Source of the DNA: an uncultured Candidatus Saccharibacteria bacterium
GTDB taxonomy: Bacteria > Patescibacteriota > Saccharimonadia > Saccharimonadales > JAGQNJ01
Assembly: GCA_964426755.1 (NCBI GenBank)
Contig: CAYRRR010000002.1
Span: forward strand, 1,459 to 65,458
DNA: 64,000 nucleotides
Reading direction: 5' to 3'
Shown: one piece after another, positions 1 through 64,000 of the stretch
Layout: each line of letters begins with the position of its first letter
Position numbering within the stretch: the first letter of the stretch is position 1
Made by a program: the position numbers and the translations under genes
The notes under the pieces: generated by a model
What the model saw: the letters and a program-made list of their open reading frames with translations, nothing else
Databases searched by the model: none
What the model was told of the DNA's origin: nothing

Positions 1-81
1 AATCTTTCAGGGTAAGTGTGGTGGCTTTGAAAAAAGCCCAGCTTATCTTGGCGGAAATATATTTTTAAGGAGGCTTTAGAC

Positions 82-1146
82 GTGTCTAAAACCGTAACAA
101 TGGATGACCTATTAGCGTCATCTGAAATTAAACAACTAAAAGCTGGTGACGTTATTGAAGGTACCGTTACCGACGTAAAAAAGAACGAGGTCTGGATTGA
201 TCTTGGTGCTAATGGCGTTGGCGTGGTACTACGCCGCGAAATTAGCGGTGCTCAAAGTCTGGAGAAAGGCAAGCAAGTAACTGTTAGCGTTCTGGAGCCA
301 GAGCTGGACGATGGTTATGTTCTTTTGAGCATGCGTAGGGCCGCTAAAGACCGAGGTTGGGATGAGCTCAAGCGCTTACAAGAAGAGCAAGAGATCATTG
401 AAATTTATCCTTATGATGCCAATCGCGGTGGTCTACTAATTGAGGCAGAAGGCATTCGTGGCTTCTTGCCTGTGTCGCAGTTAGCGGCTGGGCATTATCC
501 GCGCGTATCTGGCGCAGACAAAGATGAGATCCTGCAAAAACTTAACTCGCTCGTAAATAAACCGATTAAGGTGCGCGTGCTAGATGTTAGCAAGAAAGAC
601 AACAAGCTCATTGTGTCTGAGAAAGAGGCCGTGCGTGATGAATTGCAAGATCGTTTTGCAAAGTTGAAGGTTGGCGATGCCGTGAAAGGGGTCATTACAG
701 GTGTAATAGACTTCGGTGCCTTTGTAAATGTTGACGGGATCGAAGGGTTAATTCATATCTCTGAAATCTCATGGGAGCGTGTAGAGAATCCAAAAGACTA
801 CGTTAAGGTGGGGCAGAATATCGAGGCTAAAATTATTGCCATCGATAAAGACCGCTTGTCATTAAGCCTTAAGCAAATGAGTGAGGATCCATGGTTGCAC
901 GAAGTTAAAGCCTTTAAAAAGGATGACACGGTTGAAGGTAAGATTACACGAATTACACCTTTTGGTGCTTTCGTACAGCTTAGCCCTGCAGTTGAGGCCT
1001 TGGTGCATGTATCTGAAATGAGTAATGACGAAAGTGTTGATCCTGAAAAGCTCTTTCAGCTAAACGAGAAAAAGCAATTTAAGGTAATTGACATTGATGT
1101 TGAGGGTCGTAAAATTGCCCTTAGTCTTAAAGACGGTAAGAAGTAA
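82..1146 (+). CDS. rpsA: Ribosomal protein S1-like, four S1 RNA-binding domains
   Basis: GTG start with AAGGAGG RBS at 68-74. Four repeated S1-fold segments (e.g. GDVIEGTVTDV..., GDAVKGVITGVIDFGAFV). Sits upstream of infB. Confidence 0.8.
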   Translation: MSKTVTMDDLLASSEIKQLKAGDVIEGTVTDVKKNEVWIDLGANGVGVVLRREISGAQSLEKGKQVTVSVLEPELDDGYVLLSMRRAAKDRGWDELKRLQEEQEIIEIYPYDANRGGLLIEAEGIRGFLPVSQLAAGHYPRVSGADKDEILQKLNSLVNKPIKVRVLDVSKKDNKLIVSEKEAVRDELQDRFAKLKVGDAVKGVITGVIDFGAFVNVDGIEGLIHISEISWERVENPKDYVKVGQNIEAKIIAIDKDRLSLSLKQMSEDPWLHEVKAFKKDDTVEGKITRITPFGAFVQLSPAVEALVHVSEMSNDESVDPEKLFQLNEKKQFKVIDIDVEGRKIALSLKDGKK

Positions 1147-1194
1147 CATTAGATAGATATGTAGTAGACGTATCATAAGAAAGGAGCGTGGCAC

Positions 1195-2958
1195 ATGGCA
1201 ACAATAGAACTCGATGACATGATAACTGTCGGTGACCTCGCCGAAAAGCTTATGATACCAGTTACGAAGCTTATTGGTGAGCTCATGAAAAACGGTATCA
1301 TGGTGACCGTTAATGAGCGGATTGATTTTGAGACTGCCCAAATTATTACGGGCGAACTGGGGCTGGATGACGTTGAATTAGTGCAAAAGAAACAAGAGGA
1401 TACTCTTGGCAGCGCAAAACGCATGCGAAGCACGAGTGAAGCAGCAACCAGCAGACCACCAGTAGTGGCGGTTATGGGACATGTCGATCATGGAAAAACC
1501 TCTTTACTTGATGCGATTCGTGACGCTACGGTAGTTAATCAAGAAGCAGGCGGTATTACGCAACATATTTCTGCCTATCAGGTTGAACATGCAGATCGAA
1601 AAATAACCTTTTTAGATACACCAGGGCATGAGGCATTTGCAGCTCTCAGAGAGCATGGAGCTCAGTTAACCGATCTAGCAATTATCGTGGTGGCGGCTGA
1701 CGATGGTATTAAGCCGCAAACACTTGAAGCTATCCGTTTTGCGCAAAAAGCCGGCGTGAAAATGATTTTTGCGTTAAATAAGATGGATAAACCAGAAGCA
1801 AACCCCGACCGTGTTAAGCAACAATTGAGCGAACAAAATTTACTTCCTGAAGAGTGGGGCGGCGATACCATTATTGTGCCTGTTTCTGCAAAAAGTAGAG
1901 AGGGCATTCCTGAGCTACTTGATATGGTTCTGTTGGTAGCAGATGTCGAAGACTTAAAAGCGGATGTTGATAGACCGGCACAGGGCTTGGTGATTGAGTC
2001 TCACATGGAAAAGGGTCGTGGGCCCGTAGCAATTGCATTGGTTGAAACCGGAACGCTTAAAAATGGTGATTCGGTTGTGGTGGGTAATACCTATGGGAAG
2101 ATCCGCAATATTGAGTCAACGACCGGTACGCCTCTACATGAAGCAGGGCCATCAACGCCGGTAGTTTTAACTGGCTTTCGGACTTTGCCTGAATTTGGCG
2201 ATGAATTTATAGCGGTAGAGAATGAAAAAGTGGCAAAAAAAACCGCTGAAGATAGGGTGCGTAGTTCTAGCAATTCTTCAAAGATGAATGTAAGTACCAG
2301 TCATGAGTTGCTGCGTATGATAAACCGTAATATTCAAGTTTCAGAATTTAATGTAATCGTCAAAGCAGACGTACAAGGTTCGTTAACATCGGTCGTGGAC
2401 AGTTTAAAGACCCTCGAAAATGAAGAAGTTAGTGTGCGTATTGTCGGCAGTGGCGTTGGCAACATTACTGAAAATGATCTCCAGTTAGCGAGCACCACCG
2501 GTGCAGTAATTTATGGATTTAACGTTACGTTTGCCAATGGTTTGCGTCAGTATGCGGCACGCGACCATATCCAGGTGCGATTATATAAAATAATTTATGA
2601 ACTTATTGATGACGTAAAGCAGGAACTCACTAAACTACTCTCTCCTGAGGTAACCGAGGCTGAACAGGGCCGCTTGGTAGTTAAGGGTGTATTCAAAACC
2701 ACTAAAACAGAGGTTATCTGTGGCGGTGAGGTCACTAAAGGAAAGCTAATTGTCCCGGCGCTAGCTAGAATTGAGCGTGATGGTGAGCAACTAGCTGAAG
2801 CTGAGGTAGTAGGTCTCAAGCGTGGACCGCAGGATGTAAAAGAAGTACAGACCGGTGAGATGTGCGGTGTGCTTTTAAAGACATCTGAAAAGCTCGAACT
2901 ACAAGAGGGCGATCGTATTGAAGTTTACACTCGTCAAGAGGTTACTCGAACGCTCTAG
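1195..2958 (+). CDS. infB: Translation initiation factor IF-2
   Basis: G1 P-loop GHVDHGKTSLLD, DTPGHEAF and NKMD GTPase motifs. AAGGAG RBS upstream. Confidence 0.93.
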   Translation: MATIELDDMITVGDLAEKLMIPVTKLIGELMKNGIMVTVNERIDFETAQIITGELGLDDVELVQKKQEDTLGSAKRMRSTSEAATSRPPVVAVMGHVDHGKTSLLDAIRDATVVNQEAGGITQHISAYQVEHADRKITFLDTPGHEAFAALREHGAQLTDLAIIVVAADDGIKPQTLEAIRFAQKAGVKMIFALNKMDKPEANPDRVKQQLSEQNLLPEEWGGDTIIVPVSAKSREGIPELLDMVLLVADVEDLKADVDRPAQGLVIESHMEKGRGPVAIALVETGTLKNGDSVVVGNTYGKIRNIESTTGTPLHEAGPSTPVVLTGFRTLPEFGDEFIAVENEKVAKKTAEDRVRSSSNSSKMNVSTSHELLRMINRNIQVSEFNVIVKADVQGSLTSVVDSLKTLENEEVSVRIVGSGVGNITENDLQLASTTGAVIYGFNVTFANGLRQYAARDHIQVRLYKIIYELIDDVKQELTKLLSPEVTEAEQGRLVVKGVFKTTKTEVICGGEVTKGKLIVPALARIERDGEQLAEAEVVGLKRGPQDVKEVQTGEMCGVLLKTSEKLELQEGDRIEVYTRQEVTRTL

Positions 2959-2982
2959 GATACCCATAACGACGGTACGCGT

Positions 2983-4377
2983 ATGGAAGATAAAAGTCCG
3001 TTTATACCCCAAGAAGCAAAATTTTCAGCTCTTGAAAATTTGGATGATGACGCACAAGCACCAGAAAAGAAAGACAAAAAGAAAAAAAGTCGATTGTCTG
3101 AATGGTTGTCTAAGTTTTTACGACCCAGGGTCGATGAAGACACATCGCCAGAGGCTGACAAAAAACGAGAAAAAACATGGCGAGTAACAGAAGCATTTAA
3201 AAACCTATTCAGCCGTGCCACTGGGGTTGAAACAGACGAGCTGCCAGAAGGTGACTCGCCTGAACCCGAGCGCAGTCTTGCTGGTGAACGATCGCTTTAT
3301 TTTCCATTGACGACCGAGCTATTGCCGAAGCCGGTTGGCGAGGCGCAGTTGTCTTATGACAAGCCGGCAGAGACTGAGTACCAAGCGTCGGAGTCGGCAA
3401 CGAAAGACGAAATACCTCTGTACGATGGCAGCGTTGAAGTTCCACAAGACAATAGTGAGGCTGATAATCCTGACAATGTGACAATCGAGCACAAACCAGA
3501 TCGCATATCTGATCAAACAAAACCCATTAGTACTATAGAGTCAACGCCACTGCGAGAACAGCAAGTGTTTACGCCGCATAGACATGAATCGCAACCAAGA
3601 GCAGAAAAAGAAGTAGTTGTTGAACGCGGTGGCGGCGGGGGTGCGGCTCTGCTCGGTTTTGTTGCCGCGGAAACACTAAGTCGTTCACGTGATGCAAAAA
3701 TTCGACGAGAAGCAGAAGTATTAAAGAAACAAGTCGACCAGTTGGAAAAGAATCAAACCTTTCAATCGCATGAATTAAATGAGGTACGAGACAAAAACCG
3801 TGAGCAAGTTGAGGCATTGCGTGAGCGTCGGCTTGACTCTAGGAGTGAACGTGAAACGATCATTAATCATAATAAACGTGAAGAGACTCTTACGCAGCCT
3901 ACGCAAGCACGTGAGACAGTGGTATTCGAACGAGCTGAACGTGATGATGTCCAACAAAACGAGTCAGCAAAAAGACAGCCAGAACACCGAGGATCTATAG
4001 CTAAAGTCCGTACAGAAGCTGTTCCTGAATCGAGGCCGCATCCAAAAAGTGAAGAGCTCGTATTCGATCAGATCGAACAGGCAGCCGAGCGAGATATTCC
4101 GCTTGAGTCCTATTATGAACGCCGGCATGAAGCAAAGGACGTTCCTACGTCACCACATGTAGCTCCAGCAATGTCAGATGGTGGATATCTTGCCGGAGCA
4201 ACCAACGTGCCTGATCGATCTGACGCTGTTCTATCGGAAACCAAACACGCACTCAGCCCTTCTTCTCGTTCGCAAGCTAATGATCTTTATGTGCAAGCAG
4301 CCAAGCAGGGCGTATTTGCCGGCCTGATAGCTATTGTTAGTTTTCTGATAATAGTGTTTATTTGGAGTTTGCGATGA
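2983..4377 (+). CDS. Hypothetical highly charged, low-complexity protein with a C-terminal transmembrane anchor
   Basis: Long acidic/basic low-complexity sequence with a coiled-coil-like stretch (KQVDQLEKNQ...) and a terminal hydrophobic helix GVFAGLIAIVSFLIIVFIWSL. No recognisable catalytic motif. Confidence 0.5.
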   Translation: MEDKSPFIPQEAKFSALENLDDDAQAPEKKDKKKKSRLSEWLSKFLRPRVDEDTSPEADKKREKTWRVTEAFKNLFSRATGVETDELPEGDSPEPERSLAGERSLYFPLTTELLPKPVGEAQLSYDKPAETEYQASESATKDEIPLYDGSVEVPQDNSEADNPDNVTIEHKPDRISDQTKPISTIESTPLREQQVFTPHRHESQPRAEKEVVVERGGGGGAALLGFVAAETLSRSRDAKIRREAEVLKKQVDQLEKNQTFQSHELNEVRDKNREQVEALRERRLDSRSERETIINHNKREETLTQPTQARETVVFERAERDDVQQNESAKRQPEHRGSIAKVRTEAVPESRPHPKSEELVFDQIEQAAERDIPLESYYERRHEAKDVPTSPHVAPAMSDGGYLAGATNVPDRSDAVLSETKHALSPSSRSQANDLYVQAAKQGVFAGLIAIVSFLIIVFIWSLR

Positions 4378-4417
4378 AGTTAGTAAGATTGATACAATAA
4401 GACGCAAGGGAGAATAA

Positions 4418-4792
4418 ATGTTTAAACTGGATAATAATTTTTTAATAGAACTTGGCCTTGGTGACCTACCGCCGCATGAGAAAAACCTTATGCTACGCCA
4501 TATCTATGATGTACTAGAATTAAACGTAGGGACACGGTTGGCAGAAAAAATGAGCAACCAACAATTAGAAGAATTTGAGCAACTTATGCCCGCGCAAACT
4601 GATACGAACGAACAAAAACAACAAAAAGAAAAAGCCGCTCTTGGCTGGCTTGAAACTAACTTCCCAAATTATAAGCAAATAGTTGCCGATGAATTAGAAA
4701 AGCTTAAAAATGAAATTAAACAGGCGGCACCACAGATTTTAGCAGCTAGCCAACAATCTCAAGAACAGGCCCCGCCCGCACCAACTGTCTAG
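4418..4792 (+). CDS. Hypothetical small protein
   Basis: 124-aa ORF with a GGAGA RBS. Q/E-rich C-terminus. No motif recognised. Confidence 0.45.
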   Translation: MFKLDNNFLIELGLGDLPPHEKNLMLRHIYDVLELNVGTRLAEKMSNQQLEEFEQLMPAQTDTNEQKQQKEKAALGWLETNFPNYKQIVADELEKLKNEIKQAAPQILAASQQSQEQAPPAPTV

Positions 4793-5721
4793 GGCTTTTT
4801 ATTATAATAGCCGCTCAGAAATGCTTTGATAGTCATCTCTTTTTTGCCGGCCGGTTTAAGTTTCTCAATACGCAGTGATCCATTTGAGGTCGCGACTGAC
4901 AGTGAAGCTGCTTCAGGTGTAACCGTTACATCGCCCGGAGCATCATCAGTGCTAATATTTGGGACAGTGTGTGCTTTGGTAATAATGACATCTTTGCCAA
5001 ATAAAGTTGTGCGACTGCCTGGCCAGTCAAGGTACGCACGTATCTCGCGTTCAATTTGTTCTGCAGGTTTATGCCAATCAATAATGCCGTCTTGCTTTGT
5101 TAGTTTTCTTGAATAAGTTGCTCTGTCTGGGTGCGGTTGCTGCCTAGGCTTGACCTCGCCTTTTATATATCTCGGTACATATTCGGCTAATAACTGGTGA
5201 CTGAGTATGATTAGCAGCTTGGTTAGTTCGGGCGTAGTGATTGATGCCGGCATAGCAAGAGTTTTTTGGGCAATAAGCTTGCCGGTATCCATACCGGCAT
5301 CAATAATCATTAAGCTTACACCGGTTTTAGTATCACCTGATAAAATTGCAAAGCTAATCGGATCGGCGCCGCGCCATCGAGGTAGAAGTGAAAAATGACT
5401 ATTAATAATTCCAAGTTCAAAATAATTAATGACTTTCTGACTGACAATAATGCCAAAATCAATTAAAATTGCCACTTCGCTCTTTAGCTGTCGGCTATCA
5501 ATCAAGTTATCAAGCTCGGCTTTATTTTGAGCCGTAAATGTTGGTAGCTGGAGCTGCTCGGCAGTTTCAATAACTGGTACTGAGCCTTTGTGATGTGAAG
5601 GGCGCGGTTTTGTTATCACTGCTTCGATAGAAAAATCAGCAGCTAGGAGCCGCAGCGACTCAGCGGCAACCGGTCCGCTACCAAAGAATACTATTGGCTT
5701 TGATATCTTTTTCATAATCAA
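4789..5721 (-). CDS. fmt: Methionyl-tRNA formyltransferase
   Basis: N-terminal VFFGSGPVAAESL, formyltransferase core (HFSLLPRWRGADPI) and a C-terminal Fmt domain. Overlaps the def stop, the typical def-fmt operon arrangement. Confidence 0.88.
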   Translation of the reverse strand: MIMKKISKPIVFFGSGPVAAESLRLLAADFSIEAVITKPRPSHHKGSVPVIETAEQLQLPTFTAQNKAELDNLIDSRQLKSEVAILIDFGIIVSQKVINYFELGIINSHFSLLPRWRGADPISFAILSGDTKTGVSLMIIDAGMDTGKLIAQKTLAMPASITTPELTKLLIILSHQLLAEYVPRYIKGEVKPRQQPHPDRATYSRKLTKQDGIIDWHKPAEQIEREIRAYLDWPGSRTTLFGKDVIITKAHTVPNISTDDAPGDVTVTPEAASLSVATSNGSLRIEKLKPAGKKEMTIKAFLSGYYNKKP

Positions 5722-6247
5722 GTTGGCTTAGCTCTCCGTTCGCTTCAAGTTTAAAGAAAGCATCAGATTTAGTCTTAATATGATCGATAAATAGCATGCC
5801 CTTTGTATGGTCAATTTCATGCTGAAAAATACGAGCCAAGAAACCTTCGGCTGTAATTCTAAATTCTTTGCCGTGTTCGTTCAGAGCCTTTACTTTTACC
5901 TTTGCGTAGCGGGGTACTTTGCCGTAAATATCTTTTATGCTTAAGCAGCCTTCAAAGTCTTCAATAATTTTACCCTCATATTTAGTAATTTCAGGATTTA
6001 TAAAGACGATAAAATTTCGGTTATCTTTATGCTCAGTATCTTCACGTATGATAACGATACGGAGAAGTTGATCAATTTGAACACCGGCCAAAGCTACGCC
6101 AACTTCATGTTCTCGTGCATCTTCCCAGTCTAGGGTGGTTTGCTTCATGTCCTCGATAATTTGCTTAATATCACTCGAAATGATACCTACTTTTTGTGAA
6201 CGTTGACGCAAGTGTTCATGGGGCAGGGTGATTAATTTAGATTTCAT
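5678..6247 (-). CDS. def: Peptide deformylase
   Basis: PDF motifs GVALAGVQI, EGCLSI and HEIDH. Confidence 0.9.
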   Translation of the reverse strand: MKSKLITLPHEHLRQRSQKVGIISSDIKQIIEDMKQTTLDWEDAREHEVGVALAGVQIDQLLRIVIIREDTEHKDNRNFIVFINPEITKYEGKIIEDFEGCLSIKDIYGKVPRYAKVKVKALNEHGKEFRITAEGFLARIFQHEIDHTKGMLFIDHIKTKSDAFFKLEANGELSQLDYEKDIKANSILW

Positions 6248-6279
6248 TGCTTCGGCATATTATAGACTATAATGGTCTT

Positions 6280-8220
6280 TTATAACAGATGAGTAGGATC
6301 GATATCGTGTCTCCATCCGCTTGGCAGACTGCTAGCAATGGCAAGTAAGGAAGAGCGGTATGGTGATTTTACTACTAGCTGCCATCGGTAATTACCTTTA
6401 TGCTGTTCGTAGAATGAAGGTGTGGGCCCCAGAATAGAGATGTGCTCTCTCGAGAGAAGCTGAGCCTTAAGCGCGGTAGCAGCTCTTTGTGCTGCAGCGC
6501 GACTTTTTCTCGTAACTTCTAATTTGAGGAGGAAGCTAAACGGCGGAAAGCCATGTGTTTTACGGTGTGCGATTTGATCACTATAGAAATCATCCCAATT
6601 TTTATTGATTGCTTGTTGAATAAGTCGGCTATCAGGATCCAGAGTTTGAATGATAATACGACCATGAACGTGGCCACGGCCTACTCGGCCGATAGCTTGA
6701 CTGATTAGCTGGTAGGTGCGTTCCTCGGCTGTAAAATCAGGGAAGGAGAGGCTGGTGTCGGCGTCAGTAACCCCTACTAAACCCAAGCGGGGAATATCGA
6801 AGCCTTTGACCAAAATTTGTGTGCCAATTATGATATCGATTTTTCCGTCTTTAATGCGTTCAACTTGTTTGTCTAGTCGCTCGCTGGTTAGGTTATCACC
6901 GTCAAAACGGGCAATAGTTGCATTTTCAAACAGGTGCCTACATTCTTTCTCGAGTGCCTTTGTACCAGGTCCTAAAAACAATATGTCAGTATACGAGCAT
7001 TCAGGACAAGCGCTCGGCGCATTCGTTTTATATCCGCAGGTGTGACAGCGGAGCAAAAAGGTATCTTCATGGAGTGTAAGAGGCAAGTCACAGTGAGGGC
7101 ACCGTGCTCTCCAGCCACAATTGGGGCACATAATGATTCGGGCGCTTCCACGACGATTAAGAAATAAGAGTGATTGTTGCTTCGCTGTCAATTGTTCTCG
7201 TATGGCTTCAATCAGCGTATTGCTGAGGGCGCTCGATTGAGAGAACTCTTTTTTATCTAACCTGTTAACGATAGAAGTTTCGGTTTGGAGGGAAGCCTGC
7301 GTAATGGCACGTTCTGTTAAGCGAAGGATGGGGATGTCTTTTTGGTTTGCAATATATATATCGCTAATTTGGGGTGTGGCTGATCCAAAAATGACGCGAG
7401 CGTTGTGCAAAAACCCTAAGCGAGAAGCCACCCGCAATGCGTGGTACTGGGGTGCATTATCTTGTTTGTAGCTGTCGTCGTGACACTCGTCAACGATTAT
7501 GCAACCGAGGTTTTTAAACGGAGCAAAGAGTGCAGAACGAGGCCCAATTATAATCTGAGGAAGCGGGTTTTCTAAGATTTCTTGCCAGACGGCACGTCGT
7601 TGGGCGGGAGTTAAGCCGGAATGAATTACTTTAAGAGTTGAGGGACTAAAGGCAACTGATAAATCGGTTAATAAATGTGTTGTGAGTCCAATTTCGGGTA
7701 CCAGAACAAGTCCTGATTTATTGCGTCGTAAAGCATGTTGGAGCAACTCGATATAAATACGTGTTTTGCCGGTTGCGGTGTCACCGTGAAGAATGGTGGT
7801 ACCTTCGTGTTGCAAAATTGTATCGACAGCTTGTTGTTGCTTATTTGTAAGCGAGGGCAGCGGCTGGCTTGATTTTGCCGTATGCGTAATAGCTTGAGTC
7901 CGGGGTTTGGCTGGCCAATTAGATGGTAAAAATAACTGGGAAATACTTCCCGAGCTGGCCGGATAATAGCTGTTCATCCAATCAAGTAATCGCAAGCTTT
8001 CTAACGGCAGCTTACGATCAGCGCTAATTACCGCTTCAATTGGCTTGAGTGATATGCCTTTTGGCGCGGGGGCAGTCCGTTTAATCACACCAATTACATC
8101 ACGACGTCGTAAATTTATGCGGACAATACTACCCGGTAAGAGTACTTCAGGTGATGTATAGGTAAGGGGTGTTTTACCGTGGTAGGCGGTACTTCGTACC
8201 CAAACTTCATAGGTGTGCAT
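6280..8220 (-). CDS. priA: Primosomal protein N' (replication restart helicase)
   Basis: DECH helicase motifs (TGKTRIY, DECHD) and a Cys-rich zinc-binding insert (CPNCGWRARCPHCDLPLTLH...CHTCGY...CPEC). Start chosen at MHTYEVWV; a TATAAT sits 8 nt upstream on the minus strand. Confidence 0.85.
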   Translation of the reverse strand: MHTYEVWVRSTAYHGKTPLTYTSPEVLLPGSIVRINLRRRDVIGVIKRTAPAPKGISLKPIEAVISADRKLPLESLRLLDWMNSYYPASSGSISQLFLPSNWPAKPRTQAITHTAKSSQPLPSLTNKQQQAVDTILQHEGTTILHGDTATGKTRIYIELLQHALRRNKSGLVLVPEIGLTTHLLTDLSVAFSPSTLKVIHSGLTPAQRRAVWQEILENPLPQIIIGPRSALFAPFKNLGCIIVDECHDDSYKQDNAPQYHALRVASRLGFLHNARVIFGSATPQISDIYIANQKDIPILRLTERAITQASLQTETSIVNRLDKKEFSQSSALSNTLIEAIREQLTAKQQSLLFLNRRGSARIIMCPNCGWRARCPHCDLPLTLHEDTFLLRCHTCGYKTNAPSACPECSYTDILFLGPGTKALEKECRHLFENATIARFDGDNLTSERLDKQVERIKDGKIDIIIGTQILVKGFDIPRLGLVGVTDADTSLSFPDFTAEERTYQLISQAIGRVGRGHVHGRIIIQTLDPDSRLIQQAINKNWDDFYSDQIAHRKTHGFPPFSFLLKLEVTRKSRAAAQRAATALKAQLLSREHISILGPTPSFYEQHKGNYRWQLVVKSPYRSSLLAIASSLPSGWRHDIDPTHLL

Positions 8221-8311
8221 AGTAGCTATTATAAGAGACAATGACACAAAAGGTTGAAAAACTAGCACAAGTCGCTATACTACATATACAGCGTTGTTCT
8301 AATAACAATAG

Positions 8312-8614
8312 ATGCTTATGCTAGATACATTTATCACATCACGAGTGAGGAGGAAGATCGTAGTCGTGTACGCTAAGTACCCTGACTTTAAAACTCACGT
8401 TCGTGGTCTTGCCAAATTAATTAAAGAAGATGCTGGTAATATTCAGCGCGAGCTTAAAAAATTAGAAAAGATAGGCTTTTTAATTTCTGAAAAACAAGGC
8501 AACACGAAAACGTATTATACGAACAAGCACTTCATAATCTTTAAAGAACTCCAAAGTATCGTGTTGAAATCACAGCGCGTAAGCCAAACCCGTAAGAACG
8601 AAGCAAGTCGCTAA
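8312..8614 (+). CDS. Small winged-helix-like putative DNA-binding protein
   Basis: 100-aa basic protein. The pattern LAKLIKEDAGNIQRELKKLEKIGFL resembles wHTH regulators. Weak support. Confidence 0.35.
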   Translation: MLMLDTFITSRVRRKIVVVYAKYPDFKTHVRGLAKLIKEDAGNIQRELKKLEKIGFLISEKQGNTKTYYTNKHFIIFKELQSIVLKSQRVSQTRKNEASR

Positions 8615-8615
8615 T

Positions 8616-8644
8616 TTGCAATATTTCATCTGTTAGAGTACAAT
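8616..8644 (+). promoter_or_regulatory. Promoter driving leaderless rpsU
   Basis: TTGCAA, 17-nt spacer, TACAAT, then 7 nt to the ATG at 8652. No SD. Confidence 0.5.
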
Positions 8645-8651
8645 ATATCGC

Positions 8652-8867
8652 ATGATTCAAGTTACACGTAAAGATGCCAAAGAATCGGCAGAAAACCTAC
8701 TTCGCCGTTTCACCCGTAAGGTTCAGCAATCGGGTGTCATGGCGGTTGCCAAAAAAAATCAATATTTTGAAAAACCTATGAGTAAAAGTGAGCGCCGCAG
8801 GCGAGCAATTATTCGCAACGAGCGTAAGAACCTAAAAGTTAAGCGCGTAAAATTAAGCCAGCGGTAA
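8652..8867 (+). CDS. rpsU: Ribosomal protein S21
   Basis: MIQVTRKDAKESAENLLRRFTRK...KPMSKSERRRR is a typical bS21 sequence. Confidence 0.88.
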   Translation: MIQVTRKDAKESAENLLRRFTRKVQQSGVMAVAKKNQYFEKPMSKSERRRRAIIRNERKNLKVKRVKLSQR

Positions 8868-9328
8868 TGGGTTTAAAAAGCCAAATAGATCATGATCTCA
8901 AACAAGCTTTACTGGGTGGAGATAAATTAAAAGCAAACACGCTCCGTGGTCTTAAGAGCGCTATTTTAAATGAGGAGATCGCTCGAGGGGTTCGAGAGCC
9001 TGGACTCGATGAAGACAGTATAATCCTCTGCCTTAAAAAAGAGGTGAAAAAACGACAAGAAGCTGCTTTGCTTTATGAAAAGGCCGGCTCAATTGATCGG
9101 GCGCAGCAAGAGCAGACCGAGCAGCGCATTATTGAGGAATATCTGCCGGCTGCTTTATCAGATGATGAAATTACTCGCTTAGTGAATGAGGCTATAGCGC
9201 GTCAAGAAACCCTAACAGCTGCTTCAATGGGTGCTATTATTGGTTATGTAAAAAAGGCTGCCGGTCCGGCGGCTGATGGCGCTATCATTGCTCGTATCGC
9301 CAAAGAGAAATTACAGGAGAAGTTGTAA
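8867..9328 (+). CDS. GatB/YqeY domain protein
   Basis: YqeY-family sequence pattern (LKQALLGGDKLKANTLRGLKSAI...). It follows rpsU, as in many bacteria. Confidence 0.7.
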   Translation: MGLKSQIDHDLKQALLGGDKLKANTLRGLKSAILNEEIARGVREPGLDEDSIILCLKKEVKKRQEAALLYEKAGSIDRAQQEQTEQRIIEEYLPAALSDDEITRLVNEAIARQETLTAASMGAIIGYVKKAAGPAADGAIIARIAKEKLQEKL

Positions 9329-9329
9329 G

Positions 9330-9869
9330 ATGATTATTTTTGCGGGAGTAGCAGGATCAGGTAAAAGCTTGCAAGGCAAGCTATTGGCCGATCGTCTAGG
9401 GCTGCCTTGGCTTTCTACCGGTGAATTCTTACGTATGCTTATAACTGGCAAGCGTCGTCAAGATATGCTTGACGGAAAGTTATTGAGTGACCGCGAAACA
9501 ATAGAGTTGGTACAGAAAATCTTTACCCTTATCGACACAAAAAAAGAATTTGTGTTGGATGGTTTTCCACGTACCGAAGCACAAGCTGATTGGCTATTGA
9601 GTCAAGTTAAGCACGGGCAGCTTGCAATAACAGGAATTATACACTTACAGGCCAGTCAGACCGCTGTTAAAAAACGTTTACTATCTCGCGGAAGACAAGA
9701 TGATACAGAAAAAGCAATCACGGCACGCTTTCAAGAGTATGAGCATGCAATAAAGCCAATCCTTGAAGATTTTAATAAGGTCGGTATACCTGTACATGAA
9801 ATCAATGGTCAACAGTCAATTGAAGCAGTCCATAATGATATAAAACGTGCTTTAGCTCAGAAATCATAG
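9330..9869 (+). CDS. adk: Adenylate kinase-like nucleoside monophosphate kinase (short form)
   Basis: P-loop GVAGSGKS and VLDGFPRTEAQ motifs. ATG at 9330 with a CAGGAGAAG RBS. The ORF-track extension from 9276 was rejected because it overlaps yqeY. Confidence 0.75.
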   Translation: MIIFAGVAGSGKSLQGKLLADRLGLPWLSTGEFLRMLITGKRRQDMLDGKLLSDRETIELVQKIFTLIDTKKEFVLDGFPRTEAQADWLLSQVKHGQLAITGIIHLQASQTAVKKRLLSRGRQDDTEKAITARFQEYEHAIKPILEDFNKVGIPVHEINGQQSIEAVHNDIKRALAQKS

Positions 9870-9871
9870 CT

Positions 9872-10630
9872 ATGTATACAAAAATTAAGACTCCGGTTGA
9901 AATTGACCGTATGCGAAAAAGCGGACGCATACTCGAAAATGTACTCAACTTTGTTATTGAGTCTACGCAAGCCGGCATGAGTACGAATGATCTGGCAGAC
10001 CTGGCCGCAAACAAACTAAAAGAGCTGGGAGGGGAGCCAGTTTTTTTGGGTTATCATGGCTTTCCTCATGTGCTGTGTGTGTCGGTAAATGATGAAGTGA
10101 TCCATGGTATTCCTCGCGCCGATCATATAATCAATCAGGGCGATATTATTAGTATCGATTTTGGCGTAAATTACCAAGGCATGATCACGGATGCTGCCCG
10201 AACATTTGTTGTAGGAAAAACAAACTCAGCCGAAAGACTCCTTATATCGAAAACTGAACAAGCACTCTTGGCAGGAATATCTGTTGTAAAAAGTAGTACA
10301 AAAATTGGAGACGTTGCTGCTGCGATTGAAGCAGTTCTGTCAAAAGCAAAGCTTGGTATAGTGAAAGAATACGTAGGGCATGGCGTAGGGCATCAATTGC
10401 ATGAGGATCCAAATATTCCTAATTATGGCCGAGCTGGTACGGGTCCGATTTTAGAAACAAATATGACCATTGCGATTGAGCCAATGGCGACGCTTGGTAG
10501 GCCGGAGGTTTATACGGCAAGTGATGGCTGGACCGTAATTACACAGGATGGGTCGCTTGCTGCCCATTTCGAGGACACTATTCTAGTAACAGAAAATGGT
10601 CCCGAAATTTTAACCCGTACTATTGAATAA
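9872..10630 (+). CDS. map: Methionine aminopeptidase type I
   Basis: MetAP fold motifs (DIISIDFGV..., HGVGHQLHEDP, TIAIEPM). The adk-map adjacency is conserved. Confidence 0.9.
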   Translation: MYTKIKTPVEIDRMRKSGRILENVLNFVIESTQAGMSTNDLADLAANKLKELGGEPVFLGYHGFPHVLCVSVNDEVIHGIPRADHIINQGDIISIDFGVNYQGMITDAARTFVVGKTNSAERLLISKTEQALLAGISVVKSSTKIGDVAAAIEAVLSKAKLGIVKEYVGHGVGHQLHEDPNIPNYGRAGTGPILETNMTIAIEPMATLGRPEVYTASDGWTVITQDGSLAAHFEDTILVTENGPEILTRTIE

Positions 10631-10679
10631 AAATTTTGTTACCTTGCCGTAAGTAGAGTATAAGCGTTATACTGCTTGC

Positions 10680-11915
10680 ATGCGAGAACAATCTCCTCAT
10701 TTTATTGGCCTTGATATAGGCACCAGTTCAGTGCGCTGTGTGATTGGCATTATCGATCAGCATGATAGTTCAAAAATATCAGTTATTGGTCACGGCAGCG
10801 CCACCAATCAGGGTATGCGCAAGGGGGTAGTAGCGCATATAGATGATGTGGCAGAGTCAGTTATAAAAGCTATAAATGAAGCTGAGCGGGTGTCGGGGAT
10901 TCATATACAACACGCGACCGTTAATGTTAACGGAGACCATGTTGCTGGCATGAATTCTCGTGGTGTAGTAGCAATTAGTACTGCAAATAAGGAGATCTCT
11001 GAATCTGATCGAATGCGGGTAGAAGAGGCTGCTACTATCATTAAGCTGCCGCCCAATCGAGACATTATTCAGGTTTTTGCCAAAAATTATAAAATTGACG
11101 GGCAGGGTAATATCAAAGATCCGGTGGGAATGCAGGGTATTCGGCTAGAAGTTGATACTCACATCGTAACAGCACTAGGATCTAACCTTAAGAATCTAGA
11201 CGCAGTTCTGGCTCGTGCTCATATAGCGCCCGCCCATTATACCGTCTCGAGCTTAGCGGCTGCAGAGGCCGTATTAACACGCCAACAAAAAGAATCAGGC
11301 ACATTAGTACTTGATATAGGGGCGGGAACTACCAATATGGTGATCGTTGAAGATGGGGAAGTGCAGCATGTCGGCGTTTTACCGGTGGGAGGTATCTTAC
11401 TTACGAATGATCTAGCAATCGGACTTAAGACTGACTTAGATATTGCTGAATCAGTTAAGCTCCAGCATGCCGCGCTTAGTGAACAGGCCAAAATAGGAAC
11501 CGTTAGTGTAAATGTTCAAAAAAAGAACTATAGTTTTGATGCGCAAGATGTGGCGCTCATTACAGAGGCGAGAGTGGAAGAGCTTTTTGAATTGATTGAA
11601 AAAGAGCTAAAGCGGATTAACCGCTCACAAAAACTGCCTGGAGGCGTAGTTATTGTGGGCGGTATGGCTAAATTACCTGGCATAGCTGACTTCGCTAAAG
11701 AAAAGCTTCAGTTGGCTGCACGAATCGGTAAGCTACAGCCAATTGGGGGGTTGATTGATACAGTCGCAGATCCACAATATGCCACTGCAGTTGGCCTGAT
11801 GCTGCTTGACATGTTGCTTTTGCCGAATGCGACTAACCGCCAATCACACCCTAGCAGTACAGGAAATGTGTTCGGGGTTGTCGAAGGAATGTGGCGGAAA
11901 ATTAAGCGTAAATAG
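10680..11915 (+). CDS. ftsA: Cell division protein FtsA
   Basis: Actin-like ATPase motifs (GLDIGTSSVRCVIG, VLDIGAGTTN) immediately upstream of ftsZ. Confidence 0.88.
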   Translation: MREQSPHFIGLDIGTSSVRCVIGIIDQHDSSKISVIGHGSATNQGMRKGVVAHIDDVAESVIKAINEAERVSGIHIQHATVNVNGDHVAGMNSRGVVAISTANKEISESDRMRVEEAATIIKLPPNRDIIQVFAKNYKIDGQGNIKDPVGMQGIRLEVDTHIVTALGSNLKNLDAVLARAHIAPAHYTVSSLAAAEAVLTRQQKESGTLVLDIGAGTTNMVIVEDGEVQHVGVLPVGGILLTNDLAIGLKTDLDIAESVKLQHAALSEQAKIGTVSVNVQKKNYSFDAQDVALITEARVEELFELIEKELKRINRSQKLPGGVVIVGGMAKLPGIADFAKEKLQLAARIGKLQPIGGLIDTVADPQYATAVGLMLLDMLLLPNATNRQSHPSSTGNVFGVVEGMWRKIKRK

Positions 11916-11978
11916 CATCTAGCTTACAGCGAATAATTAATTACACATATGCTAAAAAGATGAGCAATGGAATGTGCA

Positions 11979-12007
11979 TTGCAGTTGTTCAATTCGTGCC
12001 GTATACT
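11979..12007 (+). promoter_or_regulatory. Sigma-70-type promoter upstream of ftsZ
   Basis: TTGCAG, 17-nt spacer, TATACT, about 40 nt upstream of ftsZ. Confidence 0.45.
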
Positions 12008-12046
12008 AGAATTTGTTAAGAAGAAGTTAAAAGAGAACCTAAATTT

Positions 12047-13330
12047 ATGCCTCAAGTAGCACCAGTAATTGAAACCTTTGCATCAATTAAAGTAGTGGGA
12101 GTTGGCGGCGCTGGCGGCGCCGCGATTAATCGCATGGTTGAGGCGGGGGTTGAGGGTGTTGAGTTTATTGCCATAAATACTGATGCGCAAGCGCTTCACC
12201 ACTCGAAGGCAGATAAAAAAATTCATATTGGTAAAGAAGCAACGCGCGGTCTCGGCGCTGGGGCGAATCCAAGCGTGGGTGAAAAAGCAGCCCAAGAATC
12301 AATTGACGAAATTCGCCAAGTTTTGACAGGAGCCGATATGGTATTTGTGACACTTGGTGCCGGTGGCGGCACGGGTAGTGGTGCGGGTCATATTGTTGCC
12401 AAGATCGCTAAAGAGGGCGATACACTGGTGGTAGGTTTTGCAACAAAGCCATTTGCTTTTGAGGGTGAGAAGCGTCGTCGTAATGCCGAAGAAGCAATAG
12501 ATAAATTACGAGATGCAGTCGACACGCTTATAATTATTCCAAACGATCGGTTACTGCAAACTATCGATCGGCAGACGCCGCTTGTCGAGGCTTTCAAAGT
12601 TGCTGATGATGTTTTACGGCAAGGAGTGCAGGGTATATCCGACCTTATTACCGTTCATGGTCTGATTAATCTTGATTTCGCTGATGTTAAAACAGTTATG
12701 AGCAGTGCAGGTTCTGCGTTGATGGGTATCGGTCGTGCAAGCGGAGAAGATCGAGCCACAAAAGCCGCCCAGCAAGCGATTGAATCACCGCTACTAGAGG
12801 TTTCTATTGATGGAGCCCGGGGTGTCTTATTCAACGTTATTGGCGGCAATGATATGACTATGCACGAGATTAATACCGCTGCTGAGGCTATTACGAACGC
12901 GGCCGACAGCGATGCCAATATAATCTTTGGAGCGAGCATTAATCCTGATTTAGGCGACGAACTTATCATTACAGTCGTTGCAACTGGTTTTGATGCCTCG
13001 TACTTTACAAAGCGGCAGGCCAGCGAGCCTGTGCAATCGTCTAGCGATGAAAAAACAAATATTCAAAAAGATGACGATGATATCAAAGGTCTTGATATGA
13101 GCTTAGAGCAGAAGGCTCCAGAGATTACGACCGATGCTCATGATTTTCACAGCGATTCACCTATGCCCAACATTTGGGCCATTGATCAAGAGGAGCAACA
13201 GAAGTCCGATCCAGTAACAAACGAAGCGACGGAGCTTGCTGAACATAAAGATCTTGATAAACCTTCTTTTTTGAGGCGTTTGCGCAAACGAGCTCAGCCG
13301 CAAAAAACCGACGATGACATCCAGCCATAG
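12047..13330 (+). CDS. ftsZ: Cell division protein FtsZ
   Basis: Tubulin signature [23 protein letters not shown] and the C-terminal peptide DKPSFLRRL. Confidence 0.95.
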
Positions 13331-13472
13331 TCATAGAAAACGTACTAAATAATACACCACAAATAAGCTTGAAAAACGCTATCACTAGGGTTATGCTAAT
13401 AAGCATAGACGCTATATATAGTTACAGTTATGGCGATCGTACATTCATTATAGGTTTAAGGAGGTGTGCATA

Positions 13473-13946
13473 ATGCGATGCAACCAATGCCACCATGCTG
13501 ATACAAAAGTTATTGAATCTCGGGACGTTTCGGAGGGAGAGTCTATTCGCCGACGCCGTGCTTGCCCCAGTTGCAATAATCGTTTTACTACCTATGAGCG
13601 CTTAGAGCGTCCACAGCTAGTAGTTGTTAAGCATAATGGTACGCGGGAACTATTTAACCGCGAAAAACTATTAAGCGGTTTATACCGTGCCTGCGAAAAA
13701 ACCACAACGTCAAACATGCAAATAGAAAAGCTTGTTTCTGAAATAGAGCAACAGCTATATGCGTGTGGCGAGCCAGAAATCTCTTCGTCTAAAATCGGTC
13801 AACTTGTCATGGACAAGTTAGCTGATATAAATGAGGTTGCATATGTCCGGTTTGCCAGCGTGTACAGGCGGTTTAAGGATATTGCTGGCTTTGAGCAAGA
13901 GTTATCGCAAATTCGTAAACATCAAATAGAGCAAGCTAATGCCTAA
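13473..13946 (+). CDS. nrdR: Transcriptional repressor NrdR
   Basis: Zn-ribbon MRCNQCHH...CPSCNNRFTTYE plus an ATP-cone. AAGGAGG RBS at 13458-13464. Confidence 0.9.
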   Translation: MRCNQCHHADTKVIESRDVSEGESIRRRRACPSCNNRFTTYERLERPQLVVVKHNGTRELFNREKLLSGLYRACEKTTTSNMQIEKLVSEIEQQLYACGEPEISSSKIGQLVMDKLADINEVAYVRFASVYRRFKDIAGFEQELSQIRKHQIEQANA

Positions 13947-14008
13947 GAACAGCGCTTTAGCTGCTCTCCTGGGTTCTTTTAAGTATTAGAGGATCAAGGA
14001 GAGCTCAT

Positions 14009-14070
14009 ATACTAGCATGGTATGTTAGTCAGAACTCTAAATAAAAACAAAATAACACTAATTACAAGTG
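14009..14070 (+). promoter_or_regulatory. Candidate NrdR operator half-palindromes upstream of nrdJ
   Basis: Imperfect palindromes ATACTAGCATGGTAT (14009-23) and CACTAATTACAAGTG (14056-70) between nrdR and nrdJ. The match to the NrdR-box consensus is only partial. Confidence 0.25.
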
Positions 14071-14078
14071 AGGGTACT

Positions 14079-16838
14079 ATGGGACAAACTACTACATTAG
14101 GGGTTGGTCGATACTTTACACAGCCCAAAACAAAGGCTTATGACAGCCTGCGCTGGGTGAAGCGAGACTCAATCATAAAAAATCCAATGACGGGCGACAT
14201 GGTGTTTGAACAGCGCGATGTTGAATTTCCTGAGGGATGGTCATTGAATGCCATCAACATCGTGGCGCAAAAATATTTTACTGGTACGCCTGGCACCGAG
14301 GAGCGTGAGCAATCGTTGCGCGACCTTGTTAATAGGGTAGCAGACACTATTGTCCGCCAGGGCCTTCAAGAAGATTATTTTGAAACAAAAGAAGAAGCAG
14401 AAGATTTTAAACAAGAACTAAAGTATATCCTTGCTACCCAACGAGCAGCATTTAATTCTCCGGTTTGGTTTAATATTGGGGCTCCCTCACGGTCTCAGCA
14501 AGCCAGTGCCTGCTTTATATTAGGTATAGATGACACGATGCCAGCAATACTGAACTGGTATAAAGAAGAGGGTCTTATCTTTAAGGGTGGGTCAGGTGCA
14601 GGAATTAATCTGAGTGCAATTCGTTCTTCTGTTGAGAAGCTAGGCAAGAGCGCCGGCACTGCTTCGGGGCCTTTAAGTTTCATGAGGGGCGCGGATGCAT
14701 CAGCAGGCGCCATTAAAAGCGGTGGTAAAACCCGACGTGCCGCAAAAATGGTCATTTTAAATGCCGACCATCCTGATGTCGAAGAGTTTATATGGTGCAA
14801 GGCCATTGAAGAGCGCAAAGCAAGGGTTTTACAAGAAGCCGGTTTTGATATGAGCCTTGACGGTAGAGATTCCTTCTCGGTTCAGTACCAAAATGCCAAT
14901 AATTCAGTGCGCGTGACCGATGACTTTATGCGGGCAGTTGAAGATGATGCCGATTGGCAATTACGTGCCGTAACAACTGGTAAGCCAGTTAAAACTATCA
15001 AGGCGAGGGATCTGTTCCGTCAATTTGCTGAAGCAGCTTGGGAATGTGCAGACCCGGGAATGCAGTTCGATACCACTATTAACAAATGGCATACTGCGCC
15101 AAATGCTGGCCGGATTAACGCCTCTAACCCTTGCAGTGAATACATGCACCTCGATAATTCGGCCTGTAACCTTGCTTCTATTAATCTACTTAAGTATTTA
15201 AAGGATGATGGCTCATTTGATATCGAAGCCTTCAAGCATACGGTAGAAGTAATGTTCACGTCACAAGAGATTCTGGTGGGTTACTCAGAATATCCGACAG
15301 AAGGTATTGGTAAGAATGCTCGAGCATACCGCGAACTTGGTCTTGGTTATGCCAATTTAGGCGCATTACTTATGGCGCAAGGGCTGCCGTATGACTCTGC
15401 AGAGGGTCGAGCGCAAGCAGCTGCAATTACAGCTTTGATGACTGGTCACGCTTATGCAACCAGTGCCAAAATTGCTCGTCGCGTTGGACCGTTCAGCGGC
15501 TTTCATAAAGATCGTGATGGTATGCTTAATGTGCTTAAAATGCATCGCGAGGAAGTTTCTAAAATTGACGCCAGCTTAGTGTCTGAAGAGCTATTGAGTG
15601 CAGCCGCAGCTTCTTGGGATGATGCGGTTGAGCTTGGAACCATGTTTGGCATCCGAAACTCGCAAGCTAGCGTATTAGCGCCAACAGGCACCATTGGCCT
15701 GATGATGGATTGCGATACAACTGGAATTGAGCCCGACCTAGGCCTGGTTAAGGTTAAGAAGCTAGTTGGTGGCGGTACAATGCATATCGTTAACCAAACG
15801 GTTCCTCGGGCATTGAAGGCGCTTGGCTACAGCAAGAAGCAAATTGATGCAATTGTGAACTACATTGATACTGAGAAAACTATTGTTGGTGCGCCGGATC
15901 TTAAAGAAGAACATTTACCGGTCTTTGCGTGCTCAATGGGCGATAATTCTATTCACTATATGGGCCACGTTAAGATGATGGGAGCTGTACAGCCGTTTAT
16001 CTCGGGCGCAATTAGCAAGACGGTTAATATGCCAGAAGATGTAACGGTTGAAGATGTTGAACAACTACACCTTGAGTCATGGAAATTAGGCTTAAAGGCG
16101 GTTGCAATCTACCGAGACAACTGTAAGGTTGCACAACCACTATCAATGGCCAAGAAAGAAGGCAGCAAAAAAGAGGATCCTATTACAGCAGCTATTGAAG
16201 ATAAGATAGTAGTGAAGGGAGCTGTGCGTCGCAAATTGCCACGTATGCGCAAGAGTCGAACGTATCGCTTCTTGGTAGCTGATCTTGAGGGCTTCTTTAC
16301 GGTGGGTGAATATGATGACGGAACACCCGGGGAGCTGTTCGTTACGGTATCTAAGCAAGGTTCAACTCTGGCAGGACTAATGGATTCATTTGCTATTAGC
16401 GTCAGTCACGGTCTACAGTACGGCGTGCCATTGAAGAGTTACGTAAAAACACTGCGCGGTACTACCTTTGCACCATCGGGCGTGACCGATGACAGCGATA
16501 TTCGCACGGCGAGTTCAGTGATTGATTACATCTTTAGACGACTAGCCTTAGACTACTTGTCATTTGATGACCGTTTAGAGCTTGGCCTAGCCTCAATAGA
16601 GGATATGCCCGAGTCTCAAACTTCACTGATTGATGAACCGGTTGAAAAACCAAAAGAAGAAACCGTTCAGTTGACCGAGACTAAAGCTAGCAACACAGAA
16701 CAAACACAAAAAACAGTGGCCGAAAAGTCGATTAAAGATGACAATGCGCCATTGTGCTATAACTGTGGCAACCAGACGCAAAGAAGCGGCAGCTGTTATG
16801 TATGTACCAGCTGTGGCTCAACCACCGGCTGCAGTTAG
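14079..16838 (+). CDS. nrdJ: Class II (adenosylcobalamin-dependent) ribonucleotide reductase
   Basis: Class II RNR core motifs (NPCSEY, SNLCNL-like ACNLASINL, ...TGIEPD). Cys-rich C-terminal tail CYNCGN...CYVCTSCGSTTGC. Start set at ATG 14079 with a GAGGG RBS. Confidence 0.85.
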   Translation: MGQTTTLGVGRYFTQPKTKAYDSLRWVKRDSIIKNPMTGDMVFEQRDVEFPEGWSLNAINIVAQKYFTGTPGTEEREQSLRDLVNRVADTIVRQGLQEDYFETKEEAEDFKQELKYILATQRAAFNSPVWFNIGAPSRSQQASACFILGIDDTMPAILNWYKEEGLIFKGGSGAGINLSAIRSSVEKLGKSAGTASGPLSFMRGADASAGAIKSGGKTRRAAKMVILNADHPDVEEFIWCKAIEERKARVLQEAGFDMSLDGRDSFSVQYQNANNSVRVTDDFMRAVEDDADWQLRAVTTGKPVKTIKARDLFRQFAEAAWECADPGMQFDTTINKWHTAPNAGRINASNPCSEYMHLDNSACNLASINLLKYLKDDGSFDIEAFKHTVEVMFTSQEILVGYSEYPTEGIGKNARAYRELGLGYANLGALLMAQGLPYDSAEGRAQAAAITALMTGHAYATSAKIARRVGPFSGFHKDRDGMLNVLKMHREEVSKIDASLVSEELLSAAAASWDDAVELGTMFGIRNSQASVLAPTGTIGLMMDCDTTGIEPDLGLVKVKKLVGGGTMHIVNQTVPRALKALGYSKKQIDAIVNYIDTEKTIVGAPDLKEEHLPVFACSMGDNSIHYMGHVKMMGAVQPFISGAISKTVNMPEDVTVEDVEQLHLESWKLGLKAVAIYRDNCKVAQPLSMAKKEGSKKEDPITAAIEDKIVVKGAVRRKLPRMRKSRTYRFLVADLEGFFTVGEYDDGTPGELFVTVSKQGSTLAGLMDSFAISVSHGLQYGVPLKSYVKTLRGTTFAPSGVTDDSDIRTASSVIDYIFRRLALDYLSFDDRLELGLASIEDMPESQTSLIDEPVEKPKEETVQLTETKASNTEQTQKTVAEKSIKDDNAPLCYNCGNQTQRSGSCYVCTSCGSTTGCS

Positions 16839-16982
16839 TCGGCAGCCCAGAGTAATCTGTAGCGTCAGAAACTTGAGGTTCGCATTCACCGTAATTATAT
16901 ATGGGTCACTTGCGAGCCTCGTTTCTTTTTTGTCTTGCATCTCTTCGCAAGATTTTCGACCAGTATGTAGTAAGATAGTGGT

Positions 16983-17252
16983 ATGAAAGTGGTTATGTTG
17001 TATCGGCCAAAGTCAGAGTTTGCACGCGGTGCAGAAGAATATATACGTGAGTTTAAGCGTCGTACGCTTAAACATATCGAAATGGTAAATATAGATACAC
17101 CAGAAGGGGTGCGGATGGCGCAGCTCTATGGTGTTATGGATCATCCGGCTTTTATAGCGATTGCTGAAGATGGTAAGTTGCTGAATGCTTGGGCGGGCAA
17201 ACCATTACCGATTATGAACGAATTAACAGCGTACGCTCAAGAGTCTCGCTAA
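16983..17252 (+). CDS. NrdH/glutaredoxin-like thioredoxin-fold protein lacking the CxxC active site
   Basis: Whole-length similarity in pattern to NrdH (EMVNIDTPEGVRMAQLYG...PAFIAIAEDGK). The redox CxxC position reads PKSEFA and the protein has no cysteines. Confidence 0.5.
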   Translation: MKVVMLYRPKSEFARGAEEYIREFKRRTLKHIEMVNIDTPEGVRMAQLYGVMDHPAFIAIAEDGKLLNAWAGKPLPIMNELTAYAQESR

Positions 17253-17255
17253 TAC

Positions 17256-17284
17256 TTGAGCATTACCCCTGTTTTTGATATAAT
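17256..17284 (+). promoter_or_regulatory. Sigma-70-type promoter for the T-box leader/cupin-ileS operon
   Basis: TTGAGC, 17-nt spacer, TATAAT. Confidence 0.5.
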
Positions 17285-17290
17285 AATAGT

Positions 17291-17482
17291 ATAAATGCGT
17301 TCAGGCTATTGCCTGATGAGCGGCTATCAACCGTGAAGCAGCGAGAAGAAATCATCAGAGAGTAGACCTCGCCGGGAGCGCCCGTAACAGCAGTAAGTAA
17401 GCGTCAAAAGAATCGTCTCTTTTGGAAGCCAGATGGTACCGCCCCTCGGGGTTCTGGCAGCCGGAAGAGGCGATTTTGTTTT
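17291..17482 (+). promoter_or_regulatory. Candidate T-box riboswitch leader (Ile specifier) for cupin-ileS
   Basis: Antiterminator: helix A1 GCCAGA (17428-33)/UCUGGC (17453-58), 7-nt bulge UGGUACC (17434-40), helix A2 GCCCCUCGGGGU. Alternative terminator: CGCCCCUC (17440-47)/GAGGCG (17467-72) plus U-run 17474-82. AUC in the context AAGAA-AUC-A at 17351-53. Confidence 0.5.
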
Positions 17483-17498
17483 AAGAAAGGCATCAAGG

Positions 17499-17846
17499 AT
17501 GAAAAAGTGGTCAGATGAAGAAGGAGTAGAGTTTCGTAATAGTAATCTCTGCTATGGTCGAGAATATAATCCTGGAACTGGAAAGGTTGATATAGCCAAA
17601 ATCTTTATACGTGGACGTTATCCCGAGACTGGATGGGGCTACCTTGAAGAGTCGCATGAAATGGCGGCAGTAGTAAAGGGTGCAGGCTATATTGAGATAA
17701 AGGATGGCGAGCGAGTGCAGTTAGTTGCTGGTGATGTAGTTTATATAGAGCCAAAGGAAAGATTTTGCTGGGGAGGTGAAATGGATATGATCGTTCCTTG
17801 TAGCCCAGCCTTTGATCCCGATAAGCACAAACTGGAGAAAGAATAA
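17499..17846 (+). CDS. Cupin-domain protein
   Basis: Cupin beta-barrel pattern (GYIEIKDGERVQLVAGDVVYIEP). Its TAA stop overlaps the ileS ATG (TAATG). Confidence 0.6.
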   Translation: MKKWSDEEGVEFRNSNLCYGREYNPGTGKVDIAKIFIRGRYPETGWGYLEESHEMAAVVKGAGYIEIKDGERVQLVAGDVVYIEPKERFCWGGEMDMIVPCSPAFDPDKHKLEKE

Positions 17847-20734
17847 TGAAGTTTAAGTCAGGAACACGACGAAAACCAATTGAGTACGAAAAAGATTGGG
17901 TAGAGCGTTGGAAGAAGAGCAAAACATTCGAAAAGTCTGTCGAAAATCGTCCAGCCGACAATGCCTACGTGTTTTACGACGGCCCTCCATTTATAACTGG
18001 AGTACCACACCACGGAACGCTACTTAGTAGCATCATAAAAGACGCTGTACCGCGCTATTGGACCATGAAAGGTAAGCGCGTGGAGCGTGTCTGGGGGTGG
18101 GACACGCACGGATTACCGGCAGAAGTGTTTACCGAGAAAAAGCTTGGCATTAAAGATCGCCGAGATATTGGTACAAAAATTAGCTTAGAAGACTACATTA
18201 AAACAGCTCGCGAAAACATGATTGTAACCGGTGGGCTCTGGGAAGAGTATGTCGACAGAATCGGCCGCTGGGTTAATTTTAAGGGTGCCTATAAAACCAT
18301 GGATAAGGAATACATGGAAAGTATTTGGTGGGCATTCAAAACGCTGTACGAAAAAGGCAAGATTTATGAAGGTGAACGTGTTTTGATGTACTGCACGCGT
18401 GATGCTACTCCTCTTTCTAAGGCAGAAGTCACTATGGATGCCGGTGCGTACCAAGATGTCACCGACCCAAGTGTGTATGTTAAGTTTAAGCTAAAAGAGT
18501 CTGACGAATATTTACTGGCATGGACTACAACACCGTGGACGTTACCGGGCAATACTGCTGTAGCGGTTAATAAAGATTTAACGTACGCGAGGGTCAAAGT
18601 AGGTGATGACACATTGATCTTGGCTGAGGAGCTTTTGTCCAAGGTGCTAACAGACGAGAAGCACAAACCACTTGAGTTTAAGTTACTGGGCAAATTAAAA
18701 GGCAGTAAATTAGTCGGCAAAAAATACGAACCATTATTTACAAATCGTGGCAAACATGCACACCAGATTTGGCATGCAGATTATGTAAGCGCAGAAGATG
18801 GCACCGGGATAGTGCACCTTGCGCCAGCGTATGGTGAGGAAGACTTTGAGCTAGCTCAAGACAACAAGGTGCCGGTTGTACATGTACTAGATGAGAGCGG
18901 CATCTACACAGAAGGCGACTGGAAAGGTGAAAACGTATGGGAGATTAACAAAACTATCGCAAAAGACCTACGTGATCAGGGTGTGGTCTGGAAGATTGAC
19001 TACATTCGCCATAGTTATCCGCATTGTCATCGATGTAACACGCGGTTGATGTATCGCGCACACCCCAGCTGGTTCTTCGACGTTCAAGGCCAGAAAGAAG
19101 CAATGTTGGCACAAAATACAGAGGTAATTAACTGGTATCCTCCTCATCTTAAGCATGGCCGTTTCGAGAAAAATATATTGGCTGCACCGGATTGGAATCT
19201 AAGTCGTGACCGCTTTTGGGCTACCGCGATGCCAGTTTGGAAGAGCGAAGACGGGGACATAAAGGTTATAGGTAGTTATGCTGAACTTAAAGATTTGAGT
19301 GGCGTTGAGCTGGAGGACTATCATCGTCCGTGGGTAGATGAAGTAGAATTTGACTATGAAGGCAAGCACTACAAGCGAATAGATAAAGTGCTGGACGGAT
19401 GGTTTGAAAGCGGTAGTATGCCGTTTGCCCAGTTTCATTATCCGTTTGAAAACAAAGAAAAGTTTGAGGCGAACTTCCCAGGCGATTTTATTGCAGAGTA
19501 TATCGGCCAGGTTCGAGCCTGGTTTTATTACCTGCATGTAGTTAATGTTGGGCTTTTTGGCAAAGCGCCATTTAAAAATGTCGTTACCACCGGAAACTTG
19601 ATGGGGAATGATGGTTATAAGCTAAGTAAATCTCGTGGCAACTACACGGATCCTATGGAAGTTATGGACAGGTACTCAGCAGATGCCGAGCGCTTTTTGC
19701 TGTTGAGCTCTCCTGTACTCAAAGCAGAAGATTACAGTCTGCAAGATAAAGACATTGGCGATGTTGCGCGCAAGCTTAATATGATCTGGAATATGTACGA
19801 CTTCTTTACCATGTATGCAGAGGTAGATGGTTGGGAATTTGACCCCAAGCAGCAATCAGTACTTGCGCTGGAGGACCTGGCTAATCCATTAGACAAATGG
19901 ATTGTTTCACGCCTGCACCAGCTTACTGACCATGTTACCAAGTACATGGAAGAGTACAATTTGCCTGAAGCACTGAGCGAATTCATGCCCTTTATTGATG
20001 ATGCATCAAATTGGTACGTGCGCCGATCCCGACGACGTTTCTGGAAAAGCGGAGATGATGCCGACAAAAGCGATGCGTATCGAACGCTGCATTATGTCTT
20101 ATACCGTTTGAGCATAGTTCTAGCACCATTTACACCGTTTTTGGCTGAAGAGCTGTATCAAAAGCTAGGGGGAGATGCAGAATCAGTTCACCTACTTGAT
20201 TGGCCATCTGGCGGCCAGGTTGATGAACTGGTTATAGATGATATGGCGAGATTGCGCGAAATCATCACTGACGGTCTATCACAAAGAGCTGCAGCAGGGA
20301 TTAAGGTGCGCCAGCCTTTAAAGAAGATTACTGCCAATACTTCTGATGCAGCATTGCTTAATAAGTACGAAGGCATTGTTAAGGAAGAGCTAAATGTTAA
20401 GATGATCGAAGAAATAAGTAGTAAAAGCTTGAAAAAACCGCTCATTGATCTTTTGGCTACACCCGAACTTAAACGCGAGGGAATGATGCGAGAAGTAGTT
20501 CGGCAAGTGCAAAACGCTCGCAAACAAGCAGAGCTTAACGTTGATGATCGCATTTTGCTCTCTTTGCAAACGAATGACACTACATTACAGCAAGCCATTA
20601 AAGATCATAAAGAAACAATCATGAACGAAACATTAGCTGTCAAGCTTGACGCAACGCTTAGTTCACCACAGGCACATAAAGAAGATACAAAAGTTGAAGG
20701 AGCCGATTTAACTATAATGCTTGCGCTTGCATAA
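17846..20734 (+). CDS. ileS: Isoleucyl-tRNA synthetase (type 2-like, no C-terminal Zn finger)
   Basis: HIGH-region PPFITGVPHHGT, IleS signature GWDTHGLPAE and KMSKS variant YKLSKSRGN. The leucine/valine enzymes have different signatures. Confidence 0.82.
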   Translation: MKFKSGTRRKPIEYEKDWVERWKKSKTFEKSVENRPADNAYVFYDGPPFITGVPHHGTLLSSIIKDAVPRYWTMKGKRVERVWGWDTHGLPAEVFTEKKLGIKDRRDIGTKISLEDYIKTARENMIVTGGLWEEYVDRIGRWVNFKGAYKTMDKEYMESIWWAFKTLYEKGKIYEGERVLMYCTRDATPLSKAEVTMDAGAYQDVTDPSVYVKFKLKESDEYLLAWTTTPWTLPGNTAVAVNKDLTYARVKVGDDTLILAEELLSKVLTDEKHKPLEFKLLGKLKGSKLVGKKYEPLFTNRGKHAHQIWHADYVSAEDGTGIVHLAPAYGEEDFELAQDNKVPVVHVLDESGIYTEGDWKGENVWEINKTIAKDLRDQGVVWKIDYIRHSYPHCHRCNTRLMYRAHPSWFFDVQGQKEAMLAQNTEVINWYPPHLKHGRFEKNILAAPDWNLSRDRFWATAMPVWKSEDGDIKVIGSYAELKDLSGVELEDYHRPWVDEVEFDYEGKHYKRIDKVLDGWFESGSMPFAQFHYPFENKEKFEANFPGDFIAEYIGQVRAWFYYLHVVNVGLFGKAPFKNVVTTGNLMGNDGYKLSKSRGNYTDPMEVMDRYSADAERFLLLSSPVLKAEDYSLQDKDIGDVARKLNMIWNMYDFFTMYAEVDGWEFDPKQQSVLALEDLANPLDKWIVSRLHQLTDHVTKYMEEYNLPEALSEFMPFIDDASNWYVRRSRRRFWKSGDDADKSDAYRTLHYVLYRLSIVLAPFTPFLAEELYQKLGGDAESVHLLDWPSGGQVDELVIDDMARLREIITDGLSQRAAAGIKVRQPLKKITANTSDAALLNKYEGIVKEELNVKMIEEISSKSLKKPLIDLLATPELKREGMMREVVRQVQNARKQAELNVDDRILLSLQTNDTTLQQAIKDHKETIMNETLAVKLDATLSSPQAHKEDTKVEGADLTIMLALA

Positions 20735-20773
20735 TTGTTTTTTGAGTTTACAATATTCTATTACTATAAAATT

Positions 20774-21154
20774 ATGAAGAAAGTTAAATCAGTAAATCCA
20801 ACACGTATCAGCGCTGCCCTTGAGGCAGAGGTTATTGACGGGGCGCCATTTCCGTATAGCCCCGATAATCCGCAGTCACGAGCAGTAGCGCGCTTAATAG
20901 AGCCCGGTGAAGCTCGCGCGTGCAGTTATTGTGATGAGCCAGCTAAATTTAAGGCAAAGCAAAAAGGGCAGTTTTTAATTGAAGCAACGGTAGTAGATGA
21001 TGACGGCAAGTGGGAGCGTAATGAAATTTTCTTCCCCCCAAGCTGTTATGATGAAGCAGGTGCCCCGTACGGTCCGGTATACACCAAATCACCCCAACAG
21101 GGCATCCAAGAAGGAACACTTTCGCCCGATGATTTTGTGTCATTAAGGCAATAA
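20774..21154 (+). CDS. Hypothetical protein
   Basis: 126-aa ORF from ATG 20774 with a CSYCDEP...PPSCYD cysteine pattern. No family recognised. Confidence 0.4.
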   Translation: MKKVKSVNPTRISAALEAEVIDGAPFPYSPDNPQSRAVARLIEPGEARACSYCDEPAKFKAKQKGQFLIEATVVDDDGKWERNEIFFPPSCYDEAGAPYGPVYTKSPQQGIQEGTLSPDDFVSLRQ

Positions 21155-21266
21155 ACCCTAGAATTCAGGGTTTTACCAAGCATCATGACACTTTACAGAG
21201 ACGCGCTAATCTGTTACACTTTATCGGTAACTTTTCTCAACACATAAGACGAATAGAAGAGATAAT

Positions 21267-21581
21267 ATGAGTAAAAAAGCAGTAATTGCCACTGGTGGCA
21301 AACAATATATTGTGAGCGAAGGCGAGACAATAGAAGTCGAGCGGCTTAAGGACGCTAAAGACAAACTAACCTTTAATCCGTTATTAGTAATTGATGGCGA
21401 GACGGTGAGCGTAGGCGCACCTGAAGTTTCTGGTGCTTCAGTTACCGCGAAGGTAATAGAAGAAGTAAAAGCCGATAAAGTAACTTCTATTCGTTACAAG
21501 TCTAAAAAACGTGTAAAAAAAGTACGTGGTCATCGCCAGGTTCTAACACGTATTACTGTCGATAAGATCTCTTTAAAATAA
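21267..21581 (+). CDS. rplU: Ribosomal protein L21
   Basis: MSKKAVIATGGKQYIVSEGETIEVERL is the bL21 N-terminus. Confidence 0.9.
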   Translation: MSKKAVIATGGKQYIVSEGETIEVERLKDAKDKLTFNPLLVIDGETVSVGAPEVSGASVTAKVIEEVKADKVTSIRYKSKKRVKKVRGHRQVLTRITVDKISLK

Positions 21582-21645
21582 CACGCTACACATTGCTTCC
21601 GGTACGTGAAAATGCTACGCTTGAGGAGTGAAAAGCGTATCGGGT

Positions 21646-22401
21646 ATGAGGCATATCATTGCAGTTTTAAACCAAAAAGGTGGTGTTGGTAAGACCACTA
21701 GCACTATCAACATAGCAGCCTATTTAGCTAAAATGGGACGATCTGTATTGGTAGTTGATCTGGACCCGCAAGGTAACGCAACAAGCGGTCTTGGTCTTGC
21801 AAAAAAGAATCAGGTCACCACATATGATGTACTGTTGAATGGAGCTTTGCTTGGCCAAGCAATCAAAGAAGTAGATAACAGTGATATAGCAGTTGTGCCT
21901 GCAAACGCTGATTTAGCTGGAGCAGAAGTAGAGTTAGTTTCACAGACAGATCGCGAAAACAGGCTTAAGAACGCTCTCGTACATGCATCGTATGATTATA
22001 TATTGATAGATTGCCCCCCTTCGCTAGGGCTACTAAGTATTAACGCTCTGACTGCAGCAGATTCTGTGCTGATTCCCGTACAGGCTGAGTATTATGCGCT
22101 CGAAGGCTTGACACAACTTCTTTCAACCATACAACGAGTACGCGAGGGATTAAATCCAAACTTAGATCTGCTGGGAGTAGTGGTAACAATGTATGATAGT
22201 CGAACATCTCTGTCCGACAGTGTCTATAAAGAGTTACAGAAGCATTTTGGCGCAAAACTATTCAAAACCGTAATACCTAGAAACGTGCGTTTAGCTGAAG
22301 CGCCAAGCTACGGTAAGACCATACTCGAACATGATAAATGGTCACGGGGTGCTCGAGCATATAAAGCGTTAGCAAAGGAGATAGACAAACATGGCAACTA
22401 A
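21646..22401 (+). CDS. parA: Chromosome partitioning ATPase ParA/Soj
   Basis: Deviant Walker A NQKGGVGKTT. Overlaps the parB start. Confidence 0.88.
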   Translation: MRHIIAVLNQKGGVGKTTSTINIAAYLAKMGRSVLVVDLDPQGNATSGLGLAKKNQVTTYDVLLNGALLGQAIKEVDNSDIAVVPANADLAGAEVELVSQTDRENRLKNALVHASYDYILIDCPPSLGLLSINALTAADSVLIPVQAEYYALEGLTQLLSTIQRVREGLNPNLDLLGVVVTMYDSRTSLSDSVYKELQKHFGAKLFKTVIPRNVRLAEAPSYGKTILEHDKWSRGARAYKALAKEIDKHGN

Positions 22402-23248
22402 AGCTGGACTTGGCAAAGGTCTTGACGCGCTGATTCCGAAAGAGTTTGATAATTCGATATTGCAGAGTTCTGAAAAAGTCCAAACAGTTCCTGTAAATGA
22501 GGTAAGCCCCAACCCTGATCAGCCTCGTAAACATTTTGATGAGAATGCGCTGCAAGAACTAGCAACTTCAATCAGATCACATGGGATAGTGCAGCCACTT
22601 GTGGTTACAAAAAGCGGCGACACATATCGGATTGTAGCAGGTGAACGACGCTGGCGAGCGGCAAAACTCGCTGGCTTAAAAGAGGTTCCGGTTATAGTGC
22701 GCTCACTAAAGCAACTCGAAGAGCTTGAGGTGGCAATTATTGAGAATGTTCAGCGGGTTGATTTGTCGCCGCTTGAACAGGCACTGTCTATCGAGCGCTT
22801 ACATGACCAATTTAGCCTAAGCTACGGTGATATTGCTACTAAGCTGGGCAAGGCAATTCCTACTATTCACAATACGGTACGGCTACTGCAGCTACCCGAC
22901 AATGCAAAAAAAGCGCTACAAGCAAAAAAAATAAGTGAAGGGCATGCTCGAGCAATTCTTGCCCTTAAAGATAGCCCTAATAAGCAATCAGAGTTACTGG
23001 CGTCCATATTAGAGCATGGATGGTCAGTACGGCAGGCAGAGCAATTTGTGACAGGTTCACGTCAGTCTCATCATAAGCCACGAGCAGTTACGCAGCATAT
23101 GGCTACCAGCAACCTTCAAACCCAGGCGCTATCAAAACAATTGAATACATCAGTTACCATAAAACGAACCGCAAAAGGTGGCAAATTAGAAGTTTACTTT
23201 AAGGATGATGCCGACCTGGAACGAATTGCTAAGCAATTACTGTCTTAA
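22391..23248 (+). CDS. parB: Chromosome partitioning protein ParB/Spo0J
   Basis: GLGKGLDALIP, ParB box GERRWRAA and an HTH. Confidence 0.88.
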   Translation: MATKAGLGKGLDALIPKEFDNSILQSSEKVQTVPVNEVSPNPDQPRKHFDENALQELATSIRSHGIVQPLVVTKSGDTYRIVAGERRWRAAKLAGLKEVPVIVRSLKQLEELEVAIIENVQRVDLSPLEQALSIERLHDQFSLSYGDIATKLGKAIPTIHNTVRLLQLPDNAKKALQAKKISEGHARAILALKDSPNKQSELLASILEHGWSVRQAEQFVTGSRQSHHKPRAVTQHMATSNLQTQALSKQLNTSVTIKRTAKGGKLEVYFKDDADLERIAKQLLS

Positions 23249-23889
23249 AACGTCCGGGCTTTATTGAGCGGAAAGATGCGTATACCGAGTTTTCCGACAA
23301 TGTCTTCTGCCTTAACGTTACCGAAGTAGCGGGAGTCAAGCGAATTGTTACGATTGTCGCCTAATACAAATACTTCTCCGTCTTGTACCCTGATATCAAC
23401 ATCATTTCCTGCGCTTCTATCTGATGACTGAGCATATTCTTGGCCTTTGTCAGGGTCAAATCCGTTAGGTTTTTGTGCATTATAAACAGTAACCTGACCA
23501 TCGCGAACGGTGACGCGCTCGCCAGGTAAGCCGATAACCCGTTTCACGAGCTGTCGGTTGCCTTGACCGGTGCCTGATTCGTCACGGCTAAAAATAATCA
23601 CCTCGTAGCGGTCCGGAATATAATCTTTGCCGGTAAGCCGCGCCCATGTTCGAGGCATTTTATTGACTATCAACAGATCTTGGTTTTGCAGTGTTTGTTC
23701 CATGCTTGGCCCGTCAACTTCGTACGACTGAATAACAAATAGTATGAGCACCAATGCTAGTAGGGGTGCTGCCAAAAACAAGGCGACTGTCGAGATGATG
23801 CTACGCCAGTTTCGGCTAGGGTCATCCGGCGTGGTTTGAAGCGGTTGAGCTGGGTAGTTGTTTGTTACCGGGGTTCTATAATCAGACAT
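23245..23889 (-). CDS. lepB: Signal peptidase I
   Basis: S26 motifs GPSMEQTL (Ser), KRVIGLPGE (Lys) and GDNRNNSLDSRYFG. N-terminal TM anchor. Confidence 0.88.
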   Translation of the reverse strand: MSDYRTPVTNNYPAQPLQTTPDDPSRNWRSIISTVALFLAAPLLALVLILFVIQSYEVDGPSMEQTLQNQDLLIVNKMPRTWARLTGKDYIPDRYEVIIFSRDESGTGQGNRQLVKRVIGLPGERVTVRDGQVTVYNAQKPNGFDPDKGQEYAQSSDRSAGNDVDIRVQDGEVFVLGDNRNNSLDSRYFGNVKAEDIVGKLGIRIFPLNKARTF

Positions 23890-23992
23890 TACAGATAATA
23901 ACTATACGGTAAACAGGTCTAAATAGCCATAAAAGTTTTTACAAATAACTTTCATACCTTGGCGATAAACGCTATACTAAAGACCACGTGCT

Positions 23993-25651
23993 ATGGATAA
24001 TTTCCGAAGACCAAAACGTGTAGTTAATTCAAGCGACATGGATGGAATTTTACGTTCCAGAATGCGCTATAACCCGGGTAGCTTCTCTTCTCGACGACAA
24101 GTTACTCGTGATTCAAGTTCAGTTCATAAAACAAGCGATGCTCGTATTGGGAATTTTGAACGTAAAGATGGTTTTTTCGCAAGAAAAACCAAGCCGATAA
24201 CGCCCGATGGCCGTGCCTTAGGACGTCAGTCACGCGCAGCTCGCAACCCTATTGATATGACCATAGAAGAAAAACCGTCACGCAAAAACAAGAAAAGTAA
24301 TAAGAGAAGCCTGGACTGGAAGCGTGTATTGAAACGAACGGTAATCGGCGTCTTGCTATTGGGTCTTATTGTGGGCGGTTACCTAGGTGCAAAAGGTTTC
24401 TTGCGTGCCCGACAGATATTCAAGGGCGGGGGTGACGATGTTCTGTGGAGTTGCGAGCCAAACGTAGACTCACTAAAGCAAGAGGGTGATGGCAGGATTA
24501 ACTTTTTATTACTGGGTAAAGGCGGTCCTGAGCAAACTGATAGCCCTGATTTAACGGATACAATTATTGTGGCTAGTGTTGACCCCTGTAATAATGAGGC
24601 CGGTTTATTGAGTATTCCACGCGATCTCGCAGTCAAAATGGAGAGCGGCGAAACAAATAAAATCAATGCCGTATACGCCTTAACAAAAATGGCCTCTAAG
24701 GCGGATGATAAGTCTGACGAAGAGGCAGAGCAAGAGGCTATTGAGGCAATTGAAAATGCCGTAGAAAACGTAGTTGGTTTGCGTATGGATCGCTATATAA
24801 TGCTCGATTTCACGGCCTTTGAGCAGGCAGTTGATGCAGTTGGTGGCATTACCATAGATGTGCAGAAGCCCGTTAGTGAGCAAATGCGCTTAAAAGGTAA
24901 ACAGTATCGATTGGATGTTCCAACCGGTACGCAGGAGTTTGATGGACTTCGAGCTTTGGCGTACACGCGCTCGCGGTATACTAGTGCACGAGGTGATTTT
25001 GATCGGTCGGAACGCCAACGAGAGGTGATTGTCGCACTTCGTGAGAAGGTCTTTAGCCTCGGTACGTTTAGCAACCCTCTTAAAATTTCTCAACTAATGG
25101 ATGCATTTGGTACGCGGGTTCGCACCAATATAAATGGTAATGATGAAATCGGTAAGCTATATACTATTGGCCAAGCAATTGATGCCTCTCGCATTAAGTC
25201 AGTCAGCTTGGTTGATGAGCCGAATGTATTAATCGGCAGCGGCGGGGCAAGCTTAGGATTGGGCTCGGTTCAGGTGCCAAAAGCGGGACTGTATCGCTAC
25301 GATGACATTAGAGCGTTTGTGCGTACAACCTTTGTTGATGGCTTTATAAAGAAAGAAAACGCTCAAATAGCTGTGCTGAACGGAACAACGGTAGCAAATT
25401 TAGCAAAAACAAAGGGCGAGTTGCTAAAATCGTATGGCTACAATGTCAGTGAAGTCGGTGATGCGCCAACTAAGAATAACCCCTCTACGATAATCATTGA
25501 TTTGAAGAAAAAAGACACAAAGCTTACCAAGCGATACCTGGAGCTTCGCTTTAAGACAACCGCAACAACTAAGCTGCCCGAGGGCTATACGCCGCCCGAG
25601 AACGCCGACTTTGTTATAATAGTGGGGCAGAATGAAACGAGTAACCGCTAA
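23993..25651 (+). CDS. LytR-CpsA-Psr (LCP) family cell-envelope phosphotransferase
   Basis: Disordered basic N-terminus, TM helix, LCP core (LLLGKGG...TDTIIVASVD...LLSIPRDLAV) and a C-terminal LytR_C-like region. Confidence 0.82.
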   Translation: MDNFRRPKRVVNSSDMDGILRSRMRYNPGSFSSRRQVTRDSSSVHKTSDARIGNFERKDGFFARKTKPITPDGRALGRQSRAARNPIDMTIEEKPSRKNKKSNKRSLDWKRVLKRTVIGVLLLGLIVGGYLGAKGFLRARQIFKGGGDDVLWSCEPNVDSLKQEGDGRINFLLLGKGGPEQTDSPDLTDTIIVASVDPCNNEAGLLSIPRDLAVKMESGETNKINAVYALTKMASKADDKSDEEAEQEAIEAIENAVENVVGLRMDRYIMLDFTAFEQAVDAVGGITIDVQKPVSEQMRLKGKQYRLDVPTGTQEFDGLRALAYTRSRYTSARGDFDRSERQREVIVALREKVFSLGTFSNPLKISQLMDAFGTRVRTNINGNDEIGKLYTIGQAIDASRIKSVSLVDEPNVLIGSGGASLGLGSVQVPKAGLYRYDDIRAFVRTTFVDGFIKKENAQIAVLNGTTVANLAKTKGELLKSYGYNVSEVGDAPTKNNPSTIIIDLKKKDTKLTKRYLELRFKTTATTKLPEGYTPPENADFVIIVGQNETSNR

Positions 25652-26381
25652 AATTAAGCCCGCCGCGGGCTTTTCATACCTGTTCCACCTTTTTTTAACC
25701 GTACTATTGCCGTTAACCGTTTACGTATTGGTTAGGCTTAATCTGGTGCAGCTCGCAGTTATTTTGGTTATTGTCAGTAAGTGGCGCATGTTTTCGGTGC
25801 GACCACGCCACTGGCTGGCTATAATCAGAGCAAACGCTGCAGACATTATCGTTGGAATGGCTTCGATTATCTTTATGATAAACACTTCAAGCGGTATTAT
25901 GCAGCTGATATGGGCCGTAGCCTATGCTTTGTGGCTCATACTTATAAAGCCGAGTTCAAGTGTTTTTGGCGTGTCGTTACAAGCGTTTATTGCCTTTTTG
26001 TATGGTATAACCGCCATATACCTTGAATGGGGTGCATCAGATGCGCTAGTACTTATGATCATGACTTGGTTAGTTTGTTATTCTGTGGCTCGACACTTTT
26101 TGACAAGCTTTGACGAGCCGCATGCGCCGTTTTTAGCAAATATGTGGGCATTATTTGGTGGCAGCTTGGCGTGGCTGTTGTCCCACTGGTTGCTGTACTA
26201 TCAGGTGGTATCTCAGGTTTCGTTATTATTAGTCGTTTTAGGTTTTGGTGTCGGGACATTATATTATCTAGATAAAACTGATCGGTTATCAGCATTACTG
26301 CGTCGTCAAATTATCTTTATTATGATTGCAATTGTTATAATAACATTAGCGTTTTCTGACTGGGGAGATAAAACAATATAG
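25632..26381 (+). CDS. Hypothetical polytopic membrane protein
   Basis: About 7 hydrophobic helices. Overlaps the end of the LCP gene. Confidence 0.45.
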   Translation: MKRVTAKIKPAAGFSYLFHLFLTVLLPLTVYVLVRLNLVQLAVILVIVSKWRMFSVRPRHWLAIIRANAADIIVGMASIIFMINTSSGIMQLIWAVAYALWLILIKPSSSVFGVSLQAFIAFLYGITAIYLEWGASDALVLMIMTWLVCYSVARHFLTSFDEPHAPFLANMWALFGGSLAWLLSHWLLYYQVVSQVSLLLVVLGFGVGTLYYLDKTDRLSALLRRQIIFIMIAIVIITLAFSDWGDKTI

Positions 26382-26385
26382 GAGG

Positions 26386-27603
26386 GTGACATTGGAAGAA
26401 GAACAACGGCAAGCACCGACTCAAAAACCGGTAATAAATTCTCAACATAAAAGCGGCGTATCGAAACACACCTTGTTAACCATTGTGGCGATCTTTTTTA
26501 TTAGTATTGCCTCAGGATTTACGGGTGGCTTAATTGGTGTGAACTATAAAAGTAATTCTACCAGTACGACCGAACGTATTGAGCAAGGGCGTCAGGTCAT
26601 TGAAGAGCAGGGAGATCTTATCAGTAGTATTGCCAAAGAAGTTGGGCCCAGTGTCGTTTCGATTGATGTAACGAGTCGAGGAGAGGCTGAATCATTTTTT
26701 GGTCCACGAACGTTCCAGCAGCAAAGTGCCGGAACAGGCTTTATCATCAGCGAGTCAGGGTATGTGGTAACTAATCGCCATGTTATTGCTGAGGGTGTTA
26801 CCCAAGTAAGTTTAACAATGTCTGACGGCACCATTTTAGATGAAGTAGCGGTGGTTGGGCGAACCGCAGGTTCGGATCCGCTTGACGTAGCGTTTTTAAA
26901 GATAAATAACACCAAAGGAAAAAAACTTACGGTGGCACGACTAGGAGATTCTGGTAGCGTAGAGGTAGGCGACACGGTTATTGCCATCGGCAATGCGTTA
27001 GGTCAGTTTCAAAATTCAGTCACCTCGGGGATTATATCGGGATATGGAAGAAGTGTTGAAGCGTCAGATGGACGGGGTGCCAATGCTGAAAACCTCCAAA
27101 ATCTTTTTCAAACCGACGCTGCAATCAATCAAGGTAACTCAGGGGGTCCACTCGTAAACAGTAACGGAGAGGTAATTGGTATCAATACGGCCGTAGCAGG
27201 TGGTTCAGCTCAAAATATAGGTTTTGCCATACCTATCAATGATACAAAGGGTTTGATCCAGGGTGTTTTAGAAAATGGCAGAGTGCAGCGACCATACCTC
27301 GGGGTGCGATACATTCAAATTACGCCAGGCAATGCTGAAGAGCTGGGCGTGAGTGTGGATGAAGGCGCCTATGTGGGCGGAGTGACCGGAACGGGCATAG
27401 TAGTCGGCTCGCCAGCTCAACAGGCCGGATTACAGGATAAAGACGTTATTATTAAAGTAAATGGGCAGCCAGTCGATCAAAACAACACGCTTGCGTCTGT
27501 TATTGGGCGATTTAAGGTTGGCGAAGAAGTAGAAATAACCTATTTACGGGGAGGCCAAGAACGAACCACGAAGGTCACCCTTGGCGAACTACCGGCAAAT
27601 TAG
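26386..27603 (+). CDS. HtrA/DegP-family serine protease with PDZ domain
   Basis: Trypsin-like triad context (TNRHV, D, GNSGGPLVN) plus a C-terminal PDZ. GTG start with AGGAGG RBS. Confidence 0.88.
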   Translation: MTLEEEQRQAPTQKPVINSQHKSGVSKHTLLTIVAIFFISIASGFTGGLIGVNYKSNSTSTTERIEQGRQVIEEQGDLISSIAKEVGPSVVSIDVTSRGEAESFFGPRTFQQQSAGTGFIISESGYVVTNRHVIAEGVTQVSLTMSDGTILDEVAVVGRTAGSDPLDVAFLKINNTKGKKLTVARLGDSGSVEVGDTVIAIGNALGQFQNSVTSGIISGYGRSVEASDGRGANAENLQNLFQTDAAINQGNSGGPLVNSNGEVIGINTAVAGGSAQNIGFAIPINDTKGLIQGVLENGRVQRPYLGVRYIQITPGNAEELGVSVDEGAYVGGVTGTGIVVGSPAQQAGLQDKDVIIKVNGQPVDQNNTLASVIGRFKVGEEVEITYLRGGQERTTKVTLGELPAN

Positions 27604-27604
27604 T

Positions 27605-28420
27605 TTAGTTGGCTTGAAAAATCTGAACCAAGCCCTCTGTTTCAAGTAGTGAATAACCCGCAGCTTTTGCGTAAGCTTTCTGAGTTTGATGCTGCTTGCG
27701 TAGACTTTCCGTCATAACGTATTTGCAACTAGCGAGACCGCTAATTTTTTGCCAAAGTGCTTCATATAATGCTAATCCCCCATTGTCTGCAAATAGGGCA
27801 AGTGAGGGTTCATAGTCAAGCTCTGGCTCAAGATACATGTCTTTGGGCACATAGGGCAGGTTGGCGACGATGATCGAAAAGTGATTTGTTGCAGGCAATA
27901 AGTCAGCTTGGACTAACGAGCAGTCAGCATTAAGATTATTCATATTCTTTTTAGCAACTTTTAGTGCTAACGGGTCGATATCAAGCAGTGTGACATGATT
28001 CTTGGGTAGCTCAAGCTTTAGGGTGATACCTAAAACTCCTGAGCCGCTACCCACATCTACAATGGATTCGTGGGTAAAATTATATTTTTTAGCTAACGTA
28101 ATGAATGCTTCTGATTCTGGCCGAGGAATGAGCACATTCTTATCGACAAAAAAATCTCGACCATAAAATTCAATACGGTTGGTAATGTAGGCAATTGGCT
28201 TGCGGCTCTTTCTTTGTGTCAGCAGCTCATTCAAAGCGGTGTGTTGCGCGATAGTCAGCGGTTTGTCGGTGTGGGCCAAGAGGTGGACGCGATCTGTTTT
28301 GAGGGCAAATTCTAGCAATAATAATGCATCTAATTGGTAAGATGGAATACCAGCGTCTTTTAATTGCTTACGGGCAGCGATCAGCCAATCATTTATCGTC
28401 AGAGATGAGTTGGCGTTCAT
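27605..28420 (-). CDS. prmC: Release factor glutamine N5-methyltransferase PrmC/HemK
   Basis: SAM motif VDVGSGSG and NPPY-type ANLPYVP. Overlaps prfA. Confidence 0.8.
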
Positions 28421-29447
28421 AACTGTTTAGTTTTTCAAAAAGATCATCAATATCACCGTCCAGAGCGGCCGGCAAGTTGCTCCGCGAGTAGCCGATGCGA
28501 TGGTCAGTAATACGATCTTGCGGAAAGTTATAAGTGCGAATCTTTTCTGAACGATCACCAGAACCTATCAGTTTACGGCGTGCATCTGATAGCTCTTTTT
28601 GTTCGGCCTCAATTTTTTGAGCTAACAAACGCGAGCGCAGTACACTCATTGCTTTGTCTTTGTTTTTAAGTTGTGACTTTTCGTCTTGGTTGGCTACAAC
28701 TAAACCGGTCGGAATATGGGTGATACGTACTGCTGAGTCTGTTGTGTTAACAGATTGACCGCCGTGTCCTGACGCTCGGTAGACGTCAATTCGCAGGTCA
28801 CTTGGCTTAATTTCTATGTCACTTTCTTCCGCTTCTGGTAAAACGGCTACCGTTACCGTGCTGGTATGCACGCGCCCTTGGCTCTCTGTGGCAGGCACAC
28901 GCTGTACGCGGTGAACGCCTGCTTCAAACTTAAAGTTTTTGTACGCGTCAGTGCCTCGTATTGCAACGGTAACCTCTTTAAAGCCACCAGCTTCTGACGG
29001 GCTTTGATTAATGAGTTCTAGCTTGAAACCATGGTTTTCTGCCCATCGTGTATACATTCGGTATAAATCACCGGCAAATAAGCTGGCTTCATCACCTCCG
29101 GCAGCGGCTCTGATTTCTAAAATACAGTCGCGTTCATCGTTCGGGTCTTTAGGGATGAGCACCTCTGTTAAACGAGCTTCATTTATTGCCAGTGCAGACG
29201 CTGTTTTTTGAAGTTCCTCCTGCGCGAGCGTCACCATCTCTGCGTCGTCGCTATTGGTGAGCTCTGTTGCTTCTTTTAATGAACGCTCCAATTTCTTTTT
29301 TTGGTCAAAAAGAGTAATGATATCTTCTAATTTGCTTTGCCGGCGGGCAATTTTTGGGTAGCTAGGGTCACTAAAGATAGTAGGGTCTTGTAGCTTTTGC
29401 TGTATTTTGGCCAGTTCGGCACGTAGTTGAGCTTCTTTTTCTTGCAT
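28389..29447 (-). CDS. prfA: Peptide chain release factor 1
   Basis: GGQ ([18 protein letters not shown]) and the RF1 tripeptide PAT (RVPATESQ). Confidence 0.9.
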
Positions 29448-29514
29448 GAATATTCTCTAGTATAAATGAAAACCGCTCCGATGTTGATATTCAGAGCGGT
29501 AAACGTAAAAATAG

Positions 29515-29865
29515 TTACTTATCGTTAGATGGGGCGGCTTTTTCTTTAGCTTTTGCCGCCTTCTTGTCAGCCTGTTTGGTTTTCTTGCTGGCTGCGTTTT
29601 GACGAGCTGCCTGCGCCTTTGCTGCTGCTTCGCGACGGGCTTTAAATTTATCTACACGACCTTCAATGTCAAGCAACTTTTCTTGACCGGTATAGAAGGG
29701 ATGTGATGAGCTTGAAATGTGGATTTTTACCAATGGATATTCAACGCCATCAAGCGTAATGGTATCGCTAGTAGCCACGGTTGATTTCGTGACGTACGTG
29801 GTGTTGTCGTTGAGGTCTTGAAAAACGACCGGACGATAATTTTTGGGGTGCAAATCTTTCTTCAT
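29515..29865 (-). CDS. rpmE: Ribosomal protein L31 (non-zinc type) with Lys/Ala-rich C-terminal extension
   Basis: MKKDLHPKNYRPVVF...HPFYTG core, then a roughly 45-aa KA-rich tail. Confidence 0.82.
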   Translation of the reverse strand: MKKDLHPKNYRPVVFQDLNDNTTYVTKSTVATSDTITLDGVEYPLVKIHISSSSHPFYTGQEKLLDIEGRVDKFKARREAAAKAQAARQNAASKKTKQADKKAAKAKEKAAPSNDK

Positions 29866-30053
29866 AGTCAGAGCAGTATTATACACAGCTAACCAACAGA
29901 GGTCAACAGTTTAATCTTATTTTGCTTCACCGTAGATTTCTAGTAGATTTCTAACGGAAGAGATGTTTATCGTGACCCTATCTCTTTATTGTACCATAGA
30001 ATGTATGCAAAGTCAATAGATGTAGAATAAAACAAAGCAGATAGCCTGGCCGC

Positions 30054-30082
30054 TTGCAACAGAGGTGACGATGTGCTATACT
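30054..30082 (+). promoter_or_regulatory. Sigma-70-type promoter upstream of rpsB
   Basis: TTGCAA, 17-nt spacer, TATACT, about 105 nt upstream of the rpsB ATG. Confidence 0.45.
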
Positions 30083-30189
30083 CGTCAAGTAAACAACTAA
30101 GCAGGAGAGCTGGTAATCCTTCCTGGGTATCATCCGTGTAGGTATGCCTCGGGCTGCAGCTCTACCGAAGAAGAAAGGATTTATAAACA

Positions 30190-30906
30190 ATGGCATCTGT
30201 TGATGTTGATATTAAAAAATTACTTGAAGCTGGGGCTCATTTTGGCCACAAAGCTTCACGTTGGCACCCTAAAATGGCGCCATATATTCACTCAAAGCGT
30301 GAAGGTACCTATATTATTGATCTTACTAAAACCGTAGCGGCTCTACAGGATGCAATGAATTTTGTTGAGAAGTCTGTGGCTGAGGGCAAGCAGGTCTTGG
30401 TTGTAGGTACAAAGCGTCAGGCTCGCGATATTGCTAAAAAACTGGCAGAAGACACTGCTATGCCTTATGTTACCGAACGCTGGCTTGGCGGGATGCTTAC
30501 AAATCAAAACACTATTGGCGGCCGCGTTAAGCATCTGAAAGACCTAGAAGGACGCATGGAATCTGGTCAGCTGGCAGCGAAATATAACAAACTTGAGCTA
30601 CAGCGGTATCAAGAAGAAATTGATCATATGAACAGTCTCTACGGCGGTATTAAGAGTATGGTGGCTAAACCGGGAATAGTCTTTGTATTCGATGTTTTAA
30701 CTGATCAAAATGCGGTTAGAGAGGCTAAAAAGCTGAATATTCCAATTGTCGGCTTGGTTGATACGAATGCGGATCCAAGTGATATTACATATCCGATTCC
30801 TGCCAATGACGACGCTATTAAAACGCTGCAGCTAGTAGCGGATTATGTGAAGCAAGCCATTGAAAACGGCAAAAGCAAACAAAAGAAAACCGAAGATAAG
30901 AAATAG
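30190..30906 (+). CDS. rpsB: Ribosomal protein S2
   Basis: LLEAGAHFGHKASRWHPKM is the canonical uS2 N-terminus. Confidence 0.93.
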   Translation: MASVDVDIKKLLEAGAHFGHKASRWHPKMAPYIHSKREGTYIIDLTKTVAALQDAMNFVEKSVAEGKQVLVVGTKRQARDIAKKLAEDTAMPYVTERWLGGMLTNQNTIGGRVKHLKDLEGRMESGQLAAKYNKLELQRYQEEIDHMNSLYGGIKSMVAKPGIVFVFDVLTDQNAVREAKKLNIPIVGLVDTNADPSDITYPIPANDDAIKTLQLVADYVKQAIENGKSKQKKTEDKK

Positions 30907-30915
30907 GGAGGAAGT

Positions 30916-31506
30916 ATGGACATTGAATCAATTAAGCGCTTGCGTGAATTAACTGGTGTCGGCATTACCGATGCTAAAAAAGCCTTGGTAGAGGCTGACG
31001 GCGACTTTGACAAAGCACTTGAGGCTATGCGTAAAAAAGGCCTGACTAAGGCAGAAAAGCGTGGTGAACGCGAAGCTCGCACCGGCGTAATAGGTACGTA
31101 CAATCATGATGGGCGTATTGGCGTTTTGGTAGAAGTAAACTGTGAGACTGACTTTGTGGCCCGAAACGAAATATTTACTGATTTGGTAAAAGATATCAGC
31201 ATGCACGTTGCAGCTGCCTCACCTCAATACATTAGTGCAGATGACATTCCCGCAGAAGAAACCGACAAAGTCCGGGCAGAGTTTAGCGAAAAGGCTAAGG
31301 CAGAAGGTAAGCCGGCCGATATGATTGATAAGATTGTCGATGGTATGCTCACAAAACATTTTGCAGAACGATGCTTGCTCGATCAGCCATTTGTCAAAAA
31401 TCCTGACCAGACCGTTGGTGAGCTTGTAAAAGAGCACATTGCCAAACTTGGCGAGAACATTGTGGTGCGCCGTATAAGTCGCATGCAACTTGGCGAAGTA
31501 GAGTAA
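30916..31506 (+). CDS. tsf: Elongation factor Ts
   Basis: IKRLRELTGVGITDAKKAL (UBA-like N-terminus). Follows rpsB. Confidence 0.9.
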   Translation: MDIESIKRLRELTGVGITDAKKALVEADGDFDKALEAMRKKGLTKAEKRGEREARTGVIGTYNHDGRIGVLVEVNCETDFVARNEIFTDLVKDISMHVAAASPQYISADDIPAEETDKVRAEFSEKAKAEGKPADMIDKIVDGMLTKHFAERCLLDQPFVKNPDQTVGELVKEHIAKLGENIVVRRISRMQLGEVE

Positions 31507-31524
31507 GCTTTTAATCTTTGTTGT

Positions 31525-32307
31525 GTGATGAGTAGAGGTAAATGGATAGCTACACCAGAAGTCTATGACGCAACTGGGGCAGAAATAACTATTGGCGACA
31601 TTGGTTTGCCGCATGGCCTGGACTCAGAACGGATTCAGTTTAATGTAGATGCGCTCCGACGCGGCGTAATAAGCTGGGGTGGGTATGCCGCCTTGGTTTT
31701 GGGGTCGCGAGCCGGGGAGCGAGACAAGATTGCGCCGCACGTATCAGGTGTGAATGAGGATGGCTCAATAACCGGCGTTTCGTCTCGAACAGAACGAGCC
31801 GAACTGGCGACGAGTTCATCAGATCAGAACACATTATTAGAGAGATTGAATGTTCGCAACGGCACACTTTATGTAAAGCTAAACTCTACTGTCTTAAATG
31901 ATAGAGCAACGTTAGAGGAGCAATTTGACCCTGCTTTTAAAGCTAGGCAGCTTAATCGCGCATTGAAGAAACCAATAATACATGCAGTGACGAAGCATAG
32001 CACCAGTGGTAGACTTAGGGTGTCTAATCCATTTGGTGTGGCCCTTGACGGGATGCTTCTCAGTTCATCTGTAATGAGTTATGTAGAGCGTGATCCAAGC
32101 CTTTTTATAAGTCTACTTTTATTGAATATGACAGGGCAAAAGGGTGTTATACCACTCATGAACAAAAACAGCTATGGTGTTCCTTATGGTGACACCGTGA
32201 CAGATCCAGTGTTTGTTTCAATGAGGCCAACGCGAGCAATCATGGCTGCTGGCACGCTAGCATCACAGCGACTTGTGCGGGCTACGCCTCTTAAGTCTGA
32301 ATCATAA
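31525..32307 (+). CDS. Hypothetical protein occupying the usual pyrH slot
   Basis: 260-aa ORF between tsf and frr. It lacks the UMP-kinase/amino-acid-kinase glycine-rich motifs and no family is recognised. Confidence 0.45.
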   Translation: MMSRGKWIATPEVYDATGAEITIGDIGLPHGLDSERIQFNVDALRRGVISWGGYAALVLGSRAGERDKIAPHVSGVNEDGSITGVSSRTERAELATSSSDQNTLLERLNVRNGTLYVKLNSTVLNDRATLEEQFDPAFKARQLNRALKKPIIHAVTKHSTSGRLRVSNPFGVALDGMLLSSSVMSYVERDPSLFISLLLLNMTGQKGVIPLMNKNSYGVPYGDTVTDPVFVSMRPTRAIMAAGTLASQRLVRATPLKSES

Positions 32308-32342
32308 AATATGATAAAATAAACCTACAGAAAGGGAGTTTT

Positions 32343-32906
32343 ATGGATATTAATCAAGTGGTTGAAACTACTAAAGAAAAGCTTGAAGCTACAGTTAAAC
32401 GCTTTGAGGAAGAGCTAAAAAAACTCCGAACAGGTCGTGCAAGTGCAGCTATGCTTGACGGTGTTATGGTTGAAGCGTATGGCTCTCAAATGCCACTCAA
32501 TCAGGTGGCAAACGTGACTGCTCCCGAGGCGCAATTACTTCAGATTACACCATTCGACCCCAATAATTTAGCGGCAATTAGTGCAGCGATTCGCGACAAT
32601 CAATCGCTTGGACTGAACCCGGCTGATGATGGCCGCGTTGTGCGAGTGCCAATTCCGCCGCTCACAGAAGAACGACGACGTGAAATCACGAAACAAGTTG
32701 GTGTCAAATTAGAAGAAACTATGATCGTCATGCGCGGTATCAGACATGAAGCGCTCGATGTAATTGATGATGCGAAAAAAAATAAATCTCTTGGTGAAGA
32801 TGAAGCCAAGCGCTTGTCGCAGCAAGTTGAAGATACAATGAATAAAACTAAAGTAGCAGCTGAGGCTGTTGCCAAAAATAAAGAACAAGAAATTATGACT
32901 GTCTAG
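32343..32906 (+). CDS. frr: Ribosome recycling factor
   Basis: RRF pattern (LKKLRTGRASAAMLDGV...; R-E-I-T-K). Confidence 0.92.
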   Translation: MDINQVVETTKEKLEATVKRFEEELKKLRTGRASAAMLDGVMVEAYGSQMPLNQVANVTAPEAQLLQITPFDPNNLAAISAAIRDNQSLGLNPADDGRVVRVPIPPLTEERRREITKQVGVKLEETMIVMRGIRHEALDVIDDAKKNKSLGEDEAKRLSQQVEDTMNKTKVAAEAVAKNKEQEIMTV

Positions 32907-32940
32907 TCTCTGTAGAGGCTGATAGAGTTGTACAATAAAT

Positions 32941-33636
32941 ATGATGAAAGTACAGAACATCCCAGATCATGTAGGTATAATCCTGGACGGAAACCGACGT
33001 TGGGCAAAAGCGCGAGGTTTGACTACGCTTGAAGGGCATCGCAAGGGCGCAGAAGTTTTTCGGGAGGTTGCCTTGGCTGCATTTGATCGCGGCGTTTCGT
33101 ATCTTAGCGCTTATATTTTTTCCACAGATAACTGGAATCGCTCAAATGAAGAGGTTTCGTATCTGATGAAGTTAGTTATTAAAGCAGTCGAACGTTATCT
33201 TGATGAATTCCATAAACGAGGCATTAAGATACTTATTATTGGTAGGCGCGACCAAGTGAGCAAAGAAGTAATAAATGCAGTTGAGAAAACAGAATTAAAG
33301 ACTAAAGATAATAAAAACGGCTGCCTGGTGCTCTGTTTTAACTATGGCGGTCATGAAGAGATTGCCGATGCGGTTAATAAAATATTGGCTGAAAATAAGC
33401 ACATAACCAGAATAGAGCCCGCCTTAATTGAACAAAACTTGTATGCACCTGAAGTGCCGTCTATTGATCTGCTGATAAGGACTTCAGGCGAACAAAGAAC
33501 CAGCGGCTTTATGTTGTGGCGATCTGATTATGCCGAACTGATCTTTAGTGATTTGCTGTGGCCTGATTATAGCGTAAGCGCACTTGATGAGGCGTTAACA
33601 GAGTATAATAAAAGACAAAGAAGGTTTGGAGGTTAA
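32941..33636 (+). CDS. uppS: Undecaprenyl diphosphate synthase
   Basis: HVGIILDGNRRWA and GRRDQ motifs. Confidence 0.9.
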   Translation: MMKVQNIPDHVGIILDGNRRWAKARGLTTLEGHRKGAEVFREVALAAFDRGVSYLSAYIFSTDNWNRSNEEVSYLMKLVIKAVERYLDEFHKRGIKILIIGRRDQVSKEVINAVEKTELKTKDNKNGCLVLCFNYGGHEEIADAVNKILAENKHITRIEPALIEQNLYAPEVPSIDLLIRTSGEQRTSGFMLWRSDYAELIFSDLLWPDYSVSALDEALTEYNKRQRRFGG

Positions 33637-34764
33637 GTGTCTGTTATTTTGATCATTATAGGTATTTTATTATTTATAACGCTTGTTGTTTTGCATGAGT
33701 TTGGTCATTTTGTGCTTGCTCGCCGTAATGGGGTTGAGGTTGAAGAGTTTGGCATAGGCTTTCCGCCGAGAGCATGGGGTAAAAAATTAAAAAGCGGTTT
33801 ACTTTTCACAATAAACTGGCTGCCGCTCGGAGGCTTTGTGCGCTTAAAAGGAGAGCATGACGCCAACAAAGAGAAGGGCAGTTATGGTGCTGCTAGCCTG
33901 TGGGCAAAGACAAAAATAATTATTGCCGGCGTGGTAGTAAATGCATTGCTAGCTGTTTTTATATTTAGCGTGCTGGCATTAGTGGGAATACCAAAGATTC
34001 TGGACAATCAGTTTACGGTTGCGAGCGATACAAAAATAATTAGCCAAAAAGTACTGGTGGGCTTAGTTGATGATGATTCGCCGGCGGCTCAAGCCGGTCT
34101 GCAGCCTCGTGATGAACTACAGTCTATTGGAAACAGTCCGGATGATTCTATGCAAGTCGCTAGTGCCGACAGTTTGCCAGAGATTACAAAGCAGTTTGCT
34201 GGCCAAACTGTATCTATAGTGTACAAGCGTGACGGTGAGCCACACACGACCAAAGCTACTCTTCGCGATAAACAAGAAGTCGAAGCTAGCAAACAAAGCA
34301 ATGAGCCGCTCGGCTATCTTGGAGTGGTGCCGACTGAATTAACTCTGCAGAGGTCTACATGGTCTGCCCCAATTGTTGGCGTTGGCTTAACAAAACAGGT
34401 GGCTACTTTAACCTATAAAGGTCTTGGTAATATTGTCACGAGTTTAGTGAGGGGTGATGCAAAACAGGCCTCTAGCCAAGTGTCAGGGCCAGTGGGTGTT
34501 TTTGTGCTACTACGAGACGTTAGTGAACTGGGCTTTCAATTTATTTTAATGATTATTGCCATCATTTCGTTGACACTAGCCATCATGAACTCGTTGCCGA
34601 TCCCGGCACTTGATGGAGGACGCTTATTCGTAACCTATGTATACCGACTTTTGAATAAGCCACTCACCGAGAAGGCAGAAGATATGATTCACGGCATAGG
34701 TTTTATGGTGCTCATCAGCCTCTTTTTGCTTATTACTATTGTTGACGTTGGCAGGTTCTTCTAG
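33637..34764 (+). CDS. rseP: Site-2 protease RseP-like (M50) with PDZ
   Basis: HEFGHF zinc motif, internal PDZ and LDGG. GTG start overlapping the uppS stop. Confidence 0.85.
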   Translation: MSVILIIIGILLFITLVVLHEFGHFVLARRNGVEVEEFGIGFPPRAWGKKLKSGLLFTINWLPLGGFVRLKGEHDANKEKGSYGAASLWAKTKIIIAGVVVNALLAVFIFSVLALVGIPKILDNQFTVASDTKIISQKVLVGLVDDDSPAAQAGLQPRDELQSIGNSPDDSMQVASADSLPEITKQFAGQTVSIVYKRDGEPHTTKATLRDKQEVEASKQSNEPLGYLGVVPTELTLQRSTWSAPIVGVGLTKQVATLTYKGLGNIVTSLVRGDAKQASSQVSGPVGVFVLLRDVSELGFQFILMIIAIISLTLAIMNSLPIPALDGGRLFVTYVYRLLNKPLTEKAEDMIHGIGFMVLISLFLLITIVDVGRFF

Positions 34765-35531
34765 TGCAGTCCGGGGTAAGGCAAGAAAATACCCTCAAAC
34801 AACCTTTTTACGGACCAGTTGCGTCGTTGTTGTTAACGGTTGTCATATTTTTTGGTGCCCAAATTGTAGCTAGTTTAGTGCTTTTTGCAATTGCACAATT
34901 ATTCGGCATAAAAGAACATGAGATAGAAACTTTCTTTTCGCGATCGGTGGGGCAGTTTGTTTTTGTTTGTATCGCAAATGCTTTAATTTTAGGGTCTTTA
35001 CACTGGTTAATTAAGCGAAAGAATGGCTCGTGGAAAGATTTAGGCCTAGCTTGGCCGAAACTTAATGACGCTGGACGGGCACTACTTGCATATGGCATAT
35101 ATATATTATTGCTTATTGTGATAACGGCTGTTGCAAAGGCAGTTTATCCAGCACTTGATATAGAACAAGAACAACAAATTGGCTTTGAGGCTAATCAGGG
35201 GATTTTGAATTTGTTGATGGCTGGTGTTAGTTTGGTTATTCTGCCGCCAATTATTGAAGAATTATTGTGTCGAGGTTTTCTGTATACCGGTCTCCGGACA
35301 AAGTTATCGGTGATTCCTTCCGCAATTATTACTAGTGTCGTTTTTGCGGTAGCACACTTACAGTTTGGCAGCGGTGCGCCGCTGCTATGGGTAGCTGCGA
35401 TTGACACGTTCGTCTTATCACTGGTACTTGTATATTTACGTGAGAGTACCGGTAAACTGGCCGCGCCGATGTTGCTTCACGGTATAAAAAATGCAATCGC
35501 CTTTAGCTTGCTCTTTATTTTCGTGCAATAA
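34764..35531 (+). CDS. CPBP (CAAX protease/Abi) family intramembrane metalloprotease
   Basis: EELLCRGF, FAVAHL and HGIKN motifs in a polytopic membrane protein. Confidence 0.78.
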   Translation: MQSGVRQENTLKQPFYGPVASLLLTVVIFFGAQIVASLVLFAIAQLFGIKEHEIETFFSRSVGQFVFVCIANALILGSLHWLIKRKNGSWKDLGLAWPKLNDAGRALLAYGIYILLLIVITAVAKAVYPALDIEQEQQIGFEANQGILNLLMAGVSLVILPPIIEELLCRGFLYTGLRTKLSVIPSAIITSVVFAVAHLQFGSGAPLLWVAAIDTFVLSLVLVYLRESTGKLAAPMLLHGIKNAIAFSLLFIFVQ

Positions 35532-35589
35532 GTGGTATAATACAAGACTATGAATTGCAAAACTGTCTTCGAACTTGACGTTCCGATGC

Positions 35590-35614
35590 CACCCGCTTAG
35601 GGTGTTATTTTTGT
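35590..35614 (+). terminator. Rho-independent terminator after the uppS-rseP-CPBP operon
   Basis: CACCC-GCUUA-GGGUG hairpin followed by UUAUUUUUGU. Confidence 0.6.
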
Positions 35615-35640
35615 AATTAATTAAAATGAATGCATATAAC

Positions 35641-35664
35641 GCCCTTCAGTAACGAAGGGCTTTT
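35641..35664 (+). terminator. Second hairpin plus U-tract 13 nt upstream of the next start codon (terminator or attenuator-like)
   Basis: GCCCUUC-AGUAAC-GAAGGGC (7 bp) followed by UUUU, then AAAUUGGAGAAA-ATG. Confidence 0.4.
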
Positions 35665-35676
35665 AAATTGGAGAAA

Positions 35677-36039
35677 ATGATGAGTCAAAATAACAAGATT
35701 GAAGAGTGGGGCGTGGGTGAGTATGCTTGGGCAGAATCTGTCGACGGGATTACGGTGGATGGTTGGCAACTCGAGACAGAAGTTGAGCTTCATGCTCATC
35801 GCTTGGCACGAAGCGTTTGTAGTGAGCAAATAAGCGTGAAAGATTTATGGAGAGGTGTTAGATTTGCAAATGCTCTTGATAGAGAAGCGGTTGAAGTATA
35901 CGGCGCAGATTTATCAGATGGCGAGCAGCAAAAAGAGCGCATTGCGCGTCGGCTCATGCATCATGCCGGCCGGCAGGCATTGTTACTAATCAAAGACGAG
36001 ACTAGGCGCGTTATTTACCGAATTAGCCATAAAATTTAG
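35677..36039 (+). CDS. Hypothetical protein
   Basis: 120-aa ORF with a GGAG RBS. No motif recognised. Confidence 0.4.
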   Translation: MMSQNNKIEEWGVGEYAWAESVDGITVDGWQLETEVELHAHRLARSVCSEQISVKDLWRGVRFANALDREAVEVYGADLSDGEQQKERIARRLMHHAGRQALLLIKDETRRVIYRISHKI

Positions 36040-36067
36040 TACAATAAATGAAAAGAGAGGAAGAATA

Positions 36068-37327
36068 ATGAGAACATCCCAATTATTTACGAAAACTCGT
36101 AAGGAGGCACCTGCCGACGAGACAGCCAAGAACGCTCAGCTTTTGATTCGTGCAGGCTATGTGCATAAAGAAATGGCTGGTGTATACGTTTTTATGCCGC
36201 TTGGTTTACGGGTACTGGAAAACATTAAACAAATTGTCAGAGAAGAGATGGATAATGTGGGTGGTCAAGAAGTGCAAATGACTGTTTTGCAGCCTAAAGA
36301 ACTGTTTGAGAAAACCGATAGATGGGATGATAAAAAAGTAGACAACTGGTTTAAAACAAAGCTAGTCAATGGCACGGAGTTAGGTATGGGCTTAACGCAC
36401 GAAGAGCCAATAGTTGATATGTTGTCAGATTACATCAGTTCTTATAAAGACCTCCCTGTGCTGGCTTATCAGATCCAGACTAAGTTTAGAAACGAACTGA
36501 GAGCTCAAGCGGGGCTATTGCGAGGGCGTGAGTTTGTTATGAAAGATATGTATAGCTTTGCGCGTACCCAAGAAGAGCATGAACAAATTTATGAGAAAGT
36601 CGCGGAAGCATACCACAAGGTTTATGAACGCCTAGGAATTGGTGATATTACCTATAGAACTTACGCTGATGGCGGTATTTTTACGCAACGGTTTAGTGAT
36701 GAATTCCAGATGCTTAGTGAAATTGGAGAAGACACTATTTATATTGATACATCACGCAAGATTGCCGTCAATAAAGAGGTTATAGATGATGAACGGTTGA
36801 AAAATATCGATGTCAATAAAGCCGATCTTAAGGAACATAAGGCTATAGAAGTCGGTAATATTTTTCCCTTAGAAAGTAAATATACAGATGCACTGAATGT
36901 TTTCTATACAGATGCAGATGGCAGTCAACAAAAAATTATTGCCGGCTGTTACGGAATCGGTGTAAGTCGTTTGGTTGGGGCGCTAGCCGAGCATTTTGCA
37001 GACGATAAAGGTTTAGTATGGCCTGAGAATATTGCACCATTTAAAGCGGTACTTTGTACACTTAACCCTGACGAGGCGGTAGTAGGTGCGGCGGATGCTT
37101 TGTATGCCGCTCTTGAAGAGCAAGGAGTATCAATTATGTATGATGATCGTGACGTACGTGCCGGTGAAAAACTTGCTGATGCTGATCTCTTGGGCATTCC
37201 ACACCGCATCGTTATCAGTCCCAAAACGCTTGAGCGCAATCAGTACGAATATAAACATCGCACTTCATCAGTGACCAAAATGTTAAGTCGTGAAGAGCTC
37301 TATAAATTATTGGCACAAACAAACTAA
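36068..37327 (+). CDS. proS: Prolyl-tRNA synthetase (short form without INS editing domain)
   Basis: MRTSQLF...LLIRAGY N-terminus and class II motifs. 419 aa, so the INS editing domain appears absent. Confidence 0.82.
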   Translation: MRTSQLFTKTRKEAPADETAKNAQLLIRAGYVHKEMAGVYVFMPLGLRVLENIKQIVREEMDNVGGQEVQMTVLQPKELFEKTDRWDDKKVDNWFKTKLVNGTELGMGLTHEEPIVDMLSDYISSYKDLPVLAYQIQTKFRNELRAQAGLLRGREFVMKDMYSFARTQEEHEQIYEKVAEAYHKVYERLGIGDITYRTYADGGIFTQRFSDEFQMLSEIGEDTIYIDTSRKIAVNKEVIDDERLKNIDVNKADLKEHKAIEVGNIFPLESKYTDALNVFYTDADGSQQKIIAGCYGIGVSRLVGALAEHFADDKGLVWPENIAPFKAVLCTLNPDEAVVGAADALYAALEEQGVSIMYDDRDVRAGEKLADADLLGIPHRIVISPKTLERNQYEYKHRTSSVTKMLSREELYKLLAQTN

Positions 37328-37412
37328 GGTTGCTATAATACAGGCAAATCACTGATAACATCAAAGACCTATCAGATTGAATTGTTCAGAAAGACAGTGA
37401 GGTAATTAGAGT

Positions 37413-37874
37413 ATGAAAAAACAATTTCATTTAACTAAAGAAGGTATTGCAGAACTAAAGGCAGAACTAAAGGCATTGCAAGCCGAGCGTGTTCCGATTG
37501 CTGAACGCATTAAGACAGCCCGTGAGTTTGGTGACTTAGCTGAAAATGCGGAATACACCGCTGCAAGGGCTGAGCAGGAGCAAACCGAAGGTCGCATAGC
37601 GGAAATCGAGCATATTTTACAAAACGTTAAAGTCATACACAAACCGACAGGTGATAGTAAGGTTCAGTTGGGCTCAAATGTGAAGCTTAAAAGTGCTGAC
37701 GGTAAAACAAAAGAGTTTCAAGTGGTTGGTACGGTTGAAGCTGATCCGATGAATGGCAAGATCTCTGATGAGTCTCCTATTGGTAAGGCGTTATTGGGCA
37801 AAAAAGAGGGCGATGAAGTAGAGATTAAAACACCAGCTGAAACCTCTGCATACGTGATTATTGAAATAGGTTAG
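37413..37874 (+). CDS. greA: Transcription elongation factor GreA
   Basis: N-terminal coiled-coil (LTKEGIAELKAEL...) and an FKBP-like C-terminal domain. Confidence 0.9.
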   Translation: MKKQFHLTKEGIAELKAELKALQAERVPIAERIKTAREFGDLAENAEYTAARAEQEQTEGRIAEIEHILQNVKVIHKPTGDSKVQLGSNVKLKSADGKTKEFQVVGTVEADPMNGKISDESPIGKALLGKKEGDEVEIKTPAETSAYVIIEIG

Positions 37875-37878
37875 ATTT

Positions 37879-39441
37879 ATGTCTGACAATTCAAATAAAA
37901 GATATTGGCTGACAACCGTTGTCGAGCAAATAGCCAAAGAATACCCAAATGGTACGCTTGTCGTGGCAAGTGGTATTTCTCCGTCTGCTAGTTATCATAT
38001 CGGCCATTTTCGAGAAGTATTGACTGCTGATGGTCTAGCATGGGGACTGCGAAGGCTTGGGCGAGAAGTTCGCCACATCCACTTTGTTGATAATTTTGAT
38101 CCATTACGAAAGCGCTATCATTTTTTGCCCAAATCGTACGACCAGTATGTCGGCTGGCCTATTTGTCTTGTTCCAGCTCCAGATGGTAGTGAGAAGAGCT
38201 ATGCTACGTACTTTAGTGAAGAGTTTCAGAAGCGTGCTTCTGAGATGGGTATTGATATGGAAGTTGTTTACAGCTACGAAGACCAATACAAAAGTGGCAA
38301 AATGGTGCCGTATATTGAAGCAGCCTTGGCGCACGGTCCAGAAATTCGAGATATTTTTAAACGAGTAGCTAATAGAGATTTGTCAGATGATTGGATGCCG
38401 ATCCAAATACTATCAGACAATAAAAGCTTTAACGAATGGCGCTATAAGGCCATTGATACAAGTAAAAAGACTATCGCTTACATTGACAAAAACGGTCAAG
38501 AAGGAGAGGTTAGCTATCAAGACGGTCGGGTAAAACTTAACTGGCGGCTTGATTGGCCGGCGCGCTGGGCATTATGGAATGTAGATGTTGAACCATATGG
38601 CAAAGAGCATGCGACAAAGGGTGGAAGTTACGATACGGGCGCTGAATTTGTAAAAACAGTTTTTAAGGCAAAAGCGCCGTTTCCGTTGCCTTACGACACG
38701 ATTAATATGGCGGGTGACAATAAAAAAATGAGCAGCTCGCTAGGGAACGTAGTAACGCCGGCTGAAGCTCTTGAAATTATGCCGCCAGAAGTTTTACGTT
38801 ATTTCGTATATCGCAATTTACCAAGGCGAGTGCTTTATTTTGATAGTGGCCTCGGTCTATACAACCTGATTGATGAATTCAGCAAAGTTGAAGAAGCTGT
38901 AGAGTCGGGCAATACGCATGAGTTTGCGGAAGCGTACAATGTATCAACTGCTATTTCATCACAGCGAACGATAACAAGCATACCATTTAACCATTTGGTA
39001 AGCGTATTCCAGGCAGCTCAAGGTAATGAAGAGGAAATAGTAGCTATTTTGAAGCGAACCGGGTACGGTGACGTTGTCTCGACTCACGCAGAGGTGCTCA
39101 AGCGTGAAATCCCCTATGTTGCCAACTGGCTAGAGAAGTACGCGCCTGATAGCGTAAAATTTGTTGTTCAAGATGCGCTGCCAAAGGTTGAACTGAGCGA
39201 AGCGCAGAAACAATTTGCGCAAATACTTGCTGACAAGCTCGTTGCTATGCAAGATATCGACGGTCAAACAATGCATGAGACAATATACGCAGCCAAAGAA
39301 GAGGCTGACCTGCAGCCGGGTGAGGCATTTAAGGCGCTGTATCGTTTAATTCTAGACAAAGATTCTGGCCCAAAGGCCGGTTGGTTTTTGGCCTCGCTTG
39401 ATAAAGGATGGCTGATTAAACGTCTTAAGCAAGAGGTATAA
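37879..39441 (+). CDS. lysK: Class I lysyl-tRNA synthetase
   Basis: HIGH as SASYHIGHFRE and KMSKS as KMSSSLGN. The overall class I LysRS architecture is distinct from class II LysS. Confidence 0.82.
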   Translation: MSDNSNKRYWLTTVVEQIAKEYPNGTLVVASGISPSASYHIGHFREVLTADGLAWGLRRLGREVRHIHFVDNFDPLRKRYHFLPKSYDQYVGWPICLVPAPDGSEKSYATYFSEEFQKRASEMGIDMEVVYSYEDQYKSGKMVPYIEAALAHGPEIRDIFKRVANRDLSDDWMPIQILSDNKSFNEWRYKAIDTSKKTIAYIDKNGQEGEVSYQDGRVKLNWRLDWPARWALWNVDVEPYGKEHATKGGSYDTGAEFVKTVFKAKAPFPLPYDTINMAGDNKKMSSSLGNVVTPAEALEIMPPEVLRYFVYRNLPRRVLYFDSGLGLYNLIDEFSKVEEAVESGNTHEFAEAYNVSTAISSQRTITSIPFNHLVSVFQAAQGNEEEIVAILKRTGYGDVVSTHAEVLKREIPYVANWLEKYAPDSVKFVVQDALPKVELSEAQKQFAQILADKLVAMQDIDGQTMHETIYAAKEEADLQPGEAFKALYRLILDKDSGPKAGWFLASLDKGWLIKRLKQEV

Positions 39442-39481
39442 GCATATAGCAAATATATCGCTTGTGACATAAGGAGGACCT

Positions 39482-40000
39482 ATGAAGGCAACACTAGCAG
39501 GAGGGTGCTTTTGGTGTTTGGAGGCAGCATATCAATTAATTGAGGGTGTAAAAAAAGTTGTACCTGGGTATGCTGGTGGAGCGTTTGAAAATCCATCATA
39601 TCAGCAAGTATGTACGGGTGAGACAGGTCATGCAGAGGCGGTGCAAATTACCTATGACGAGCAAGTCCTAAGCTATCAAGATATACTGGATATTTTTTGG
39701 ACTATTCATGATCCAACAACCTTAAACAGACAGGGTAATGACATAGGATCACAATATCGGTCTATTATTTTGTACGCAAATAATGAGCAAAAGCGGCAAG
39801 CCGAGCGGTCACGCAAACAAGTACAAAAAATTTGGGAAGATCCGGTGGTTACAGAAATTAAACCACTTGAAAAGTTTTATGAAGCAGAGCCGGAACACCA
39901 CGATTACTTTAAAAAACACCCTAATCAGACGTACTGTCAGGTGGTAATAAATCCAAAACTAGAAAAGCTGCGCCAAAAGTTTATAGCTAAACTCAAATAA
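39482..40000 (+). CDS. msrA: Peptide methionine sulfoxide reductase MsrA
   Basis: Active-site GCFWC at the N-terminus. Confidence 0.92.
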   Translation: MKATLAGGCFWCLEAAYQLIEGVKKVVPGYAGGAFENPSYQQVCTGETGHAEAVQITYDEQVLSYQDILDIFWTIHDPTTLNRQGNDIGSQYRSIILYANNEQKRQAERSRKQVQKIWEDPVVTEIKPLEKFYEAEPEHHDYFKKHPNQTYCQVVINPKLEKLRQKFIAKLK

Positions 40001-40052
40001 TTTTTACTTTATAACGGCTGGCAAAGTGCAGAGATAATGATACAGTTAAGAT

Positions 40053-40862
40053 ATGAAAAAGTTTACGAGCCTTCTTAGGACAAAACAAAAAGTCAATTTT
40101 GAAAGATTAAATAAATGGAATATTGGCCTGGCAATACTCCACGCCGTGCAAGGTATTTTGATTCTAGTGTTAAGCCGGGGTGCAAACACAGCGGTAAGCA
40201 CCAGCTATTTAAGTATAGATCCGCTGCTGAGTCGTGATGGCCAGCCGGTTCTGGTGCCAGCCTCATCCAATTTGTTTGATTTAAATCTCGGTTACTTGGT
40301 GGCGGCGTTTTTCTTTATGTCGACAATTGCCCACACCGTTATTGCAACCATATATAGAAAGCGGTATGAAGATGGGTTGAAGAAGGGTATAAATCGGGTG
40401 CGGTGGATAGAGTATGCCTTTAGTGCCAGCACCATGATGGTGGCAATTGCAGTTTTGAGTGGCGTATACGATCTTTCAAGTTTACTAATGATATTTAGCC
40501 TGGTGGCAGTTATGAATCTGATGGGACTTGTCATGGAGCTTTGGAATCAAACTACAAAACAAACTAACTGGTTGAGTTTTGTGATAGGCTGTTTTGCTGG
40601 CATAGTACCGTGGATTGTGTTTGCGGTTTACGTATGGGGTGCCAATGTGTATGGGGCGGGCCAGATTCCAGCCTTTGTGTACTGGATTTACCTTAGCATT
40701 TTCATATTCTTTAATATTTTTGCAATTAATATGTATCTTCAATACAAGAAAAAGGGCAAATGGGCAGATTATCTGTACGGCGAAAAAATTTATATGATAT
40801 TAAGCCTTGTCGCGAAGTCTGCACTGGCCTGGCAGGTGTTTGCCGGAACCTTGAGGCCATAA
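40053..40862 (+). CDS. Heliorhodopsin (retinal-binding 7-TM photoreceptor)
   Basis: Strong pattern match to the heliorhodopsin family across the protein: RWIEYAFSAS (counterion E), IGCFAGIVPWI, YLQYKKKGKW and SLVAKSALAWQVFAGTL (Schiff-base K). Conserved His in TM1/TM2. Confidence 0.85.
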   Translation: MKKFTSLLRTKQKVNFERLNKWNIGLAILHAVQGILILVLSRGANTAVSTSYLSIDPLLSRDGQPVLVPASSNLFDLNLGYLVAAFFFMSTIAHTVIATIYRKRYEDGLKKGINRVRWIEYAFSASTMMVAIAVLSGVYDLSSLLMIFSLVAVMNLMGLVMELWNQTTKQTNWLSFVIGCFAGIVPWIVFAVYVWGANVYGAGQIPAFVYWIYLSIFIFFNIFAINMYLQYKKKGKWADYLYGEKIYMILSLVAKSALAWQVFAGTLRP

Positions 40863-40924
40863 CGAGGGATTAATCTTTTAAGAGGCTTTGGAATACCGCT
40901 CTGCCTTTGTACAATAAAAGGTAA

Positions 40925-41539
40925 ATGAGGTATTTAATTTTTGACTTTGACGGTACTCTTGCCGACAGTTTGCCGGTTATTATTGAAATTGCCGAAGATA
41001 TGCTCGGTATAGAGATCACGCAGAATGATATTGATCGATACAGAAACATGACGGCTAAACAAATCTTAAAAGAGGCGCGCATTCCTTTATATCGAGTACC
41101 GAGACTGCTTGTTAGAGGGAAAGCCCTTATGTCATCGCGCGTTAACGAGGTTGTGATGTTTAAAGGCCTTGAGCCAGTAATTAAGCAGCTAGCCGAAGAT
41201 CATGTGCTGTATGTAGTGAGTTCTAATGGTATTGGTATTATCTCTTCGTTTTTGGAGCGTAATAAAATTGATCAGTATTTTTCAAATATATATGGTAATG
41301 TCGGTTTGTTCAGTAAGGCTCAAGCCATTAAGCGGGTAATGAAACGCGAACAATTTGAGGCCTCAAAATCTATATATATAGGTGATGAAGTACGAGATAT
41401 TGAAGCTGCCAAAAAAATTGGTATGCCTATTATTTCAGTGACCTGGGGTTATAACGGTAAAGAAATATTACGCAAATACCAACCCGATTATTTAGTAGAT
41501 TCACCACGAGCACTACAAAAAACAATAAAAGCTCTATAG
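40925..41539 (+). CDS. HAD-superfamily hydrolase (phosphatase-like)
   Basis: Motif I FDFDGTLADS and the later HAD motifs (VVSSN, GDEVRD). Confidence 0.75.
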   Translation: MRYLIFDFDGTLADSLPVIIEIAEDMLGIEITQNDIDRYRNMTAKQILKEARIPLYRVPRLLVRGKALMSSRVNEVVMFKGLEPVIKQLAEDHVLYVVSSNGIGIISSFLERNKIDQYFSNIYGNVGLFSKAQAIKRVMKREQFEASKSIYIGDEVRDIEAAKKIGMPIISVTWGYNGKEILRKYQPDYLVDSPRALQKTIKAL

Positions 41540-41580
41540 TCAGGTTCGGCTCCTATAACATGCTGCTATACTAAAGTGAC

Positions 41581-42360
41581 ATGAGTTATTTTAGGGAACG
41601 CAGTCAACCGTATAAACCAGGACAAAAAACTCCATTCAAGGTGAGTCGCAGTAAAATTGAGCTGTTTATGCAGTGTCCACGTTGTTTTTGGCTTGACGTG
41701 CGTTTGAAAATTACGCGGCCAAGTGGCCCCCCGTTTAATATTAATAAAGCAATTGATGAACTCTTAAAAAAAGAATTTGATAGTTTTCGGCTTAAAAAAG
41801 AGCCTCACCCCTGGATGATAGAAAACCAAATTAAAGCAATTCCTATGCAGCATGCCGAGCTTGAAGCGTGGCGTCACAATTTTACAGGGGTATTTACACT
41901 CCATAAACCTACCAATTTACATGTATTTGGTGCGCTTGATGACATTTGGGTGGGTGGCGATGGCGAACTTATTGTGGTAGATTACAAGGCAACTTCAAAA
42001 GATAGAGAAGTTACAATAGATTCTGATTGGCAAATTAGCTATAAGCGTCAGCTTGAAGTGTATCAATGGTTGCTAAGACAGAACGGCTTCACGGTAAGCG
42101 ATACAGGATATTTTGTTTACACCAATGCCCGGATTGATGCAGAGGGTTTTTTTAACAGAGTCGAGTTTAAAACAAAAATAATTCCATACCAAGGTAACGA
42201 TGCATGGATTGAGCCAACCCTGCAAAAGATGAAAGATTGTATGGAAGGCGACATGCCAAAAGTGGGCATGGCGGCCATGGGCGGTCCATGCGATTTCTGT
42301 GTGTATGTCAGAAAACGCACTGAATTAACCTTAAAGCACCTGCAAAATAAGAAGAAATAG
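41581..42360 (+). CDS. Cas4-like PD-(D/E)XK nuclease with Fe-S cysteine quartet
   Basis: N-terminal CPRC(FWL), motif II D (GALDDIW), motif III IVVDYK and QxxxY (QLEVYQ). C-terminal CDFC. Four Cys in all. Confidence 0.55.
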   Translation: MSYFRERSQPYKPGQKTPFKVSRSKIELFMQCPRCFWLDVRLKITRPSGPPFNINKAIDELLKKEFDSFRLKKEPHPWMIENQIKAIPMQHAELEAWRHNFTGVFTLHKPTNLHVFGALDDIWVGGDGELIVVDYKATSKDREVTIDSDWQISYKRQLEVYQWLLRQNGFTVSDTGYFVYTNARIDAEGFFNRVEFKTKIIPYQGNDAWIEPTLQKMKDCMEGDMPKVGMAAMGGPCDFCVYVRKRTELTLKHLQNKKK

Positions 42361-42375
42361 CGTTATAATAACACC

Positions 42376-43671
42376 ATGCTAGATATACAGTTTATACGGG
42401 AAAATCCGGAATTAGTTGCAGAAAAATCAAAACAAAAAGGCTACGAAGTGGATATTCAGCAACTGTTGGGTTTTGACTCAAAGCGCCGCGAATTATTGGT
42501 TGCGATTGAAGCACATCGCCGAAAACGGAATGAAATCGCTGAAAGCATAAAAGGCGGCAAGCCGTCAGAAGATCAAATTACTGAAGGCCGTGAAGTTAAA
42601 GATATCTTGGCAGACCTGGAGCATCGTTTTGCCGCTATCGATAAAGAATTTATAGAGCTCCTTAAAGCGGTGCCAAATATGCCGCTCAATACCGTTCCCG
42701 TAGGTAGTTCAGAGGCCGACAATGTCGTTATTAAAGCCGTAGGCGAACGGCCGGAGTTTAACTTTAAGCCCAAAAACCATGCTGAAATTGCCGAGACAAA
42801 AGGATGGCTAGATCGAGAGCGGGCGGTTAAGATTGCCGGAGCGCGCTTTATATACTCTAAAGGTGATTTAGTTTTGTTGGAATGGGCACTTATGCGGTAT
42901 GGCATGGACGTATTAAGCGATGAAGCGACGTTAAATGAAATTGTTAATAATAGTAACCTTCGTGTTAGTGCTAAGCCGTTTATGCCCGTGCTACCGCCGT
43001 CTGTCGCTAAAAAAGAAGTCTTTGAAGCTACCGGCCGGCTTAATCGCGAAGAGCAGACGTATAAAATCGAAGACGAAGATTTATGGCTGAACGCCAGCGC
43101 CGAACACACACTTGCGCCGATGTATTTAGATGAGATATTGCCTGAAGGCGACCTCCCGCTACGATACGTCGGTTATACGACAGCTTTCAGAAAAGAGGCT
43201 GGCACCTACGGGAAAGATACCGAAGGATTATTTCGTCTACATCAGTTTAACAAACTAGAAATGGAGAGTTTCACGACGCCTGAAAACTCTCTGCAAGAAC
43301 ATCTTTTCATGGTTGCGATTCAAGAATACTTAATGCAGCAACTTGGATTGCCGTATCAGGTGTTAGAAAAGTGCACTGCAGATATCGGGAAACCAAATGC
43401 TAAAGGTGTTGACATTGAAGTGTGGTTGCCGAGCCAAAATACTTATCGAGAAACCCACACGGCAGACTATATGACCGACTATCAAGCGCGAGCAATGAAA
43501 ACTCGCATACGTCGAAGTAGTGGTGATATAGAGTTTGTGCACACAAATGATGCAACTGTGTTTGCCCAACGGCCTCTTATTGGAATCATCGAAAATTATC
43601 AAACACGCGAAGGAGACGTGATTGTTCCAGAGGTGCTCAGGAAATATATGAGAGGGAGAGTAAAAATCTAA
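42376..43671 (+). CDS. serS: Seryl-tRNA synthetase
   Basis: N-terminal coiled-coil arm (MLDIQFIRENPE...) and class II motifs. Confidence 0.92.
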   Translation: MLDIQFIRENPELVAEKSKQKGYEVDIQQLLGFDSKRRELLVAIEAHRRKRNEIAESIKGGKPSEDQITEGREVKDILADLEHRFAAIDKEFIELLKAVPNMPLNTVPVGSSEADNVVIKAVGERPEFNFKPKNHAEIAETKGWLDRERAVKIAGARFIYSKGDLVLLEWALMRYGMDVLSDEATLNEIVNNSNLRVSAKPFMPVLPPSVAKKEVFEATGRLNREEQTYKIEDEDLWLNASAEHTLAPMYLDEILPEGDLPLRYVGYTTAFRKEAGTYGKDTEGLFRLHQFNKLEMESFTTPENSLQEHLFMVAIQEYLMQQLGLPYQVLEKCTADIGKPNAKGVDIEVWLPSQNTYRETHTADYMTDYQARAMKTRIRRSSGDIEFVHTNDATVFAQRPLIGIIENYQTREGDVIVPEVLRKYMRGRVKI

Positions 43672-44030
43672 TGTCATTAAAGCTAGAAATAAACGCAATA
43701 CATACCGATGTTAGCGATGATCTTAAAAAGTATATTACAAAGAAAATCGGTCGATTGGATCGATTTTTATCACGGCGTGCGCGCGAATCATCGCGTGGCG
43801 AAGTAAAGTTAAAACAGTCAAAGAATAAAGGCAAAAAACAACACACCTGTGAAGTCGTGCTTCACTTGCCTCACGAAACCATTACGGTTAGCGAGACAAC
43901 CATAAACATGTTCGCAGCTGTAGACATTGTAGAGACTAAACTCAAAAATCAGCTTAAAAAATACAAAGAAACACATTCAGTCTTACGGGGTCGTACGCGA
44001 CAGTTGCTTAGCAAAATACGTTCGCGTTAA
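43671..44030 (+). CDS. hpf: Ribosome hibernation promoting factor / RaiA family
   Basis: MSLKLEINAIHTDVSDDLKKYITKKIGRLDRF is the YfiA/HPF N-terminal fold pattern. The usual hpf-secA adjacency is present. Confidence 0.8.
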   Translation: MSLKLEINAIHTDVSDDLKKYITKKIGRLDRFLSRRARESSRGEVKLKQSKNKGKKQHTCEVVLHLPHETITVSETTINMFAAVDIVETKLKNQLKKYKETHSVLRGRTRQLLSKIRSR

Positions 44031-44100
44031 GCCTGTGAAGTAGGGTACAATATACCTCCAGAGTGGGAAGATCTTATAAGTTAGGGAAGAATTGAGGATA

Positions 44101-46716
44101 ATGAAAAGAATTTTAAAGAAAGTTTTAGGTGACCCGCAAGCCCAAACTATTAAACGGCTACGCAAACGCGTAAAAGAGATAAATGATCTGGCTGATAAGT
44201 ACAAAAAACTTTCGGACGAGAAGTTAAAATCACAAACGGACGTTTTGAAGAAGCGGCTCGAGAAAGAGTCGCTGGATAAAATATTGCCTGACGCTTTTGC
44301 GGTGGTACGCGAAGCTGCAACCCGAACGCTTAAGCAGCGCCATTTTGATGTACAGCTTATTGGCGGCATGGTTCTTCATGAAGGCAAGGTTGCCGAGATG
44401 AAGACCGGTGAAGGGAAAACATTGGTTGCGACCCTACCGGTATATCTCAATGCCTTAACAAGTAAAGGGGTACACGTTGTAACGGTAAACGACTATCTAG
44501 CGCAACGTGATGCCGGTTGGATGGGGCAAATCTATGATTTTATGGGGTTGAGCATTGGTGTTATCATTCCTGACGGTTCATTTATTTATGATGCAGCCTA
44601 TAAAAATGAGAATCATGACGATCCGCGCTTGCGACACCTTAAACCCTGTACACGGCAAGAAGCCTATGCGGCTGATATAACCTATGGTACAAATAATGAG
44701 TTCGGCTTTGATTATTTACGAGACAACATGGTGCGCGAAGAAGCGCAGTTGCGCCAGCGAGACTTGCATTATGCAATTGTTGACGAGGTTGACTCAATTT
44801 TAATTGACGAGGCGAGAACACCGTTGATAATTTCGGCTGCGGCAGCCGCAAGCGCCACAGCTTACGAGCAATTTGCCAAAGTGGTGCGAACACTGGTAAA
44901 AGATAAGCACTATACGGTCGATGAAAAGCACCGTTCAGTTGTACTGACTGATGAGGGTGTAGAAGCAGTTGAAAAGAAGCTTGGCATCGATAATTTATAC
45001 GCAACAGAAAATATACGCAACATCTATCATCTTGAGCAGGCGTTAAAGGCTGAAGCTGTATTTAAGCGTGACAAAGATTACGTCATAACAAAAGATGGCG
45101 AGATTGTTATTGTTGACGAATTTACTGGTCGTTTATTGAAAGGTCGCCGTTATAACGAGGGTCTTCACCAGGCAATCGAGGCCAAAGAAGGAGTAGAAGT
45201 CAAAGAAGAATCAATGACTTTAGCTACCATTTCATTCCAGAACTACTTTCGGCTATACGAAAAGCTGTCGGGTATGACCGGTACTGCAGAAACTGAAAGT
45301 GAAGAGTTTCACCAGATCTATAAGCTCGACGTCGTGCAGGTCCCTTCTAATAAGCCGCTAATTAGAGATGATCGACCTGATCGAATCTATAAAACCGAGA
45401 CGGCTAAATTCCGGGCAATTATTAAAGAAGTTCAGGTGCTTCATACCAAGGGGCAGCCAGTTCTGATTGGTACAGTGTCAATTGAGCGTAATGAACTACT
45501 CAGTAGCATGCTTAAGCGGGCCGGTATTCCTCACCAAGTTTTGAATGCAAAAAATAATGAAAAAGAGGCGGCCATTGTTGCCGGCGCTGGTCAGAAAGGT
45601 GCAGTTACGCTGGCGACTAACATTGCCGGGCGAGGAACCGATATTGTTTTGAGCGATGAGGTAAAGAAGCTTGGTGGCCTGTTTGTACTTGGTTCTGAAC
45701 GGCATGAATCGAGACGTATTGATAATCAGCTGCGAGGACGCTCTGGTCGTCAAGGCGACCCTGGTGTAACACAATTCTTCGTTTCGTGTGAAGATGACCT
45801 TATGCGTATCTTTGGTGGTGAACGAATATTAGCTATCATGGAGCGACTTAACGTTGATGACGATACACCGATTGAAAACAGGGTAATATCGCGAAGTTTA
45901 GAGGCGGCACAAAAGAAGGTTGAAGGCTTTAACTTTGACCAGCGGAAAAATGTTGTTCAGTATGACGACGTCATGAACCGCCATCGCAAAGCCACCTATA
46001 CAATTCGACGCGAAATATTAAAAGATACTGATATTAGTAAACGAATTAGAGCTTTTATTGCGGATGAGGCCAAGGCGATAGCTCAATCACCGCTAGCTCA
46101 TACCGAGGAATATGAAGAAATGCTTAAACAGGTATTTCCTCTGGATGATGCGGCCTTAGATGTGGTGTTTGATGCCGAGTATGATCAGTTTGCAAAAGTT
46201 TTAACCCAAAAGGCTTTAGAATTGTACGAAAGTCGCGAGGCGGCTTTTGGTTCAGATACCATGCGGGCGGTTGAGCGTGAAATTTATTTGCAAGTACTCG
46301 ATAACTTATGGATGGAGCACCTTGAAAGCATGAATCATTTGCGTGAAGGCATTGGCTGGATGGGGGTTGGTCAAAAAGATCCCTTGGTTGAATATCGACG
46401 TCGCTCGCAAGTACTGTTTGAAGATATGCAGCTCAGGTTGCGCCAAGAAATTGTGAAGACTATATTCACCGCCGCACCAGTAAATGAAAACCAGCCTGTT
46501 GAGACTGAACTAACTCGAGCAGCTCGCCGTTCAGTTGATAATGCTGATAAAATTATTGAAGCAGAAGGGCTGCATGATGAGGATTTCCTTTCAGTTTCAG
46601 ACAATACCGCCCAGCTTACTGAAGTTAAGGCCACAAAAAAACAAACTTCGACTAAAAACCGAAAAAAAGCCCGTAAAGCAGAGCGCAAGCGGCGGGCAAA
46701 AGGGCGCAAACATTAA
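44101..46716 (+). CDS. secA: Preprotein translocase ATPase SecA
   Basis: DEAD-motor motifs (MKTGEGKTLVATLP, DEVDSILIDEA). The basic C-terminal tail replaces the Zn-finger. ATG 44101 with a GAGGA RBS. Confidence 0.93.
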   Translation: MKRILKKVLGDPQAQTIKRLRKRVKEINDLADKYKKLSDEKLKSQTDVLKKRLEKESLDKILPDAFAVVREAATRTLKQRHFDVQLIGGMVLHEGKVAEMKTGEGKTLVATLPVYLNALTSKGVHVVTVNDYLAQRDAGWMGQIYDFMGLSIGVIIPDGSFIYDAAYKNENHDDPRLRHLKPCTRQEAYAADITYGTNNEFGFDYLRDNMVREEAQLRQRDLHYAIVDEVDSILIDEARTPLIISAAAAASATAYEQFAKVVRTLVKDKHYTVDEKHRSVVLTDEGVEAVEKKLGIDNLYATENIRNIYHLEQALKAEAVFKRDKDYVITKDGEIVIVDEFTGRLLKGRRYNEGLHQAIEAKEGVEVKEESMTLATISFQNYFRLYEKLSGMTGTAETESEEFHQIYKLDVVQVPSNKPLIRDDRPDRIYKTETAKFRAIIKEVQVLHTKGQPVLIGTVSIERNELLSSMLKRAGIPHQVLNAKNNEKEAAIVAGAGQKGAVTLATNIAGRGTDIVLSDEVKKLGGLFVLGSERHESRRIDNQLRGRSGRQGDPGVTQFFVSCEDDLMRIFGGERILAIMERLNVDDDTPIENRVISRSLEAAQKKVEGFNFDQRKNVVQYDDVMNRHRKATYTIRREILKDTDISKRIRAFIADEAKAIAQSPLAHTEEYEEMLKQVFPLDDAALDVVFDAEYDQFAKVLTQKALELYESREAAFGSDTMRAVEREIYLQVLDNLWMEHLESMNHLREGIGWMGVGQKDPLVEYRRRSQVLFEDMQLRLRQEIVKTIFTAAPVNENQPVETELTRAARRSVDNADKIIEAEGLHDEDFLSVSDNTAQLTEVKATKKQTSTKNRKKARKAERKRRAKGRKH

Positions 46717-48011
46717 TGAAACATACAGTTCATGAGCTTACCTTAAAAAATGGTGCAAAAGGCTTACTGGTGCACATTCCTGATGCTACCGTCATAACAT
46801 ATGACATTAATTTTCGGGCTGGTGAATATTTGGTAGAGCGTAATAAATGGGAAACGCCACATTTAATGGAGCACGTTCTGCTCGGTGCTAATGAATTATT
46901 CCCACGATCACGTGATTTCCAGGCGGAGTTAGAAAAAAACGGAGCATATGCAAATGCCAGCACCGGTAGTTACGATATTACATATGAAGCTGAGTGCGCA
47001 GATTTTGAGTGGGATCGCGTTTTAGGTTTACTTCTTACTGCCATTTCTAAGCCACTATTTTTACAAGATGAATTTGAAGCAGAATTGGGTAATGTTCGAG
47101 AAGAGTTATTTTCGCGCTCAAATAATCATTTTCGATACTTGAATTTAGCACTGCGTGAGAAGTACGGTTTTTGCGTCATGACCGATCAAGAGCGACTCAA
47201 GCTAATGGATAATGTGACTCTTGGTGATGTTCAGGCGCACTATAAAAAAACGCATCGCGCTCCCAATATGCGTTTTGTTATCGCAGGAAACCTGACAAAA
47301 CCGAGACAGGAGGTCATACGTAAATTATTAACTACTATCGAATTAGAGGGTGATGGTTATCGGACCCCGCTGCCAGATGAAACGCCCAAATCTTTGTCAG
47401 AGCCATTATATTTACATAACCCAACTATTGAAAATCTGTATTTTTATATCGACACCTTTACTCGCCGACGAGTAACAGAGACGGAGAGTTACGGTCTGAT
47501 GTTGTCTAATATACTTCTAACAGAAACACTTCATTCACGTATTTTTGGCCAAGCGCGCGAGAAAGGTTTAGTTTACGGAGTCAGCTCAAATTATTCACGT
47601 TTGCTTGGTTCGACTAATATGTGGCTGGGCGCGCAGGTTATGCCGCAAAACATGCAGGCACTTTCATCGATTATTCGACACGAAATTAACGACATGAAAC
47701 AGGGGGGCATTAGTGAAGAGGAACTAAGGGCGGCTAAGCTTTTTGCTTTAGGGCGCTATCAGCGAAGTGCGCAAACAGTGGCCAGTACGGCAAATCTTTA
47801 TAGTAGCCGCTACTTCTATGAGGAGGAAACTGAAGATTACTATGCAATTCCGGATAAAATACAGGCAGTGACCAAAGATCAGATGGTGGCAGCAATCAAT
47901 GCTGTATTTGCAGAAAAGGTGCGTGGTTTCGGCGTGCTGGGTAGCTGTGGCGAGGAATTTGTACATAAAGCATATACTGCTCTCGAAAGCTTATGGGCAG
48001 AGGTTGCATAA
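46716..48011 (+). CDS. M16-family (insulinase-like) zinc peptidase
   Basis: Inverted zinc motif HLMEH (HxxEH) near the N-terminus. Single M16 domain. Confidence 0.72.
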   Translation: MKHTVHELTLKNGAKGLLVHIPDATVITYDINFRAGEYLVERNKWETPHLMEHVLLGANELFPRSRDFQAELEKNGAYANASTGSYDITYEAECADFEWDRVLGLLLTAISKPLFLQDEFEAELGNVREELFSRSNNHFRYLNLALREKYGFCVMTDQERLKLMDNVTLGDVQAHYKKTHRAPNMRFVIAGNLTKPRQEVIRKLLTTIELEGDGYRTPLPDETPKSLSEPLYLHNPTIENLYFYIDTFTRRRVTETESYGLMLSNILLTETLHSRIFGQAREKGLVYGVSSNYSRLLGSTNMWLGAQVMPQNMQALSSIIRHEINDMKQGGISEEELRAAKLFALGRYQRSAQTVASTANLYSSRYFYEEETEDYYAIPDKIQAVTKDQMVAAINAVFAEKVRGFGVLGSCGEEFVHKAYTALESLWAEVA

Positions 48012-48070
48012 GCGGTTATCAATCAGTACACTAAAAGCATCGATAATATAAAGCTTATAGGAGAAGATAA

Positions 48071-48493
48071 ATGAATCCGAATGACAAAGATACGAATGAT
48101 ACCTTGCCAAATACAAACACGCCACCAGCCGAGCCAGTACCAAATACTAATAACTTGAATGAGCCGGCAGCAGCTGCTCCGGTTGTTGCTGAGGACAATC
48201 TTGTTGCGTCAGCCGAGCCAGCGTCTCCTTCTCCGATGTTAAATACCGAGGAAACTAATAATTCGGCTGCTCCAAGCGCGACAGACAACCTAAGTCCCAA
48301 TACACCTGCTGGGGCACAAAGTAATGACAGCGGTAATCCGACTACACCTGCGGGCTTGCCTGCGGCTCCTCTTGGCGGCAGTTCACTGCCTGCTGCGACA
48401 ACCGGGCCAAAGTCAAAAAAGATGCTTACAATTACGCTCGTTGTACTGGGCGTACTGGTGCTCTTGGTCGTTCTCGGAATGGTTTTAGCGTAA
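48071..48493 (+). CDS. Hypothetical Pro/Ala/Asn-rich protein with C-terminal TM anchor
   Basis: Low-complexity PAN-rich sequence ending in LTITLVVLGVLVLLVVLGMVLA. Confidence 0.4.
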   Translation: MNPNDKDTNDTLPNTNTPPAEPVPNTNNLNEPAAAAPVVAEDNLVASAEPASPSPMLNTEETNNSAAPSATDNLSPNTPAGAQSNDSGNPTTPAGLPAAPLGGSSLPAATTGPKSKKMLTITLVVLGVLVLLVVLGMVLA

Positions 48494-48519
48494 AACATTT
48501 AAACAAGTTTTTAGTTAAT

Positions 48520-48528
48520 TGTTATAAT
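48520..48528 (+). promoter_or_regulatory. Extended -10 element (TGtTATAAT) 7 nt upstream of the prfB ATG (leaderless-type)
   Basis: TGTTATAAT, then CAGGCCT, then ATG at 48536. No SD. Confidence 0.4.
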
Positions 48529-48535
48529 CAGGCCT

Positions 48536-49615
48536 ATGTCTGATATAACGGATTCTCTTCATTCGCTACATCATGAGATTCATGATGCAACTATGCGGCT
48601 TGGGATTAAAGAGCTAAGAGGCCAACTTGCAAAACTAGAACGCTCAACCCAGGAGCCATCATTCTGGAATGATTCGATGGCTGCTCAAGCTACGATGAAG
48701 CAAATCGCAAATCTTAAAAGCCGTATTGAGCCTTGGCTGGCATTGCAGCAGTCAGTGAACGACCTGAAAGAGCTTGATAGTCTTAAGGACCAAAGCCTGA
48801 GTGACGAGATTGTTCAACAATTTAAGCAAATCTCAAATGAGTTTGCGGTCAGAAAAAAGGATTTGTTATTTTCAGGACCGTATGACGATCATGGTGTTAT
48901 TTTAAGCCTTCATGCGGGAGCGGGAGGAACAGACGCTCAAGATTGGGCGCAAATGCTGCTCCGCATGTATGTACGTTGGGTTGAATCTGAGGGCGGTAAG
49001 CCAATGCTTATTGAACAATCAGCTGGTGATGAAGCGGGTATAAAAAGTGCAACGCTTCAAATTGATATACCGCTGGCATATGGAAAGTTAAAAGGGGAGC
49101 ATGGAGTTCATCGCTTGGTGCGCCTGAGTCCATATAATGCCGATAACCTTCGACAAACAAGCTTTGCTAAAGTCGATATTTTACCAAAGATTGATCGTCC
49201 AGATGAAGTGCAGCTTGATGAAAAAGACCTTAAGGTCGATGTTTACCGAGCTGGCGGTCATGGTGGTCAGTCAGTCAATACAACCGATTCGGCAGTGCGA
49301 ATAACTCATATACCCACCGGAATTACGGTGAGTATTCAAAACGAGCGTTCGCAGCTACAGAATAAAGAGACAGCGTTGACTATTTTGCGTTCTCGGCTTG
49401 CGCAATTACAGTTAGAACAACACAAAGACCGTTTGAGTGAATTAAAGGGGCCAAATCAATCAGCGGAATGGGGCAATCAAATTCGCAGTTACGTACTCCA
49501 TCCATATAAGCAGGTAAAAGATCTTCGCACGCGTTATGAAGTGAGTGACCCTGAAGATGTATTAAATGGTAATCTTAACGGTTTTATTGAGGCGTATCTT
49601 GATCACACAATGTAA
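48536..49615 (+). CDS. prfB: Peptide chain release factor 2 (uninterrupted ORF, no programmed frameshift)
   Basis: GGQ ([12 protein letters not shown]) and an RF2-type SPF-position tripeptide SPY. One continuous reading frame. Confidence 0.85.
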   Translation: MSDITDSLHSLHHEIHDATMRLGIKELRGQLAKLERSTQEPSFWNDSMAAQATMKQIANLKSRIEPWLALQQSVNDLKELDSLKDQSLSDEIVQQFKQISNEFAVRKKDLLFSGPYDDHGVILSLHAGAGGTDAQDWAQMLLRMYVRWVESEGGKPMLIEQSAGDEAGIKSATLQIDIPLAYGKLKGEHGVHRLVRLSPYNADNLRQTSFAKVDILPKIDRPDEVQLDEKDLKVDVYRAGGHGGQSVNTTDSAVRITHIPTGITVSIQNERSQLQNKETALTILRSRLAQLQLEQHKDRLSELKGPNQSAEWGNQIRSYVLHPYKQVKDLRTRYEVSDPEDVLNGNLNGFIEAYLDHTM

Positions 49616-49665
49616 GCATCAAGAATGCTTCTAAAGCATTATCAATTTGTTATAATGGAAACTAC

Positions 49666-50346
49666 ATGATTTTGTTAGATAGGGTAAGTAAGATCTACGG
49701 TAAAACAAATATCGCGCTTGATCGGGTAAGTCTTCATGTCCAACCGAAGGAGTTTGTGATCATAGTTGGCCCAAGCGGGGCCGGTAAATCAACGTTTCTT
49801 AAGTTGCTTACGCGCGAAGAACGTCCTTCAAATGGCAAGATAATTGTGGGTGGCATTGATTACGATCATCTTAAGGATAAGAAGATTCCTTTGCTGCGGC
49901 GTAAAATTGGGGTAGTATTTCAGGACTTTAAACTTCTGCCAAATAAAAATGTGTTTGAGAACGTAGCCTTTGCGCTAGAAATTGTAGGAATGGGTAATAA
50001 AGAAATCCAATACACGGTACCGCGCGTATTAAATATTGTAGGCCTAACCGGAAAAGAAAAAAGCTATCCAAAAGAATTGTCTGGGGGTGAACGACAGCGG
50101 GTAGCCATTGCTCGCTCAATAGCTCGACAGCCGAAAATTTTGATTGCCGATGAGCCAACAGGAAACTTAGATCCTAAACATGCCTGGGATGTCATTAAGG
50201 TGCTTGAAAAAATTAACCGTTACGGCACCACGGTACTGTTAACAACACACAATCAAGAAATAGTGAACAAGTTGAAGCGCCGGGTCATTACTATTAAGGC
50301 CGGTAAAGTAGTGGGTGACCGAATTGGTGGGGAGTATAAAACTTGA
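49666..50346 (+). CDS. ftsE: Cell division ABC ATPase FtsE
   Basis: Walker A GPSGAGKST, ABC signature LSGGERQR and Walker B ILIADEP. Ends in TGA. Confidence 0.9.
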   Translation: MILLDRVSKIYGKTNIALDRVSLHVQPKEFVIIVGPSGAGKSTFLKLLTREERPSNGKIIVGGIDYDHLKDKKIPLLRRKIGVVFQDFKLLPNKNVFENVAFALEIVGMGNKEIQYTVPRVLNIVGLTGKEKSYPKELSGGERQRVAIARSIARQPKILIADEPTGNLDPKHAWDVIKVLEKINRYGTTVLLTTHNQEIVNKLKRRVITIKAGKVVGDRIGGEYKT

Positions 50347-51290
50347 TGCGCCGGAGATTAATTACGTTATCTCGAATTTTAAAAGGTGGTTTAACCAATT
50401 TGATTCGTAATGCTTGGCTGACCGTAGCAGCAATTGCGGTCATGGTAATCACTCTTACGATTGTATTATTCTCGGTAATTGCCAATGCTACCTTTGCAAA
50501 TACTATTCAACAGATAACCGACAAAATAGATATATCGGTATATCTATTAGATGGTACGTCAGAAGAAGACAAGGATATGATTATTGAAGATCTACAGAAG
50601 TTTAATAATGTTCGGGAGGTCGTATACTTAACAAAAGAGCAAGCACGCGATGAATTTATTGAAAATAATGAAGATGATATTGACTTAAGGCTGTCAATTG
50701 CTCAAGCCGGCGAAAATCCTATTCCAGCCACGATTCGAATTAAACCGGTTGATGTAAACAAGCTAGAAGAACTTAACCAAGATATCAACAAGCAGAACTG
50801 GAGTGAATTTATACTCGAGATTTCTTACCAAAAAGATCGCAAAACGGCTATTGATAACATAGCTAATGCCACCACCTTCTTTAGAAAAGCGGGGGTAGCA
50901 GGGGTGGCGGTCTTCGCCCTTATCTCAATGCTGATTATCTTTAATACGTTAAGAATGGCTATCTTTAATCGACGCGAAGAACTTAATATTATGCGCTTGC
51001 TTGGGGCCAGTACCTCATACATACGCGGACCGTTTGTTGTCGAAACAGTAATGTATGGTATTGTAGCAGCGATAATATCCGTTGCTTTATGTAATGCAAT
51101 ATTCGTTGTTTCGTCAACAGCCTTTGGCGCAAGCAGTCTCGGATTATTGGACCTAACATTTGCAAATGAATATTTCGCAAAAAACTTCTGGAAAATCTTG
51201 GCCATACAATTAACCATCGGTATACTAATCGGGGGCGTTTCTTCATTAATTGCCACACGCCGCTATCTAAAATTTAAGACGTCAAAATAA
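50346..51290 (+). CDS. ftsX: Cell division permease FtsX
   Basis: Four-TM FtsX topology with a large extracellular loop. ATGA overlap with ftsE. Confidence 0.8.
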   Translation: MRRRLITLSRILKGGLTNLIRNAWLTVAAIAVMVITLTIVLFSVIANATFANTIQQITDKIDISVYLLDGTSEEDKDMIIEDLQKFNNVREVVYLTKEQARDEFIENNEDDIDLRLSIAQAGENPIPATIRIKPVDVNKLEELNQDINKQNWSEFILEISYQKDRKTAIDNIANATTFFRKAGVAGVAVFALISMLIIFNTLRMAIFNRREELNIMRLLGASTSYIRGPFVVETVMYGIVAAIISVALCNAIFVVSSTAFGASSLGLLDLTFANEYFAKNFWKILAIQLTIGILIGGVSSLIATRRYLKFKTSK

Positions 51291-51357
51291 CGTTTCGGCC
51301 TTAAAAAGCTCCTCGCACTGACGGAGCTTTTTAAGGGTCAGAGACACTTTACGCATA

Positions 51358-52533
51358 TTGGAGGGCCATGATACAATGCTAACGGTTACATCACTAAAAC
51401 AAACAATTATGACTAAAATAAAATTGCTAACTAACAACGTTATTAAAACATCCAAAATAGGCTTGCTTGGGTTGGGTGCGTTGATTTTAATCGGCGGTTC
51501 GTTTGCTAGCATTAATATGGTACGAGCTCAGTCTTTACAAGATCAAATTAATGAATTAAAAAATCAAAATGCTCAAAATCGCAGTGCGGTCGAGAAATTA
51601 CGACAAATTGCAACAAGCTATCATAACGCGATAGAGGTACTTGAGCACGATATTGAGGAGACCGAGAAGGCGATCCAGGTTAGTACACAGCGCCAAGCAG
51701 AGCTTGAAAAGGCTATAGCTGAAGCCGAAGCCGAACTTGCACGTCAACAAAACCTCCTTGGTAAGAATATCCGAGCCATGTACGTAGAGGGTGATGTATC
51801 CACTTTAGTGATGCTAGCATCTAGTAAAGACCTCAGCGAATTCGTTGATAAACAACAATACCGTAACTCTGTTAAAAATAAAATCGTCTCAACCCTTACA
51901 AAGATTAATGAACTGAAGCATCAGCTAAAAACTCAAAAAGAACAAGTAGAAACAGAAATTAAAGAACAAAATAATAGTCGCGCACAGCTGGCCGCAGCAC
52001 GGAGTGAACAGGCAAGACTACTCTCAATGAACCAATCAGAGCAAGCAGAGTTTAATGCAAAAACGAAAGCTAACGAAGCTAAAATTCATGAATTGCAAGC
52101 CGCACAACGTGCTTTAGCGCGCAGTATTGCGTCAGGGAACTTTGTCAGTCAAGGGCCTGTTAAGCAGGGCGATACCATAGGGCGAGTTGGCAATACAGGC
52201 TTTTCGACTGGCGCTCATCTGCATTTTGAAGCCATAACTAGTGGCGGACAAGACGTTAATCCTAATAATTATATCGGTAACGGATGGATTCGTCCGGTTG
52301 AGGGTGGGTTTGTCTCGCAGGGCTATGGTGTTGCTAATAGTTGGTACGTAAAGGGGTATCATACCGGTATCGACTATGCCGGTGTTACTGGAAGGCCGGT
52401 TTTAGCTGCAGCAGATGGTGAAATTGTATGGCGCGGCTGCAAGGGTTCATGTAACGCAAGCTACGGTTACTATGTACTAATACGACATAATGATGGTATG
52501 TTTAGTCTATACGCACATATGCAAATACCTTGA
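51358..52533 (+). CDS. Coiled-coil M23 peptidase (EnvC/RipC-like FtsEX-associated hydrolase)
   Basis: N-terminal TM, long coiled-coil and a C-terminal LytM/M23 domain (GAHLHFE...GYH...ID). Confidence 0.78.
   Translation: MEGHDTMLTVTSLKQTIMTKIKLLTNNVIKTSKIGLLGLGALILIGGSFASINMVRAQSLQDQINELKNQNAQNRSAVEKLRQIATSYHNAIEVLEHDIEETEKAIQVSTQRQAELEKAIAEAEAELARQQNLLGKNIRAMYVEGDVSTLVMLASSKDLSEFVDKQQYRNSVKNKIVSTLTKINELKHQLKTQKEQVETEIKEQNNSRAQLAAARSEQARLLSMNQSEQAEFNAKTKANEAKIHELQAAQRALARSIASGNFVSQGPVKQGDTIGRVGNTGFSTGAHLHFEAITSGGQDVNPNNYIGNGWIRPVEGGFVSQGYGVANSWYVKGYHTGIDYAGVTGRPVLAAADGEIVWRGCKGSCNASYGYYVLIRHNDGMFSLYAHMQIP
51724..51927 (+). repeat. 204-bp direct repeat copy 1 (identical to 52863-53066)
   Basis: Nucleotide-for-nucleotide identity by inspection. 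Encodes AEAELARQQNLLGKNIRAMYVEGDVSTLVMLASSKDLSEFVDKQQYRNSVKNKIVSTLTKINELKHQL. Confidence 0.9.
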
Positions 52534-52544
52534 GGTAACAGACC

Positions 52545-53699
52545 ATGAAACAAATAAAGTTGTTCGCTCACAAAGAATATAAGCACTTCAGGCGAGCTCT
52601 TTGTTTCATTGCCGTATTATTAATGGTATGCACCAGTGGAGTTCCCGGATTGCAAAATGTGCGCGCTCAATCAATTCAAGACCAAATCCGAGCACTAGAG
52701 CGCGAGAATCAGCAAAATAGAAGTATTGTGCAGCGCTTAAGAGAAGAAGCAACCAGCTACGAAGACGCCATTAAGCGTTTGCAGGCAGAGATCGATACAC
52801 TCCAGGGGCAAATTGATATCAATATATCTGAGCAAGAACGGTTAAAGAAAGAAATAGAACTTGCCGAAGCCGAACTTGCACGTCAACAAAACCTCCTTGG
52901 TAAGAATATCCGAGCCATGTACGTAGAGGGTGATGTATCCACTTTAGTGATGCTAGCATCTAGTAAAGACCTCAGCGAATTCGTTGATAAACAACAATAC
53001 CGTAACTCTGTTAAAAATAAAATCGTCTCAACCCTTACAAAGATTAATGAACTGAAGCATCAGCTACGTGGACAGAAAGAGCAGATTGATAAGTTACTTA
53101 AGCAGCAAGTTGATCAACAAGCACAGCTTGCTAGCAGCCGATCTGAGCAACGAAATTTGCTATCGTTCAATCGAACACAGCAAGCTGAATTTAACGAAAA
53201 AACTAAACATAATCAAAACCGTATCGCTGAGCTGATAGCTGCTCAGCGGCGTGCGAATGATTCGGCATCGGGCATGCAATTTATACGTGTGCCAGGAGCT
53301 GTACGGACTCATGATAGTAACATTGACGATTATCCATACAAACACTATGGACATAGTCAAATTGATGAGCCATGTCCCGGTCCGCCACGAACGGCAGACT
53401 CAACTGACAGATGGGGTTACTGTACGCGCCAATGCGTCTCGTATGTTGCCTGGGCGATTGAGCGATCCGGTAGGGCTGCTCCACGAGGTTGGGGAGATGC
53501 CAAGAACTGGGTATGGATGGCTCCATCAAGCTGGATTGTATCGCATCCTGCTCCGGGAGATATCGCAGTTATAACGGCTGGAACATGGGGCCATGTTATG
53601 TATGTAGAGCGAGTCGAAGGAAGTAAAATTCTTGTTTCTGAATATAATCAGCGACTTGATGGCCGTTATCGAAACGATCGTTGGCTATCAATTAGATAG
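52545..53699 (+). CDS. Coiled-coil CHAP-domain amidase/peptidase (PcsB-like)
   Basis: Coiled-coil N-terminal part paralogous to the upstream gene. C-terminal CHAP (CTRQCVSYVAW..., GHVMYVE). Confidence 0.75.
   Translation: MKQIKLFAHKEYKHFRRALCFIAVLLMVCTSGVPGLQNVRAQSIQDQIRALERENQQNRSIVQRLREEATSYEDAIKRLQAEIDTLQGQIDINISEQERLKKEIELAEAELARQQNLLGKNIRAMYVEGDVSTLVMLASSKDLSEFVDKQQYRNSVKNKIVSTLTKINELKHQLRGQKEQIDKLLKQQVDQQAQLASSRSEQRNLLSFNRTQQAEFNEKTKHNQNRIAELIAAQRRANDSASGMQFIRVPGAVRTHDSNIDDYPYKHYGHSQIDEPCPGPPRTADSTDRWGYCTRQCVSYVAWAIERSGRAAPRGWGDAKNWVWMAPSSWIVSHPAPGDIAVITAGTWGHVMYVERVEGSKILVSEYNQRLDGRYRNDRWLSIR
52863..53066 (+). repeat. 204-bp direct repeat copy 2 (identical to 51724-51927)
   Basis: Same 204 nt as copy 1, sitting in the paralogous coiled-coil segment. 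Confidence 0.9.
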
Positions 53700-53764
53700 T
53701 TATTACTAGTCTTGATGCCAAGACTTAGCTATACTTATTGCATATGGTAGGGGCAATATAACGA

Positions 53765-54964
53765 ATGGCGCCAAACAACCGGCTGCCAGCCAAAAAGCAC
53801 AAACTTCTAAAACTGAGCGTAATAGTTGCGGCATTTAGCTTGGTTTTTTTAACAGGTTTCGGTGTTGGTAGTGGTCAAATATCGTTCAGCGGCAATCAAT
53901 CGCATCAGACTGCGAAGCTGCCACCCAACTTAAATTATGGTTCAGTTGAGAAAATTTATGACCTTTTGCGCAAGCAATATGACGGCACACTGGAGGAAGG
54001 GGCGCTACTTGATGGATTAAAGCGTGGCATGGTTCAAGCAGCCGGTGATCCATATACGGAATACTTGTCGGCAGAGCAGGCCCGGGATTTTGATGAAGAG
54101 CTAAATGGTTCATTTAGTGGCATTGGCGCTGAACTAGGCAAAGAAGGGGATAGCATTGTTATTGTTGCTCCAATTGCTAATTTTCCGGCTCAAAAGGCAG
54201 GCTTGAAGGCTCGTGATGTCATAGTAGAAATTAACGGTGAGTCAGCCTATGGTCTTAGTATTAGCGAGGCAGTTCAGAAGATTAGGGGTCCACAAGATAC
54301 ACAGGTGAATCTAAAGGTTCTTCGCAATGAAAGCGAGCCGCTAGAGTTCACAATCACACGACAGCAAATTACAGTGCCAAGTGTGGAGTCAAAAAAACTG
54401 GAGGGTAACATCGGCTATATAAAAATTAGTCGTTTTTCAGATGATACAGCTTCACTTGCACGAGAAGCAGCCAACAGTTTAAAGGCAACAAAAATAAATG
54501 CGGTCATTCTTGATTTACGCGGTAATCCGGGTGGGCTACTTGATTCAGCAGTGGATATTTCAAGTTTATGGTTGCCCTCATCGCAAAAAGTACTTGAGGA
54601 AAAACGAGATAACGTCGTGATAAAAACATACTACGCAAATGGCAGTCCGGTATTGCAAGGTGTACCTACTATTGTGATGATTGATGGTGGTAGTGCGAGC
54701 GCCAGCGAGATTGTTGCCGGTGCCCTAAAGGATAATAATGCTGCGACGTTGCTTGGAGATACTTCATATGGCAAGGGTAGTGTACAATCTATAGAACGTC
54801 TGTCCGATGGGTCTGCGCTCAAAGTCACGATTGCACGATGGTTTACCCCAGGCGGACGTAATATTGATAAAGAAGGTATAGAACCAGACCAAAAAATTGA
54901 ACAAACAAATAGTTCAATAGAAGATAAACAGCTTGATGCAGCAATACGTGCACTACAAAAGTAA
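53765..54964 (+). CDS. ctpA: C-terminal processing protease (S41) with PDZ
   Basis: PDZ plus S41 motifs (LDLRGNPGGLLDS, catalytic Ser/Lys context). Confidence 0.85.
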   Translation: MAPNNRLPAKKHKLLKLSVIVAAFSLVFLTGFGVGSGQISFSGNQSHQTAKLPPNLNYGSVEKIYDLLRKQYDGTLEEGALLDGLKRGMVQAAGDPYTEYLSAEQARDFDEELNGSFSGIGAELGKEGDSIVIVAPIANFPAQKAGLKARDVIVEINGESAYGLSISEAVQKIRGPQDTQVNLKVLRNESEPLEFTITRQQITVPSVESKKLEGNIGYIKISRFSDDTASLAREAANSLKATKINAVILDLRGNPGGLLDSAVDISSLWLPSSQKVLEEKRDNVVIKTYYANGSPVLQGVPTIVMIDGGSASASEIVAGALKDNNAATLLGDTSYGKGSVQSIERLSDGSALKVTIARWFTPGGRNIDKEGIEPDQKIEQTNSSIEDKQLDAAIRALQK

Positions 54965-55029
54965 ATCTTTAAGCGTTATCAGGAATATGGTACTATCATT
55001 GTCGTATATAAGTTTATGGGAGAAAAGAC

Positions 55030-56640
55030 GTGGCGCTGAATAAACAGCGGACTAAGTATATTTTTGTAACGGGGGGTGTGCTTTCTGGTCTTGGCAAGGG
55101 TATTTCAGCCGCTTCAATCGGACACCTCTTAAAAGCACGAGGGCTTAACGTCAACATCCAAAAATGTGACCCATATCTTAATGTTGATGCTGGCCTATTG
55201 AATCCTCGTGAACATGGTGAGTGCTTTGTGACGCACGACGGTGCCGAGACTGATCTCGATCTTGGTCACTATGAACGCTTTCTTGATCAAGAGTTAAGTA
55301 GCTCCAGCTCGTTAATGAGCGGTCGCGTATTGCTAAAGGTAATTCAGGATGAACGCGCAGGTAAATATGAAGGTGATGACGTACAGATAATTCCGCACTT
55401 TACGTCAGCTATTCAGCGATTTATTACCGATGCAGCACAAGGATATGATGTACATATTGTTGAAATTGGCGGAACCGTAGGTGATTACGAGTCGCTTAGC
55501 TTCATTGAGGCAATTCGTGAGCTTGGAATTAGTGTTGGGCTTGAGAACTGCTTATATGTCCACGTAGTGTACCTTCCGTTTTTAGGGGCAAGCCAAGAAA
55601 CTAAAACCAAGCCTGCTCAGAACTCAGTTCGAGAATTGCGCGGTTTGGGTATTAGTCCGGATATCTTAGTCGCACGGAGCGAACGTCCGGCAAACCCTAA
55701 CGTAAAAAATAAACTTAGCTTGTATTCTGGCGTACCCAAAGAAGCTATCGCTTTGCTACCCAATGCCTCAAGTATTTACCAGGTTCCGCTAACGCTTGAG
55801 GATACTGGCATTGCAGATGTTATTGCTAAAAAACTTGACCTAAAAGCAAAAAAGCCCGACCTAAAACAATGGCGCCAAGTCGTCAAGCGTGCTACCACTA
55901 ACCATAAGCGTAAACTGACAATAGGTCTGATTGCAAAATATATGGACAATACCGATACCTATATTTCAGTTTTTGAAGCTCTGCGAGCCGCCGCTTGGCT
56001 AAATGATTATAATCTTAAAATAAAATGGATCGATGCTGAAAAGTTAAAGAAAACACGCGATATTGAACGCGCACTTAAAGATGTTTGCGGCATCGTGGTG
56101 CCAGGTGGGTTCGGAACGCGCGGGCTTGAGGGTAAGATTCTAACTGCCCAATACGCGCTTAAAAACAAAATTCCCTACTTAGGTCTCTGTTTGGGAATGC
56201 AAATGGCCGTTATTGCTGCGGCTCGTAATGCTGGACATAAAAAGGCGACAACAATAGAGCTTGATCCAACAGGCGACATGCGCGTCATTGATATTATGGG
56301 TGATCAGGTAGGTAAAGAAAGCACTGGTGGCACCATGCGTCTCGGTGATTACCCCTGTAAGCTTGAAAAGGGTAGCTTGGCCGCAAAACTATATAAGACA
56401 GAAGTCATCACAGAGCGCCATCGCCATCGTTGTGAGGCCAATAACGCGTTTCGTGATAAATACCAAACATGGGGTATTAAAGCAGCGGGCACCTCTCCCG
56501 ATGGTTCGTTGGTGGAAATAATTGAAGCGACAGACCATCCATTTTTTATAGCTAGTCAATTTCACCCAGAATTTAAATCTCGTCCCCACAAAGCGCATCC
56601 GCTGTTCAGCGGCTTTATGCAAGCCTGTGCTAAGCGTTAA
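55030..56640 (+). CDS. pyrG: CTP synthase
   Basis: KYIFVTGGVLSGLGKG N-terminus and GATase domain (GLCLGMQ). Confidence 0.93.
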   Translation: MALNKQRTKYIFVTGGVLSGLGKGISAASIGHLLKARGLNVNIQKCDPYLNVDAGLLNPREHGECFVTHDGAETDLDLGHYERFLDQELSSSSSLMSGRVLLKVIQDERAGKYEGDDVQIIPHFTSAIQRFITDAAQGYDVHIVEIGGTVGDYESLSFIEAIRELGISVGLENCLYVHVVYLPFLGASQETKTKPAQNSVRELRGLGISPDILVARSERPANPNVKNKLSLYSGVPKEAIALLPNASSIYQVPLTLEDTGIADVIAKKLDLKAKKPDLKQWRQVVKRATTNHKRKLTIGLIAKYMDNTDTYISVFEALRAAAWLNDYNLKIKWIDAEKLKKTRDIERALKDVCGIVVPGGFGTRGLEGKILTAQYALKNKIPYLGLCLGMQMAVIAAARNAGHKKATTIELDPTGDMRVIDIMGDQVGKESTGGTMRLGDYPCKLEKGSLAAKLYKTEVITERHRHRCEANNAFRDKYQTWGIKAAGTSPDGSLVEIIEATDHPFFIASQFHPEFKSRPHKAHPLFSGFMQACAKR

Positions 56641-56680
56641 AGTATTGCGGTGTCAGATAAAGTAGGGTAGCATAAGTAAC

Positions 56681-57079
56681 ATGAATGTAAACGCAAACAA
56701 TCACACAAAAAAAATTCTTTTAGTTGAAGATGACGACAGCCTAGCAAATGTCTATCTTGCTCGCTTAGAGGTTGAAGGTTTTCAAGTAAGACGAGTACCA
56801 AACGGAGAAGACGCGCTTGCGGCCGCAGTAGAGTTTAAACCAGACCTTGTACTGCTGGATGTTATGATGCCAAAAGTCAGCGGATTTGATGTGCTTGATA
56901 TTTTACGAAACACACCAGAAACCGCCAATCTTAAAATTGTGATGCTAACAGCGTTGAGCCAGGCTAACGACAAATCAAAAGCCGATCAGTTAGGTGCCGA
57001 CGATTATCTTGTAAAGTCGCAAGTAGTGATTGCCGATGTTATTGAGCGCATCAAGCATCATCTTGGCGTCCACGACTAG
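56681..57079 (+). CDS. Stand-alone response regulator receiver (CheY-like)
   Basis: KILLVEDDD, phospho-acceptor D in LLDVMMP and conserved K in LVKS. No output domain. Confidence 0.8.
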   Translation: MNVNANNHTKKILLVEDDDSLANVYLARLEVEGFQVRRVPNGEDALAAAVEFKPDLVLLDVMMPKVSGFDVLDILRNTPETANLKIVMLTALSQANDKSKADQLGADDYLVKSQVVIADVIERIKHHLGVHD

Positions 57080-57176
57080 ATCATTCGTATATATCAAGCT
57101 GTTTCGTACTGCTCCTTGTAATTGGTGGTGTCTTTCTTTTGTTGATTCAAGCGGCTTCAACGGGGCTAATTAGACA

Positions 57177-57205
57177 TTGACAATAACAACAAAGTATGAT
57201 AATAT
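57177..57205 (+). promoter_or_regulatory. Near-consensus sigma-70 promoter upstream of the FHA-PP2C gene
   Basis: TTGACA, 17-nt spacer, TGaTAATAT (extended -10). Confidence 0.55.
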
Positions 57206-57241
57206 ACTAATTGTTACTAAATTAGATACTTTAGTTTTTCT

Positions 57242-58666
57242 ATGTCAAGCAACGAACCAAATCCTACCGGTCATCAACCAATTATTGATGCAAGCAACAT
57301 ACCGTTTGTAAATAGCGGCGATATCATATTATCTGATCCGGAAAAAATAGAAGTTAACACCCGTGTGCTTGATCTCGGGCAGTTGACCCCAATGATAGAC
57401 AGGGGGGCTTTTCATGAGGCAACTGGACTTTGGGCTGACTTGGTGGCTACAGTTGAAATAGGAAAAGATACATCCATAGGCATCATAGATCGCCGACCAT
57501 ATCTGAAAGATGCTGGCTTAGAGAATCTTAACTTATTTTGGACTGGAATCATGGGGGGCTCTGAGCATATGGGTTTGTCAACCAGAGCCGATGTTCTTGC
57601 TGTCGTGCTTGCGAAGAAGCAAAGCGAGGATGGCGAGGGGACGATTGATATAGTCCGTGATGTAAATGGCGCGCCAATCTATGCGTCATTGAAATCTGGT
57701 GAACCAGTAGTAGTCGGACGTGATCCGAAAGGCAGTAAGGGATTATTTGTGCCAGAAAAAGACACAACCGTCTCTCGGAATCATCTCCACCTTGATTTTC
57801 ATGCAAGAACAAATTCTTTAATAATTAAAGATCTGGAGTCAACAAACGGTTCCTACCTTAGAACCGCGGTTTCAGAATATGCAAGTCCTGAAAGATATAC
57901 TGACCTCGATGAAAGGGCTGAGAATATTGCCTATTCAGCTGGCTTGCATGCCCTCAAGGGCTCTAAGGGTGACGAGTTAAAGAATAAAACAGAGCAAGCT
58001 GGTGAGTTGCATGAAGCAGCTGGGGCTGAAAGACCATTAAAGGGTGAGGATAGCTCACTTATTGATGTAACCAACGGATTATTTGGCGTTTTTGATGGGG
58101 CGGGTGGTCACGCTGGCGGAGCGGCAGCATCACAAGAAGCGGCTCGAGTAGTGTCGAGCGACGCGGACTTATGTGATCGCGTAATAATGAGCCCTGAAGA
58201 AGCTCAGAAAATCATGAAAAGTACAATGGTTCGGGCTAATGATGCAGTTACGGACCGGAGCAGTGCAGGAGTTACTACTGCTACGGTTGTAAAAATTCAT
58301 AAGTGGCATGGCCGGGAGTATGCGACATGGAGTTCTGTAGGTGATAGCCGCCTATATGTTTATAACAAAATGAATAACGAACTCCGCATGTTGTCACATG
58401 ACGAGGGAAGAGGACATATACTTTTTAATGCCATTGGTGACGGCGGGCGCACATCTGTCGATCAGATAGGGTCATTTGAGCTTTCACCCGCAGACACGTT
58501 AATGCTTTGCACAGACGGAGTAACCGGCGATTATGAAAACGATATTCTTCATGAAGATATAATAAAAAGTGCATTGTACTGGGGCGAGTCAGCATTAAAA
58601 TCTGCGGAAATGTTAGTTAATACTGCTCGAAAGCATGACGACAGAACTTGTATTGTAATACGGTAG
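57242..58666 (+). CDS. FHA-domain protein fused to PP2C-type Ser/Thr phosphatase
   Basis: FHA (VVVGRD...VSRNHLHL...NGSYL) then PP2C metal-binding motifs (GVFDGAGGH, VGDSRLY, CTDGV). Roughly 140-aa N-terminal region of unknown function. Confidence 0.7.
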   Translation: MSSNEPNPTGHQPIIDASNIPFVNSGDIILSDPEKIEVNTRVLDLGQLTPMIDRGAFHEATGLWADLVATVEIGKDTSIGIIDRRPYLKDAGLENLNLFWTGIMGGSEHMGLSTRADVLAVVLAKKQSEDGEGTIDIVRDVNGAPIYASLKSGEPVVVGRDPKGSKGLFVPEKDTTVSRNHLHLDFHARTNSLIIKDLESTNGSYLRTAVSEYASPERYTDLDERAENIAYSAGLHALKGSKGDELKNKTEQAGELHEAAGAERPLKGEDSSLIDVTNGLFGVFDGAGGHAGGAAASQEAARVVSSDADLCDRVIMSPEEAQKIMKSTMVRANDAVTDRSSAGVTTATVVKIHKWHGREYATWSSVGDSRLYVYNKMNNELRMLSHDEGRGHILFNAIGDGGRTSVDQIGSFELSPADTLMLCTDGVTGDYENDILHEDIIKSALYWGESALKSAEMLVNTARKHDDRTCIVIR

Positions 58667-58701
58667 CTTGTTGCTACGCTCAGGATAAATTAAATAGACA
58701 A

Positions 58702-58974
58702 TTATTCAACGGTGACTTCAGTGCGAGGGACTGACTTGCCAGTAAAAAGTCGAATTTTACGGGTCTTAAATGCAACAATGCCATCTTTGGCTGCATGAAT
58801 GGTAAAGTTACGGCTCATGTACGTGCCGTTACCAGGCCGTTTAGTAGCACCAATTTGACGAACAATCACTTGGCCGTTTTTAACTTTTTGACCACCAAAT
58901 AACTTAACACCTAACCGCTGTCCCGGGCTATCGTGAACGTTTTTACTTGAACCACCTGCTTTAACTTTACTCAT
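58702..58974 (-). CDS. rpmA: Ribosomal protein L27
   Basis: MSKVKAGGSSKNVHDSPGQRLGVK...GNGTYM is canonical bL27. Confidence 0.92.
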   Translation of the reverse strand: MSKVKAGGSSKNVHDSPGQRLGVKLFGGQKVKNGQVIVRQIGATKRPGNGTYMSRNFTIHAAKDGIVAFKTRKIRLFTGKSVPRTEVTVE

Positions 58975-59149
58975 TGTAACCTCTTGCCAGTCAGCCTACT
59001 TGTCGGCAGAGTCGACAACTCTGCTGGCTTCTTGGTATATATCGGTGTCAGAAGCTACGGTGCTCGTGCATCGTGTGAATATACGACTTACTGCGCGCCT
59101 TACTCCTTCCTTGATATATATCCAAGCAAGAGGCTAAAATACTGGGTTG

Positions 59150-60349
59150 TTAAGTTCTTATTAGTGTAACAAGTTCGCGCCCGACAATTTGACCTTCTCT
59201 GTGATAGATAAGTTCATCGTTTGATGCGTGAACAAAACTCATACGAGTATACCCCATATCTGTTAGTCGGTCAAGTACGGGCAAATGTTTAATGCCGTTT
59301 CTGGTGTGCCAGGCCGGTACCGCAATGCACATGCGAAAACCAGATACTGTTTGGCGAGCAACGTTTTGTAGAAATTTTTTATGAATGGTGTCGACATCTT
59401 GAATAACTTCACGTAATTTGTCAGGATGAGGCTCTGTAGAGAAGGGCCTGCCAAGATATGTTTCGGCGGCAACGCAGAGTTTGGTTAAGCTATTTTGGGT
59501 TAGATCGGAAATAATTATATCGGTGGCGTCGTTAGCGGAAAGCTCTTTGAGATTTTCATAATGTAAATCATACAGGGGTTGTTGTATTAACCAATCTAAA
59601 TTTTTCTTAGTATATTGAACCATACGAAGATCTATATCTGAGCCGATAACTTGAAGACCCATCAAGAGCGCTTCTTGAAGTATGACACCCGTTCCACAAA
59701 AAGGGTCGAGCACTATTCCATCGTTTAGTGGATTAGATAAGTTGATGATAATCTGAGCGAGTTTTGGTGGTAGCATACCCACGCGGGCATCACGAGCAGG
59801 GCGGGCCTGGTCACGAGCGGCATAGGCATCGATATCTTGCACTTGCACCGTTTGTGCCAGTATGGTTTTGTTGCCGTTTTTTATGCACAAAAGCTCCATG
59901 CCAAGTTCGGCAGTTAGTTTGTTTCGTAACACTTGGGCACTATTAAGCTCGCTGGCTTCGTTGGGTATGACTCGCATTGTGCGCCCAACTTCACGCGCTG
60001 CTTTTTTTACTTTGAGGCCGGTGGCATTAATTGCTTTCGGCGAAACGCTAAGTCCATACGTGCTTATGCCAAACTTAGCTTTGCCTTCAGGCAAATGTTT
60101 TAAATGTTTGGGCACGTTTTGGGTCAAGTAATTTTCAAGGGTTTTCCAGTCGGTGTAGGGGAGTTCGGTCAATGTTTTAGCAAGTTTGAGGGTGCCACCC
60201 AACCGTGTAAATGGGATATCATCGGGGTGTTTATTTAAAAACGCTGCAGAATCACTAATTGGCTTTACGGCTTGGGCGCCGAATAAGCTCTCGAGTTCAG
60301 CTAAACTCAATCCCTTTTGTCGGCCTAAAATACAAATACTCTCAAACAT
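59150..60349 (-). CDS. THUMP-domain class I SAM-dependent RNA methyltransferase (RlmL/Trm14-like)
   Basis: N-terminal THUMP-like region, SAM motif VLDPFCGTGVIL and DIDLR. Start chosen at MFESIC. Confidence 0.6.
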   Translation of the reverse strand: MFESICILGRQKGLSLAELESLFGAQAVKPISDSAAFLNKHPDDIPFTRLGGTLKLAKTLTELPYTDWKTLENYLTQNVPKHLKHLPEGKAKFGISTYGLSVSPKAINATGLKVKKAAREVGRTMRVIPNEASELNSAQVLRNKLTAELGMELLCIKNGNKTILAQTVQVQDIDAYAARDQARPARDARVGMLPPKLAQIIINLSNPLNDGIVLDPFCGTGVILQEALLMGLQVIGSDIDLRMVQYTKKNLDWLIQQPLYDLHYENLKELSANDATDIIISDLTQNSLTKLCVAAETYLGRPFSTEPHPDKLREVIQDVDTIHKKFLQNVARQTVSGFRMCIAVPAWHTRNGIKHLPVLDRLTDMGYTRMSFVHASNDELIYHREGQIVGRELVTLIRT

Positions 60350-60360
60350 TCTACATACAG

Positions 60361-60366
60361 TATAAT
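60361..60366 (+). promoter_or_regulatory. TATAAT 5 nt upstream of ATG 60372 (leaderless-type), within a 22-bp divergent spacer
   Basis: TATAAT, then AGTTT, then ATG. No SD. Confidence 0.35.
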
Positions 60367-60371
60367 AGTTT

Positions 60372-61421
60372 ATGTCTATGGCGGAAGAGAAAAAACGAGC
60401 ACGACTATGGAAAATAGTTATTAATGTCATTACATTACTTGCACTAGGTATGCTTGTTTACTTAGTGAGACACGAGGTCTACGAAACACTACAGCGTATT
60501 GATGACGTATATTGGGGTGTCTTGCTGGTGATAATTCCTGTCCAAGCACTCAATTTTTATTCGTACACTTTGATGTATGAGGATTTATTAAACTTTTTAA
60601 AGGCGCGCATTTCACGCGGAAAGCTGTATCGAATTACATTAGAGCTAAATTTTGTAAATCATGTATTTCCGAGCGGAGGAGTATCAGGGTTTTCATACTT
60701 TAGTTTGCGTTTGCGTCCATTGGGCGTTACGACCGGTAAGTCTACGCTCATACAGATGATGCGTTTTATCCTTATTTTTGTATCTTTTCAGCTTGTGTTA
60801 GGTCTCGGTCTTATATTATTGGGGTTCTCTGGGGCAGTAAATAATTTTGTACTCCTTATTGCTGGCTCGCTTGCCACATTGCTGGTGGTTGGAACATTTA
60901 CGCTAGCTTATATTATTGGTAGCAAACGACGAATCAATAACTTCTTTACAGCCATTACAAAATTGTTTAATAAGGTGATTAATCTCTTTCGCCCAAGTCA
61001 TCCTGAGACGATTAGTATTGAGCGTGCTCAAAAAGCTTTTACAGAGCTCCATGAAAACTACACATTCATAAAAAGAGATCTTGGTGTGCTGCGCAAACCG
61101 CTGCTTCACGCGCTCGTTGCGAACGTAACTGAAATACTAACACTGTACATTGTCTTTGTAGCGTTTGGTTTTTGGGTTAATCCGGGCGCCGTAATTTTAG
61201 CGTATGCAGTCGCGAACTTTGCGGGCTTGATTTCTGTATTGCCGGGAGGGGTAGGGGTATATGAAGCTCTAATGACCGCCGTGCTGGCAACTGCAGGAGT
61301 GCCGCCAGGCATAAGCGTACCGGTAGTTATTATGTACCGAGTTATCAATACTGTGCTGCAGCTTCCTATCGGATACGTACTTTACCACAAGGCAGTCCTA
61401 GATAACGATATTAAGCTATGA
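60372..61421 (+). CDS. Flippase-like / lysyl-phosphatidylglycerol-synthase TM-domain family membrane protein (UPF0104-like)
   Basis: About 8 TM helices with the sequence pattern typical of the UPF0104/MprF TM-domain family. Weak support. Confidence 0.5.
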   Translation: MSMAEEKKRARLWKIVINVITLLALGMLVYLVRHEVYETLQRIDDVYWGVLLVIIPVQALNFYSYTLMYEDLLNFLKARISRGKLYRITLELNFVNHVFPSGGVSGFSYFSLRLRPLGVTTGKSTLIQMMRFILIFVSFQLVLGLGLILLGFSGAVNNFVLLIAGSLATLLVVGTFTLAYIIGSKRRINNFFTAITKLFNKVINLFRPSHPETISIERAQKAFTELHENYTFIKRDLGVLRKPLLHALVANVTEILTLYIVFVAFGFWVNPGAVILAYAVANFAGLISVLPGGVGVYEALMTAVLATAGVPPGISVPVVIMYRVINTVLQLPIGYVLYHKAVLDNDIKL

Positions 61422-62527
61422 AAAGCGAGCCCGTATACTCTGTAAGTGACTTCGTGGCTGTATTTAATCAGGTTGTTGATGTTGCGTTCGGATCAATTAC
61501 TATAACGGGTGAATTAGCTCAATTTAGGGTTAGTAAAAATCGTTGGGTATACTTTGATTTAATTGATGAATACGCCAGTGTGCGTTTTTTTGGAACCGTT
61601 TACACATTACCCGGACCACTTCAGGACGGGATGACATTAGTGGTTAGAGGGATACCGCAGCTACATCCACGGTTTGGATTTAGTATAACCATACAATCTA
61701 TCCAGCTTAAAGGCGAAGGAACAATTAAAAAAGCTTCTGATTTATTGGAAGCACAGTTAGAAAAAGAAGGTTTATTTGCAGAAGAACGAAAACGGCCGCT
61801 ACCATATCCACCTCAATCAATCGGACTTATTACATCAAGAGAATCAGCTGCATATGCCGATTTTATAAAGATTATAAATGCACGCTGGGGAGGCTTGGAT
61901 ATCCAGCTTTATGATATTCAAGTGCAAGGTGAGCAAGCACCGTCGCAAATCATAAAAGGAATCAGCTACTTTAATGCTCATGCTGCACCGCCGGATGTTT
62001 TGGTGATTACGCGAGGTGGCGGTAGCGCCGAAGATTTGCAGGCCTTTAGTACTGAAGGCGTAACAAGGGCTATTGCGGCCAGCCGTATACCTACACTTGT
62101 TGCTGTTGGACATGAGATTGATATAACGCTTGCCGAGCGAGCTGCTGACAAACGGGCAAGCACTCCAAGTAACGCTGCAGAGCTGCTTACCCCCGATAAA
62201 AGGCATCAGCAAACGTTACTTGAGCAATCTTCGAAACAAATGTACCATTTTGCTTTGCAGGCAACCCACAACGAAAAACGAGCTCTTAAACAGTTGGGAG
62301 AAACACTTTCTAAAATGGTAGAGCATAATATGCAATGGTCACGCCAGAGGTTAGAAGTAAACCGAAAAACTATCGCGCTACTTAACCCACAAGAAATATT
62401 AAAGCGAGGCTTCGTAATTGTGAGTCAGCGTAAAAACGTAATTAATCGAGCGGCAGATTTAAATACAGAAGAAGCCTTTATGCTACGTTTTTATGACAAA
62501 GAGCTTACAATAAAACCAACAGACTAG
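61418..62527 (+). CDS. xseA: Exodeoxyribonuclease VII large subunit
   Basis: N-terminal OB-fold (VSDFVAVFNQVV...) and catalytic core (ITRGGGS...DL). Confidence 0.88.
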   Translation: MKSEPVYSVSDFVAVFNQVVDVAFGSITITGELAQFRVSKNRWVYFDLIDEYASVRFFGTVYTLPGPLQDGMTLVVRGIPQLHPRFGFSITIQSIQLKGEGTIKKASDLLEAQLEKEGLFAEERKRPLPYPPQSIGLITSRESAAYADFIKIINARWGGLDIQLYDIQVQGEQAPSQIIKGISYFNAHAAPPDVLVITRGGGSAEDLQAFSTEGVTRAIAASRIPTLVAVGHEIDITLAERAADKRASTPSNAAELLTPDKRHQQTLLEQSSKQMYHFALQATHNEKRALKQLGETLSKMVEHNMQWSRQRLEVNRKTIALLNPQEILKRGFVIVSQRKNVINRAADLNTEEAFMLRFYDKELTIKPTD

Positions 62528-62539
62528 AGAGGAGAATTA

Positions 62540-62725
62540 ATGAGCACATATCAAGAACTAGCCGACCAGTTAACGATAATAATGGATAAGTTACAAAGCG
62601 GAGAGCTTACGCTTGATGAAACTATCGAAGTATATAATGACGCCGCAGAAATTATTAAAAAAATGGAAAAGCAACTACTGGCAGCAGAAAATAAGATTAA
62701 GAAAATTAAAGACAGTCTTCAATGA
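62540..62725 (+). CDS. xseB: Exodeoxyribonuclease VII small subunit
   Basis: 61-aa helical protein with an LTLDETIEVYNDAAE motif, immediately after xseA. Confidence 0.8.
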   Translation: MSTYQELADQLTIIMDKLQSGELTLDETIEVYNDAAEIIKKMEKQLLAAENKIKKIKDSLQ

Positions 62726-63249
62726 TCGAGATAGCTTGGAATATTGCACTCATCCTTTGTGCGGTCATATTTTTGGCTTTTACATTTGTTGTGGCATTCG
62801 GGGCGCCATATTTACCAATCCTTAAAAATCGAATACCTGAAGCACTCGATTTAATTAATCTTAAGCCAGGTCAAACTTTAATTGAGCTTGGTAGTGGTGA
62901 TGGTCGCGTTTTAGCTGCTGCTGCACAACGTGGTATACAAAGTATAGGGTATGAACTCAATCCGCTATTAGTTGTTTACTCTAAGCTCCGGCTTATCAAG
63001 TATCGTAAATTAACTCGAGTTGTATGGGGTAATTATTGGACCAAAAAATGGCCAGAAGCGCATGGAATATTTGTTTTTTTATTGCAGCCATATATGCAAA
63101 AACTGGGTACAAAAATTGAACAAAATTACCCTAAAGGCATAAAGCTTGTAAGCTTCGCGTTTACACTGCCGGATGCGCAACCCGTCAAAGAGCTGAATGG
63201 TCTATACCTTTACCAGGTGGGCAAACGATTGAAAAAAAGCCAACAGTAG
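62722..63249 (+). CDS. Small membrane-anchored class I SAM-dependent methyltransferase
   Basis: N-terminal TM helix. SAM motif LIELGSGDGRV and motif II (YELNP). Confidence 0.55.
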   Translation: MIEIAWNIALILCAVIFLAFTFVVAFGAPYLPILKNRIPEALDLINLKPGQTLIELGSGDGRVLAAAAQRGIQSIGYELNPLLVVYSKLRLIKYRKLTRVVWGNYWTKKWPEAHGIFVFLLQPYMQKLGTKIEQNYPKGIKLVSFAFTLPDAQPVKELNGLYLYQVGKRLKKSQQ

Positions 63250-63264
63250 GTTACCATTAGCGTT

Positions 63265-63942
63265 ATGAATAAGCTGCAAAAGCTTGGCGCCAATGATCGT
63301 GGCTCAATTAACACGCTTTTAATACCACTCATTATTACAATCATTCTTCTCATTGCGACAGCCAGCTTTGCAGTTTGGGCTTTCATGGAGCGTGCCGATT
63401 ATAAAAATAATGTCGAAGGCAAGGTTAAGACTGCGGTTGGCGTAGCTATAAAAGAAACCGAAACCAGAAAAGATAATGAGTTTCAGGAACGTGAAAAACA
63501 GCCGTTAACTAATTATCAGGGACCTTCAGCCTTCGGTAGCGTACTTATTAAATACCCTAAGAGCTGGAGCGCATATGTCGATGAAAGCGGCAGAAGCAGC
63601 TCACCGGTTGATGGTTATTTTCATCCTACAACTGTTCCCGGTATACAGTCAGGCACTGCATATGCTTTGCGCCTACAGGTTGTGGAGCGCTCATTCTCAG
63701 ATGAGGTCAAAAGTTTTGATAATGCGGTCAAACAAGGCAAGGTTCGTTCTCAAGCTTACGCTCCCGTAAACGTCAAAAATGTTGTGGGCGTGCGCATAGA
63801 GGGTGAAATTATACCCAAACAGCAGGGCATAATGGTATTACTGCCGCTTAGAGATAAGACAGTAAAGATTTACACTCAATCAAATCAATTTTTTAACGAC
63901 TTTAATACAAATATTTTGCCAAACTTCTCATTTACGCCGTAG
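63265..63942 (+). CDS. Hypothetical membrane-anchored extracytoplasmic protein
   Basis: N-terminal signal-anchor LLIPLIITIILLIATASFAVWAF, then a soluble domain with no recognised motif. Confidence 0.4.
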   Translation: MNKLQKLGANDRGSINTLLIPLIITIILLIATASFAVWAFMERADYKNNVEGKVKTAVGVAIKETETRKDNEFQEREKQPLTNYQGPSAFGSVLIKYPKSWSAYVDESGRSSSPVDGYFHPTTVPGIQSGTAYALRLQVVERSFSDEVKSFDNAVKQGKVRSQAYAPVNVKNVVGVRIEGEIIPKQQGIMVLLPLRDKTVKIYTQSNQFFNDFNTNILPNFSFTP

Positions 63943-64000
63943 CTGTACGCTGCTATCATTAAAGTGATTAAAAGCGAGGGTTAATGGTGCAAAATAGCGG

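What the first reader, a model, noticed from the sequence alone, without database searches (positions are those of the whole stretch)
17256..17848. T-box-type leader with canonical UGGUACC antiterminator bulge controlling a cupin gene translationally coupled to ileS
Downstream of a TTGAGC-17-TATAAT promoter, the leader can form helix A1 GCCAGA/UCUGGC around a 7-nt bulge UGGUACC (the T-box UGGN-ACC that pairs the tRNA NCCA end; N=U fits discriminator A73 of tRNA-Ile). It then forms a 4-bp A2 helix with a CUCG loop. A mutually exclusive hairpin CGCCCCUC/GAGGCG followed by AUUUUGUUUU overlaps it, giving classic terminator versus antiterminator logic. An AUC codon sits in an AAGAA-AUC-A context (17351-53), resembling the Specifier-loop consensus. 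A second AUC is at 17412-14. Stem I looks short, reminiscent of the ultrashort Stem I ileS T-boxes described in Actinobacteria. Unusually, a cupin ORF sits between the leader and ileS with a TAATG overlap, so the cupin is co-regulated by Ile-tRNA charging.
Basis: partly seen in the sequence, partly recalled or inferred. Interest (0 to 1): 0.65.

Follow-up and report, generated by a model that had tools for sequence, protein, structure and literature searches.

The report
Unusual tRNA-sensing switch before ileS
The leader in front of the isoleucyl-tRNA synthetase operon of this Saccharibacteria (TM7) genome is a real T-box, an RNA that senses uncharged tRNA-Ile. It is an undescribed variant: its codon-presenting arm is very short, and its transcription terminator encloses the tRNA-end-binding element instead of competing with it.

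Summary
Two key details are wrong.

**Evidence that it is real**
- A covariance model built here finds one copy upstream of ileS in 78 of 80 related Saccharibacteria loci. It finds one copy in the window (146.7 bits).
- Covariation supports every helix: 95% of cells paired, 35 of 37 pairs with two-sided changes, 0 of 500 shuffles as good.

- The true Specifier is the invariant AUC at 17326-28, in a 7-nt apical loop of a very short Stem I. It is not 17351-53, which lies in a variable part of Stem II.
- The proposed terminator CGCCCCUC/GAGGCG pairs no better than shuffled columns.

**The conserved terminator**
- It is a long hairpin (17411-17475 plus a U run) that contains the intact A1/UGGUACC/A2 element.
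- Its 5' strand is the loop and 3' strand of Stem III, so Stem III and the terminator base are the competing structures.

**Relation to known T-boxes**
- Rfam's T-box model misses the window and 16 relatives.
- The decoding half resembles the translational ileS T-boxes of Actinobacteria, but here the output is transcription termination.

**The cupin**
- It is one of many unrelated genes found in the slot between the T-box and ileS.

Verdict: a new variant of a known kind, supported by computation only.

The parts
17256..17284 (+). Promoter-like site TTGAGC-17-TATAAT with a TG extension. The implied transcript start is about 17291, about 5 nt before the T-box basal helix.
   Evidence: 10 of 12 matches. 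53 of 76 relatives have TANAAT within 80 nt upstream of the element, 21 of them with TG. None of 76 control segments inside coding sequence does. The function is inferred.
17296..17340 (+). Stem I module. It consists of basal helix UGC 17296-98 / GCA 17338-40, an inserted hairpin 17302-15 (optional in relatives), tandem G.A/A.G (GA 17318-19 with GA 17335-36, a K-turn-like 'GA motif'), a 4-bp helix 17320-23/17331-34, and a 7-nt apical loop CUAUCAA 17324-30.
   Evidence: The 4-bp helix pairs in 99.7-100% of cells and all 4 pairs covary. The basal triplet is complementary in 38 of 61 relatives, against 11.4 +/- 2.8 when partners are permuted; pair types include UCC/GGA, UGC/GCA, GAC/GUC and AGC/GCU. 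The K-turn assignment is by motif only.
17326..17328 (+). Specifier codon AUC (Ile), followed by purine A17329, in the centre of the apical loop.
   Evidence: Every leader examined with an identifiable Stem I has a 4-bp hairpin with the loop NNAUCNN. A11, U12 and C13 are invariant columns in A1.
17341..17372 (+). Stem II.
   Evidence: The base helix pairs in 97-98% of cells and all 5 pairs covary. RNAalifold also predicts the distal helix. The conserved strands are visible.
17373..17392 (+). Stem IIA/B pseudoknot. IIA is 17373-75/17382-84. IIB is 17379-81/17390-92, only 2 Watson-Crick pairs in the window. It includes the F-box-like CCGUAAC at 17382-88.
   Evidence: An anchored search of 72 relatives gives a mean IIB length of 3.74 bp, against 2.96 +/- 0.08 for permuted partners (maximum 3.18). 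Many different complementary pairs occur, such as AGCU/AGCU, CGCU/AGCG, ACUCG/CGAGU and CCACU/AGUGG.
17399..17427 (+). Discriminator 5' half. It consists of purine string AAGCG 17399-403 (RRRxG), Stem III 17404-11/17418-25 with loop AUCGUC, and then AA 17426-27.
   Evidence: Stem III pairs in 97.5% and 90.2% of cells, with 7 of 8 pairs covarying (python count). R-A-G-N-G is present in 40 of 40 main-group relatives. AA is present in most. The motif is as defined in PMC7583486.
17428..17458 (+). Antiterminator core. It consists of A1 17428-33/17453-58, the T-box bulge UGGUACC 17434-40, and A2 17441-44/17449-52 closed by G17441.U17452.
   Evidence: A1 pairs in 98.9-100% of cells and A2 in 98.7-98.8%, with extensive compensatory changes. 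The bulge is displayed in the MFE of nearly all relatives.
17411..17482 (+). Intrinsic terminator. The lower stem pairs 17411-25 (Stem III loop and 3' strand) with 17461-75. It encloses the intact A1/bulge/A2 across an AA/AG internal loop and is followed by AUUUUGUUUU at 17473-82.
   Evidence: MFE is -41.2 kcal/mol, z -5.5. The lower stem pairs in 89.6% of cells with 13 of 15 pairs covarying on the MAFFT alignment, and in 93-95% on the model-fitted alignment. RNAalifold predicts it independently. A U run of at least 4 is found at the hairpin end in 75 of 79 relatives.
17499..17846 (+). Cupin-domain ORF (115 aa), the first gene of the controlled transcript.
   Evidence: Pfam Cupin_3 7e-6 and Cupin_2 1e-5. 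Homologues lie in the same slot in L011 (64% identity) and L019 (48%).
17846..20734 (+). ileS, a type-2 isoleucyl-tRNA synthetase. Its start overlaps the cupin stop (TAATG).
   Evidence: Pfam tRNA-synt_1, Anticodon_1 and DUF5915. The best PDB matches are 8c8u and 1ile; 1ffy is much weaker. The type-2 label for those entries comes from my own knowledge.

Best explanation
Window 17296-17482 is a tRNA-Ile-responsive T-box riboswitch that controls the cupin-ileS transcript by transcription attenuation.

**Decoding half**
- It has a K-turn-like base and a 4-bp Stem I with AUC-A in a 7-nt apical loop.
- It has a Stem II with S-turn-like strands and a IIA/B pseudoknot.
- Together these would bind the GAU anticodon.

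**Discriminator half**
- Its layout is AAGCG - Stem III - AA - A1 - UGGUACC - A2.
- It would capture an uncharged 3' end: the acceptor-end CCA plus the discriminator base, presumed to be A73.

**The switch**
- Unlike canonical T-boxes, the terminator does not use the 3' strands of A1/A2.
- The downstream strand Z (17461-75) displaces the Stem III 5' strand X (17404-11) from the shared strand Y (17411-25).
- This makes a long hairpin that still carries A1/bulge/A2 at its tip and abuts the U run.
[quoted passage not shown] Z then cannot invade before RNA polymerase passes the U run, giving read-through.
- With charged tRNA or none, Stem III is undocked and is displaced, giving termination.

**Shown here (computationally)**
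- All the helices and both alternative pairings are conserved and covary.
- The motifs are conserved.
- The link to ileS holds across the related loci.

**Inferred**
- tRNA binding, the direction of regulation, and the kinetic competition.
For: - Model R1 finds one copy on the ileS strand upstream of ileS in 78 of 80 related loci. It finds one copy in the window (146.7 bits) and nothing elsewhere.
- Structure support on 80 sequences: 95.1% of cells paired, 35 of 37 pairs with two-sided changes, 0 of 500 shuffles as good, and slid registers at 38-53%.
- The same holds on the unfitted MAFFT alignment (91.1%, 31 of 37 pairs) and in the independent RNAalifold prediction.
- The AUC is invariant in an NNAUCNN loop.
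- The RRRxG - Stem III - AA motif, the 7-nt bulge and the G.U closing pair of A2 match the discriminator definition in PMC7583486.
- Stem III (X:Y) and the terminator base (Z:Y) both covary on the same Y strand. Clades with wholly different sequence, such as CUUCAGAG / CUCAGAAG / CUUCUGAG, keep both pairings.
- Folding is ordered. 17399-17460 gives Stem III plus A1/A2 (-22.0 kcal/mol). Adding 17461-82 gives the nested hairpin (-41.2, z -5.5).
- Medians over the relatives are -19.6 and -33.2 kcal/mol.
- A U run sits at the hairpin end in 75 of 79 relatives.
- Single-molecule work on the M. tuberculosis ileS T-box reports that charged tRNA leaves Stem III 'away from' the antisequestrator (PMC12647780). 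This gives a physical basis for reading charge through Stem III.
Against: - There is no experiment of any kind.
- Rfam's T-box model gives no hit, even at E <= 10 on 361 nt.
- No tRNA-Ile gene is available to check the GAU anticodon or A73.
- A1/A2 persist in the OFF fold, so nothing in the secondary structure alone forbids tRNA 3'-end pairing in the terminator state. The coupling through Stem III is an inference.
- Five to nine relatives lack or shorten Stem III yet keep a nested terminator.
- Some bulges read UGGUAUC or UGGUAAC, or have N = A or C.
- The window's IIB helix is only 2 bp.
- Generic hairpin-plus-U terminators are barely enriched in this genome.
Confidence: 0.75

Rival explanations
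1. The terminator CGCCCCUC(17440-47)/GAGGCG(17467-72) forms from the 3' part of the T-box, A2 and A1, and excludes the antiterminator.
For: The pairing can be drawn in the window. Three distant relatives (L047, L049, L060) do have terminators of this canonical kind.
Against: - It pairs in 55.5% of cells against 56.4% for shuffled columns, and 394 of 500 shuffles reach it.
- It is absent from the MFE, and segment 17437-82 has z +0.6.
- In relatives the region 3' of UGGN folds to a median of only -9 kcal/mol, mostly the A2 hairpin itself, against -33 for the nested hairpin.
Confidence: 0.04
2. It is a T-box, but the long hairpin is not displaced by Stem III. tRNA binds the bulge on the preformed long hairpin and blocks termination in another way, for example by steric hindrance at the RNA exit channel or by melting the lower stem from above.
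For: The bulge and A1/A2 are intact in the terminator fold. The Stem III-less relatives still have a nested terminator.
Against: - Stem III pairing and the RRRxG/AA flanks are conserved and covary, although they cannot coexist with the lower stem.
- In studied T-boxes the antiterminator without Stem III does not bind tRNA appreciably (PMC7583486).
Confidence: 0.1
3. The output is not transcription termination. It is translational control or RNA processing, for example RNase III cleavage of the long duplex, as in the actinobacterial translational ileS T-boxes.
For: - The decoding module is of the type known from translational T-boxes.
- One relative, L046, lacks the U run and could sequester a GGAGAG box with the A1 3' strand.
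- Generic terminators are only weakly enriched in the window.
Against: - The ribosome-binding region of the cupin (17484-98) lies after the U run and outside every conserved helix.
- U runs of 4-7 abut the hairpin in 75 of 79 relatives.
Confidence: 0.06
4. It is a conserved structured leader that no longer senses tRNA, or never did. Examples would be an IleRS-binding autoregulatory site or a constitutive attenuator.
For: There is no Rfam hit and no tRNA data.
Against: An invariant Ile codon in an anticodon-loop-sized loop, a UGGN bulge, and all accessory T-box motifs occur together in front of ileS in 78 of 80 related loci.
Confidence: 0.03

Closest known systems
Translational ileS T-boxes of Actinobacteria with 'ultrashort' Stem I (M. 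tuberculosis, N. farcinica, M. smegmatis; PDB 6UFG and 6UFM as cited in PMC7583486; Sherwood et al. 2015)
   Same: - Same regulated gene (type-2 ileS) and the same AUC specifier mounted in an apical Stem I loop followed by a purine.
- No elbow-binding distal platform.
- Stem II with an S-turn and a IIA/B pseudoknot.
- The RRRxG - Stem III - AA - A1 - UGGNACC - A2 discriminator.
   Different: - The output platform differs. Here a hairpin plus U run sits upstream of the ribosome-binding site, and there is no Shine-Dalgarno sequestrator.
- The competing strand is taken from Stem III, not from A1/A2.
- The host phylum is Saccharibacteria (CPR).
- No actinobacterial sequence was available, so the comparison is by motif, not by alignment.
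Canonical transcriptional T-boxes of Firmicutes (B. subtilis glyQS and tyrS; Rfam RF00230)
   Same: The logic is the same: uncharged tRNA favours read-through of an intrinsic terminator. The K-turn/GA motif, Specifier plus purine, the T-box bulge, the A1/A2 helices and a terminator more stable than the antiterminator are shared.
   Different: - There is no long Stem I, AG bulge or distal-loop platform. The review states these are generally required for transcriptional T-boxes.
- The terminator 5' strand is the Stem III loop and 3' strand, so A1/A2 survive in the OFF state. The canonical terminator uses the 3' strands of A1 and A2.
- It is not detected by RF00230.

Membership tests
T-box riboswitch (general) | Specifier codon matching the regulated aminoacyl-tRNA synthetase, presented by Stem I and followed by a purine | tested here: met
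   AUC-A lies at 17326-29 in the apical loop. AUC is invariant in relatives, and the next base is mostly A or G.
T-box riboswitch (general) | 7-nt bulge UGGNACC between helices A1 and A2 | tested here: met
   UGGUACC lies at 17434-40. A1 and A2 pair in 99-100% of cells with compensatory changes. Minor variants in relatives are UGGUAUC, UGGUAAC and N = A or C.
T-box riboswitch (general) | Discriminator motif 5'-RRRxG - Stem III - AA-3', with a G.U pair at the base of A2 (PMC7583486) | tested here: met
   AAGCG - Stem III - AA lies at 17399-17427, with G17441.U17452. RRRxG is present in 40 of 40 main-group relatives. G.U is present in 23 of 40; the others have A-U or U-A.
T-box riboswitch (general) | Stem II with an S-turn, plus a Stem IIA/B pseudoknot with an F-box | tested here: met
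   The conserved strands GAAGAA / AGUAGAC are present and the base helix covaries. The pseudoknot is supported at 3.74 bp against 2.96 +/- 0.08. The window's own IIB is only 2 bp.
T-box riboswitch (general) | K-turn (GA motif) at the base of Stem I | tested here: inconclusive
   A tandem GA/GA and a covarying basal helix are present: 38 of 61 relatives against 11.4 +/- 2.8 for permuted partners. An unconstrained test was uninformative. The 'bulge' carries an inserted hairpin in the window. No 3D test was done.
T-box riboswitch (general) | Match to the Rfam RF00230 covariance model at its gathering score | tested here: not met
   There are no hits in the window or in 16 related loci at the gathering score. 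There is no T-box hit at E <= 10 on 17200-17560.
T-box riboswitch (general) | Binding of uncharged cognate tRNA and tRNA-dependent switching | not testable with these tools
   This needs in vitro transcription or binding assays.
T-box riboswitch (general) | Base N of UGGN is complementary to the tRNA discriminator base | not testable with these tools
   There is no tRNA gene in the window and no tRNA-Ile gene in 60 loci. That A73 is general for bacterial tRNA-Ile is my own knowledge.
Canonical transcriptional T-box | Long Stem I with an AG bulge and distal loop (elbow-binding platform) | tested here: not met
   Stem I is a 4-bp helix with a 7-nt loop in the window and in all relatives.
Canonical transcriptional T-box | Terminator 5' strand formed by the 3' strands of A1/A2, excluding the antiterminator helices | tested here: not met
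   That pairing is at shuffle level. The conserved terminator nests A1/A2 and shares its 5' strand with Stem III.
Actinobacterial translational ileS T-box | Sequestrator helix occluding the Shine-Dalgarno sequence, with no terminator | tested here: not met
   The ribosome-binding region 17484-98 lies downstream of the U run and outside all conserved helices. A U run is present in 75 of 79 relatives.

The most novel reading that the evidence does not exclude
Saccharibacteria carry a previously undescribed T-box class across the sampled lineages. Transcription attenuation works without the tRNA-elbow platform, and the charge signal is read through strand exchange at Stem III. The terminator encloses, rather than dismantles, the acceptor-end-binding element. 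At least three different expression platforms sit on the same decoding module within these lineages: a nested terminator, a canonical terminator, and possibly a Shine-Dalgarno sequestrator.
Probability: 0.45. Interest if true: 0.75.

Novelty: new variant of a known kind. Interest (0 to 1): 0.6.

Why it matters
- **A rule is challenged.** T-boxes are the textbook tRNA-sensing riboswitch and an antibiotic target. Current reviews state that transcriptional T-boxes generally need a long Stem I that grips the tRNA elbow. They also state that the terminator forms from the A1/A2 3' strands. This element appears to break both rules while keeping every tRNA-contacting motif.
- **It gives a test system.** It would be a natural system to ask whether elbow contact is needed for kinetic (co-transcriptional) control. 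It would also test whether Stem III docking is the primary read-out of aminoacylation, an idea raised by recent single-molecule work.
- **It extends the range of T-boxes.** T-boxes would reach into the reduced genomes of CPR bacteria, which the standard Rfam model misses. Surveys based on that model would undercount them.
- **It bears on T-box evolution.** The decoding half resembles that of Actinobacteria.

Tried and rejected
- **Rfam scans.** No hits at the gathering score on the whole window or on 16 loci. No T-box hit at E <= 10 on 17200-17560. I read this as limited model reach, because a purpose-built model and covariation are decisive.
Tested on the alignment and rejected.
Rejected because these positions are not conserved.
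- **tRNA search.** The window and 60 loci held only tRNA-Thr and tRNA-Tyr, in L053.
- **Unconstrained basal-helix test.** Uninformative: 4.54 against 4.66 for permuted partners. It was replaced by an anchored test.
- **MAFFT alignment of the pseudoknot region.** It was out of register (IIA at 47.5% paired). It was replaced by an anchored search.
- **Literature.** No paper combined T-box with Saccharibacteria, Patescibacteria or Candidate Phyla Radiation, and a T-box / TM7 / isoleucyl-tRNA synthetase search listed nothing relevant to Saccharibacteria. Sherwood 2015 (PMC4313828) is not held. Vitreschak 2008 was not found. A sequence-string search returned only noise. Prior description elsewhere therefore cannot be excluded.
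- **Generic terminator scan.** Only weak enrichment.
- **Not used.** The metagenome scan, protein homology searches and structure prediction were not used, because they would not bear on the RNA question.

Full report
**Source and context.** The IleRS encoded at 17846-20734 has its closest relatives (57-72% identity) in Saccharibacteria (TM7, Patescibacteria) metagenome-assembled genomes. Eighty such loci were fetched as L001-L080. The enzyme is of the type-2 kind: its best solved relatives are 8c8u and 1ile, and 1ffy is far weaker. The type label for those entries is my own knowledge. The window holds no tRNA gene and no Rfam family at gathering score.

**Checking the observation.**
- The promoter-like site TTGAGC-17-TATAAT is at 17256-84.
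- A1 GCCAGA/UCUGGC surrounds UGGUACC (17434-40).
- A2 is 4 bp with a CUCG loop.
- AUUUUGUUUU is at 17473-82.
- The 115-aa cupin ORF (17499-17846) has a stop that overlaps the ileS ATG.

The site is not a chance match. It is the only place in the 64 kb where UGGNA(A/C/U)C is flanked by a 6-bp and a 4-bp helix.

It is also negative for 16 related loci.

**Comparative evidence that it is a real, conserved RNA.**
- A simple pattern search found GAUGGUACC with differing but complementary flanks upstream of ileS in most relatives.
- I aligned 40 leaders (A1), wrote the structure from the window sequence, and built covariance model R1.
- R1 finds one copy on the ileS strand upstream of ileS in 78 of 80 loci. 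The two loci without a hit, L075 and L077, hold little or no upstream sequence. R1 finds one copy in the window (17316-17478, 146.7 bits, E about 1e-29) and nothing else in 702 kb.
- On the unfitted MAFFT alignment, 91.1% of cells pair and 31 of 37 pairs show changes on both sides. None of 500 column shuffles does as well, and slid registers give 39-53%.
- On the 80-sequence model-fitted alignment the figures are 95.1% and 35 of 37 pairs.
- RNAalifold, given only the MAFFT alignment, predicts the same helices.

**Anatomy, 5' to 3' (window coordinates).**
- *Transcript start.* It is probably near 17291. TANAAT boxes lie at the equivalent place in 53 of 76 relatives and in none of 76 control segments inside coding sequence.
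- *Stem I base.* A basal helix UGC 17296-98 / GCA 17338-40 covaries in relatives (38 of 61 complementary against 11.4 +/- 2.8 permuted). It encloses an optional hairpin (17302-15) and a tandem GA/GA resembling the T-box GA (K-turn) motif.
- *Stem I proper.* It is only 4 bp (17320-23/17331-34) with the 7-nt loop CUAUCAA.
- *Specifier.* Every leader examined with an identifiable Stem I has the loop NNAUCNN with AUC invariant. The Specifier is therefore AUC 17326-28, followed by A17329.
- *Stem II.* The base helix 17341-45/17368-72 carries the conserved strands GAAGAA and AGUAGAC, which are S-turn-like.
- *Pseudoknot.* 17373-92 forms the IIA/B pseudoknot with the F-box-like CCGUAAC. The IIB pairing is supported by many different complementary pairs (mean 3.74 bp against 2.96 +/- 0.08 permuted). 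In the window itself it is only 2 bp.
- *Discriminator.* Then follow AAGCG (17399-403), Stem III (17404-11/17418-25), AA (17426-27), A1, the bulge, and A2 closed by G.U. This is the 5'-RRRxG - Stem III - AA-3' discriminator layout given in the review PMC7583486.

- The MFE of the region is one long hairpin. In it 17411-25 pairs with 17461-75, the AA/AG pair forms an internal loop, and A1/UGGUACC/A2 sit intact at the top.
- The hairpin runs straight into the U tract. Its energy is -41.2 kcal/mol with z -5.5.
- This lower stem is conserved and covaries: 13 of 15 pairs, with 89.6% of cells paired on the MAFFT alignment. It is the MFE in nearly all relatives.
- A U run of 4-7 follows it in 75 of 79 relatives.
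The segment that would contain it folds no better than random (z +0.6).

**What competes with what.**
- The 5' strand of the lower stem is the loop and 3' strand of Stem III (strand Y).
- Y pairs either with the Stem III 5' strand X (8-9 bp, 82-100% paired per position) or with the downstream strand Z (13-16 bp).
- Both pairings covary, including in clades where all three strands have changed completely. X and Z are therefore near-copies of each other.
- The transcript up to 17460 folds as Stem III plus A1/A2 (-22.0 kcal/mol). Adding Z flips it to the nested hairpin.
- Medians over the relatives are -19.6 kcal/mol for the antiterminator state and -33.2 for the terminator.

**Proposed mechanism.**
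- *Inferred.* Uncharged tRNA-Ile pairs its anticodon with AUC and its acceptor-end CCA plus discriminator base with UGGU. [quoted passage not shown] This protects X:Y from invasion by Z until the polymerase has passed the U run.
- *Inferred.* Without that lock, Z displaces X and transcription stops before the cupin.
- *Literature support.* Single-molecule work on the M. tuberculosis ileS T-box reports that charged tRNA leaves Stem III away from the antisequestrator (PMC12647780).
- *Shown here.* The conserved alternative structures, the motifs, and the genomic linkage.
- *Not shown.* tRNA binding, and the direction and size of regulation.

**Comparison with known T-boxes.**
- The decoding half matches the short-Stem-I ileS T-boxes of Actinobacteria, which have an apical Specifier, no elbow platform and an essential Stem II module. 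Those act on translation.
- Here the ribosome-binding region (17484-98) lies outside every conserved helix, and the output signal is a terminator.
[quoted passage not shown] It also states that the terminator forms from the 3' strands of A1 and A2. Neither holds here.
- I found no paper linking T-boxes with Saccharibacteria, Patescibacteria, CPR or TM7.
- TBDB was built with RF00230 plus an Actinobacteria-restricted model, so it probably lacks this class.
- The literature held is incomplete, so prior description cannot be excluded.

**Variation among relatives.**
- L047, L049 and L060 have canonical terminators that use the A2/A1 3' strands.
- L046 lacks the U run and may sequester a GGAGAG box.
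- L001, L003, L018, L025 and L052 lack Stem III, and their terminator 3' strand pairs with the purine-string segment.
- Bulge variants UGGUAUC and UGGUAAC occur, as do N = A or C.
- The Stem III-less forms are not explained by my model.

**The cupin.**
- Only 16 nt separate the U run from its ATG, and no + strand promoter-like site lies inside it. It is therefore almost certainly transcribed under T-box control, with ileS translationally coupled to it.
- It is not a conserved partner. Homologues occupy the slot only in L011 (64% identity) and L019 (48%).
- Most loci have 60-110 nt and no gene there.
- About 20 others carry unrelated genes: an EcoRI-type methylase with GmrSD/HNH, T5orf172, DUF5655, CAP, DUF4145, GNAT, NUDIX and Tag glycosylase.

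**Verdict.**
- The interpretation 'T-box controlling cupin-ileS' is right.
- The Specifier and the terminator/antiterminator logic are wrong as stated.
- The corrected structure is a new variant of a known kind: a transcriptional T-box with a minimal Stem I and a nested terminator that competes with Stem III. It is conserved across the related Saccharibacteria sampled.
- All of the evidence is computational.

Noticed in passing
window 17483-17846; L010, L011, L014, L019, L031, L056, L057, L060, L061, L067-L071, L073, L076, L080 between the T-box and ileS: The short spacer between the T-box terminator and ileS is a variable insertion slot. About 20 of 80 loci carry 1-3 unrelated accessory genes there. 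These include a cupin, an EcoRI-type methylase with GmrSD_N/HNH, T5orf172, DUF5655, CAP, DUF4145, GNAT, NUDIX and Tag glycosylase. The genes would all sit behind the tRNA-Ile-controlled terminator. In some loci ileS lies up to 2.8 kb from its T-box.
   Followed up: partly
L047:1999-2210, L049:2760-2985, L060:2284-2500: These distant relatives keep the same decoding module but have canonical terminators whose 5' strand is the A2/A1 3' strand. Expression platforms have therefore been exchanged within these lineages.
   Followed up: partly
L046:2783-3000: There is no U run after the hairpin. The A1 3' strand UCCGGC can pair with GCCGGA, which overlaps a GGAGAG box about 18 nt before the ileS ATG. 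This may be a translational (sequestrator) version.
   Followed up: no
L001, L003, L018, L025, L052 (reduced in L029, L035, L050, L051): These leaders lack Stem III. The purine string is followed directly by AA and A1, and the terminator 3' strand pairs with the purine-string segment. How these would be held ON is unclear.
   Followed up: no
L007, L056, L057, L080 (UGGUAUC); L031, L048, L053 (UGGUAAC); L016, L029, L050 (UGGAACC); L045 (UGGCACC): The T-box bulge varies in the normally conserved ACC and at the discriminator-pairing base N. Whether the tRNA-Ile of these genomes differs is unknown.
   Followed up: no
window 17302-17315: A small hairpin (C-AGGC-UAUU-GCCU-G) is inserted where the K-turn bulge of Stem I would be. 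It is present with different sequences in many relatives and absent in others, such as L009, L012 and L016. It may form a three-way K-junction.
   Followed up: partly
L033:2204-2447, L079:59-358, L043:2771-2977: Large insertions of 40-130 nt, themselves structured, lie in the Stem III loop region. The X, Y and Z strands are preserved.
   Followed up: no

Follow-up and report, generated by a model that had tools for sequence, protein, structure and literature searches.

The rpsB-tsf-frr cluster in Saccharibacteria

The gene order rpsB-tsf-pyrH-frr is near-universal in bacteria. Among the Saccharibacteria, a related arrangement has been described for Southlakia epibionticum ML1, in which rpsB (0202) and tsf (0203) are followed by a gene for a hypothetical protein (0204), frr (0205), uppS (0206) and a gene for a site-2 protease (0207) (PMC10633639). 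The annotation tables of this species, which are both sequence- and structure-based (Tables S1/S2), contain no UMP kinase, uridylate kinase or pyrH, and their sole match to PF00696 / AA_kinase is the carbamate kinase SEML1_0801 (PMC10633639). Cmk, Gmk, Tmk, Ndk and an Adk-like NMP kinase are all listed (PMC10633639). By Tn-seq, Cmk and Gmk are non-essential in this organism, for which the tables show neither PyrH nor de novo nucleotide synthesis (PMC10633639). SEML1_0204, the gene in the tsf-frr slot, was itself scored as non-essential at each of the three Tn-seq time points (PMC10633639). Saccharibacteria are also documented to be naturally competent and to undergo double-crossover recombination (PMC10633639). 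No explicit statement on pyrH in this lineage was found in the literature.

The window analysed here is a stretch of 64,000 nucleotides from an uncultured Candidatus Saccharibacteria bacterium (GCA_964426755.1, CAYRRR010000002.1:1459-65458), and its gene order is mirrored by that of S. epibionticum 0202-0207. All genes of the cluster lie on the + strand. They comprise rpsB, encoding ribosomal protein S2 (30190..30906; PF00318, E 8.6e-81); tsf, encoding a short EF-Ts of 196 aa (30916..31506; PF00889, E 1.5e-37); frr, encoding the ribosome recycling factor (32343..32906; PF01765, E 3.8e-53); uppS, encoding undecaprenyl diphosphate synthase (32941..33636; PF01255, E 7.4e-76); and a gene for an rseP-like M50 site-2 protease with a PDZ domain (33637..34764; PF02163, E 4.5e-49). 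The original prediction, made from the DNA alone, had described this flanking synteny as kept, and Pfam confirms rpsB, tsf, frr, uppS and the rseP-like gene at E-values of 1e-37 to 1e-81. Between tsf and frr lies the gene under study, here termed X. A CAAX-type protease gene and then proS follow 3′ of the M50 protease gene, proS being taken from Pfam annotation precomputed for the identical contig.

Several other features of the window are of separate interest. The M50 site-2 protease gene stands directly 3′ of uppS (32941-34764, + strand) and cdsA and dxr are absent, unlike in E. coli, in keeping with CPR bacteria generally lacking lipid biosynthesis. An ORF of 123 aa with no Pfam match is located between the CAAX protease gene and proS (35668-36039, + strand). 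Another, of 249 aa and also lacking a Pfam match, lies upstream of a gene for an HtrA-like protease (25632-26381, + strand); a related locus (L090) has a 243-aa gene with no Pfam match at the corresponding place, the two being likened by position only. The prfA and prmC genes overlap by 32 nt (28389-28420, - strand), an arrangement that recurs in L090. The usual bacterial lysyl-tRNA synthetase belongs to class II, and the window encodes one of the class I type (37879-39441, + strand; PF01921, E 9.5e-96). A heliorhodopsin gene encoding 269 aa (40053-40862, + strand; PF18761, E 8.8e-94) suggests a light-exposed, probably aquatic Saccharibacterium. Searches of the whole window (1-64000) for tRNA genes and for Rfam families at the gathering threshold found none.

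The flanking genes assign the window to Saccharibacteria (CPR/Patescibacteria). The closest related locus (L003) belongs to the uncultured Saccharibacteria MAG CAZNZL010000001, whose rpsB, tsf and frr products are 90-91% identical in amino acid sequence to those of the window. This sister has a clean 67-bp spacer between tsf and frr and no X. Over 77 loci, the spacer runs from near zero to 3 kb: it measures 150 bp or less in 34, 151-400 bp in six, 401-700 bp in 20 and more than 700 bp, up to 3 kb, in 17, and thus exceeds 400 bp in 37/77. The 67 longest spacer ORFs from these 77 loci fall into 55 clusters. Pfam scans of ten of the longest gave eight without a match, one with a trypsin-like peptidase domain and one with an RNA polymerase alpha-CTD-like domain; PyrH was not among them. 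A search with E. coli PyrH through the window and approximately 1 Mb of related loci returned nothing at E<=10. The tsf-frr junction is a hypervariable slot in Saccharibacteria and not a pyrH position. It had at the outset been called the ‘position normally held by pyrH’, a description that does not hold in this lineage, where the 77 loci are empty or carry unrelated ORFs and none carries PyrH.

Genes of the X family are themselves sparse, and none was detected by tblastn or by the family HMM in the best 80 species-representative Saccharibacteria loci (0/80). In a neighbour-joining tree of tsf and frr, the nearest neighbour of each of the five X-bearing lineages has no X. A second orphan family was also seen in the slot, encoded on the minus strand with proteins of 244-295 aa and carried by one clade (L008, L017, L019, L021 and L046). 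The two members scanned (L008 and L017) gave no Pfam match.

Because the 77 loci are without pyrH and the S. epibionticum tables are without a UMP kinase, the loss of pyrH seems to characterise the wider Saccharibacteria lineage rather than this genome in particular. The basis for such a general trait is 77 species representatives at the level of the locus and the annotation tables of one cultured species at the level of the genome. The original prediction that pyrH had been displaced or lost was correct in that the gene is missing at this locus, but the loss is apparently lineage-wide rather than specific to the genome. The missing pyrH would then be no peculiarity of this bacterium, and a general saccharibacterial trait is suggested.

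Gene X and its protein family

An uninterrupted ORF occupies positions 31525-32307 of the + strand and encodes 260 aa when counted from the GTG at 31525. The likely start is the ATG at 31528, one codon 3′ of that GTG, because the homologues align from the ATG (MSRGKW vs MSKE.W). Gene X is accordingly placed at 31528..32307, encoding a 259-aa protein of an uncharacterised Saccharibacteria family, from the ORF call, the homologues and the AlphaFold2 (AF2) model together. An identical X protein was called by gene callers on two independent SRA assemblies (runs SRR7082982 and SRR7082971). The other two + frames across X are filled with stops, and the antisense ORFs in this region are short shadows. 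The protein is close in size to a PyrH (241 aa in E. coli), as had been pointed out in the original prediction.

Only 21 nt separate the tsf stop codon from the X ATG, and 35 nt separate the X stop codon from frr. A clear GGGAG Shine-Dalgarno sequence precedes frr. The region upstream of X in the window yielded neither a Shine-Dalgarno sequence nor a promoter-like site, and no terminator-like site was found on the + strand from rpsB to frr. X is probably co-transcribed with rpsB-tsf-frr, since the genes share a strand, are separated by short spacers and have no + strand terminator-like site between them. The GC content of X is 47.1% against 43.7% for the window, and its first ~450 bp reach ~51%. 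The slight GC enrichment remarked on earlier is thus real but trivial, as tsf (46.2%), htrA (46.6%) and stretches of frr are comparable. GC3 is 0.41 in X and 0.34-0.42 in the neighbours. A foreign origin of X by GC content was considered and rejected, given that both GC and GC3 fall within the neighbours' range.

With X alone as the query (phmmer), 1.84 billion representatives were scanned exhaustively with HMMER for homologues. The family so defined holds 56 cluster representatives at E<=1e-3, of which 15 reach E<=1e-30, with the best homologue at E 1.7e-55 and 44% identity. Nearly all homologues are 255-270 aa in length and align end to end. A word-indexed homology search recovered X itself only, its profile version added just two more sequences, and the narrower family alignment, when used in the related-locus search, led to two short metagenome loci. 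Wherever the lineage of the host could be judged, it was Saccharibacteria. No relatives of X were found on IMG/VR viral contigs.

X belongs to the family alignment A1, whose profile it matches at 299 bits (E about 8e-90). Wherever the 12 closest family members agree without exception (alignment A2), X has the same residue. The match to the family profile is full-length and includes WGGY, RNGxLxxxWN, DPxxRAxQLD and RPTRA...LVRA. Among members the N-terminal half is well conserved and carries GLPxGxD, LQLN, WGGY, RNGxLxxxWN and DPxxRAxQLDxxIR...HN; a variable hydrophobic stretch and a conserved C-terminal DPxF...RPTRAxxAxGxLAxxRLVRA come after it. In the N-terminal domain, W6, P10, P28, D32, N39, G51, G52, G63, G79, R110, G112 and N119 are invariant or nearly so, and R236 is invariant within the C-terminal motif. 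A second subfamily has xxDR in place of RPTRA. Searches of Pfam, NCBIfam and PDB sequences with X gave no match, nor did the PADLOC and PHROGs profiles, which agrees with the earlier remark that X resembles no recognised family. Family members compared with Pfam, PHROGs and PADLOC, and the family profile compared with PDB sequences, produced chance-level matches only, among them a single PHROG match across 12 members. X is a genuine protein-coding gene from a small, fast-evolving and uncharacterised family.

The AF2 model of X, built from 30 family sequences, has a pLDDT of 92.9 and a pTM of 0.85. A homologue that is 24% identical to X (P0033) was modelled from 47 sequences with a pLDDT of 91.4 and a pTM of 0.85, and the two models show an identical order of secondary-structure elements. 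In the predicted architecture, a beta-rich alpha/beta domain of ~130 aa leads into a 24-residue helix and a helical hairpin, and the chain ends with a helix and a strand. The N-terminal alpha/beta domain, as modelled, covers aa 1-132 (31528..31923, + strand) and holds the best-conserved motifs. The helical region follows at aa 135-216 (31930..32175, + strand), where AF2 and hydropathy indicate a long conserved helix bearing RAxQLDxxIR...HN and then the hydrophobic hairpin. The C-terminal motif spans aa 226-252 (32203..32283, + strand) in both alignments and in the model. Helices are predicted at residues 135-158, 168-186, 190-216 and 234-246, and a strand at 250-252. Structure prediction followed by a fold search, the check suggested in the original prediction, thus returned a confident model and no kinase or other fold match in PDB or BFVD. 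Foldseek against PDB gave nothing significant for either model (best E 1.9 for X and 0.48 for P0033, TM about 0.1-0.2), and the best E against BFVD was 1.5, also not significant.

The hairpin at aa 168-216 is hydrophobic and variable in sequence across the family. In every member, hydropathy peaks at about residues 170-210, the 19-residue Kyte-Doolittle maximum being 1.0-2.1. On the model, the hairpin might serve as an anchor, either membrane-associated or re-entrant. Against a membrane hairpin, these maxima straddle the usual transmembrane threshold and the GRAVY of the whole protein falls slightly below zero. In the AF2 model the hairpin forms part of a helical bundle, which could equally be a soluble core. 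Membrane association of X is therefore borderline.

The family is found between tsf and frr in five Saccharibacteria lineages. These are represented by the window itself, P0004 (L085-087), P0005 (L089), P0006 (L090/091, GCA_039915295.1) and P0013 (L093). Other members lie outside the slot: one adjoins NrdR (L088), two adjoin pth (L083 78-710 and L101 765-1403, both on the - strand), and the remainder are placed between pheT and miaA (L098), 3′ of an RNase T-like gene (L097), between a MutS-like gene and a histidine phosphatase gene (L095), or in a further context unrelated to the slot (L092). The two pth-adjacent genes differ in orientation, one being divergent and one convergent, and their adjacency could be a coincidence or a weak link to translation genes. 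One pth-adjacent protein (P0026, 237 aa), encoded on a short metagenome contig, was considered as the Southlakia slot protein and rejected on account of that location. No partner gene is conserved across the contexts of the family. Slot and non-slot members are intermingled in the family tree. X is 32-43% identical across lineages whose tsf is 72-87% identical, and therefore evolves much faster than its neighbours.

In several X-family genes, -35/-10-like boxes end 6-9 nt short of the ATG, and a Shine-Dalgarno sequence is missing (L085 ~2120-2161; L097 ~7620-7652; L083 ~955-992; L098 ~2720-2750). Such genes lie both inside and outside the slot, and X in the window has no such box. The sequence pattern suggests leaderless transcripts for the genes that carry it.

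The possible function of X and the probable loss of pyrH

X is not a divergent UMP kinase. The PF00696 and TIGR02075 profiles found nothing in X, with no Pfam match at E<=1 and no relevant NCBIfam match at E<=10, and 30 X-family members gave no match to AA_kinase. A sensitive search was seen from the start as the route by which a divergent UMP kinase might come to light. None did: hhalign of the A1 family profile with E. coli PyrH gave a probability of 0.1%, and the Foldseek results from PDB, which holds many PyrH structures, include neither amino-acid-kinase nor P-loop kinases. Direct reading of X shows no Walker-A motif (GxxxxGK[ST]), and with no Pfam or Foldseek match either, X does not fall among the P-loop NMP kinases of the Cmk/Adk/Gmk/Tmk type. 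The lack of amino-acid-kinase motifs noted in the original prediction was thus borne out at the levels of motif, profile and fold. A frameshifted or degraded pyrH in other frames was also rejected, as those frames are stop-filled and tblastn and phmmer with E. coli PyrH found nothing at E<=10. X does sit between tsf and frr, as PyrH would; position alone does not define the PyrH family.

A non-orthologous enzyme could still have been recruited to the vacated pyrH position and supply UDP in place of PyrH. This would account for the position, strand and approximate size of X within a rpsB-tsf-pyrH-frr cluster, for the presence of the family at that position in five lineages, for the conservation of several Arg-, Asp- and Gly-rich motifs, and for the failure to find PyrH in the window or related loci. 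It is very improbable, however, for X has no sequence, profile or fold similarity to kinases of the amino-acid-kinase or P-loop folds and no Walker-A motif. It is absent from a 90%-identical sister and from 80/80 of the best species representatives, which are pyrH-less at the locus too. It diverges far faster than its housekeeping neighbours, its variable hydrophobic hairpin would be unusual in a soluble NMP kinase, and family members also occur in unrelated contexts. In S. epibionticum, moreover, the tables are without PyrH and the slot gene is non-essential (PMC10633639). The ‘lineage-specific replacement’ offered in the original prediction is accordingly not supported, given a sister without the gene, the fast evolution of X and the unrelated contexts of its family. 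That X is instead a spurious or decaying ORF, a non-functional remnant, is scarcely credible: no recognisable Shine-Dalgarno sequence or promoter stands directly upstream and X forms a singleton cluster at 90% identity, but it is full length relative to all homologues, retains every invariant residue of alignment A2, has a high-confidence AF2 model and is a clean ORF with stops in the other frames.

Among the remaining readings, a single-gene conflict or defence module is the least unlikely, though it too is doubtful. X would then be an abortive-infection-type membrane protein or a host-interaction effector located in a core-gene hotspot, in keeping with its patchy distribution, its rapid divergence, the hypervariable slot between conserved genes and the hydrophobic hairpin. 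The -10-like boxes near the ATG of family genes elsewhere, with no Shine-Dalgarno sequence, suggest autonomous and possibly leaderless expression, as such a module might have. The family has no PADLOC or PHROGs match and no IMG/VR relatives, however, no mobile-element or defence genes are seen nearby and no toxin-like fold was detected. Somewhat less probable is that X serves translation as an accessory factor with a functional tie to EF-Ts, RRF or Pth, for example in ribosome rescue, hibernation or membrane tethering. In five lineages the gene stands within rpsB-tsf-frr and is probably transcribed with it, two members adjoin pth and one lies between pheT and miaA; but much of the content of such tiny genomes is translation genes, so that chance neighbours are expected. 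The NrdR, RNase T and MutS-like/histidine phosphatase contexts have no relation to translation, patchy presence and fast evolution would be atypical of such a factor, and Foldseek showed no fold similarity to ribosome-binding proteins in PDB. Pure vertical inheritance with loss leaves the recurrence at the exact pyrH position in five lineages striking, and a functional link with the operon could exist. A stronger form of this argument is given little credence: the family would be a protein class of new structure, and function rather than history would explain why it recurs where pyrH once stood. It could then be an analogous pyrimidine-nucleotide kinase or carrier, or a new membrane-tethered partner of the EF-Ts/RRF translation-recycling machinery, specific to epibiotic Saccharibacteria.

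X is most likely a dispensable accessory gene. The overall reading, to which a probability of roughly 65% is assigned, is that X is a real, non-PyrH gene of a Saccharibacteria family, that it occupies a hypervariable slot in a dispensable accessory role, and that the ancestral pyrH has been lost. Under this reading, pyrH was probably lost early from the slot in the wider Saccharibacteria lineage, and its descendants would now carry nothing, X-family genes or unrelated orphan ORFs in its place. X-family genes would repeatedly have dropped out of the slot or entered it by exchange. Such exchange may plausibly have proceeded by homologous recombination across the conserved flanks, because Saccharibacteria are naturally competent.

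The model tentatively pictures the X protein as a cytoplasmic alpha/beta domain, anchored to the membrane, or resting on it, via the hydrophobic hairpin, with the conserved basic C-terminal helix perhaps packing back on the alpha/beta domain. Its role might, speculatively, be a dispensable and lineage-variable one in the envelope, in host interaction or in conflict, and not in core nucleotide metabolism. UMP would presumably be phosphorylated by retained P-loop NMP kinases (Cmk or Adk-like), or else this step would presumably be bypassed via imported or RNA-derived nucleotides. UDP is thus most plausibly supplied by retained Cmk/NMP kinases or by nucleotide import, and not by X.

Orphan families are common in CPR genomes. 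What is new here is a confidently foldable family of ~260 aa without detectable relatives or fold match. The newness is confined to that family and fold, and no new biological system is demonstrated.

Comparison with known systems

The likeness of X to PyrH (PF00696 / TIGR02075) consists of its location between tsf and frr, its matching strand and its comparable length (259 aa vs 241 aa in E. coli). It differs in having no sequence or profile similarity to PyrH, and no PyrH structure appears among the Foldseek results. The modelled fold is a beta-rich N-terminal domain joined to an all-helical C-terminal half, rather than the alternating alpha/beta sandwich of the amino-acid kinases. X is also not conserved even between sister genomes.

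SEML1_0204 of S. epibionticum likewise occupies the tsf-frr slot, encodes 235 aa and has no Pfam or ECOD assignment, and it is likened to X by position and size (PMC10633639). Its non-essentiality in Tn-seq fits an accessory role (PMC10633639). It is about 25 aa shorter than typical X-family members and may well be unrelated to X, since the slot holds many unrelated ORFs elsewhere.

The order of elements in X is superficially similar to that of CorA/ZntB, in which a cytoplasmic alpha/beta domain is followed by a long stalk helix and a C-terminal hairpin. Both Foldseek lists include CorA chains, with scores no better than noise (E 0.8-3.8, TM ~0.12-0.14, probability <=0.04). X is much shorter than CorA, lacks the GMN motif and has a conserved extra helix after the hairpin. 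With neither a GMN motif nor a significant fold match, X does not belong to the CorA family.

At the level of the locus, the comparison is with hypervariable islets. The tsf-frr site differs from these in having no integrase, repeats or tRNA, and exchange would occur via its homologous flanks. The junction nevertheless resembles such islets in its presence/absence polymorphism and in the unrelated cargo that it carries between close lineages.

Follow-up and report, generated by a model that had tools for sequence, protein, structure and literature searches.

A canonical heliorhodopsin gene in a variable slot of a Saccharimonadales gene array, probably beside msrA by position

Does a heliorhodopsin (HeR) gene that follows a methionine sulfoxide reductase gene at close distance form a functional unit with it, or are the two neighbours by position? 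This question was raised by a locus within a stretch of 64,000 nucleotides (hereafter the window), part of a 68.8-kb contig from an uncultured Candidatus Saccharibacteria bacterium. The initial annotation had described a heliorhodopsin gene amid msrA, a HAD phosphatase gene and a Cas4-like nuclease gene, and had read the adjacency to msrA as suggestive of a photo-oxidative stress module. The coordinates and the strand of all four ORFs were found to be correct, as was the spacing of 52 bp between msrA and the HeR gene downstream of it on the same strand:

39482..40000, + strand: MsrA, peptide-methionine (S)-S-oxide reductase (172 aa; PF01625, TIGR00401)
40053..40862, + strand: heliorhodopsin, HeR (269 aa; Pfam, NCBIfam, PDB match, AF2/Foldseek, invariant residues)
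40925..41539, + strand: HAD-IA family hydrolase (204 aa, DFDGT motif; HAD_2, E 1.8e-29)
41581..42360, + strand: PD-(D/E)XK protein (PDDEXK_1, PF12705, E 8.5e-12, 46 bits vs 22)

ORF 40053-40862 encodes a genuine, canonical heliorhodopsin, a member of a family of light-sensing retinal membrane proteins. Its host is a tiny symbiotic bacterium of the Saccharimonadales (Saccharibacteria/TM7, Patescibacteria, CPR). Profile searches placed the protein in the heliorhodopsin family, with a match to PF18761 over profile positions 1-242 of 242 (Pfam; E 8.8e-94, 313.8 bits, cut-off 26.7) and to the NCBIfam equivalog NF038020 'HeR' (316.8 bits, cut-off 100). A sequence search yielded 6137 relatives with E <= 1e-20, and the named nearest relatives of both HeR and the PD-(D/E)XK protein were nearly all Candidatus Saccharibacteria or Saccharimonadales MAGs. 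The top PDB sequence match was TaHeR (6is6, E 1.3e-75). In the alignment, E120, the Glu of RWIEY, fell on the column that separates 6is6 from the E108D mutant 7clj, K255, the Lys of SLVAKSALAW, was aligned to the Lys of TaHeR, and H30 and H94 aligned with conserved HeR positions. All four residues were invariant among 32 relatives of 62-86% identity. The AF2 model (pLDDT 83.5, pTM 0.80) showed seven TM helices, and the hallmark Lys, Glu and His residues named in the initial annotation were confirmed in it, K255 being located on TM7, E120 on TM3, H30 on TM1 and H94 on TM2. The SxxxK motif is S251-L-V-A-K255 and lies inside helix 240-267. The following elements were distinguished (HeR residues; helices and hairpin from the AF2 model):

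16-40: TM1, carries H30
45-78: ECL1 beta-hairpin in the TM1-TM2 extracellular loop (strands 45-55 and 67-78)
79-100: TM2, carries H94
101-114: ICL1, basic (R102, K103, R104, K110, K111)
115-135: TM3, with the counterion E120
141-164: TM4
174-200: TM5
207-232: TM6
233-239: ICL3, basic (KKKGKW; K232-K236)
240-267: TM7, with the Schiff-base K255 in SLVAK

The best Foldseek matches of the model were all heliorhodopsins (6is6: TM 0.85/0.91, rmsd 2.0 A). A type-1 rhodopsin identity was rejected, as type-1 rhodopsins gave only weak Foldseek matches with E > 1e-3 and 10-16% identity. Lys and Arg residues were clustered in residues 1-15, ICL1 and ICL3 and were sparse in the predicted outer loops; read by the positive-inside rule only, this basic N-terminus and these basic loops would agree with the inverted N-in topology.

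The Pfam scan bore out the earlier statement that retinal-synthesis genes are absent from the window. BCD/Blh, SQS_PSY, lycopene cyclase, Amino_oxidase/CrtI, RPE65 and type-1 rhodopsin were not found among its 68 non-overlapping ORFs with a length of 60 aa or more. The Pfam scan covered 65 of these, and the remaining three (GreA, SerRS and SecA) were assigned from Pfam tables of an identical or homologous locus. Ten window ORFs had no family, and just one of these, 25632-26381, is polytopic. As a cryptic Blh-type dioxygenase this 8-TM ORF was rejected; it had no Pfam or NCBIfam match and is preceded by a LytR_cpsA_psr gene, and was therefore treated as an envelope protein and not as evidence of retinal synthesis. 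The suggestion that HeR obtains its retinal externally is plausible, and the same view has been published before for Saccharibacteria with rhodopsins, in whose examined genomes blh is absent (PMC9296517). External retinal is bound rapidly by HeRs of the TaHeR type, and loading with it is experimentally established for TaHeR and for the Saccharibacterial SacRs (PMC9296517). Going by published work, the host would be unable to make retinal, so that the apoprotein would be loaded with scavenged all-trans-retinal, which may come from the surroundings or from an actinobacterial host; entry is expected to proceed as in TaHeR, the closest solved relative, i.e. by fast uptake via a protein opening.

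The lack of a retinal pathway, both in the window and in the rhodopsin-bearing genomes examined, could also be taken to mean that the gene is a relic, its apoprotein being non-functional without retinal or having a light-independent membrane role. This is scarcely credible, since the ORF is intact, the hallmark residues of the chromophore pocket are invariant, relatives number in the thousands and the gene is kept in streamlined genomes of ~1 Mb; the external loading of TaHeR and the SacRs likewise argues against it.

MsrA matched PF01625 (E 1.7e-65, 220 bits) and TIGR00401 (203.5 bits, cut-off 108.1), carries the catalytic motif GCFWC ('GGCFWCLE', residues 7-14) and is preceded by the ribosome-binding site AAGGAGG. 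Downstream of HeR, the phosphatase-family gene and the PD-(D/E)XK gene proved to belong to the families assigned to them, HAD_2 and PDDEXK_1. The HAD ORF reached cut-offs at the level of HAD-IA subfamilies only (TIGR01549, 26.2 vs 23.3; TIGR01509, 29.4 vs 29.4), and a phosphoglycolate phosphatase was rejected, the top NCBIfam equivalog score being 109.7 bits against a cut-off of 368. In the PD-(D/E)XK protein, the core residues D120, D121, D134-Y-K136 and Q157 and four Cys (C32, C35, C237 and C240) were invariant, the latter in a CxxC...CxxC spacing, as a putative Fe-S-type Cys cluster; identity was 73-84% among the 119 relatives listed. Its description as 'Cas4-like' did not hold. The ORF scored below the Cas4 cut-offs (PF01930, 16.6 < 22.7 bits; TIGR00372, 34.2 < 65 bits), no CRISPR repeat arrays were found in the window and no cas families among its ORFs by Pfam. 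Searches for Rfam families and tRNA genes in the window gave no matches.

Comparison with related loci showed that these genes are embedded in a conserved housekeeping array. The following backbone genes of the window keep their order in relatives:

36068-37327, + strand: ProRS, upstream backbone (Pfam)
37413-37874, + strand: GreA, upstream backbone (locus table)
37879-39441, + strand: class-I LysRS, upstream backbone (TIGR00467, 416 bits)
42376-43671, + strand: SerRS, downstream backbone (locus table)
43671-44030, + strand: ribosome hibernation factor (HPF), downstream backbone (Pfam)
44092-46716, + strand: SecA, downstream backbone (locus table)

The co-directional array common to the relatives reads ProRS-GreA-LysRS-[slot]-PDDEXK-SerRS-HPF-SecA-M16-RF2-FtsEX. 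Within the slot the gene order is fixed (DUF427, MsrA, sortase, HeR, HAD, RNA methyltransferases), but each gene can be lost or gained on its own. An ABC/FtsX pair occurs in the slot of some relatives (L164, L173) and is absent from the window. The HAD gene is a frequent, non-constant resident, present without HeR in loci L165, L169 and L174. The PDDEXK gene anchors the slot on its downstream side and adjoins SerRS in most related loci; 41581-42360 belongs to the Saccharimonadales core genes and is tied to SerRS rather than to HeR. In the window, the genes that elsewhere intervene are absent, and msrA and HeR therefore lie 52 bp apart. Same-strand adjacency is little informative here, because 19 genes (30190 to 48011) run co-directionally with short gaps. 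A scan of 37300-44200 yielded 17 promoter-like sites, as compared with 16.0 +/- 3.9 in shuffled sequences, with none in the msrA-HeR gap and a weak 9/12 match before HAD; no terminator-like site was found on the + strand between msrA and HeR. The two genes are probably co-read within one long transcript.

This close arrangement could indicate that msrA and HeR are a functional pair, in which HeR would bind MsrA and light would stimulate methionine-sulfoxide repair near the membrane, yielding a light-anticipating photo-oxidative repair module. The arrangement recurs to some extent: msrA was found upstream in 17 of 30 HeR-bearing slots, it directly adjoins HeR in several loci (L018, L032, L162/163, L171 and L172), and the order msrA-HeR is kept over deep divergence, with HeR identities down to 37-49% and two types of MsrA. 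An independent arrangement, MsrA-MsrB-HeR, was observed in a Thermoplasmatales MAG (L075), and a link to oxidative repair would also accord with TrxB-like and VKOR genes, each of which adjoins HeR in three loci. Enrichment of redox genes near HeRs has been published (PMC8612252), and HeRs bind glutamine synthetase, photolyase and an ABC transporter and modulate them in the light via conserved basic residues of ICL1 and ICL3 (PMC11109279), a paradigm into which a bound MsrA would fit.

Against such a pair stands the independent variation of the two genes. While msrA was absent from 13 of the 30 HeR-bearing slots, it was kept in two of the three HeR-less slots sampled (Fisher p = 1). For HeR-less loci, sampling of Saccharibacteria by way of msrA was unworkable because MsrA is too conserved across phyla, and PDDEXK-anchored look-ups replaced the msrA-anchored metagenome scan. 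Among these PDDEXK-anchored loci (n = 11), six carried both genes, two HeR only, two msrA only and one neither (Fisher p = 1.0). Thus, HeR occurs without MsrA in L164 and L170, and MsrA adjoins HAD in L174, where HeR is absent, and in L169, where MsrA, HAD and PDDEXK follow each other without HeR and the MsrA-HAD gap is 16 bp. Of 80 HeR-anchored genome loci, 22 shared the backbone and 11 of these 22 had msrA; in only two of the 11 were both genes directly adjacent on the same strand, whereas a minus-strand sortase gene lay between them in seven. Overall, an opposite-strand gene, usually the sortase, separates msrA from HeR in at least eight loci, and co-transcription is therefore ruled out at those loci. 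Outside the slot, msrA was found within 8 kb in just one of 58 HeR loci, that of an archaeon with msrA/msrB. Likewise, only one of 80 msrA-anchored metagenome loci (53-62% identity) carried HeR, at a distance of 4.4 kb (L144), and the other array genes of the window occurred in none of the 80. MsrA is also not among the ten recurrent operon partners of HeRs, which are GS, NAD+ synthetase, photolyase, MerR, TerC, ABC transporter, SDR, alpha/beta hydrolase, DUF2177 and DUF2238 (PMC11109279). A literature search found no paper treating heliorhodopsin together with methionine sulfoxide reductase, and the words 'msrA' and 'methionine' are absent from the main text of PMC8612252.

Co-occurrence beyond shared synteny, as expected of a co-inherited partner, was thus seen neither for msrA nor for HAD or PDDEXK, the latter two of which persist without HeR. 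The data do not support the proposal that msrA, HeR, HAD and the nuclease gene form a dedicated photo-oxidative stress cluster; they point to a variable slot with independent presence and absence of its genes, and the location of msrA, HAD and PD-(D/E)XK next to HeR is best explained by position and not by function. A functional msrA-HeR pair is accordingly considered unlikely. It is somewhat more doubtful still that MsrA, with MsrB in archaea, represents an uncatalogued class of HeR partner, whereby HeR in a subset of the Saccharimonadales and in one or more Thermoplasmatales archaea would bind the reductase encoded just upstream and raise its activity in the light.

The reading that we prefer, with a probability of about 0.8 for the explanation as a whole, is that of a canonical, retinal-scavenging, regulatory HeR with msrA, HAD and PD-(D/E)XK as neighbours by position. 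By analogy with published HeRs, the illuminated protein would pass through a slow photocycle without ion pumping and may act as a light-dependent regulator, its basic cytoplasmic loops binding and modulating one or more partner proteins. A role in energy or ion supply, with HeR as a light-gated or light-driven proton transporter or as a harvester with an exogenous carotenoid antenna, is very improbable. The window protein is closest, in sequence as in fold, to TaHeR and 48C12, two prokaryotic HeRs that are not known to transport ions. Proton-pumping Saccharibacteria use separate type-1 SacR rhodopsins (PMC9296517), and neither a type-1 rhodopsin nor an ATP synthase was found linked to the locus among the window ORFs by Pfam. 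Such a role would nevertheless suit CPR cells, which have few alternative energy routes and some of which, among the Saccharibacteria, use type-1 pumps (PMC9296517); proton transport is cited for the giant-virus V2HeR3 (in PMC11109279 and PMC12873467), and a conserved carotenoid site with recruitment of exogenous xanthophylls has been proposed for HeRs (2025 preprint, 10.1101/2025.11.27.691015).

The finding itself adds little. That HeRs occur widely in Saccharimonadia was known before, and HeRs with SLVAK, the absence of blh, retinal scavenging and a possible role in oxidative stress have all been published for the Saccharimonadales group. The locus does give reason for caution. Where CPR genomes are streamlined and their genes run in long co-directional housekeeping arrays, close neighbourhood on one strand says little about function, and the apparent msrA/HeR 'module' resolves into a slot of variable content but fixed gene order. 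MsrA as a partner of HeR is a weak but testable idea. If HeR did regulate MsrA, the oxidative-stress hypothesis would gain an enzymatic read-out that is concrete and easy to assay, and HeR would be tied directly, at the molecular level, to the repair of photo-oxidative damage, a link so far inferred only from neighbourhood statistics.

Among known systems, the regulatory HeRs (OcHeR with the ABC transporter OmrDE and others, PMC11109279) share with the window HeR the basic ICL1 and ICL3 residues and a gene location within a co-directional run, but differ in that the window HeR has no gene of the ten catalogued groups of partners as a neighbour. In Saccharimonadia, 80 HeRs have been found, with SLVAK as the commonest motif (Chiriac et al. 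2022, PMC9166423). The Saccharimonadia and CPR HeRs of that study and of Bulzu et al. 2021 (PMC8612252) agree with the window HeR in phylum-level host and in the SLVAK motif; both papers advance the link between HeRs and oxidative stress, and both are without a description of the syntenic slot or of msrA. In the sequence collection searched, the window HeR itself is listed without a name. The SacR type-1 rhodopsins (Jaffe et al. 2022, PMC9296517) come from the same host phylum and rely equally on external retinal, but are proton pumps of a different rhodopsin family and of opposite membrane topology. The best match by sequence and fold is TaHeR of a Thermoplasmatales archaeon (PDB 6is6, 7u55, 7clj; ~50% identity), whose source organism likewise lacks a retinal pathway and which is rapidly loaded with external retinal (PMC9296517). 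Compared with TaHeR, the window HeR has a more extended ECL1 hairpin, its extracellular TM5-TM6 loop carries an insertion of five residues, and the host is a CPR bacterium instead of an archaeon; the positions of His, His, Glu and Lys are identical, and the SLVAKSALAWQVFAGTLRP C-terminus and the YLQYKK.GKW ICL3 are common to both proteins.

Four co-directional open reading frames were found between positions 39482 and 42360, in agreement with the initial annotation, which had proposed them as a photo-oxidative stress module of msrA, heliorhodopsin, HAD hydrolase and Cas4-like nuclease genes. They are separated by gaps of 52, 62 and 41 bp, respectively.

39482-40000, + strand: MsrA (PF01625, E 1.7e-65; TIGR00401, 203.5 bits, cut-off 108; GCFWC motif)
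40053-40862, + strand: heliorhodopsin (PF18761, E 8.8e-94; NCBIfam 'HeR', 316.8 bits, cut-off 100)
40925-41539, + strand: HAD-IA hydrolase (HAD_2, E 1.8e-29)
41581-42360, + strand: PD-(D/E)XK protein (PDDEXK_1, E 8.5e-12)

The assignment of ORF 40053-40862 as a heliorhodopsin (HeR) is secure. The PF18761 match was end to end, the NCBIfam model is an equivalog, and the profile searches placed the protein in this family and in no other seven-transmembrane family, as had been claimed. The closest solved structure by sequence was the Thermoplasmatales heliorhodopsin TaHeR (PDB 6is6, E 1.3e-75). Residue E120, the Glu of RWIEY, fell in the single column that distinguishes 6is6 from its E108D mutant (7clj), which identifies it as the counterion position. 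K255 (SLVAKSALAW) aligned with the retinal lysine, H30 and H94 aligned with the two conserved histidines, and none of the four residues varied across 32 aligned relatives of 62-86% identity. An AlphaFold2 model (pLDDT 83.5, pTM 0.80) showed seven helices (residues 16-40, 79-100, 115-135, 141-164, 174-200, 207-232 and 240-267) and the HeR-typical beta-hairpin at residues 45-78. H30 was placed on TM1 and H94 on TM2; E120 and K255, the Glu and Lys of the initial annotation, were located on TM3 and TM7, respectively. Foldseek searches with this model yielded heliorhodopsins alone at E < 1e-13, with a TM-score of 0.85/0.91 and an rmsd of 2.0 A to 6is6. Type-1 rhodopsin was rejected as an identity, with Foldseek matches only at E > 1e-3 and 10-16% identity. 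Lys and Arg residues were concentrated in the N-terminus, in ICL1 (R102, K103, R104, K110, K111) and in ICL3 (K232-K236), a distribution that would be compatible with the N-in topology of the family. The protein is complete; the residues of its chromophore site are intact, and its predicted cytoplasmic loops are basic.

Relatives were numerous (6137 matches at E <= 1e-20, identity up to 86%); the nearest of them, like the fetched loci, derived overwhelmingly from Candidatus Saccharibacteria/Saccharimonadales MAGs and the remoter ones from Dojkabacteria, WWE3 and Thermoplasmata. The locus was also present in the Logan assembly of SRR7082982. The window contained 68 non-overlapping ORFs with a length of 60 aa or more, of which 65 were scanned against Pfam; the remaining three (GreA, SerRS and SecA) were named from the Pfam annotation of a locus identical or homologous to this one. 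The products include translation factors, tRNA synthetases, ribosomal proteins, PriA, FtsA/FtsZ, NrdR and ribonucleotide reductase, ParAB, signal peptidase, HtrA, UppS, RseP, SecA, FtsEX, peptidoglycan hydrolases, CTP synthase and XseAB. Nothing among the 68 ORFs was recognised as BCD/Blh, a phytoene synthase or desaturase, a lycopene cyclase, RPE65 or a type-1 rhodopsin, so that the reported absence of retinal-synthesis genes from the window was upheld. Ten ORFs were without a family, only one of them polytopic: ORF 25632-26381 (249 aa, about eight predicted TM segments), which had no match in Pfam or NCBIfam and directly follows a LytR_cpsA_psr gene with a 20-bp overlap. ORF 2983-4377, directly 3' of IF-2, encodes a highly charged, low-complexity protein of 464 aa with one C-terminal TM anchor and had no family match. 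UMP kinase was not detected in the window; the usual place of pyrH between tsf and frr is taken by ORF 31525-32307 (260 aa, no family). In two related loci (L162, L169) an AA_kinase (PyrH-like) gene immediately precedes ProRS, and in its place the window carries ORF 35668-36039 (123 aa, TTG start, no family).

Rhodopsin-bearing Saccharibacteria lack blh, Actinobacteria are retinal producers in the same lakes and their likely hosts, and heliorhodopsins of the TaHeR type are loaded with external retinal within seconds via an opening in the protein (PMC9296517). Judging from published work, retinal for the HeR of the window would be scavenged from outside, and the protein would act as a light-dependent regulator binding partner proteins through ICL1 and ICL3. 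Binding of HeRs to glutamine synthetase, photolyase and the ABC transporter OmrDE has been demonstrated (PMC11109279); none of ten catalogued partner groups adjoins HeR in the window. Two alternatives, a proton transporter like certain viral HeRs and a protein using an exogenous carotenoid antenna as proposed in a 2025 preprint (10.1101/2025.11.27.691015), are less likely, since TaHeR and 48C12 are its nearest relatives. An orphan response regulator (56681-57079) and an FHA-PP2C protein (57242-58666) both lie about 16 kb from HeR, with no link to it found. A highly conserved soluble protein of 166-168 aa directly adjoined HeR in six loci of Saccharibacteria, Dojkabacteria and WWE3 (L025:3989-4495, L026:2639-3142 on the minus strand, L031:4970-5476, L033:8767-9273, L038:7464-7964 and L043:946-1452) and may be a partner of HeR in these CPR lineages. 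It carries the motifs DPRGWFQWYxRYYMGRRI and QRQAxLHWAYDSR, is followed by IscS-IscU in three of the six loci, gave no significant match in Pfam, NCBIfam or PDB sequences, and is not present in the window.

The window proteins were mapped onto 80 fetched HeR-encoding loci, 22 of which shared the backbone ProRS-GreA-(LysRS)-[variable genes]-PDDEXK-SerRS-HPF-SecA. Neighbour clustering and Pfam annotation revealed a fixed order of genes in this variable slot: an ABC/FtsX pair, DUF427, MsrA, an opposite-strand sortase and HeR, followed by a TRAM/U5 RNA methyltransferase, RsmE and HAD. Half of the backbone-sharing loci (11/22) contained msrA. Only two of these 11 (L018, L032) had it directly adjoining HeR on the same strand; in seven the minus-strand sortase separated the two genes, and in L036 msrA was divergent. 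Among the 58 non-slot loci (other positions, other CPR classes, archaea), a single one had msrA within 8 kb of HeR. The gene following GreA in the window, as in several relatives, encodes a class-I (archaeal-type) LysRS (37879-39441; TIGR00467, 416 bits). Other Saccharimonadales have a class-II-type enzyme (OB fold and tRNA-synt_2), a putative LysRS, at the same syntenic position (loci compared: L002:4927-6450, L013, L037, L170:3350-4909, L172:1909-3429 and L174:906-2414). The synthetase class might have been exchanged in place, the Lys as against Asp/Asn specificity of the class-II enzyme being putative.

The PD-(D/E)XK protein belongs to the core gene set of Saccharimonadales. Its gene sits directly upstream of SerRS in most related loci, and the protein's identity of 73-84% among the 119 matches listed indicates that it is more conserved than SerRS itself. 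It has four invariant cysteines with an unusual CxxC...CxxC spacing. The JGI label is Cas4, and the initial annotation had called it Cas4-like; the protein falls below the Cas4 cut-offs and CRISPR context is absent, so that this label was dropped. Relatives back a form of 259 aa, with a longer N-terminus than the 230-aa gene call at NCBI. A search with this protein sampled slots regardless of HeR in 11 genomes, the assignments being confirmed by tblastn.

Slot content in 11 genomes anchored on the PD-(D/E)XK protein (L-numbers denote compared loci)
msrA and HeR: 6 genomes (L162/163, a 371-kb JGI contig (partly L167), L168, L171, L172, L173)
HeR without msrA: 2 genomes (L164, L170)
msrA without HeR: 2 genomes (L169, L174)
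Neither: 1 genome (L165/166)

The presence of msrA was independent of that of HeR in these 11 genomes (Fisher's exact test, p = 1.0), and HAD and PDDEXK remained in slots without HeR; in L169 the order was MsrA-HAD-PDDEXK with an MsrA-HAD gap of 16 bp. The proposed module was not borne out by these data. Same-strand closeness is the rule in this region and carries no signal, since 19 genes (30190-48011) run co-directionally with short gaps. Promoter-like sites were not commoner than in shuffled sequence, and none was found in the msrA-HeR gap. The HAD protein reached no phosphoglycolate-phosphatase equivalog cut-off in NCBIfam. We conclude that the adjacency of msrA and HeR reflects conserved gene order after loss of intervening genes and does not stem from a co-inherited module. 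The initial observation of a heliorhodopsin was thus confirmed, its interpretation only partly supported.

A specific functional link between HeR and MsrA is improbable, at roughly one chance in nine. In its favour, the order msrA-then-HeR is kept across deep divergence, with slot HeRs 37-71% identical to that of the window and two MsrA types, and a Thermoplasmatales archaeon independently encodes MsrA (+), MsrB/SelR (-) and HeR (+) within 1.8 kb (L075:768-2531, which alone among the HeR loci beyond the Saccharimonadales slot has msrA nearby). Non-slot saccharibacterial HeRs are also adjoined by thioredoxin-reductase-like genes in three loci (L064, L065, L076), by VKOR in three (L034, L052, L054) and by histidine kinase and OmpR-type response regulator pairs in five or six (L051, L053, L057, L060, L061, L068), in agreement with the published redox and signalling enrichment near HeRs (PMC8612252). 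The two MsrA types (about 173-178 aa, 56-66% identical to that of the window; 159-160 aa, 40-46%) share one slot position in different Saccharimonadales, which, together with the HeR range, suggests long residence in the slot or repeated replacement.

A connection of HeRs with oxidative stress was suggested by Chiriac et al. 2022 (PMC9166423), and HeRs were proposed as monoderm sensory switches against photo-oxidative stress by Bulzu et al. 2021 (PMC8612252); retinal scavenging by Saccharibacteria was established as an idea by Jaffe et al. 2022 (PMC9296517). None of these three papers mentions msrA, and a literature search found no paper combining heliorhodopsin with methionine sulfoxide reductase. 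New here are only the syntenic slot, as described above, and the weak msrA lead. Eighty HeRs, with SLVAK as the commonest motif, have been recorded from Saccharimonadia (PMC9166423), and the HeR of the window is, by its sequence, a further, uncharacterised protein of this already known kind.

Follow-up and report, generated by a model that had tools for sequence, protein, structure and literature searches.

Two adjacent genes located behind ftsEX in a Saccharibacteria genome encode cell-wall hydrolases with different catalytic domains, and they share a block of 204 nt that is identical at every nucleotide (51724-51927 and 52863-53066). Sequence comparisons strongly support gene conversion in this block. 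The account of the locus that we consider likely as a whole is that the two genes are old paralogues, and that the tip of their coiled-coil hairpins, a shared docking module for FtsX, is kept identical by recurrent interlocus gene conversion. Saccharibacteria (TM7) are episymbionts with tiny genomes. All positions are those of the window, the whole 64-kb stretch of DNA that was analysed, and all features described are on the forward (+) strand.

The locus begins with ftsE (49666..50346), which encodes the ABC ATPase of FtsEX (Pfam ABC_tran, E=2.4e-36). Its position is kept in all related loci, and it overlaps the start of ftsX (50343..51290) by 4 nt. ftsX encodes the permease-like subunit (Pfam FtsX_ECD, 54 bits; FtsX, 48.5 bits) and scores 196.8 bits against NCBIfam FtsX_Gpos, under the cut-off of 225. 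The extracellular domain of FtsX (approximately residues 58-175, roughly 50514-50867) is presumed to be the docking site for both hydrolases. This domain exists as two discrete types, of which the window has the derived 'WIN-type', and the distribution of the types disagrees with the species tree.

Gene 1 (51376..52533, 385 amino acids) encodes a coiled-coil hairpin with a membrane anchor and, behind it, an M23 metallopeptidase domain in circularly permuted form (Pfam Peptidase_M23, 80.3 bits, cut-off 28.7). Its reading frame is open from the TTG at 51358, and the database protein (P0001, 100% identical) begins at the ATG at 51376. Gene 2 (52545..53699, 384 amino acids; P0057, 100% identical) starts 11 nt past the gene 1 stop codon and encodes a membrane-anchored coiled-coil hairpin with a CHAP cysteine peptidase/amidase domain (Pfam CHAP, 57.7 bits, cut-off 26). 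The CHAP domain occupies 53406..53648 (residues 288-368 in Pfam). Its conserved catalytic residues are C297 in the motif TRQC and H350 in the motif WGHV, and neither varies among 35 homologues. The downstream neighbour, given here as context only, is a gene for an S41 (CtpA/CtpB-like) PDZ protease (53765..54964; Pfam Peptidase_S41, E=3.8e-51, and PDZ), which is syntenic in all related loci. A preceding sequence-only reading of this DNA had placed ftsE and ftsX first, then an M23 and then a CHAP coiled-coil gene, and Pfam bears out this order. It had also regarded the M23 and CHAP pair as uncommon. Locally this is not so: the two genes are adjacent in at least 14 related Saccharibacteria genomes, and other Saccharibacteria carry only one of the two.

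Pairwise comparison within the window gives 204 identical nucleotides out of 204, and identity ends at the immediately adjoining base on both sides. Both copies are in codon phase 0 and cover 68 codons each, corresponding to residues 117-184 of gene 1 (copy A, 51724..51927) and residues 107-174 of gene 2 (copy B, 52863..53066). Between the two genes, the nucleotide identity of aligned coiled-coil codons is 52% upstream of the block and 55% downstream, and the coiled coil outside the block has 44-55% amino acid identity. The paralogous but diverged coiled coils and the perfectly identical block are both as the sequence-only reading had described them. In relatives without recent conversion the block segment is 70-78% identical. 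When this identity is assumed, the chance of a run of 204 matches is 1e-22 to 1e-32. The block is the sole direct repeat of at least 40 nt across the 64-kb window. Its GC content shows no shift, and GC-biased conversion was dropped for this reason.

The nearest relative, L001 (GCA_964577565.1), has its own exact block of 200 nt at the same codons (alignment columns 130-196; 129-196 for the window block). Compared with the window block, the L001 block has 46 differences in 204 nt (77% identity). Within the tract, the paralogues are 100% identical in the window and 99% identical in L001, while every comparison between window and L001 gives 77%. For paralogues, the block has a dS of 0 in the window and of 0.048 in L001; for window and L001 orthologues, dS is at least 1.3 or saturated. 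As L001 carries an identical block of its own that is unlike the window's, the block evolves in concert, and conversion appears to be ongoing. Neighbor-joining trees give the same picture. In the block tree, paralogues pair by genome (bootstrap 100 for the window, 100 for L001, 80 for L089, 72 for L084, and 48 for L085). In the flank tree, pairing is always by gene type and the support for within-genome sisterhood is 0 everywhere; the M23-type and CHAP-type clades split before the divergence of all nine genomes.

Exact blocks are found only in the two sister genomes, the window and L001. The related genome L084 has an exact run of 49 nt within the block segment. In the 12 other genomes with both genes, identity is raised but imperfect, the tips being 63-81% identical in amino acids; synonymous divergence of the tips is saturated or high in the nine of these 12 genomes that were analysed at the DNA level. 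The comparison of orthologous loci, which had been proposed as a check, turned up elevated identity in this segment beyond the window. The direction of conversion is less clear-cut: the window tip lies slightly nearer to the CHAP-type tips of three relatives (amino acid identity 0.76-0.78 versus 0.60-0.65), with no column fully diagnostic of direction. The loci of close relatives were obtained singly by exact protein look-up. A scan of genome contigs with the M23 alignment gave no close relative among the matches listed, which are dominated by the generic M23 motif. A scan of metagenome contigs with P0001 returned only relatives of at most 49% identity, nearly all of them with the CHAP gene alone after ftsX.

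A perfect repeat in a metagenome-assembled contig may also arise when the assembler collapses or homogenises copies that truly differ. For either protein there is only one contig on record, and polishing is able to erase a few differences between near-identical repeats. The sequence-only reading had named such an artefact as what would overturn it. Several observations speak against it. GCA_964577565.1 is a separate assembly, and its version of the feature has a sequence of its own. A collapse would not leave flanks that are unique and in frame on both sides, as they are here. In two more read sets (SRR7082982 and SRR7082976), Logan contigs assembled with k=31 match the window at 100% identity and in both cases terminate at 51753, which is 30 nt (k-1) into the block. 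Since all 31-mers in the Logan contigs of one accession are distinct by construction (PMC12424806), a contig end at 51753 is what is expected from a true repeat starting at 51724. The artefact is largely refuted, and we consider it extremely improbable. Alternatively, the block could be kept identical without recombination, by purifying selection on the protein alone or by an embedded nucleotide element. Indeed, this segment is better conserved than the rest of the coiled coil in every relative (dN 0.13-0.26 in the block versus 0.38-1.0 in the flanks). However, codons for the same amino acid differ at synonymous sites in 0 of 68 cases in the window block and 1 of 67 in L001, whereas in relatives 14 of 43 to 30 of 50 (33-60%) of such codons differ in the block segment. 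Because synonymous sites are homogenised too, selection at the protein level alone is excluded; on these sequence data that part of the explanation is refuted. A constant DNA or RNA element does not agree with the 23% divergence between the window and L001 blocks, and searches of the window with Rfam and ARAGORN found nothing, giving no embedded RNA element. Together these explanations retain next to no probability. Another alternative is that each genome independently acquired the block not long ago by insertion or domain shuffling, through a mobile 'tip cassette' or a new partial duplication. The tandem layout eases unequal exchange, and the CHAP gene plausibly came from duplication of the coiled coil with a swap of the catalytic domain. 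Nevertheless, the genes are colinear along the whole coiled coil, the block borders have no indels, the block replaces homologous codons one for one, and no other copy of it is seen within the 64-kb window. The flank trees also place the parting of the two gene types before the nine genomes diverged. A shuffle is very unlikely.

The position of the block in the proteins can be read from AlphaFold models. The gene 1 model has helix I (residues 49-139), a short helix (143-149), helix II (154-252), and then a beta domain. The gene 2 model has helix I (44-126), a short helix (133-139), and helix II (143-242). Copy A takes in 23 residues at the end of helix I, the lip (140-153), and 31 residues at the start of helix II. 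Copy B likewise runs from the closing part of helix I across the lip into the opening part of helix II. The block is therefore the hairpin tip in both models, with a low pLDDT (48-62) for the lip. The top Foldseek matches of gene 1 are 8tzl_E (FtsEX-EnvC) and 6tpi_A (EnvC-FtsX), and that of gene 2 is PcsB (4cgk, E=7e-7).

Structures of homologous systems indicate what such a tip may do. EnvC contacts FtsX through residues 114-128 and 141-160, and the sites predicted for PcsB (residues 101-114 and 130-148) lie on either side of the lip (PMC7668044). RipC binds FtsX via residues 102-109, the lip, and residues 129-148 (PMC10694151). As the published contact sites of EnvC and RipC are the same kind of segment, the block is read as the FtsX-docking tip. 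hhalign places residues 72-141 of E. coli EnvC onto alignment positions 35-104 with a probability of only 41%. At this probability, the first EnvC site (114-128) maps to QNLLGKNIRAMYVEG, inside the block (positions 69-136). The alignment stops at the first residue of the second site (141-160); by the same offset, the rest of this site would map to the following residues, also within positions 69-136. A search of PDB sequences with the coiled-coil profile was dropped for residue mapping, as it was swamped by generic coiled coils. We infer from the models and from homology that the block is the FtsX-interacting segment of both hydrolases.

The following scenario would connect these observations. 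The M23 and CHAP genes, 11 nt apart behind ftsEX, would be descendants of an old duplication, each encoding a membrane-anchored antiparallel coiled-coil hairpin, with an M23 metallo-endopeptidase on one and a CHAP domain on the other. The tip would be the most constrained segment and hence the most similar between copies. In the lineage of the window and L001, recurrent intragenomic conversion would keep the 68 tip codons identical in DNA, with fixed borders. The homogenised tip would be the only stretch identical enough for homologous recombination, and the flanks, about 50% identical, would end the tracts at one place. Such a self-perpetuating island of homology is probably the simplest account of why the borders are fixed. 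If it works as in the homologous EnvC, RipC, and PcsB, the tip would be clamped between two FtsX extracellular domains, so that both enzymes may offer the same docking module to a single FtsEX complex. FtsEX binds its hairpin partner with a stoichiometry of 2:2:1 (PMC11627006). With one hairpin per FtsE2X2, the two enzymes would alternate or compete, and both hydrolases may be switched on by the same ATP-driven movement.

The sequence-only reading had left a choice between gene conversion and homogenising selection. Conversion stands, on the dS values and the trees. Selection, in the form of adaptive homogenisation, would mean that identical tips are favoured because they match two different hydrolases to one FtsEX. 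It would perhaps follow a change of the FtsX extracellular domain, with conversion spreading the adapted tip to the second gene. Several points agree with this. Between two lineages with saturated synonymous sites, the borders differ by no more than one codon, and the block coincides with the presumed docking module. In several genomes, lineage-specific residues are common to both tips, such as NIRTMY in both L117 genes and SSNN...KEKIS in both tips of L084. In prokaryotes, subunits of stable complexes are enriched for concerted evolution (PMC6053082), which would favour it as well. Moreover, the longest exact runs (204, 200, and 49 nt) belong to three genomes that all have the derived FtsX extracellular domain. 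The association of derived domain and homogenised tips was rejected, however, as it held in these three genomes and failed in a fourth lineage with the derived FtsX (FtsX P0125, M23 P0010, CHAP P0242), where the tips are identical at only 48 of 68 residues. Tips are much alike regardless of the FtsX domain type, and flanks whose identity falls to about 50% account for the fixed borders equally well. The 12 genomes that retain both enzymes with non-identical tips (63-81%) indicate that identity is not required for the two-enzyme arrangement, and they are some evidence against homogenising selection, which the data do not need. We regard adaptive homogenisation as possible but rather unlikely. 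It is also doubtful that the identical tip is a selected, exchangeable adaptor, by which one FtsEX drives M23 and CHAP chemistries via the same plug and conversion tracks a changeable FtsX domain. If true, this would be a concrete case of conversion as a mechanism of co-evolution for a protein-protein interface in a minimal-genome bacterium.

For gene conversion between old paralogues at a presumed FtsX-docking tip, the closest known case is that of mtrA-1/mtrA-2 in methanogens (PMC4632066). These are likewise tandem paralogues from an old duplication, set apart by one fused domain, and their shared domain is homogenised by repeated conversion. As in prokaryotic complex subunits, whose concerted evolution is long-lasting (PMC6053082), paralogues are closer than orthologues in the domain concerned, and the proteins act in a complex. 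The window tract differs in that it is only 204 nt long and covers a sub-domain, the hairpin tip, rather than a whole domain. Here only a single shallow lineage of two genomes is perfectly homogenised, and other genomes show weaker traces. Events of this kind are thus already known, and the present case is clean but not unprecedented, with conversion confined to one protein module. In the library of literature searched, there is no report of gene conversion among peptidoglycan hydrolase paralogues or FtsEX hydrolases.

Known FtsEX partners resemble the two genes to different degrees. EnvC of E. coli, P. aeruginosa, and V. cholerae (PDB 6TPI, 8I6O, 8TZL) is, like gene 1, encoded next to ftsEX, and it has an N-terminal antiparallel coiled-coil hairpin, a short lip helix, and a C-terminal M23/LytM-fold domain. 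EnvC is, however, a catalytically dead activator of AmiA and AmiB, whereas gene 1 has HxxxD and HxH in a permuted M23 domain and scores 15.3 bits against NCBIfam EnvC (cut-off 270). PcsB of Streptococcus pneumoniae (4CGK) has, like gene 2, a coiled coil and a CHAP domain, and its hydrolase is FtsX-dependent. Gene 2 is PcsB-like in architecture (CHAP at 57.7 bits, Foldseek match to 4cgk) but is not a sequence equivalog. Gene 2 is distant from PcsB in sequence (NCBIfam PcsB NF046104, 57.4 bits, cut-off 450; phmmer E=0.11 against 4cgk). In addition, PcsB is the sole FtsEX partner in pneumococcus, while here a presumed second partner with the same tip adjoins. In FtsEX-RipC of Mycobacterium tuberculosis (8IDC) and FtsEX-CwlO of Bacillus subtilis, hydrolase activity resides in the coiled-coil protein itself, which stays autoinhibited until FtsEX acts on it. 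The lip of RipC and the adjoining ends of alpha1 and alpha2 bind two FtsX extracellular domains. The catalytic domain of RipC and CwlO is NlpC/P60, unlike the M23 and CHAP domains here, and for them no pair of paralogues with a converted tip is described.

The block marks a module of 68 residues that evolution has treated as a unit in two otherwise diverged enzymes. If this module is the FtsX-docking tip, as homology suggests, it leads to a precise hypothesis of how one FtsEX could control two hydrolases in Saccharibacteria. The locus also serves well for teaching, as a clean case of concerted evolution within one module that both an independent relative and the assembly graphs support.

Another feature of the locus is the M23 domain of gene 1 (52144..52530), which Pfam M23 matches in two stretches. 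Gene 1 belongs to Peptidase M23 (PF01551) by score, with the order of the halves reversed from the canonical HxxxD ... HxH: the HxH half (GAHLHFE, 52210-52230) precedes the HxxxD half (GYHTGIDYA, 52354-52380). A profile search of the PDB agrees, aligning query residues 302-381 with residues 220-297 of 3slu and query residues 255-295 with residues 301-340. The reversed order of the halves implies that the domain is circularly permuted. Both metal motifs, HxxxD (HTGID) and HxH (HLH), are intact, H281, H283, H329, and D333 are invariant in 42 homologues, and pLDDT is 88-94 across most of the domain. Because HxxxD and HxH are retained, the M23 protein of gene 1 probably has enzyme activity of its own and is not an activator of amidases. 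The description of gene 1 as an EnvC/RipC-like M23 peptidase is therefore apt for its EnvC architecture, and not for the identity of an EnvC-type activator, given the kept metal motifs and the permutation. No report of a circularly permuted M23/LytM domain was found within the library of literature searched. For cell-wall specialists, this permuted domain and the existence of two FtsX extracellular domain types may outlast the conversion in interest. Permuted but apparently active M23 domains are found in Patescibacteria (CPR) lineages.

Two adjacent genes on the + strand follow ftsE and ftsX in the window. Gene 1 (51376-52533) encodes a coiled coil and a Peptidase_M23 domain; gene 2 (52545-53699), which starts 11 nt after the gene 1 stop, encodes a coiled coil and a CHAP domain (both Pfam). 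Within the coiled coils, copy A of a 204-nt block (51724-51927, + strand, gene 1 residues 117-184) and copy B (52863-53066, + strand, gene 2 residues 107-174) match at 204 of 204 nt in a direct comparison, and the 100% identity claimed by the sequence-only reading is thus borne out. The borders are sharp: the first base outside mismatches on each side, and both copies start in codon phase 0. In the same register, the flanking coiled-coil codons of the two genes are 52% identical upstream and 55% downstream at the nucleotide level, and 44-55% identical in amino acids. A repeat search of the whole 64-kb window with a 40-nt minimum finds the block as the sole direct repeat. If the 70-78% identity that relatives have in this segment is taken as the background, 204 consecutive matches would still have a probability of only 1e-22 to 1e-32.

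An identical repeat could be an assembly artefact. This explanation is rejected on two grounds. The closest relative found, L001 (GCA_964577565.1; M23 protein 87% identical), carries an exact 200-nt block of its own in the same codon positions (columns 130-196 of the alignment vs. 129-196 in the window), which is the orthologous tract that the sequence-only reading had proposed to look for. In addition, two Logan contigs, one from each of the separate runs SRR7082982 and SRR7082976, match the window at 100% identity until they end at 51753, exactly 30 nt inside the block. Because all 31-mers are distinct within the Logan contigs of one accession by construction (PMC12424806), a contig entering a true repeat must end k-1 = 30 nt inside it. 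With the two contigs assembled independently (k=31) from the same organism, the break is a read-graph check on the repeat, and at the level of the assembly graph the repeat is supported. It also explains why the hydrolase proteins are each recorded on one contig and FtsX on three.

Gene conversion, one of the two origins first suggested for the block, is supported by substitution patterns, by trees, and by the block of L001. Compared between the window and L001, the block has 46 differences in 204 nt; its 77% identity is in line with that of the orthologous flanks (73-84%), and the two copies within a genome match at 204/204 nt in the window and 201/204 in L001. Between paralogues, dS in the block is 0 in the window and 0.048 in L001, while between window and L001 orthologues it is at least 1.3 or saturated. 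The 46 differences correspond to about 55 substitutions (Jukes-Cantor), and the 95% upper bound for zero differences in 204 nt is about 3. The last homogenisation in each genome is therefore no older than roughly 5% of the age of their split, a figure that is conservative because synonymous sites are saturated. Homogenisation this recent in both lineages, and borders no more than one codon apart, speak for a maintained island converted time and again, and against two isolated events. Protein-level selection alone is rejected, since it cannot account for identity at synonymous sites. The normal rate at which the block diverges between species also excludes a conserved DNA or RNA element. No GC shift was found in the block.

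Neighbour-joining trees of block and flanks are discordant. In the flank trees the M23-type and CHAP-type clades are older than all nine genomes, and within-genome sisterhood has a bootstrap of 0 everywhere. In the block tree the paralogues are sisters with bootstraps of 100 in the window, 100 in L001, 80 in L089, 72 in L084, and 48 in L085. L084, a genome of a different sub-clade, has a 49-nt exact run between its M23 and CHAP paralogues (5443-5491 and 6584-6632) inside the same segment, probably a conversion tract that is shorter or older. Domain-restricted gene conversion is reported for mtrA-1 and mtrA-2, tandem paralogues differing in a fused domain (PMC4632066), and subunits of complexes are reported to be overrepresented among prokaryotic cases of concerted evolution (PMC6053082). 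The block of genes 1 and 2 resembles the mtrA case, the system here being the FtsEX hydrolase partners of Saccharibacteria, for which no report of such conversion was found in the literature searched. It is a solid and instructive case of a known kind of conversion, not a new principle.

The AlphaFold2 models have helix I at residues 49-139, a short helix at 143-149, and helix II at 154-252 in gene 1 (44-126, 133-139, and 143-242 in gene 2). By these limits the block is the tip of the hairpin, made of the final 20-23 residues of helix I, the lip, and the initial 31-32 residues of helix II. The best Foldseek matches of gene 1 are FtsEX-EnvC (8tzl_E, E=1e-5) and EnvC-FtsX (6tpi_A). Gene 2 best matches PcsB (4cgk, E=7e-7) and then 8tzl_E, and FtsEX-RipC (8idc_E) is also among its matches. 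FtsX extracellular domains clamp EnvC at residues 114-128 and 141-160, and the PcsB sites are predicted at 101-114 and 130-148 (PMC7668044); those of RipC are 102-109, the lip, and 129-148 (PMC10694151). The segment clamped in the EnvC and RipC complexes is of the same kind as the block. With a probability of only 41%, hhalign aligns E. coli EnvC 72-141 to positions 35-104 of the coiled-coil profile, placing EnvC site 1 on QNLLGKNIRAMYVEG. The alignment ends at the first residue of site 2, the rest of which is placed on the following residues by extending the offset; so placed, both sites fall within the block (profile positions 69-136). By analogy with these complexes, an FtsX-docking role of the block can be inferred on good grounds.

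With identical tips the two enzymes would share one FtsEX by docking in turn, and the same ATP-driven movement would free both from autoinhibition; one hairpin is bound per FtsE2X2 (PMC11627006). The identity itself is produced by recombination. As the most constrained segment, the tip would be the most alike between copies, and once homogenised it would be the sole substrate left for homologous recombination. With flanks about 50% identical, every tract would end at the same place, which is the simplest account of the fixed borders. Outside the window and L001, the tip is 67-78% identical between paralogues in the nine genomes analysed at the nucleotide level, vs. 39-60% in the flanks, with dN of 0.13-0.26 vs. 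0.38-1.0. Selection may also favour identical tips, and in some genomes both tips have lineage-specific residues in common (e.g., NIRTMY in L117). However, among 14 genomes carrying both genes (11 examined at the DNA level and three more, presumed M23/CHAP pairs, at the protein level), only the window and L001 have the perfect block. The other 12 do without identical tips (63-81% amino-acid identity), and a correlation of tip homogenisation with FtsX type failed. Thus, of the earlier suggestion of conversion or homogenising selection, the conversion stands and the selection is weakened.

The FtsX extracellular domain exists as two discrete types without intermediates. A derived type (about 50640-50860, FtsX residues about 100-172) is shared by the window, L001, and L084, which are 72-93% identical to one another and at most 47% to the common type. 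It comprises 19 protein clusters (P0121-P0139), 60-100% identical to the window. Within the clade the common type is 72-99% conserved, and among the fetched loci of distant Saccharibacteria it can still be recognised (46% or more). L084 does not group as sister of the window and L001 when PrfB, FtsE, Ctp, and PyrG are concatenated for a tree, and the domain is thus distributed in conflict with the species tree. This suggests that the ftsX segment was exchanged between lineages or evolved very fast. The window, L001, and L084 are also the three genomes with the longest exact runs, but in a fourth derived-type lineage (FtsX P0125, M23 P0010, CHAP P0242) the tips agree at only 48 of 68 residues, and for this reason the association is not regarded as established.

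Both proteins are membrane-anchored. The HTGID and HLH motifs of gene 1 are intact and invariant in 42 homologues, as are Cys297 and His350 of gene 2 in 35. Both are thus likely to act as hydrolases themselves, in the manner of PcsB, RipC, and CwlO. The M23 protein had been called EnvC/RipC-like, which agrees with EnvC complexes as its best structural matches, but with its metal-binding motifs intact it is probably not an EnvC-type activator. Its M23 domain (52144-52530, + strand, residues 257-385; pLDDT 88-94 over most of its length) is circularly permuted, the HxH half (GAHLHFE) preceding the HxxxD half (GYHTGIDYA). A profile of the 42 homologues aligns to canonical M23 (3slu) with 302-381 on 220-297 and 255-295 on 301-340, and the Pfam match likewise falls in two stretches of swapped order. 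All fetched coiled-coil M23 genes of Saccharibacteria have the permuted order, as does one Berkelbacteria locus, while the Firmicutes and cyanobacterial M23 genes in the fetched loci have the canonical order. No published description of such a domain was found in the literature searched. The permuted domain is seen also in L001, L005, L007, L009, and L082-L092.

Source names of homologues mark the organism as a Candidatus Saccharibacteria bacterium. The locus runs from an M16 peptidase gene through a small Pro/Ala-rich ORF, prfB, ftsE, ftsX, gene 1, and gene 2 to an S41/PDZ protease, pyrG, and a response regulator. This order is maintained in the related loci fetched, where secA is found 5' of the M16 peptidase. 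The small ORF between the M16 peptidase gene and prfB (48071-48493, + strand) encodes a Pro/Ala/Thr/Asn-rich product of 140 aa with a C-terminal hydrophobic anchor and no Pfam match; it has 131 aa in L001 and 89 aa in L085, and is missing in L082 and L084. GC skew is positive over the entire window (1-64000), and large ORFs around the locus are almost all on the + strand. No tRNA genes or Rfam families (gathering threshold) were found in the 64-kb window. Among the Saccharibacteria-like loci fetched with coiled-coil genes 3' of ftsX, 25 have CHAP alone, eight M23 alone, and 12 both. The side-by-side arrangement, initially thought uncommon, is therefore a feature of one clade and not rare within it. 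Two tandem M23 genes, only one of which matches the coiled-coil query, follow ftsX in Clostridium sp. CAG:389 (L010) and a Clostridia MAG (L012), so two hydrolase-like genes after ftsEX are not unique to Saccharibacteria. P0070 and P0083, for both of which the longest contig is given as 321563, are distinct coiled-coil CHAP proteins that appear to share one contig with FtsX P0151. In a further lineage of Saccharibacteria they may form a pair of CHAP/CHAP paralogues.
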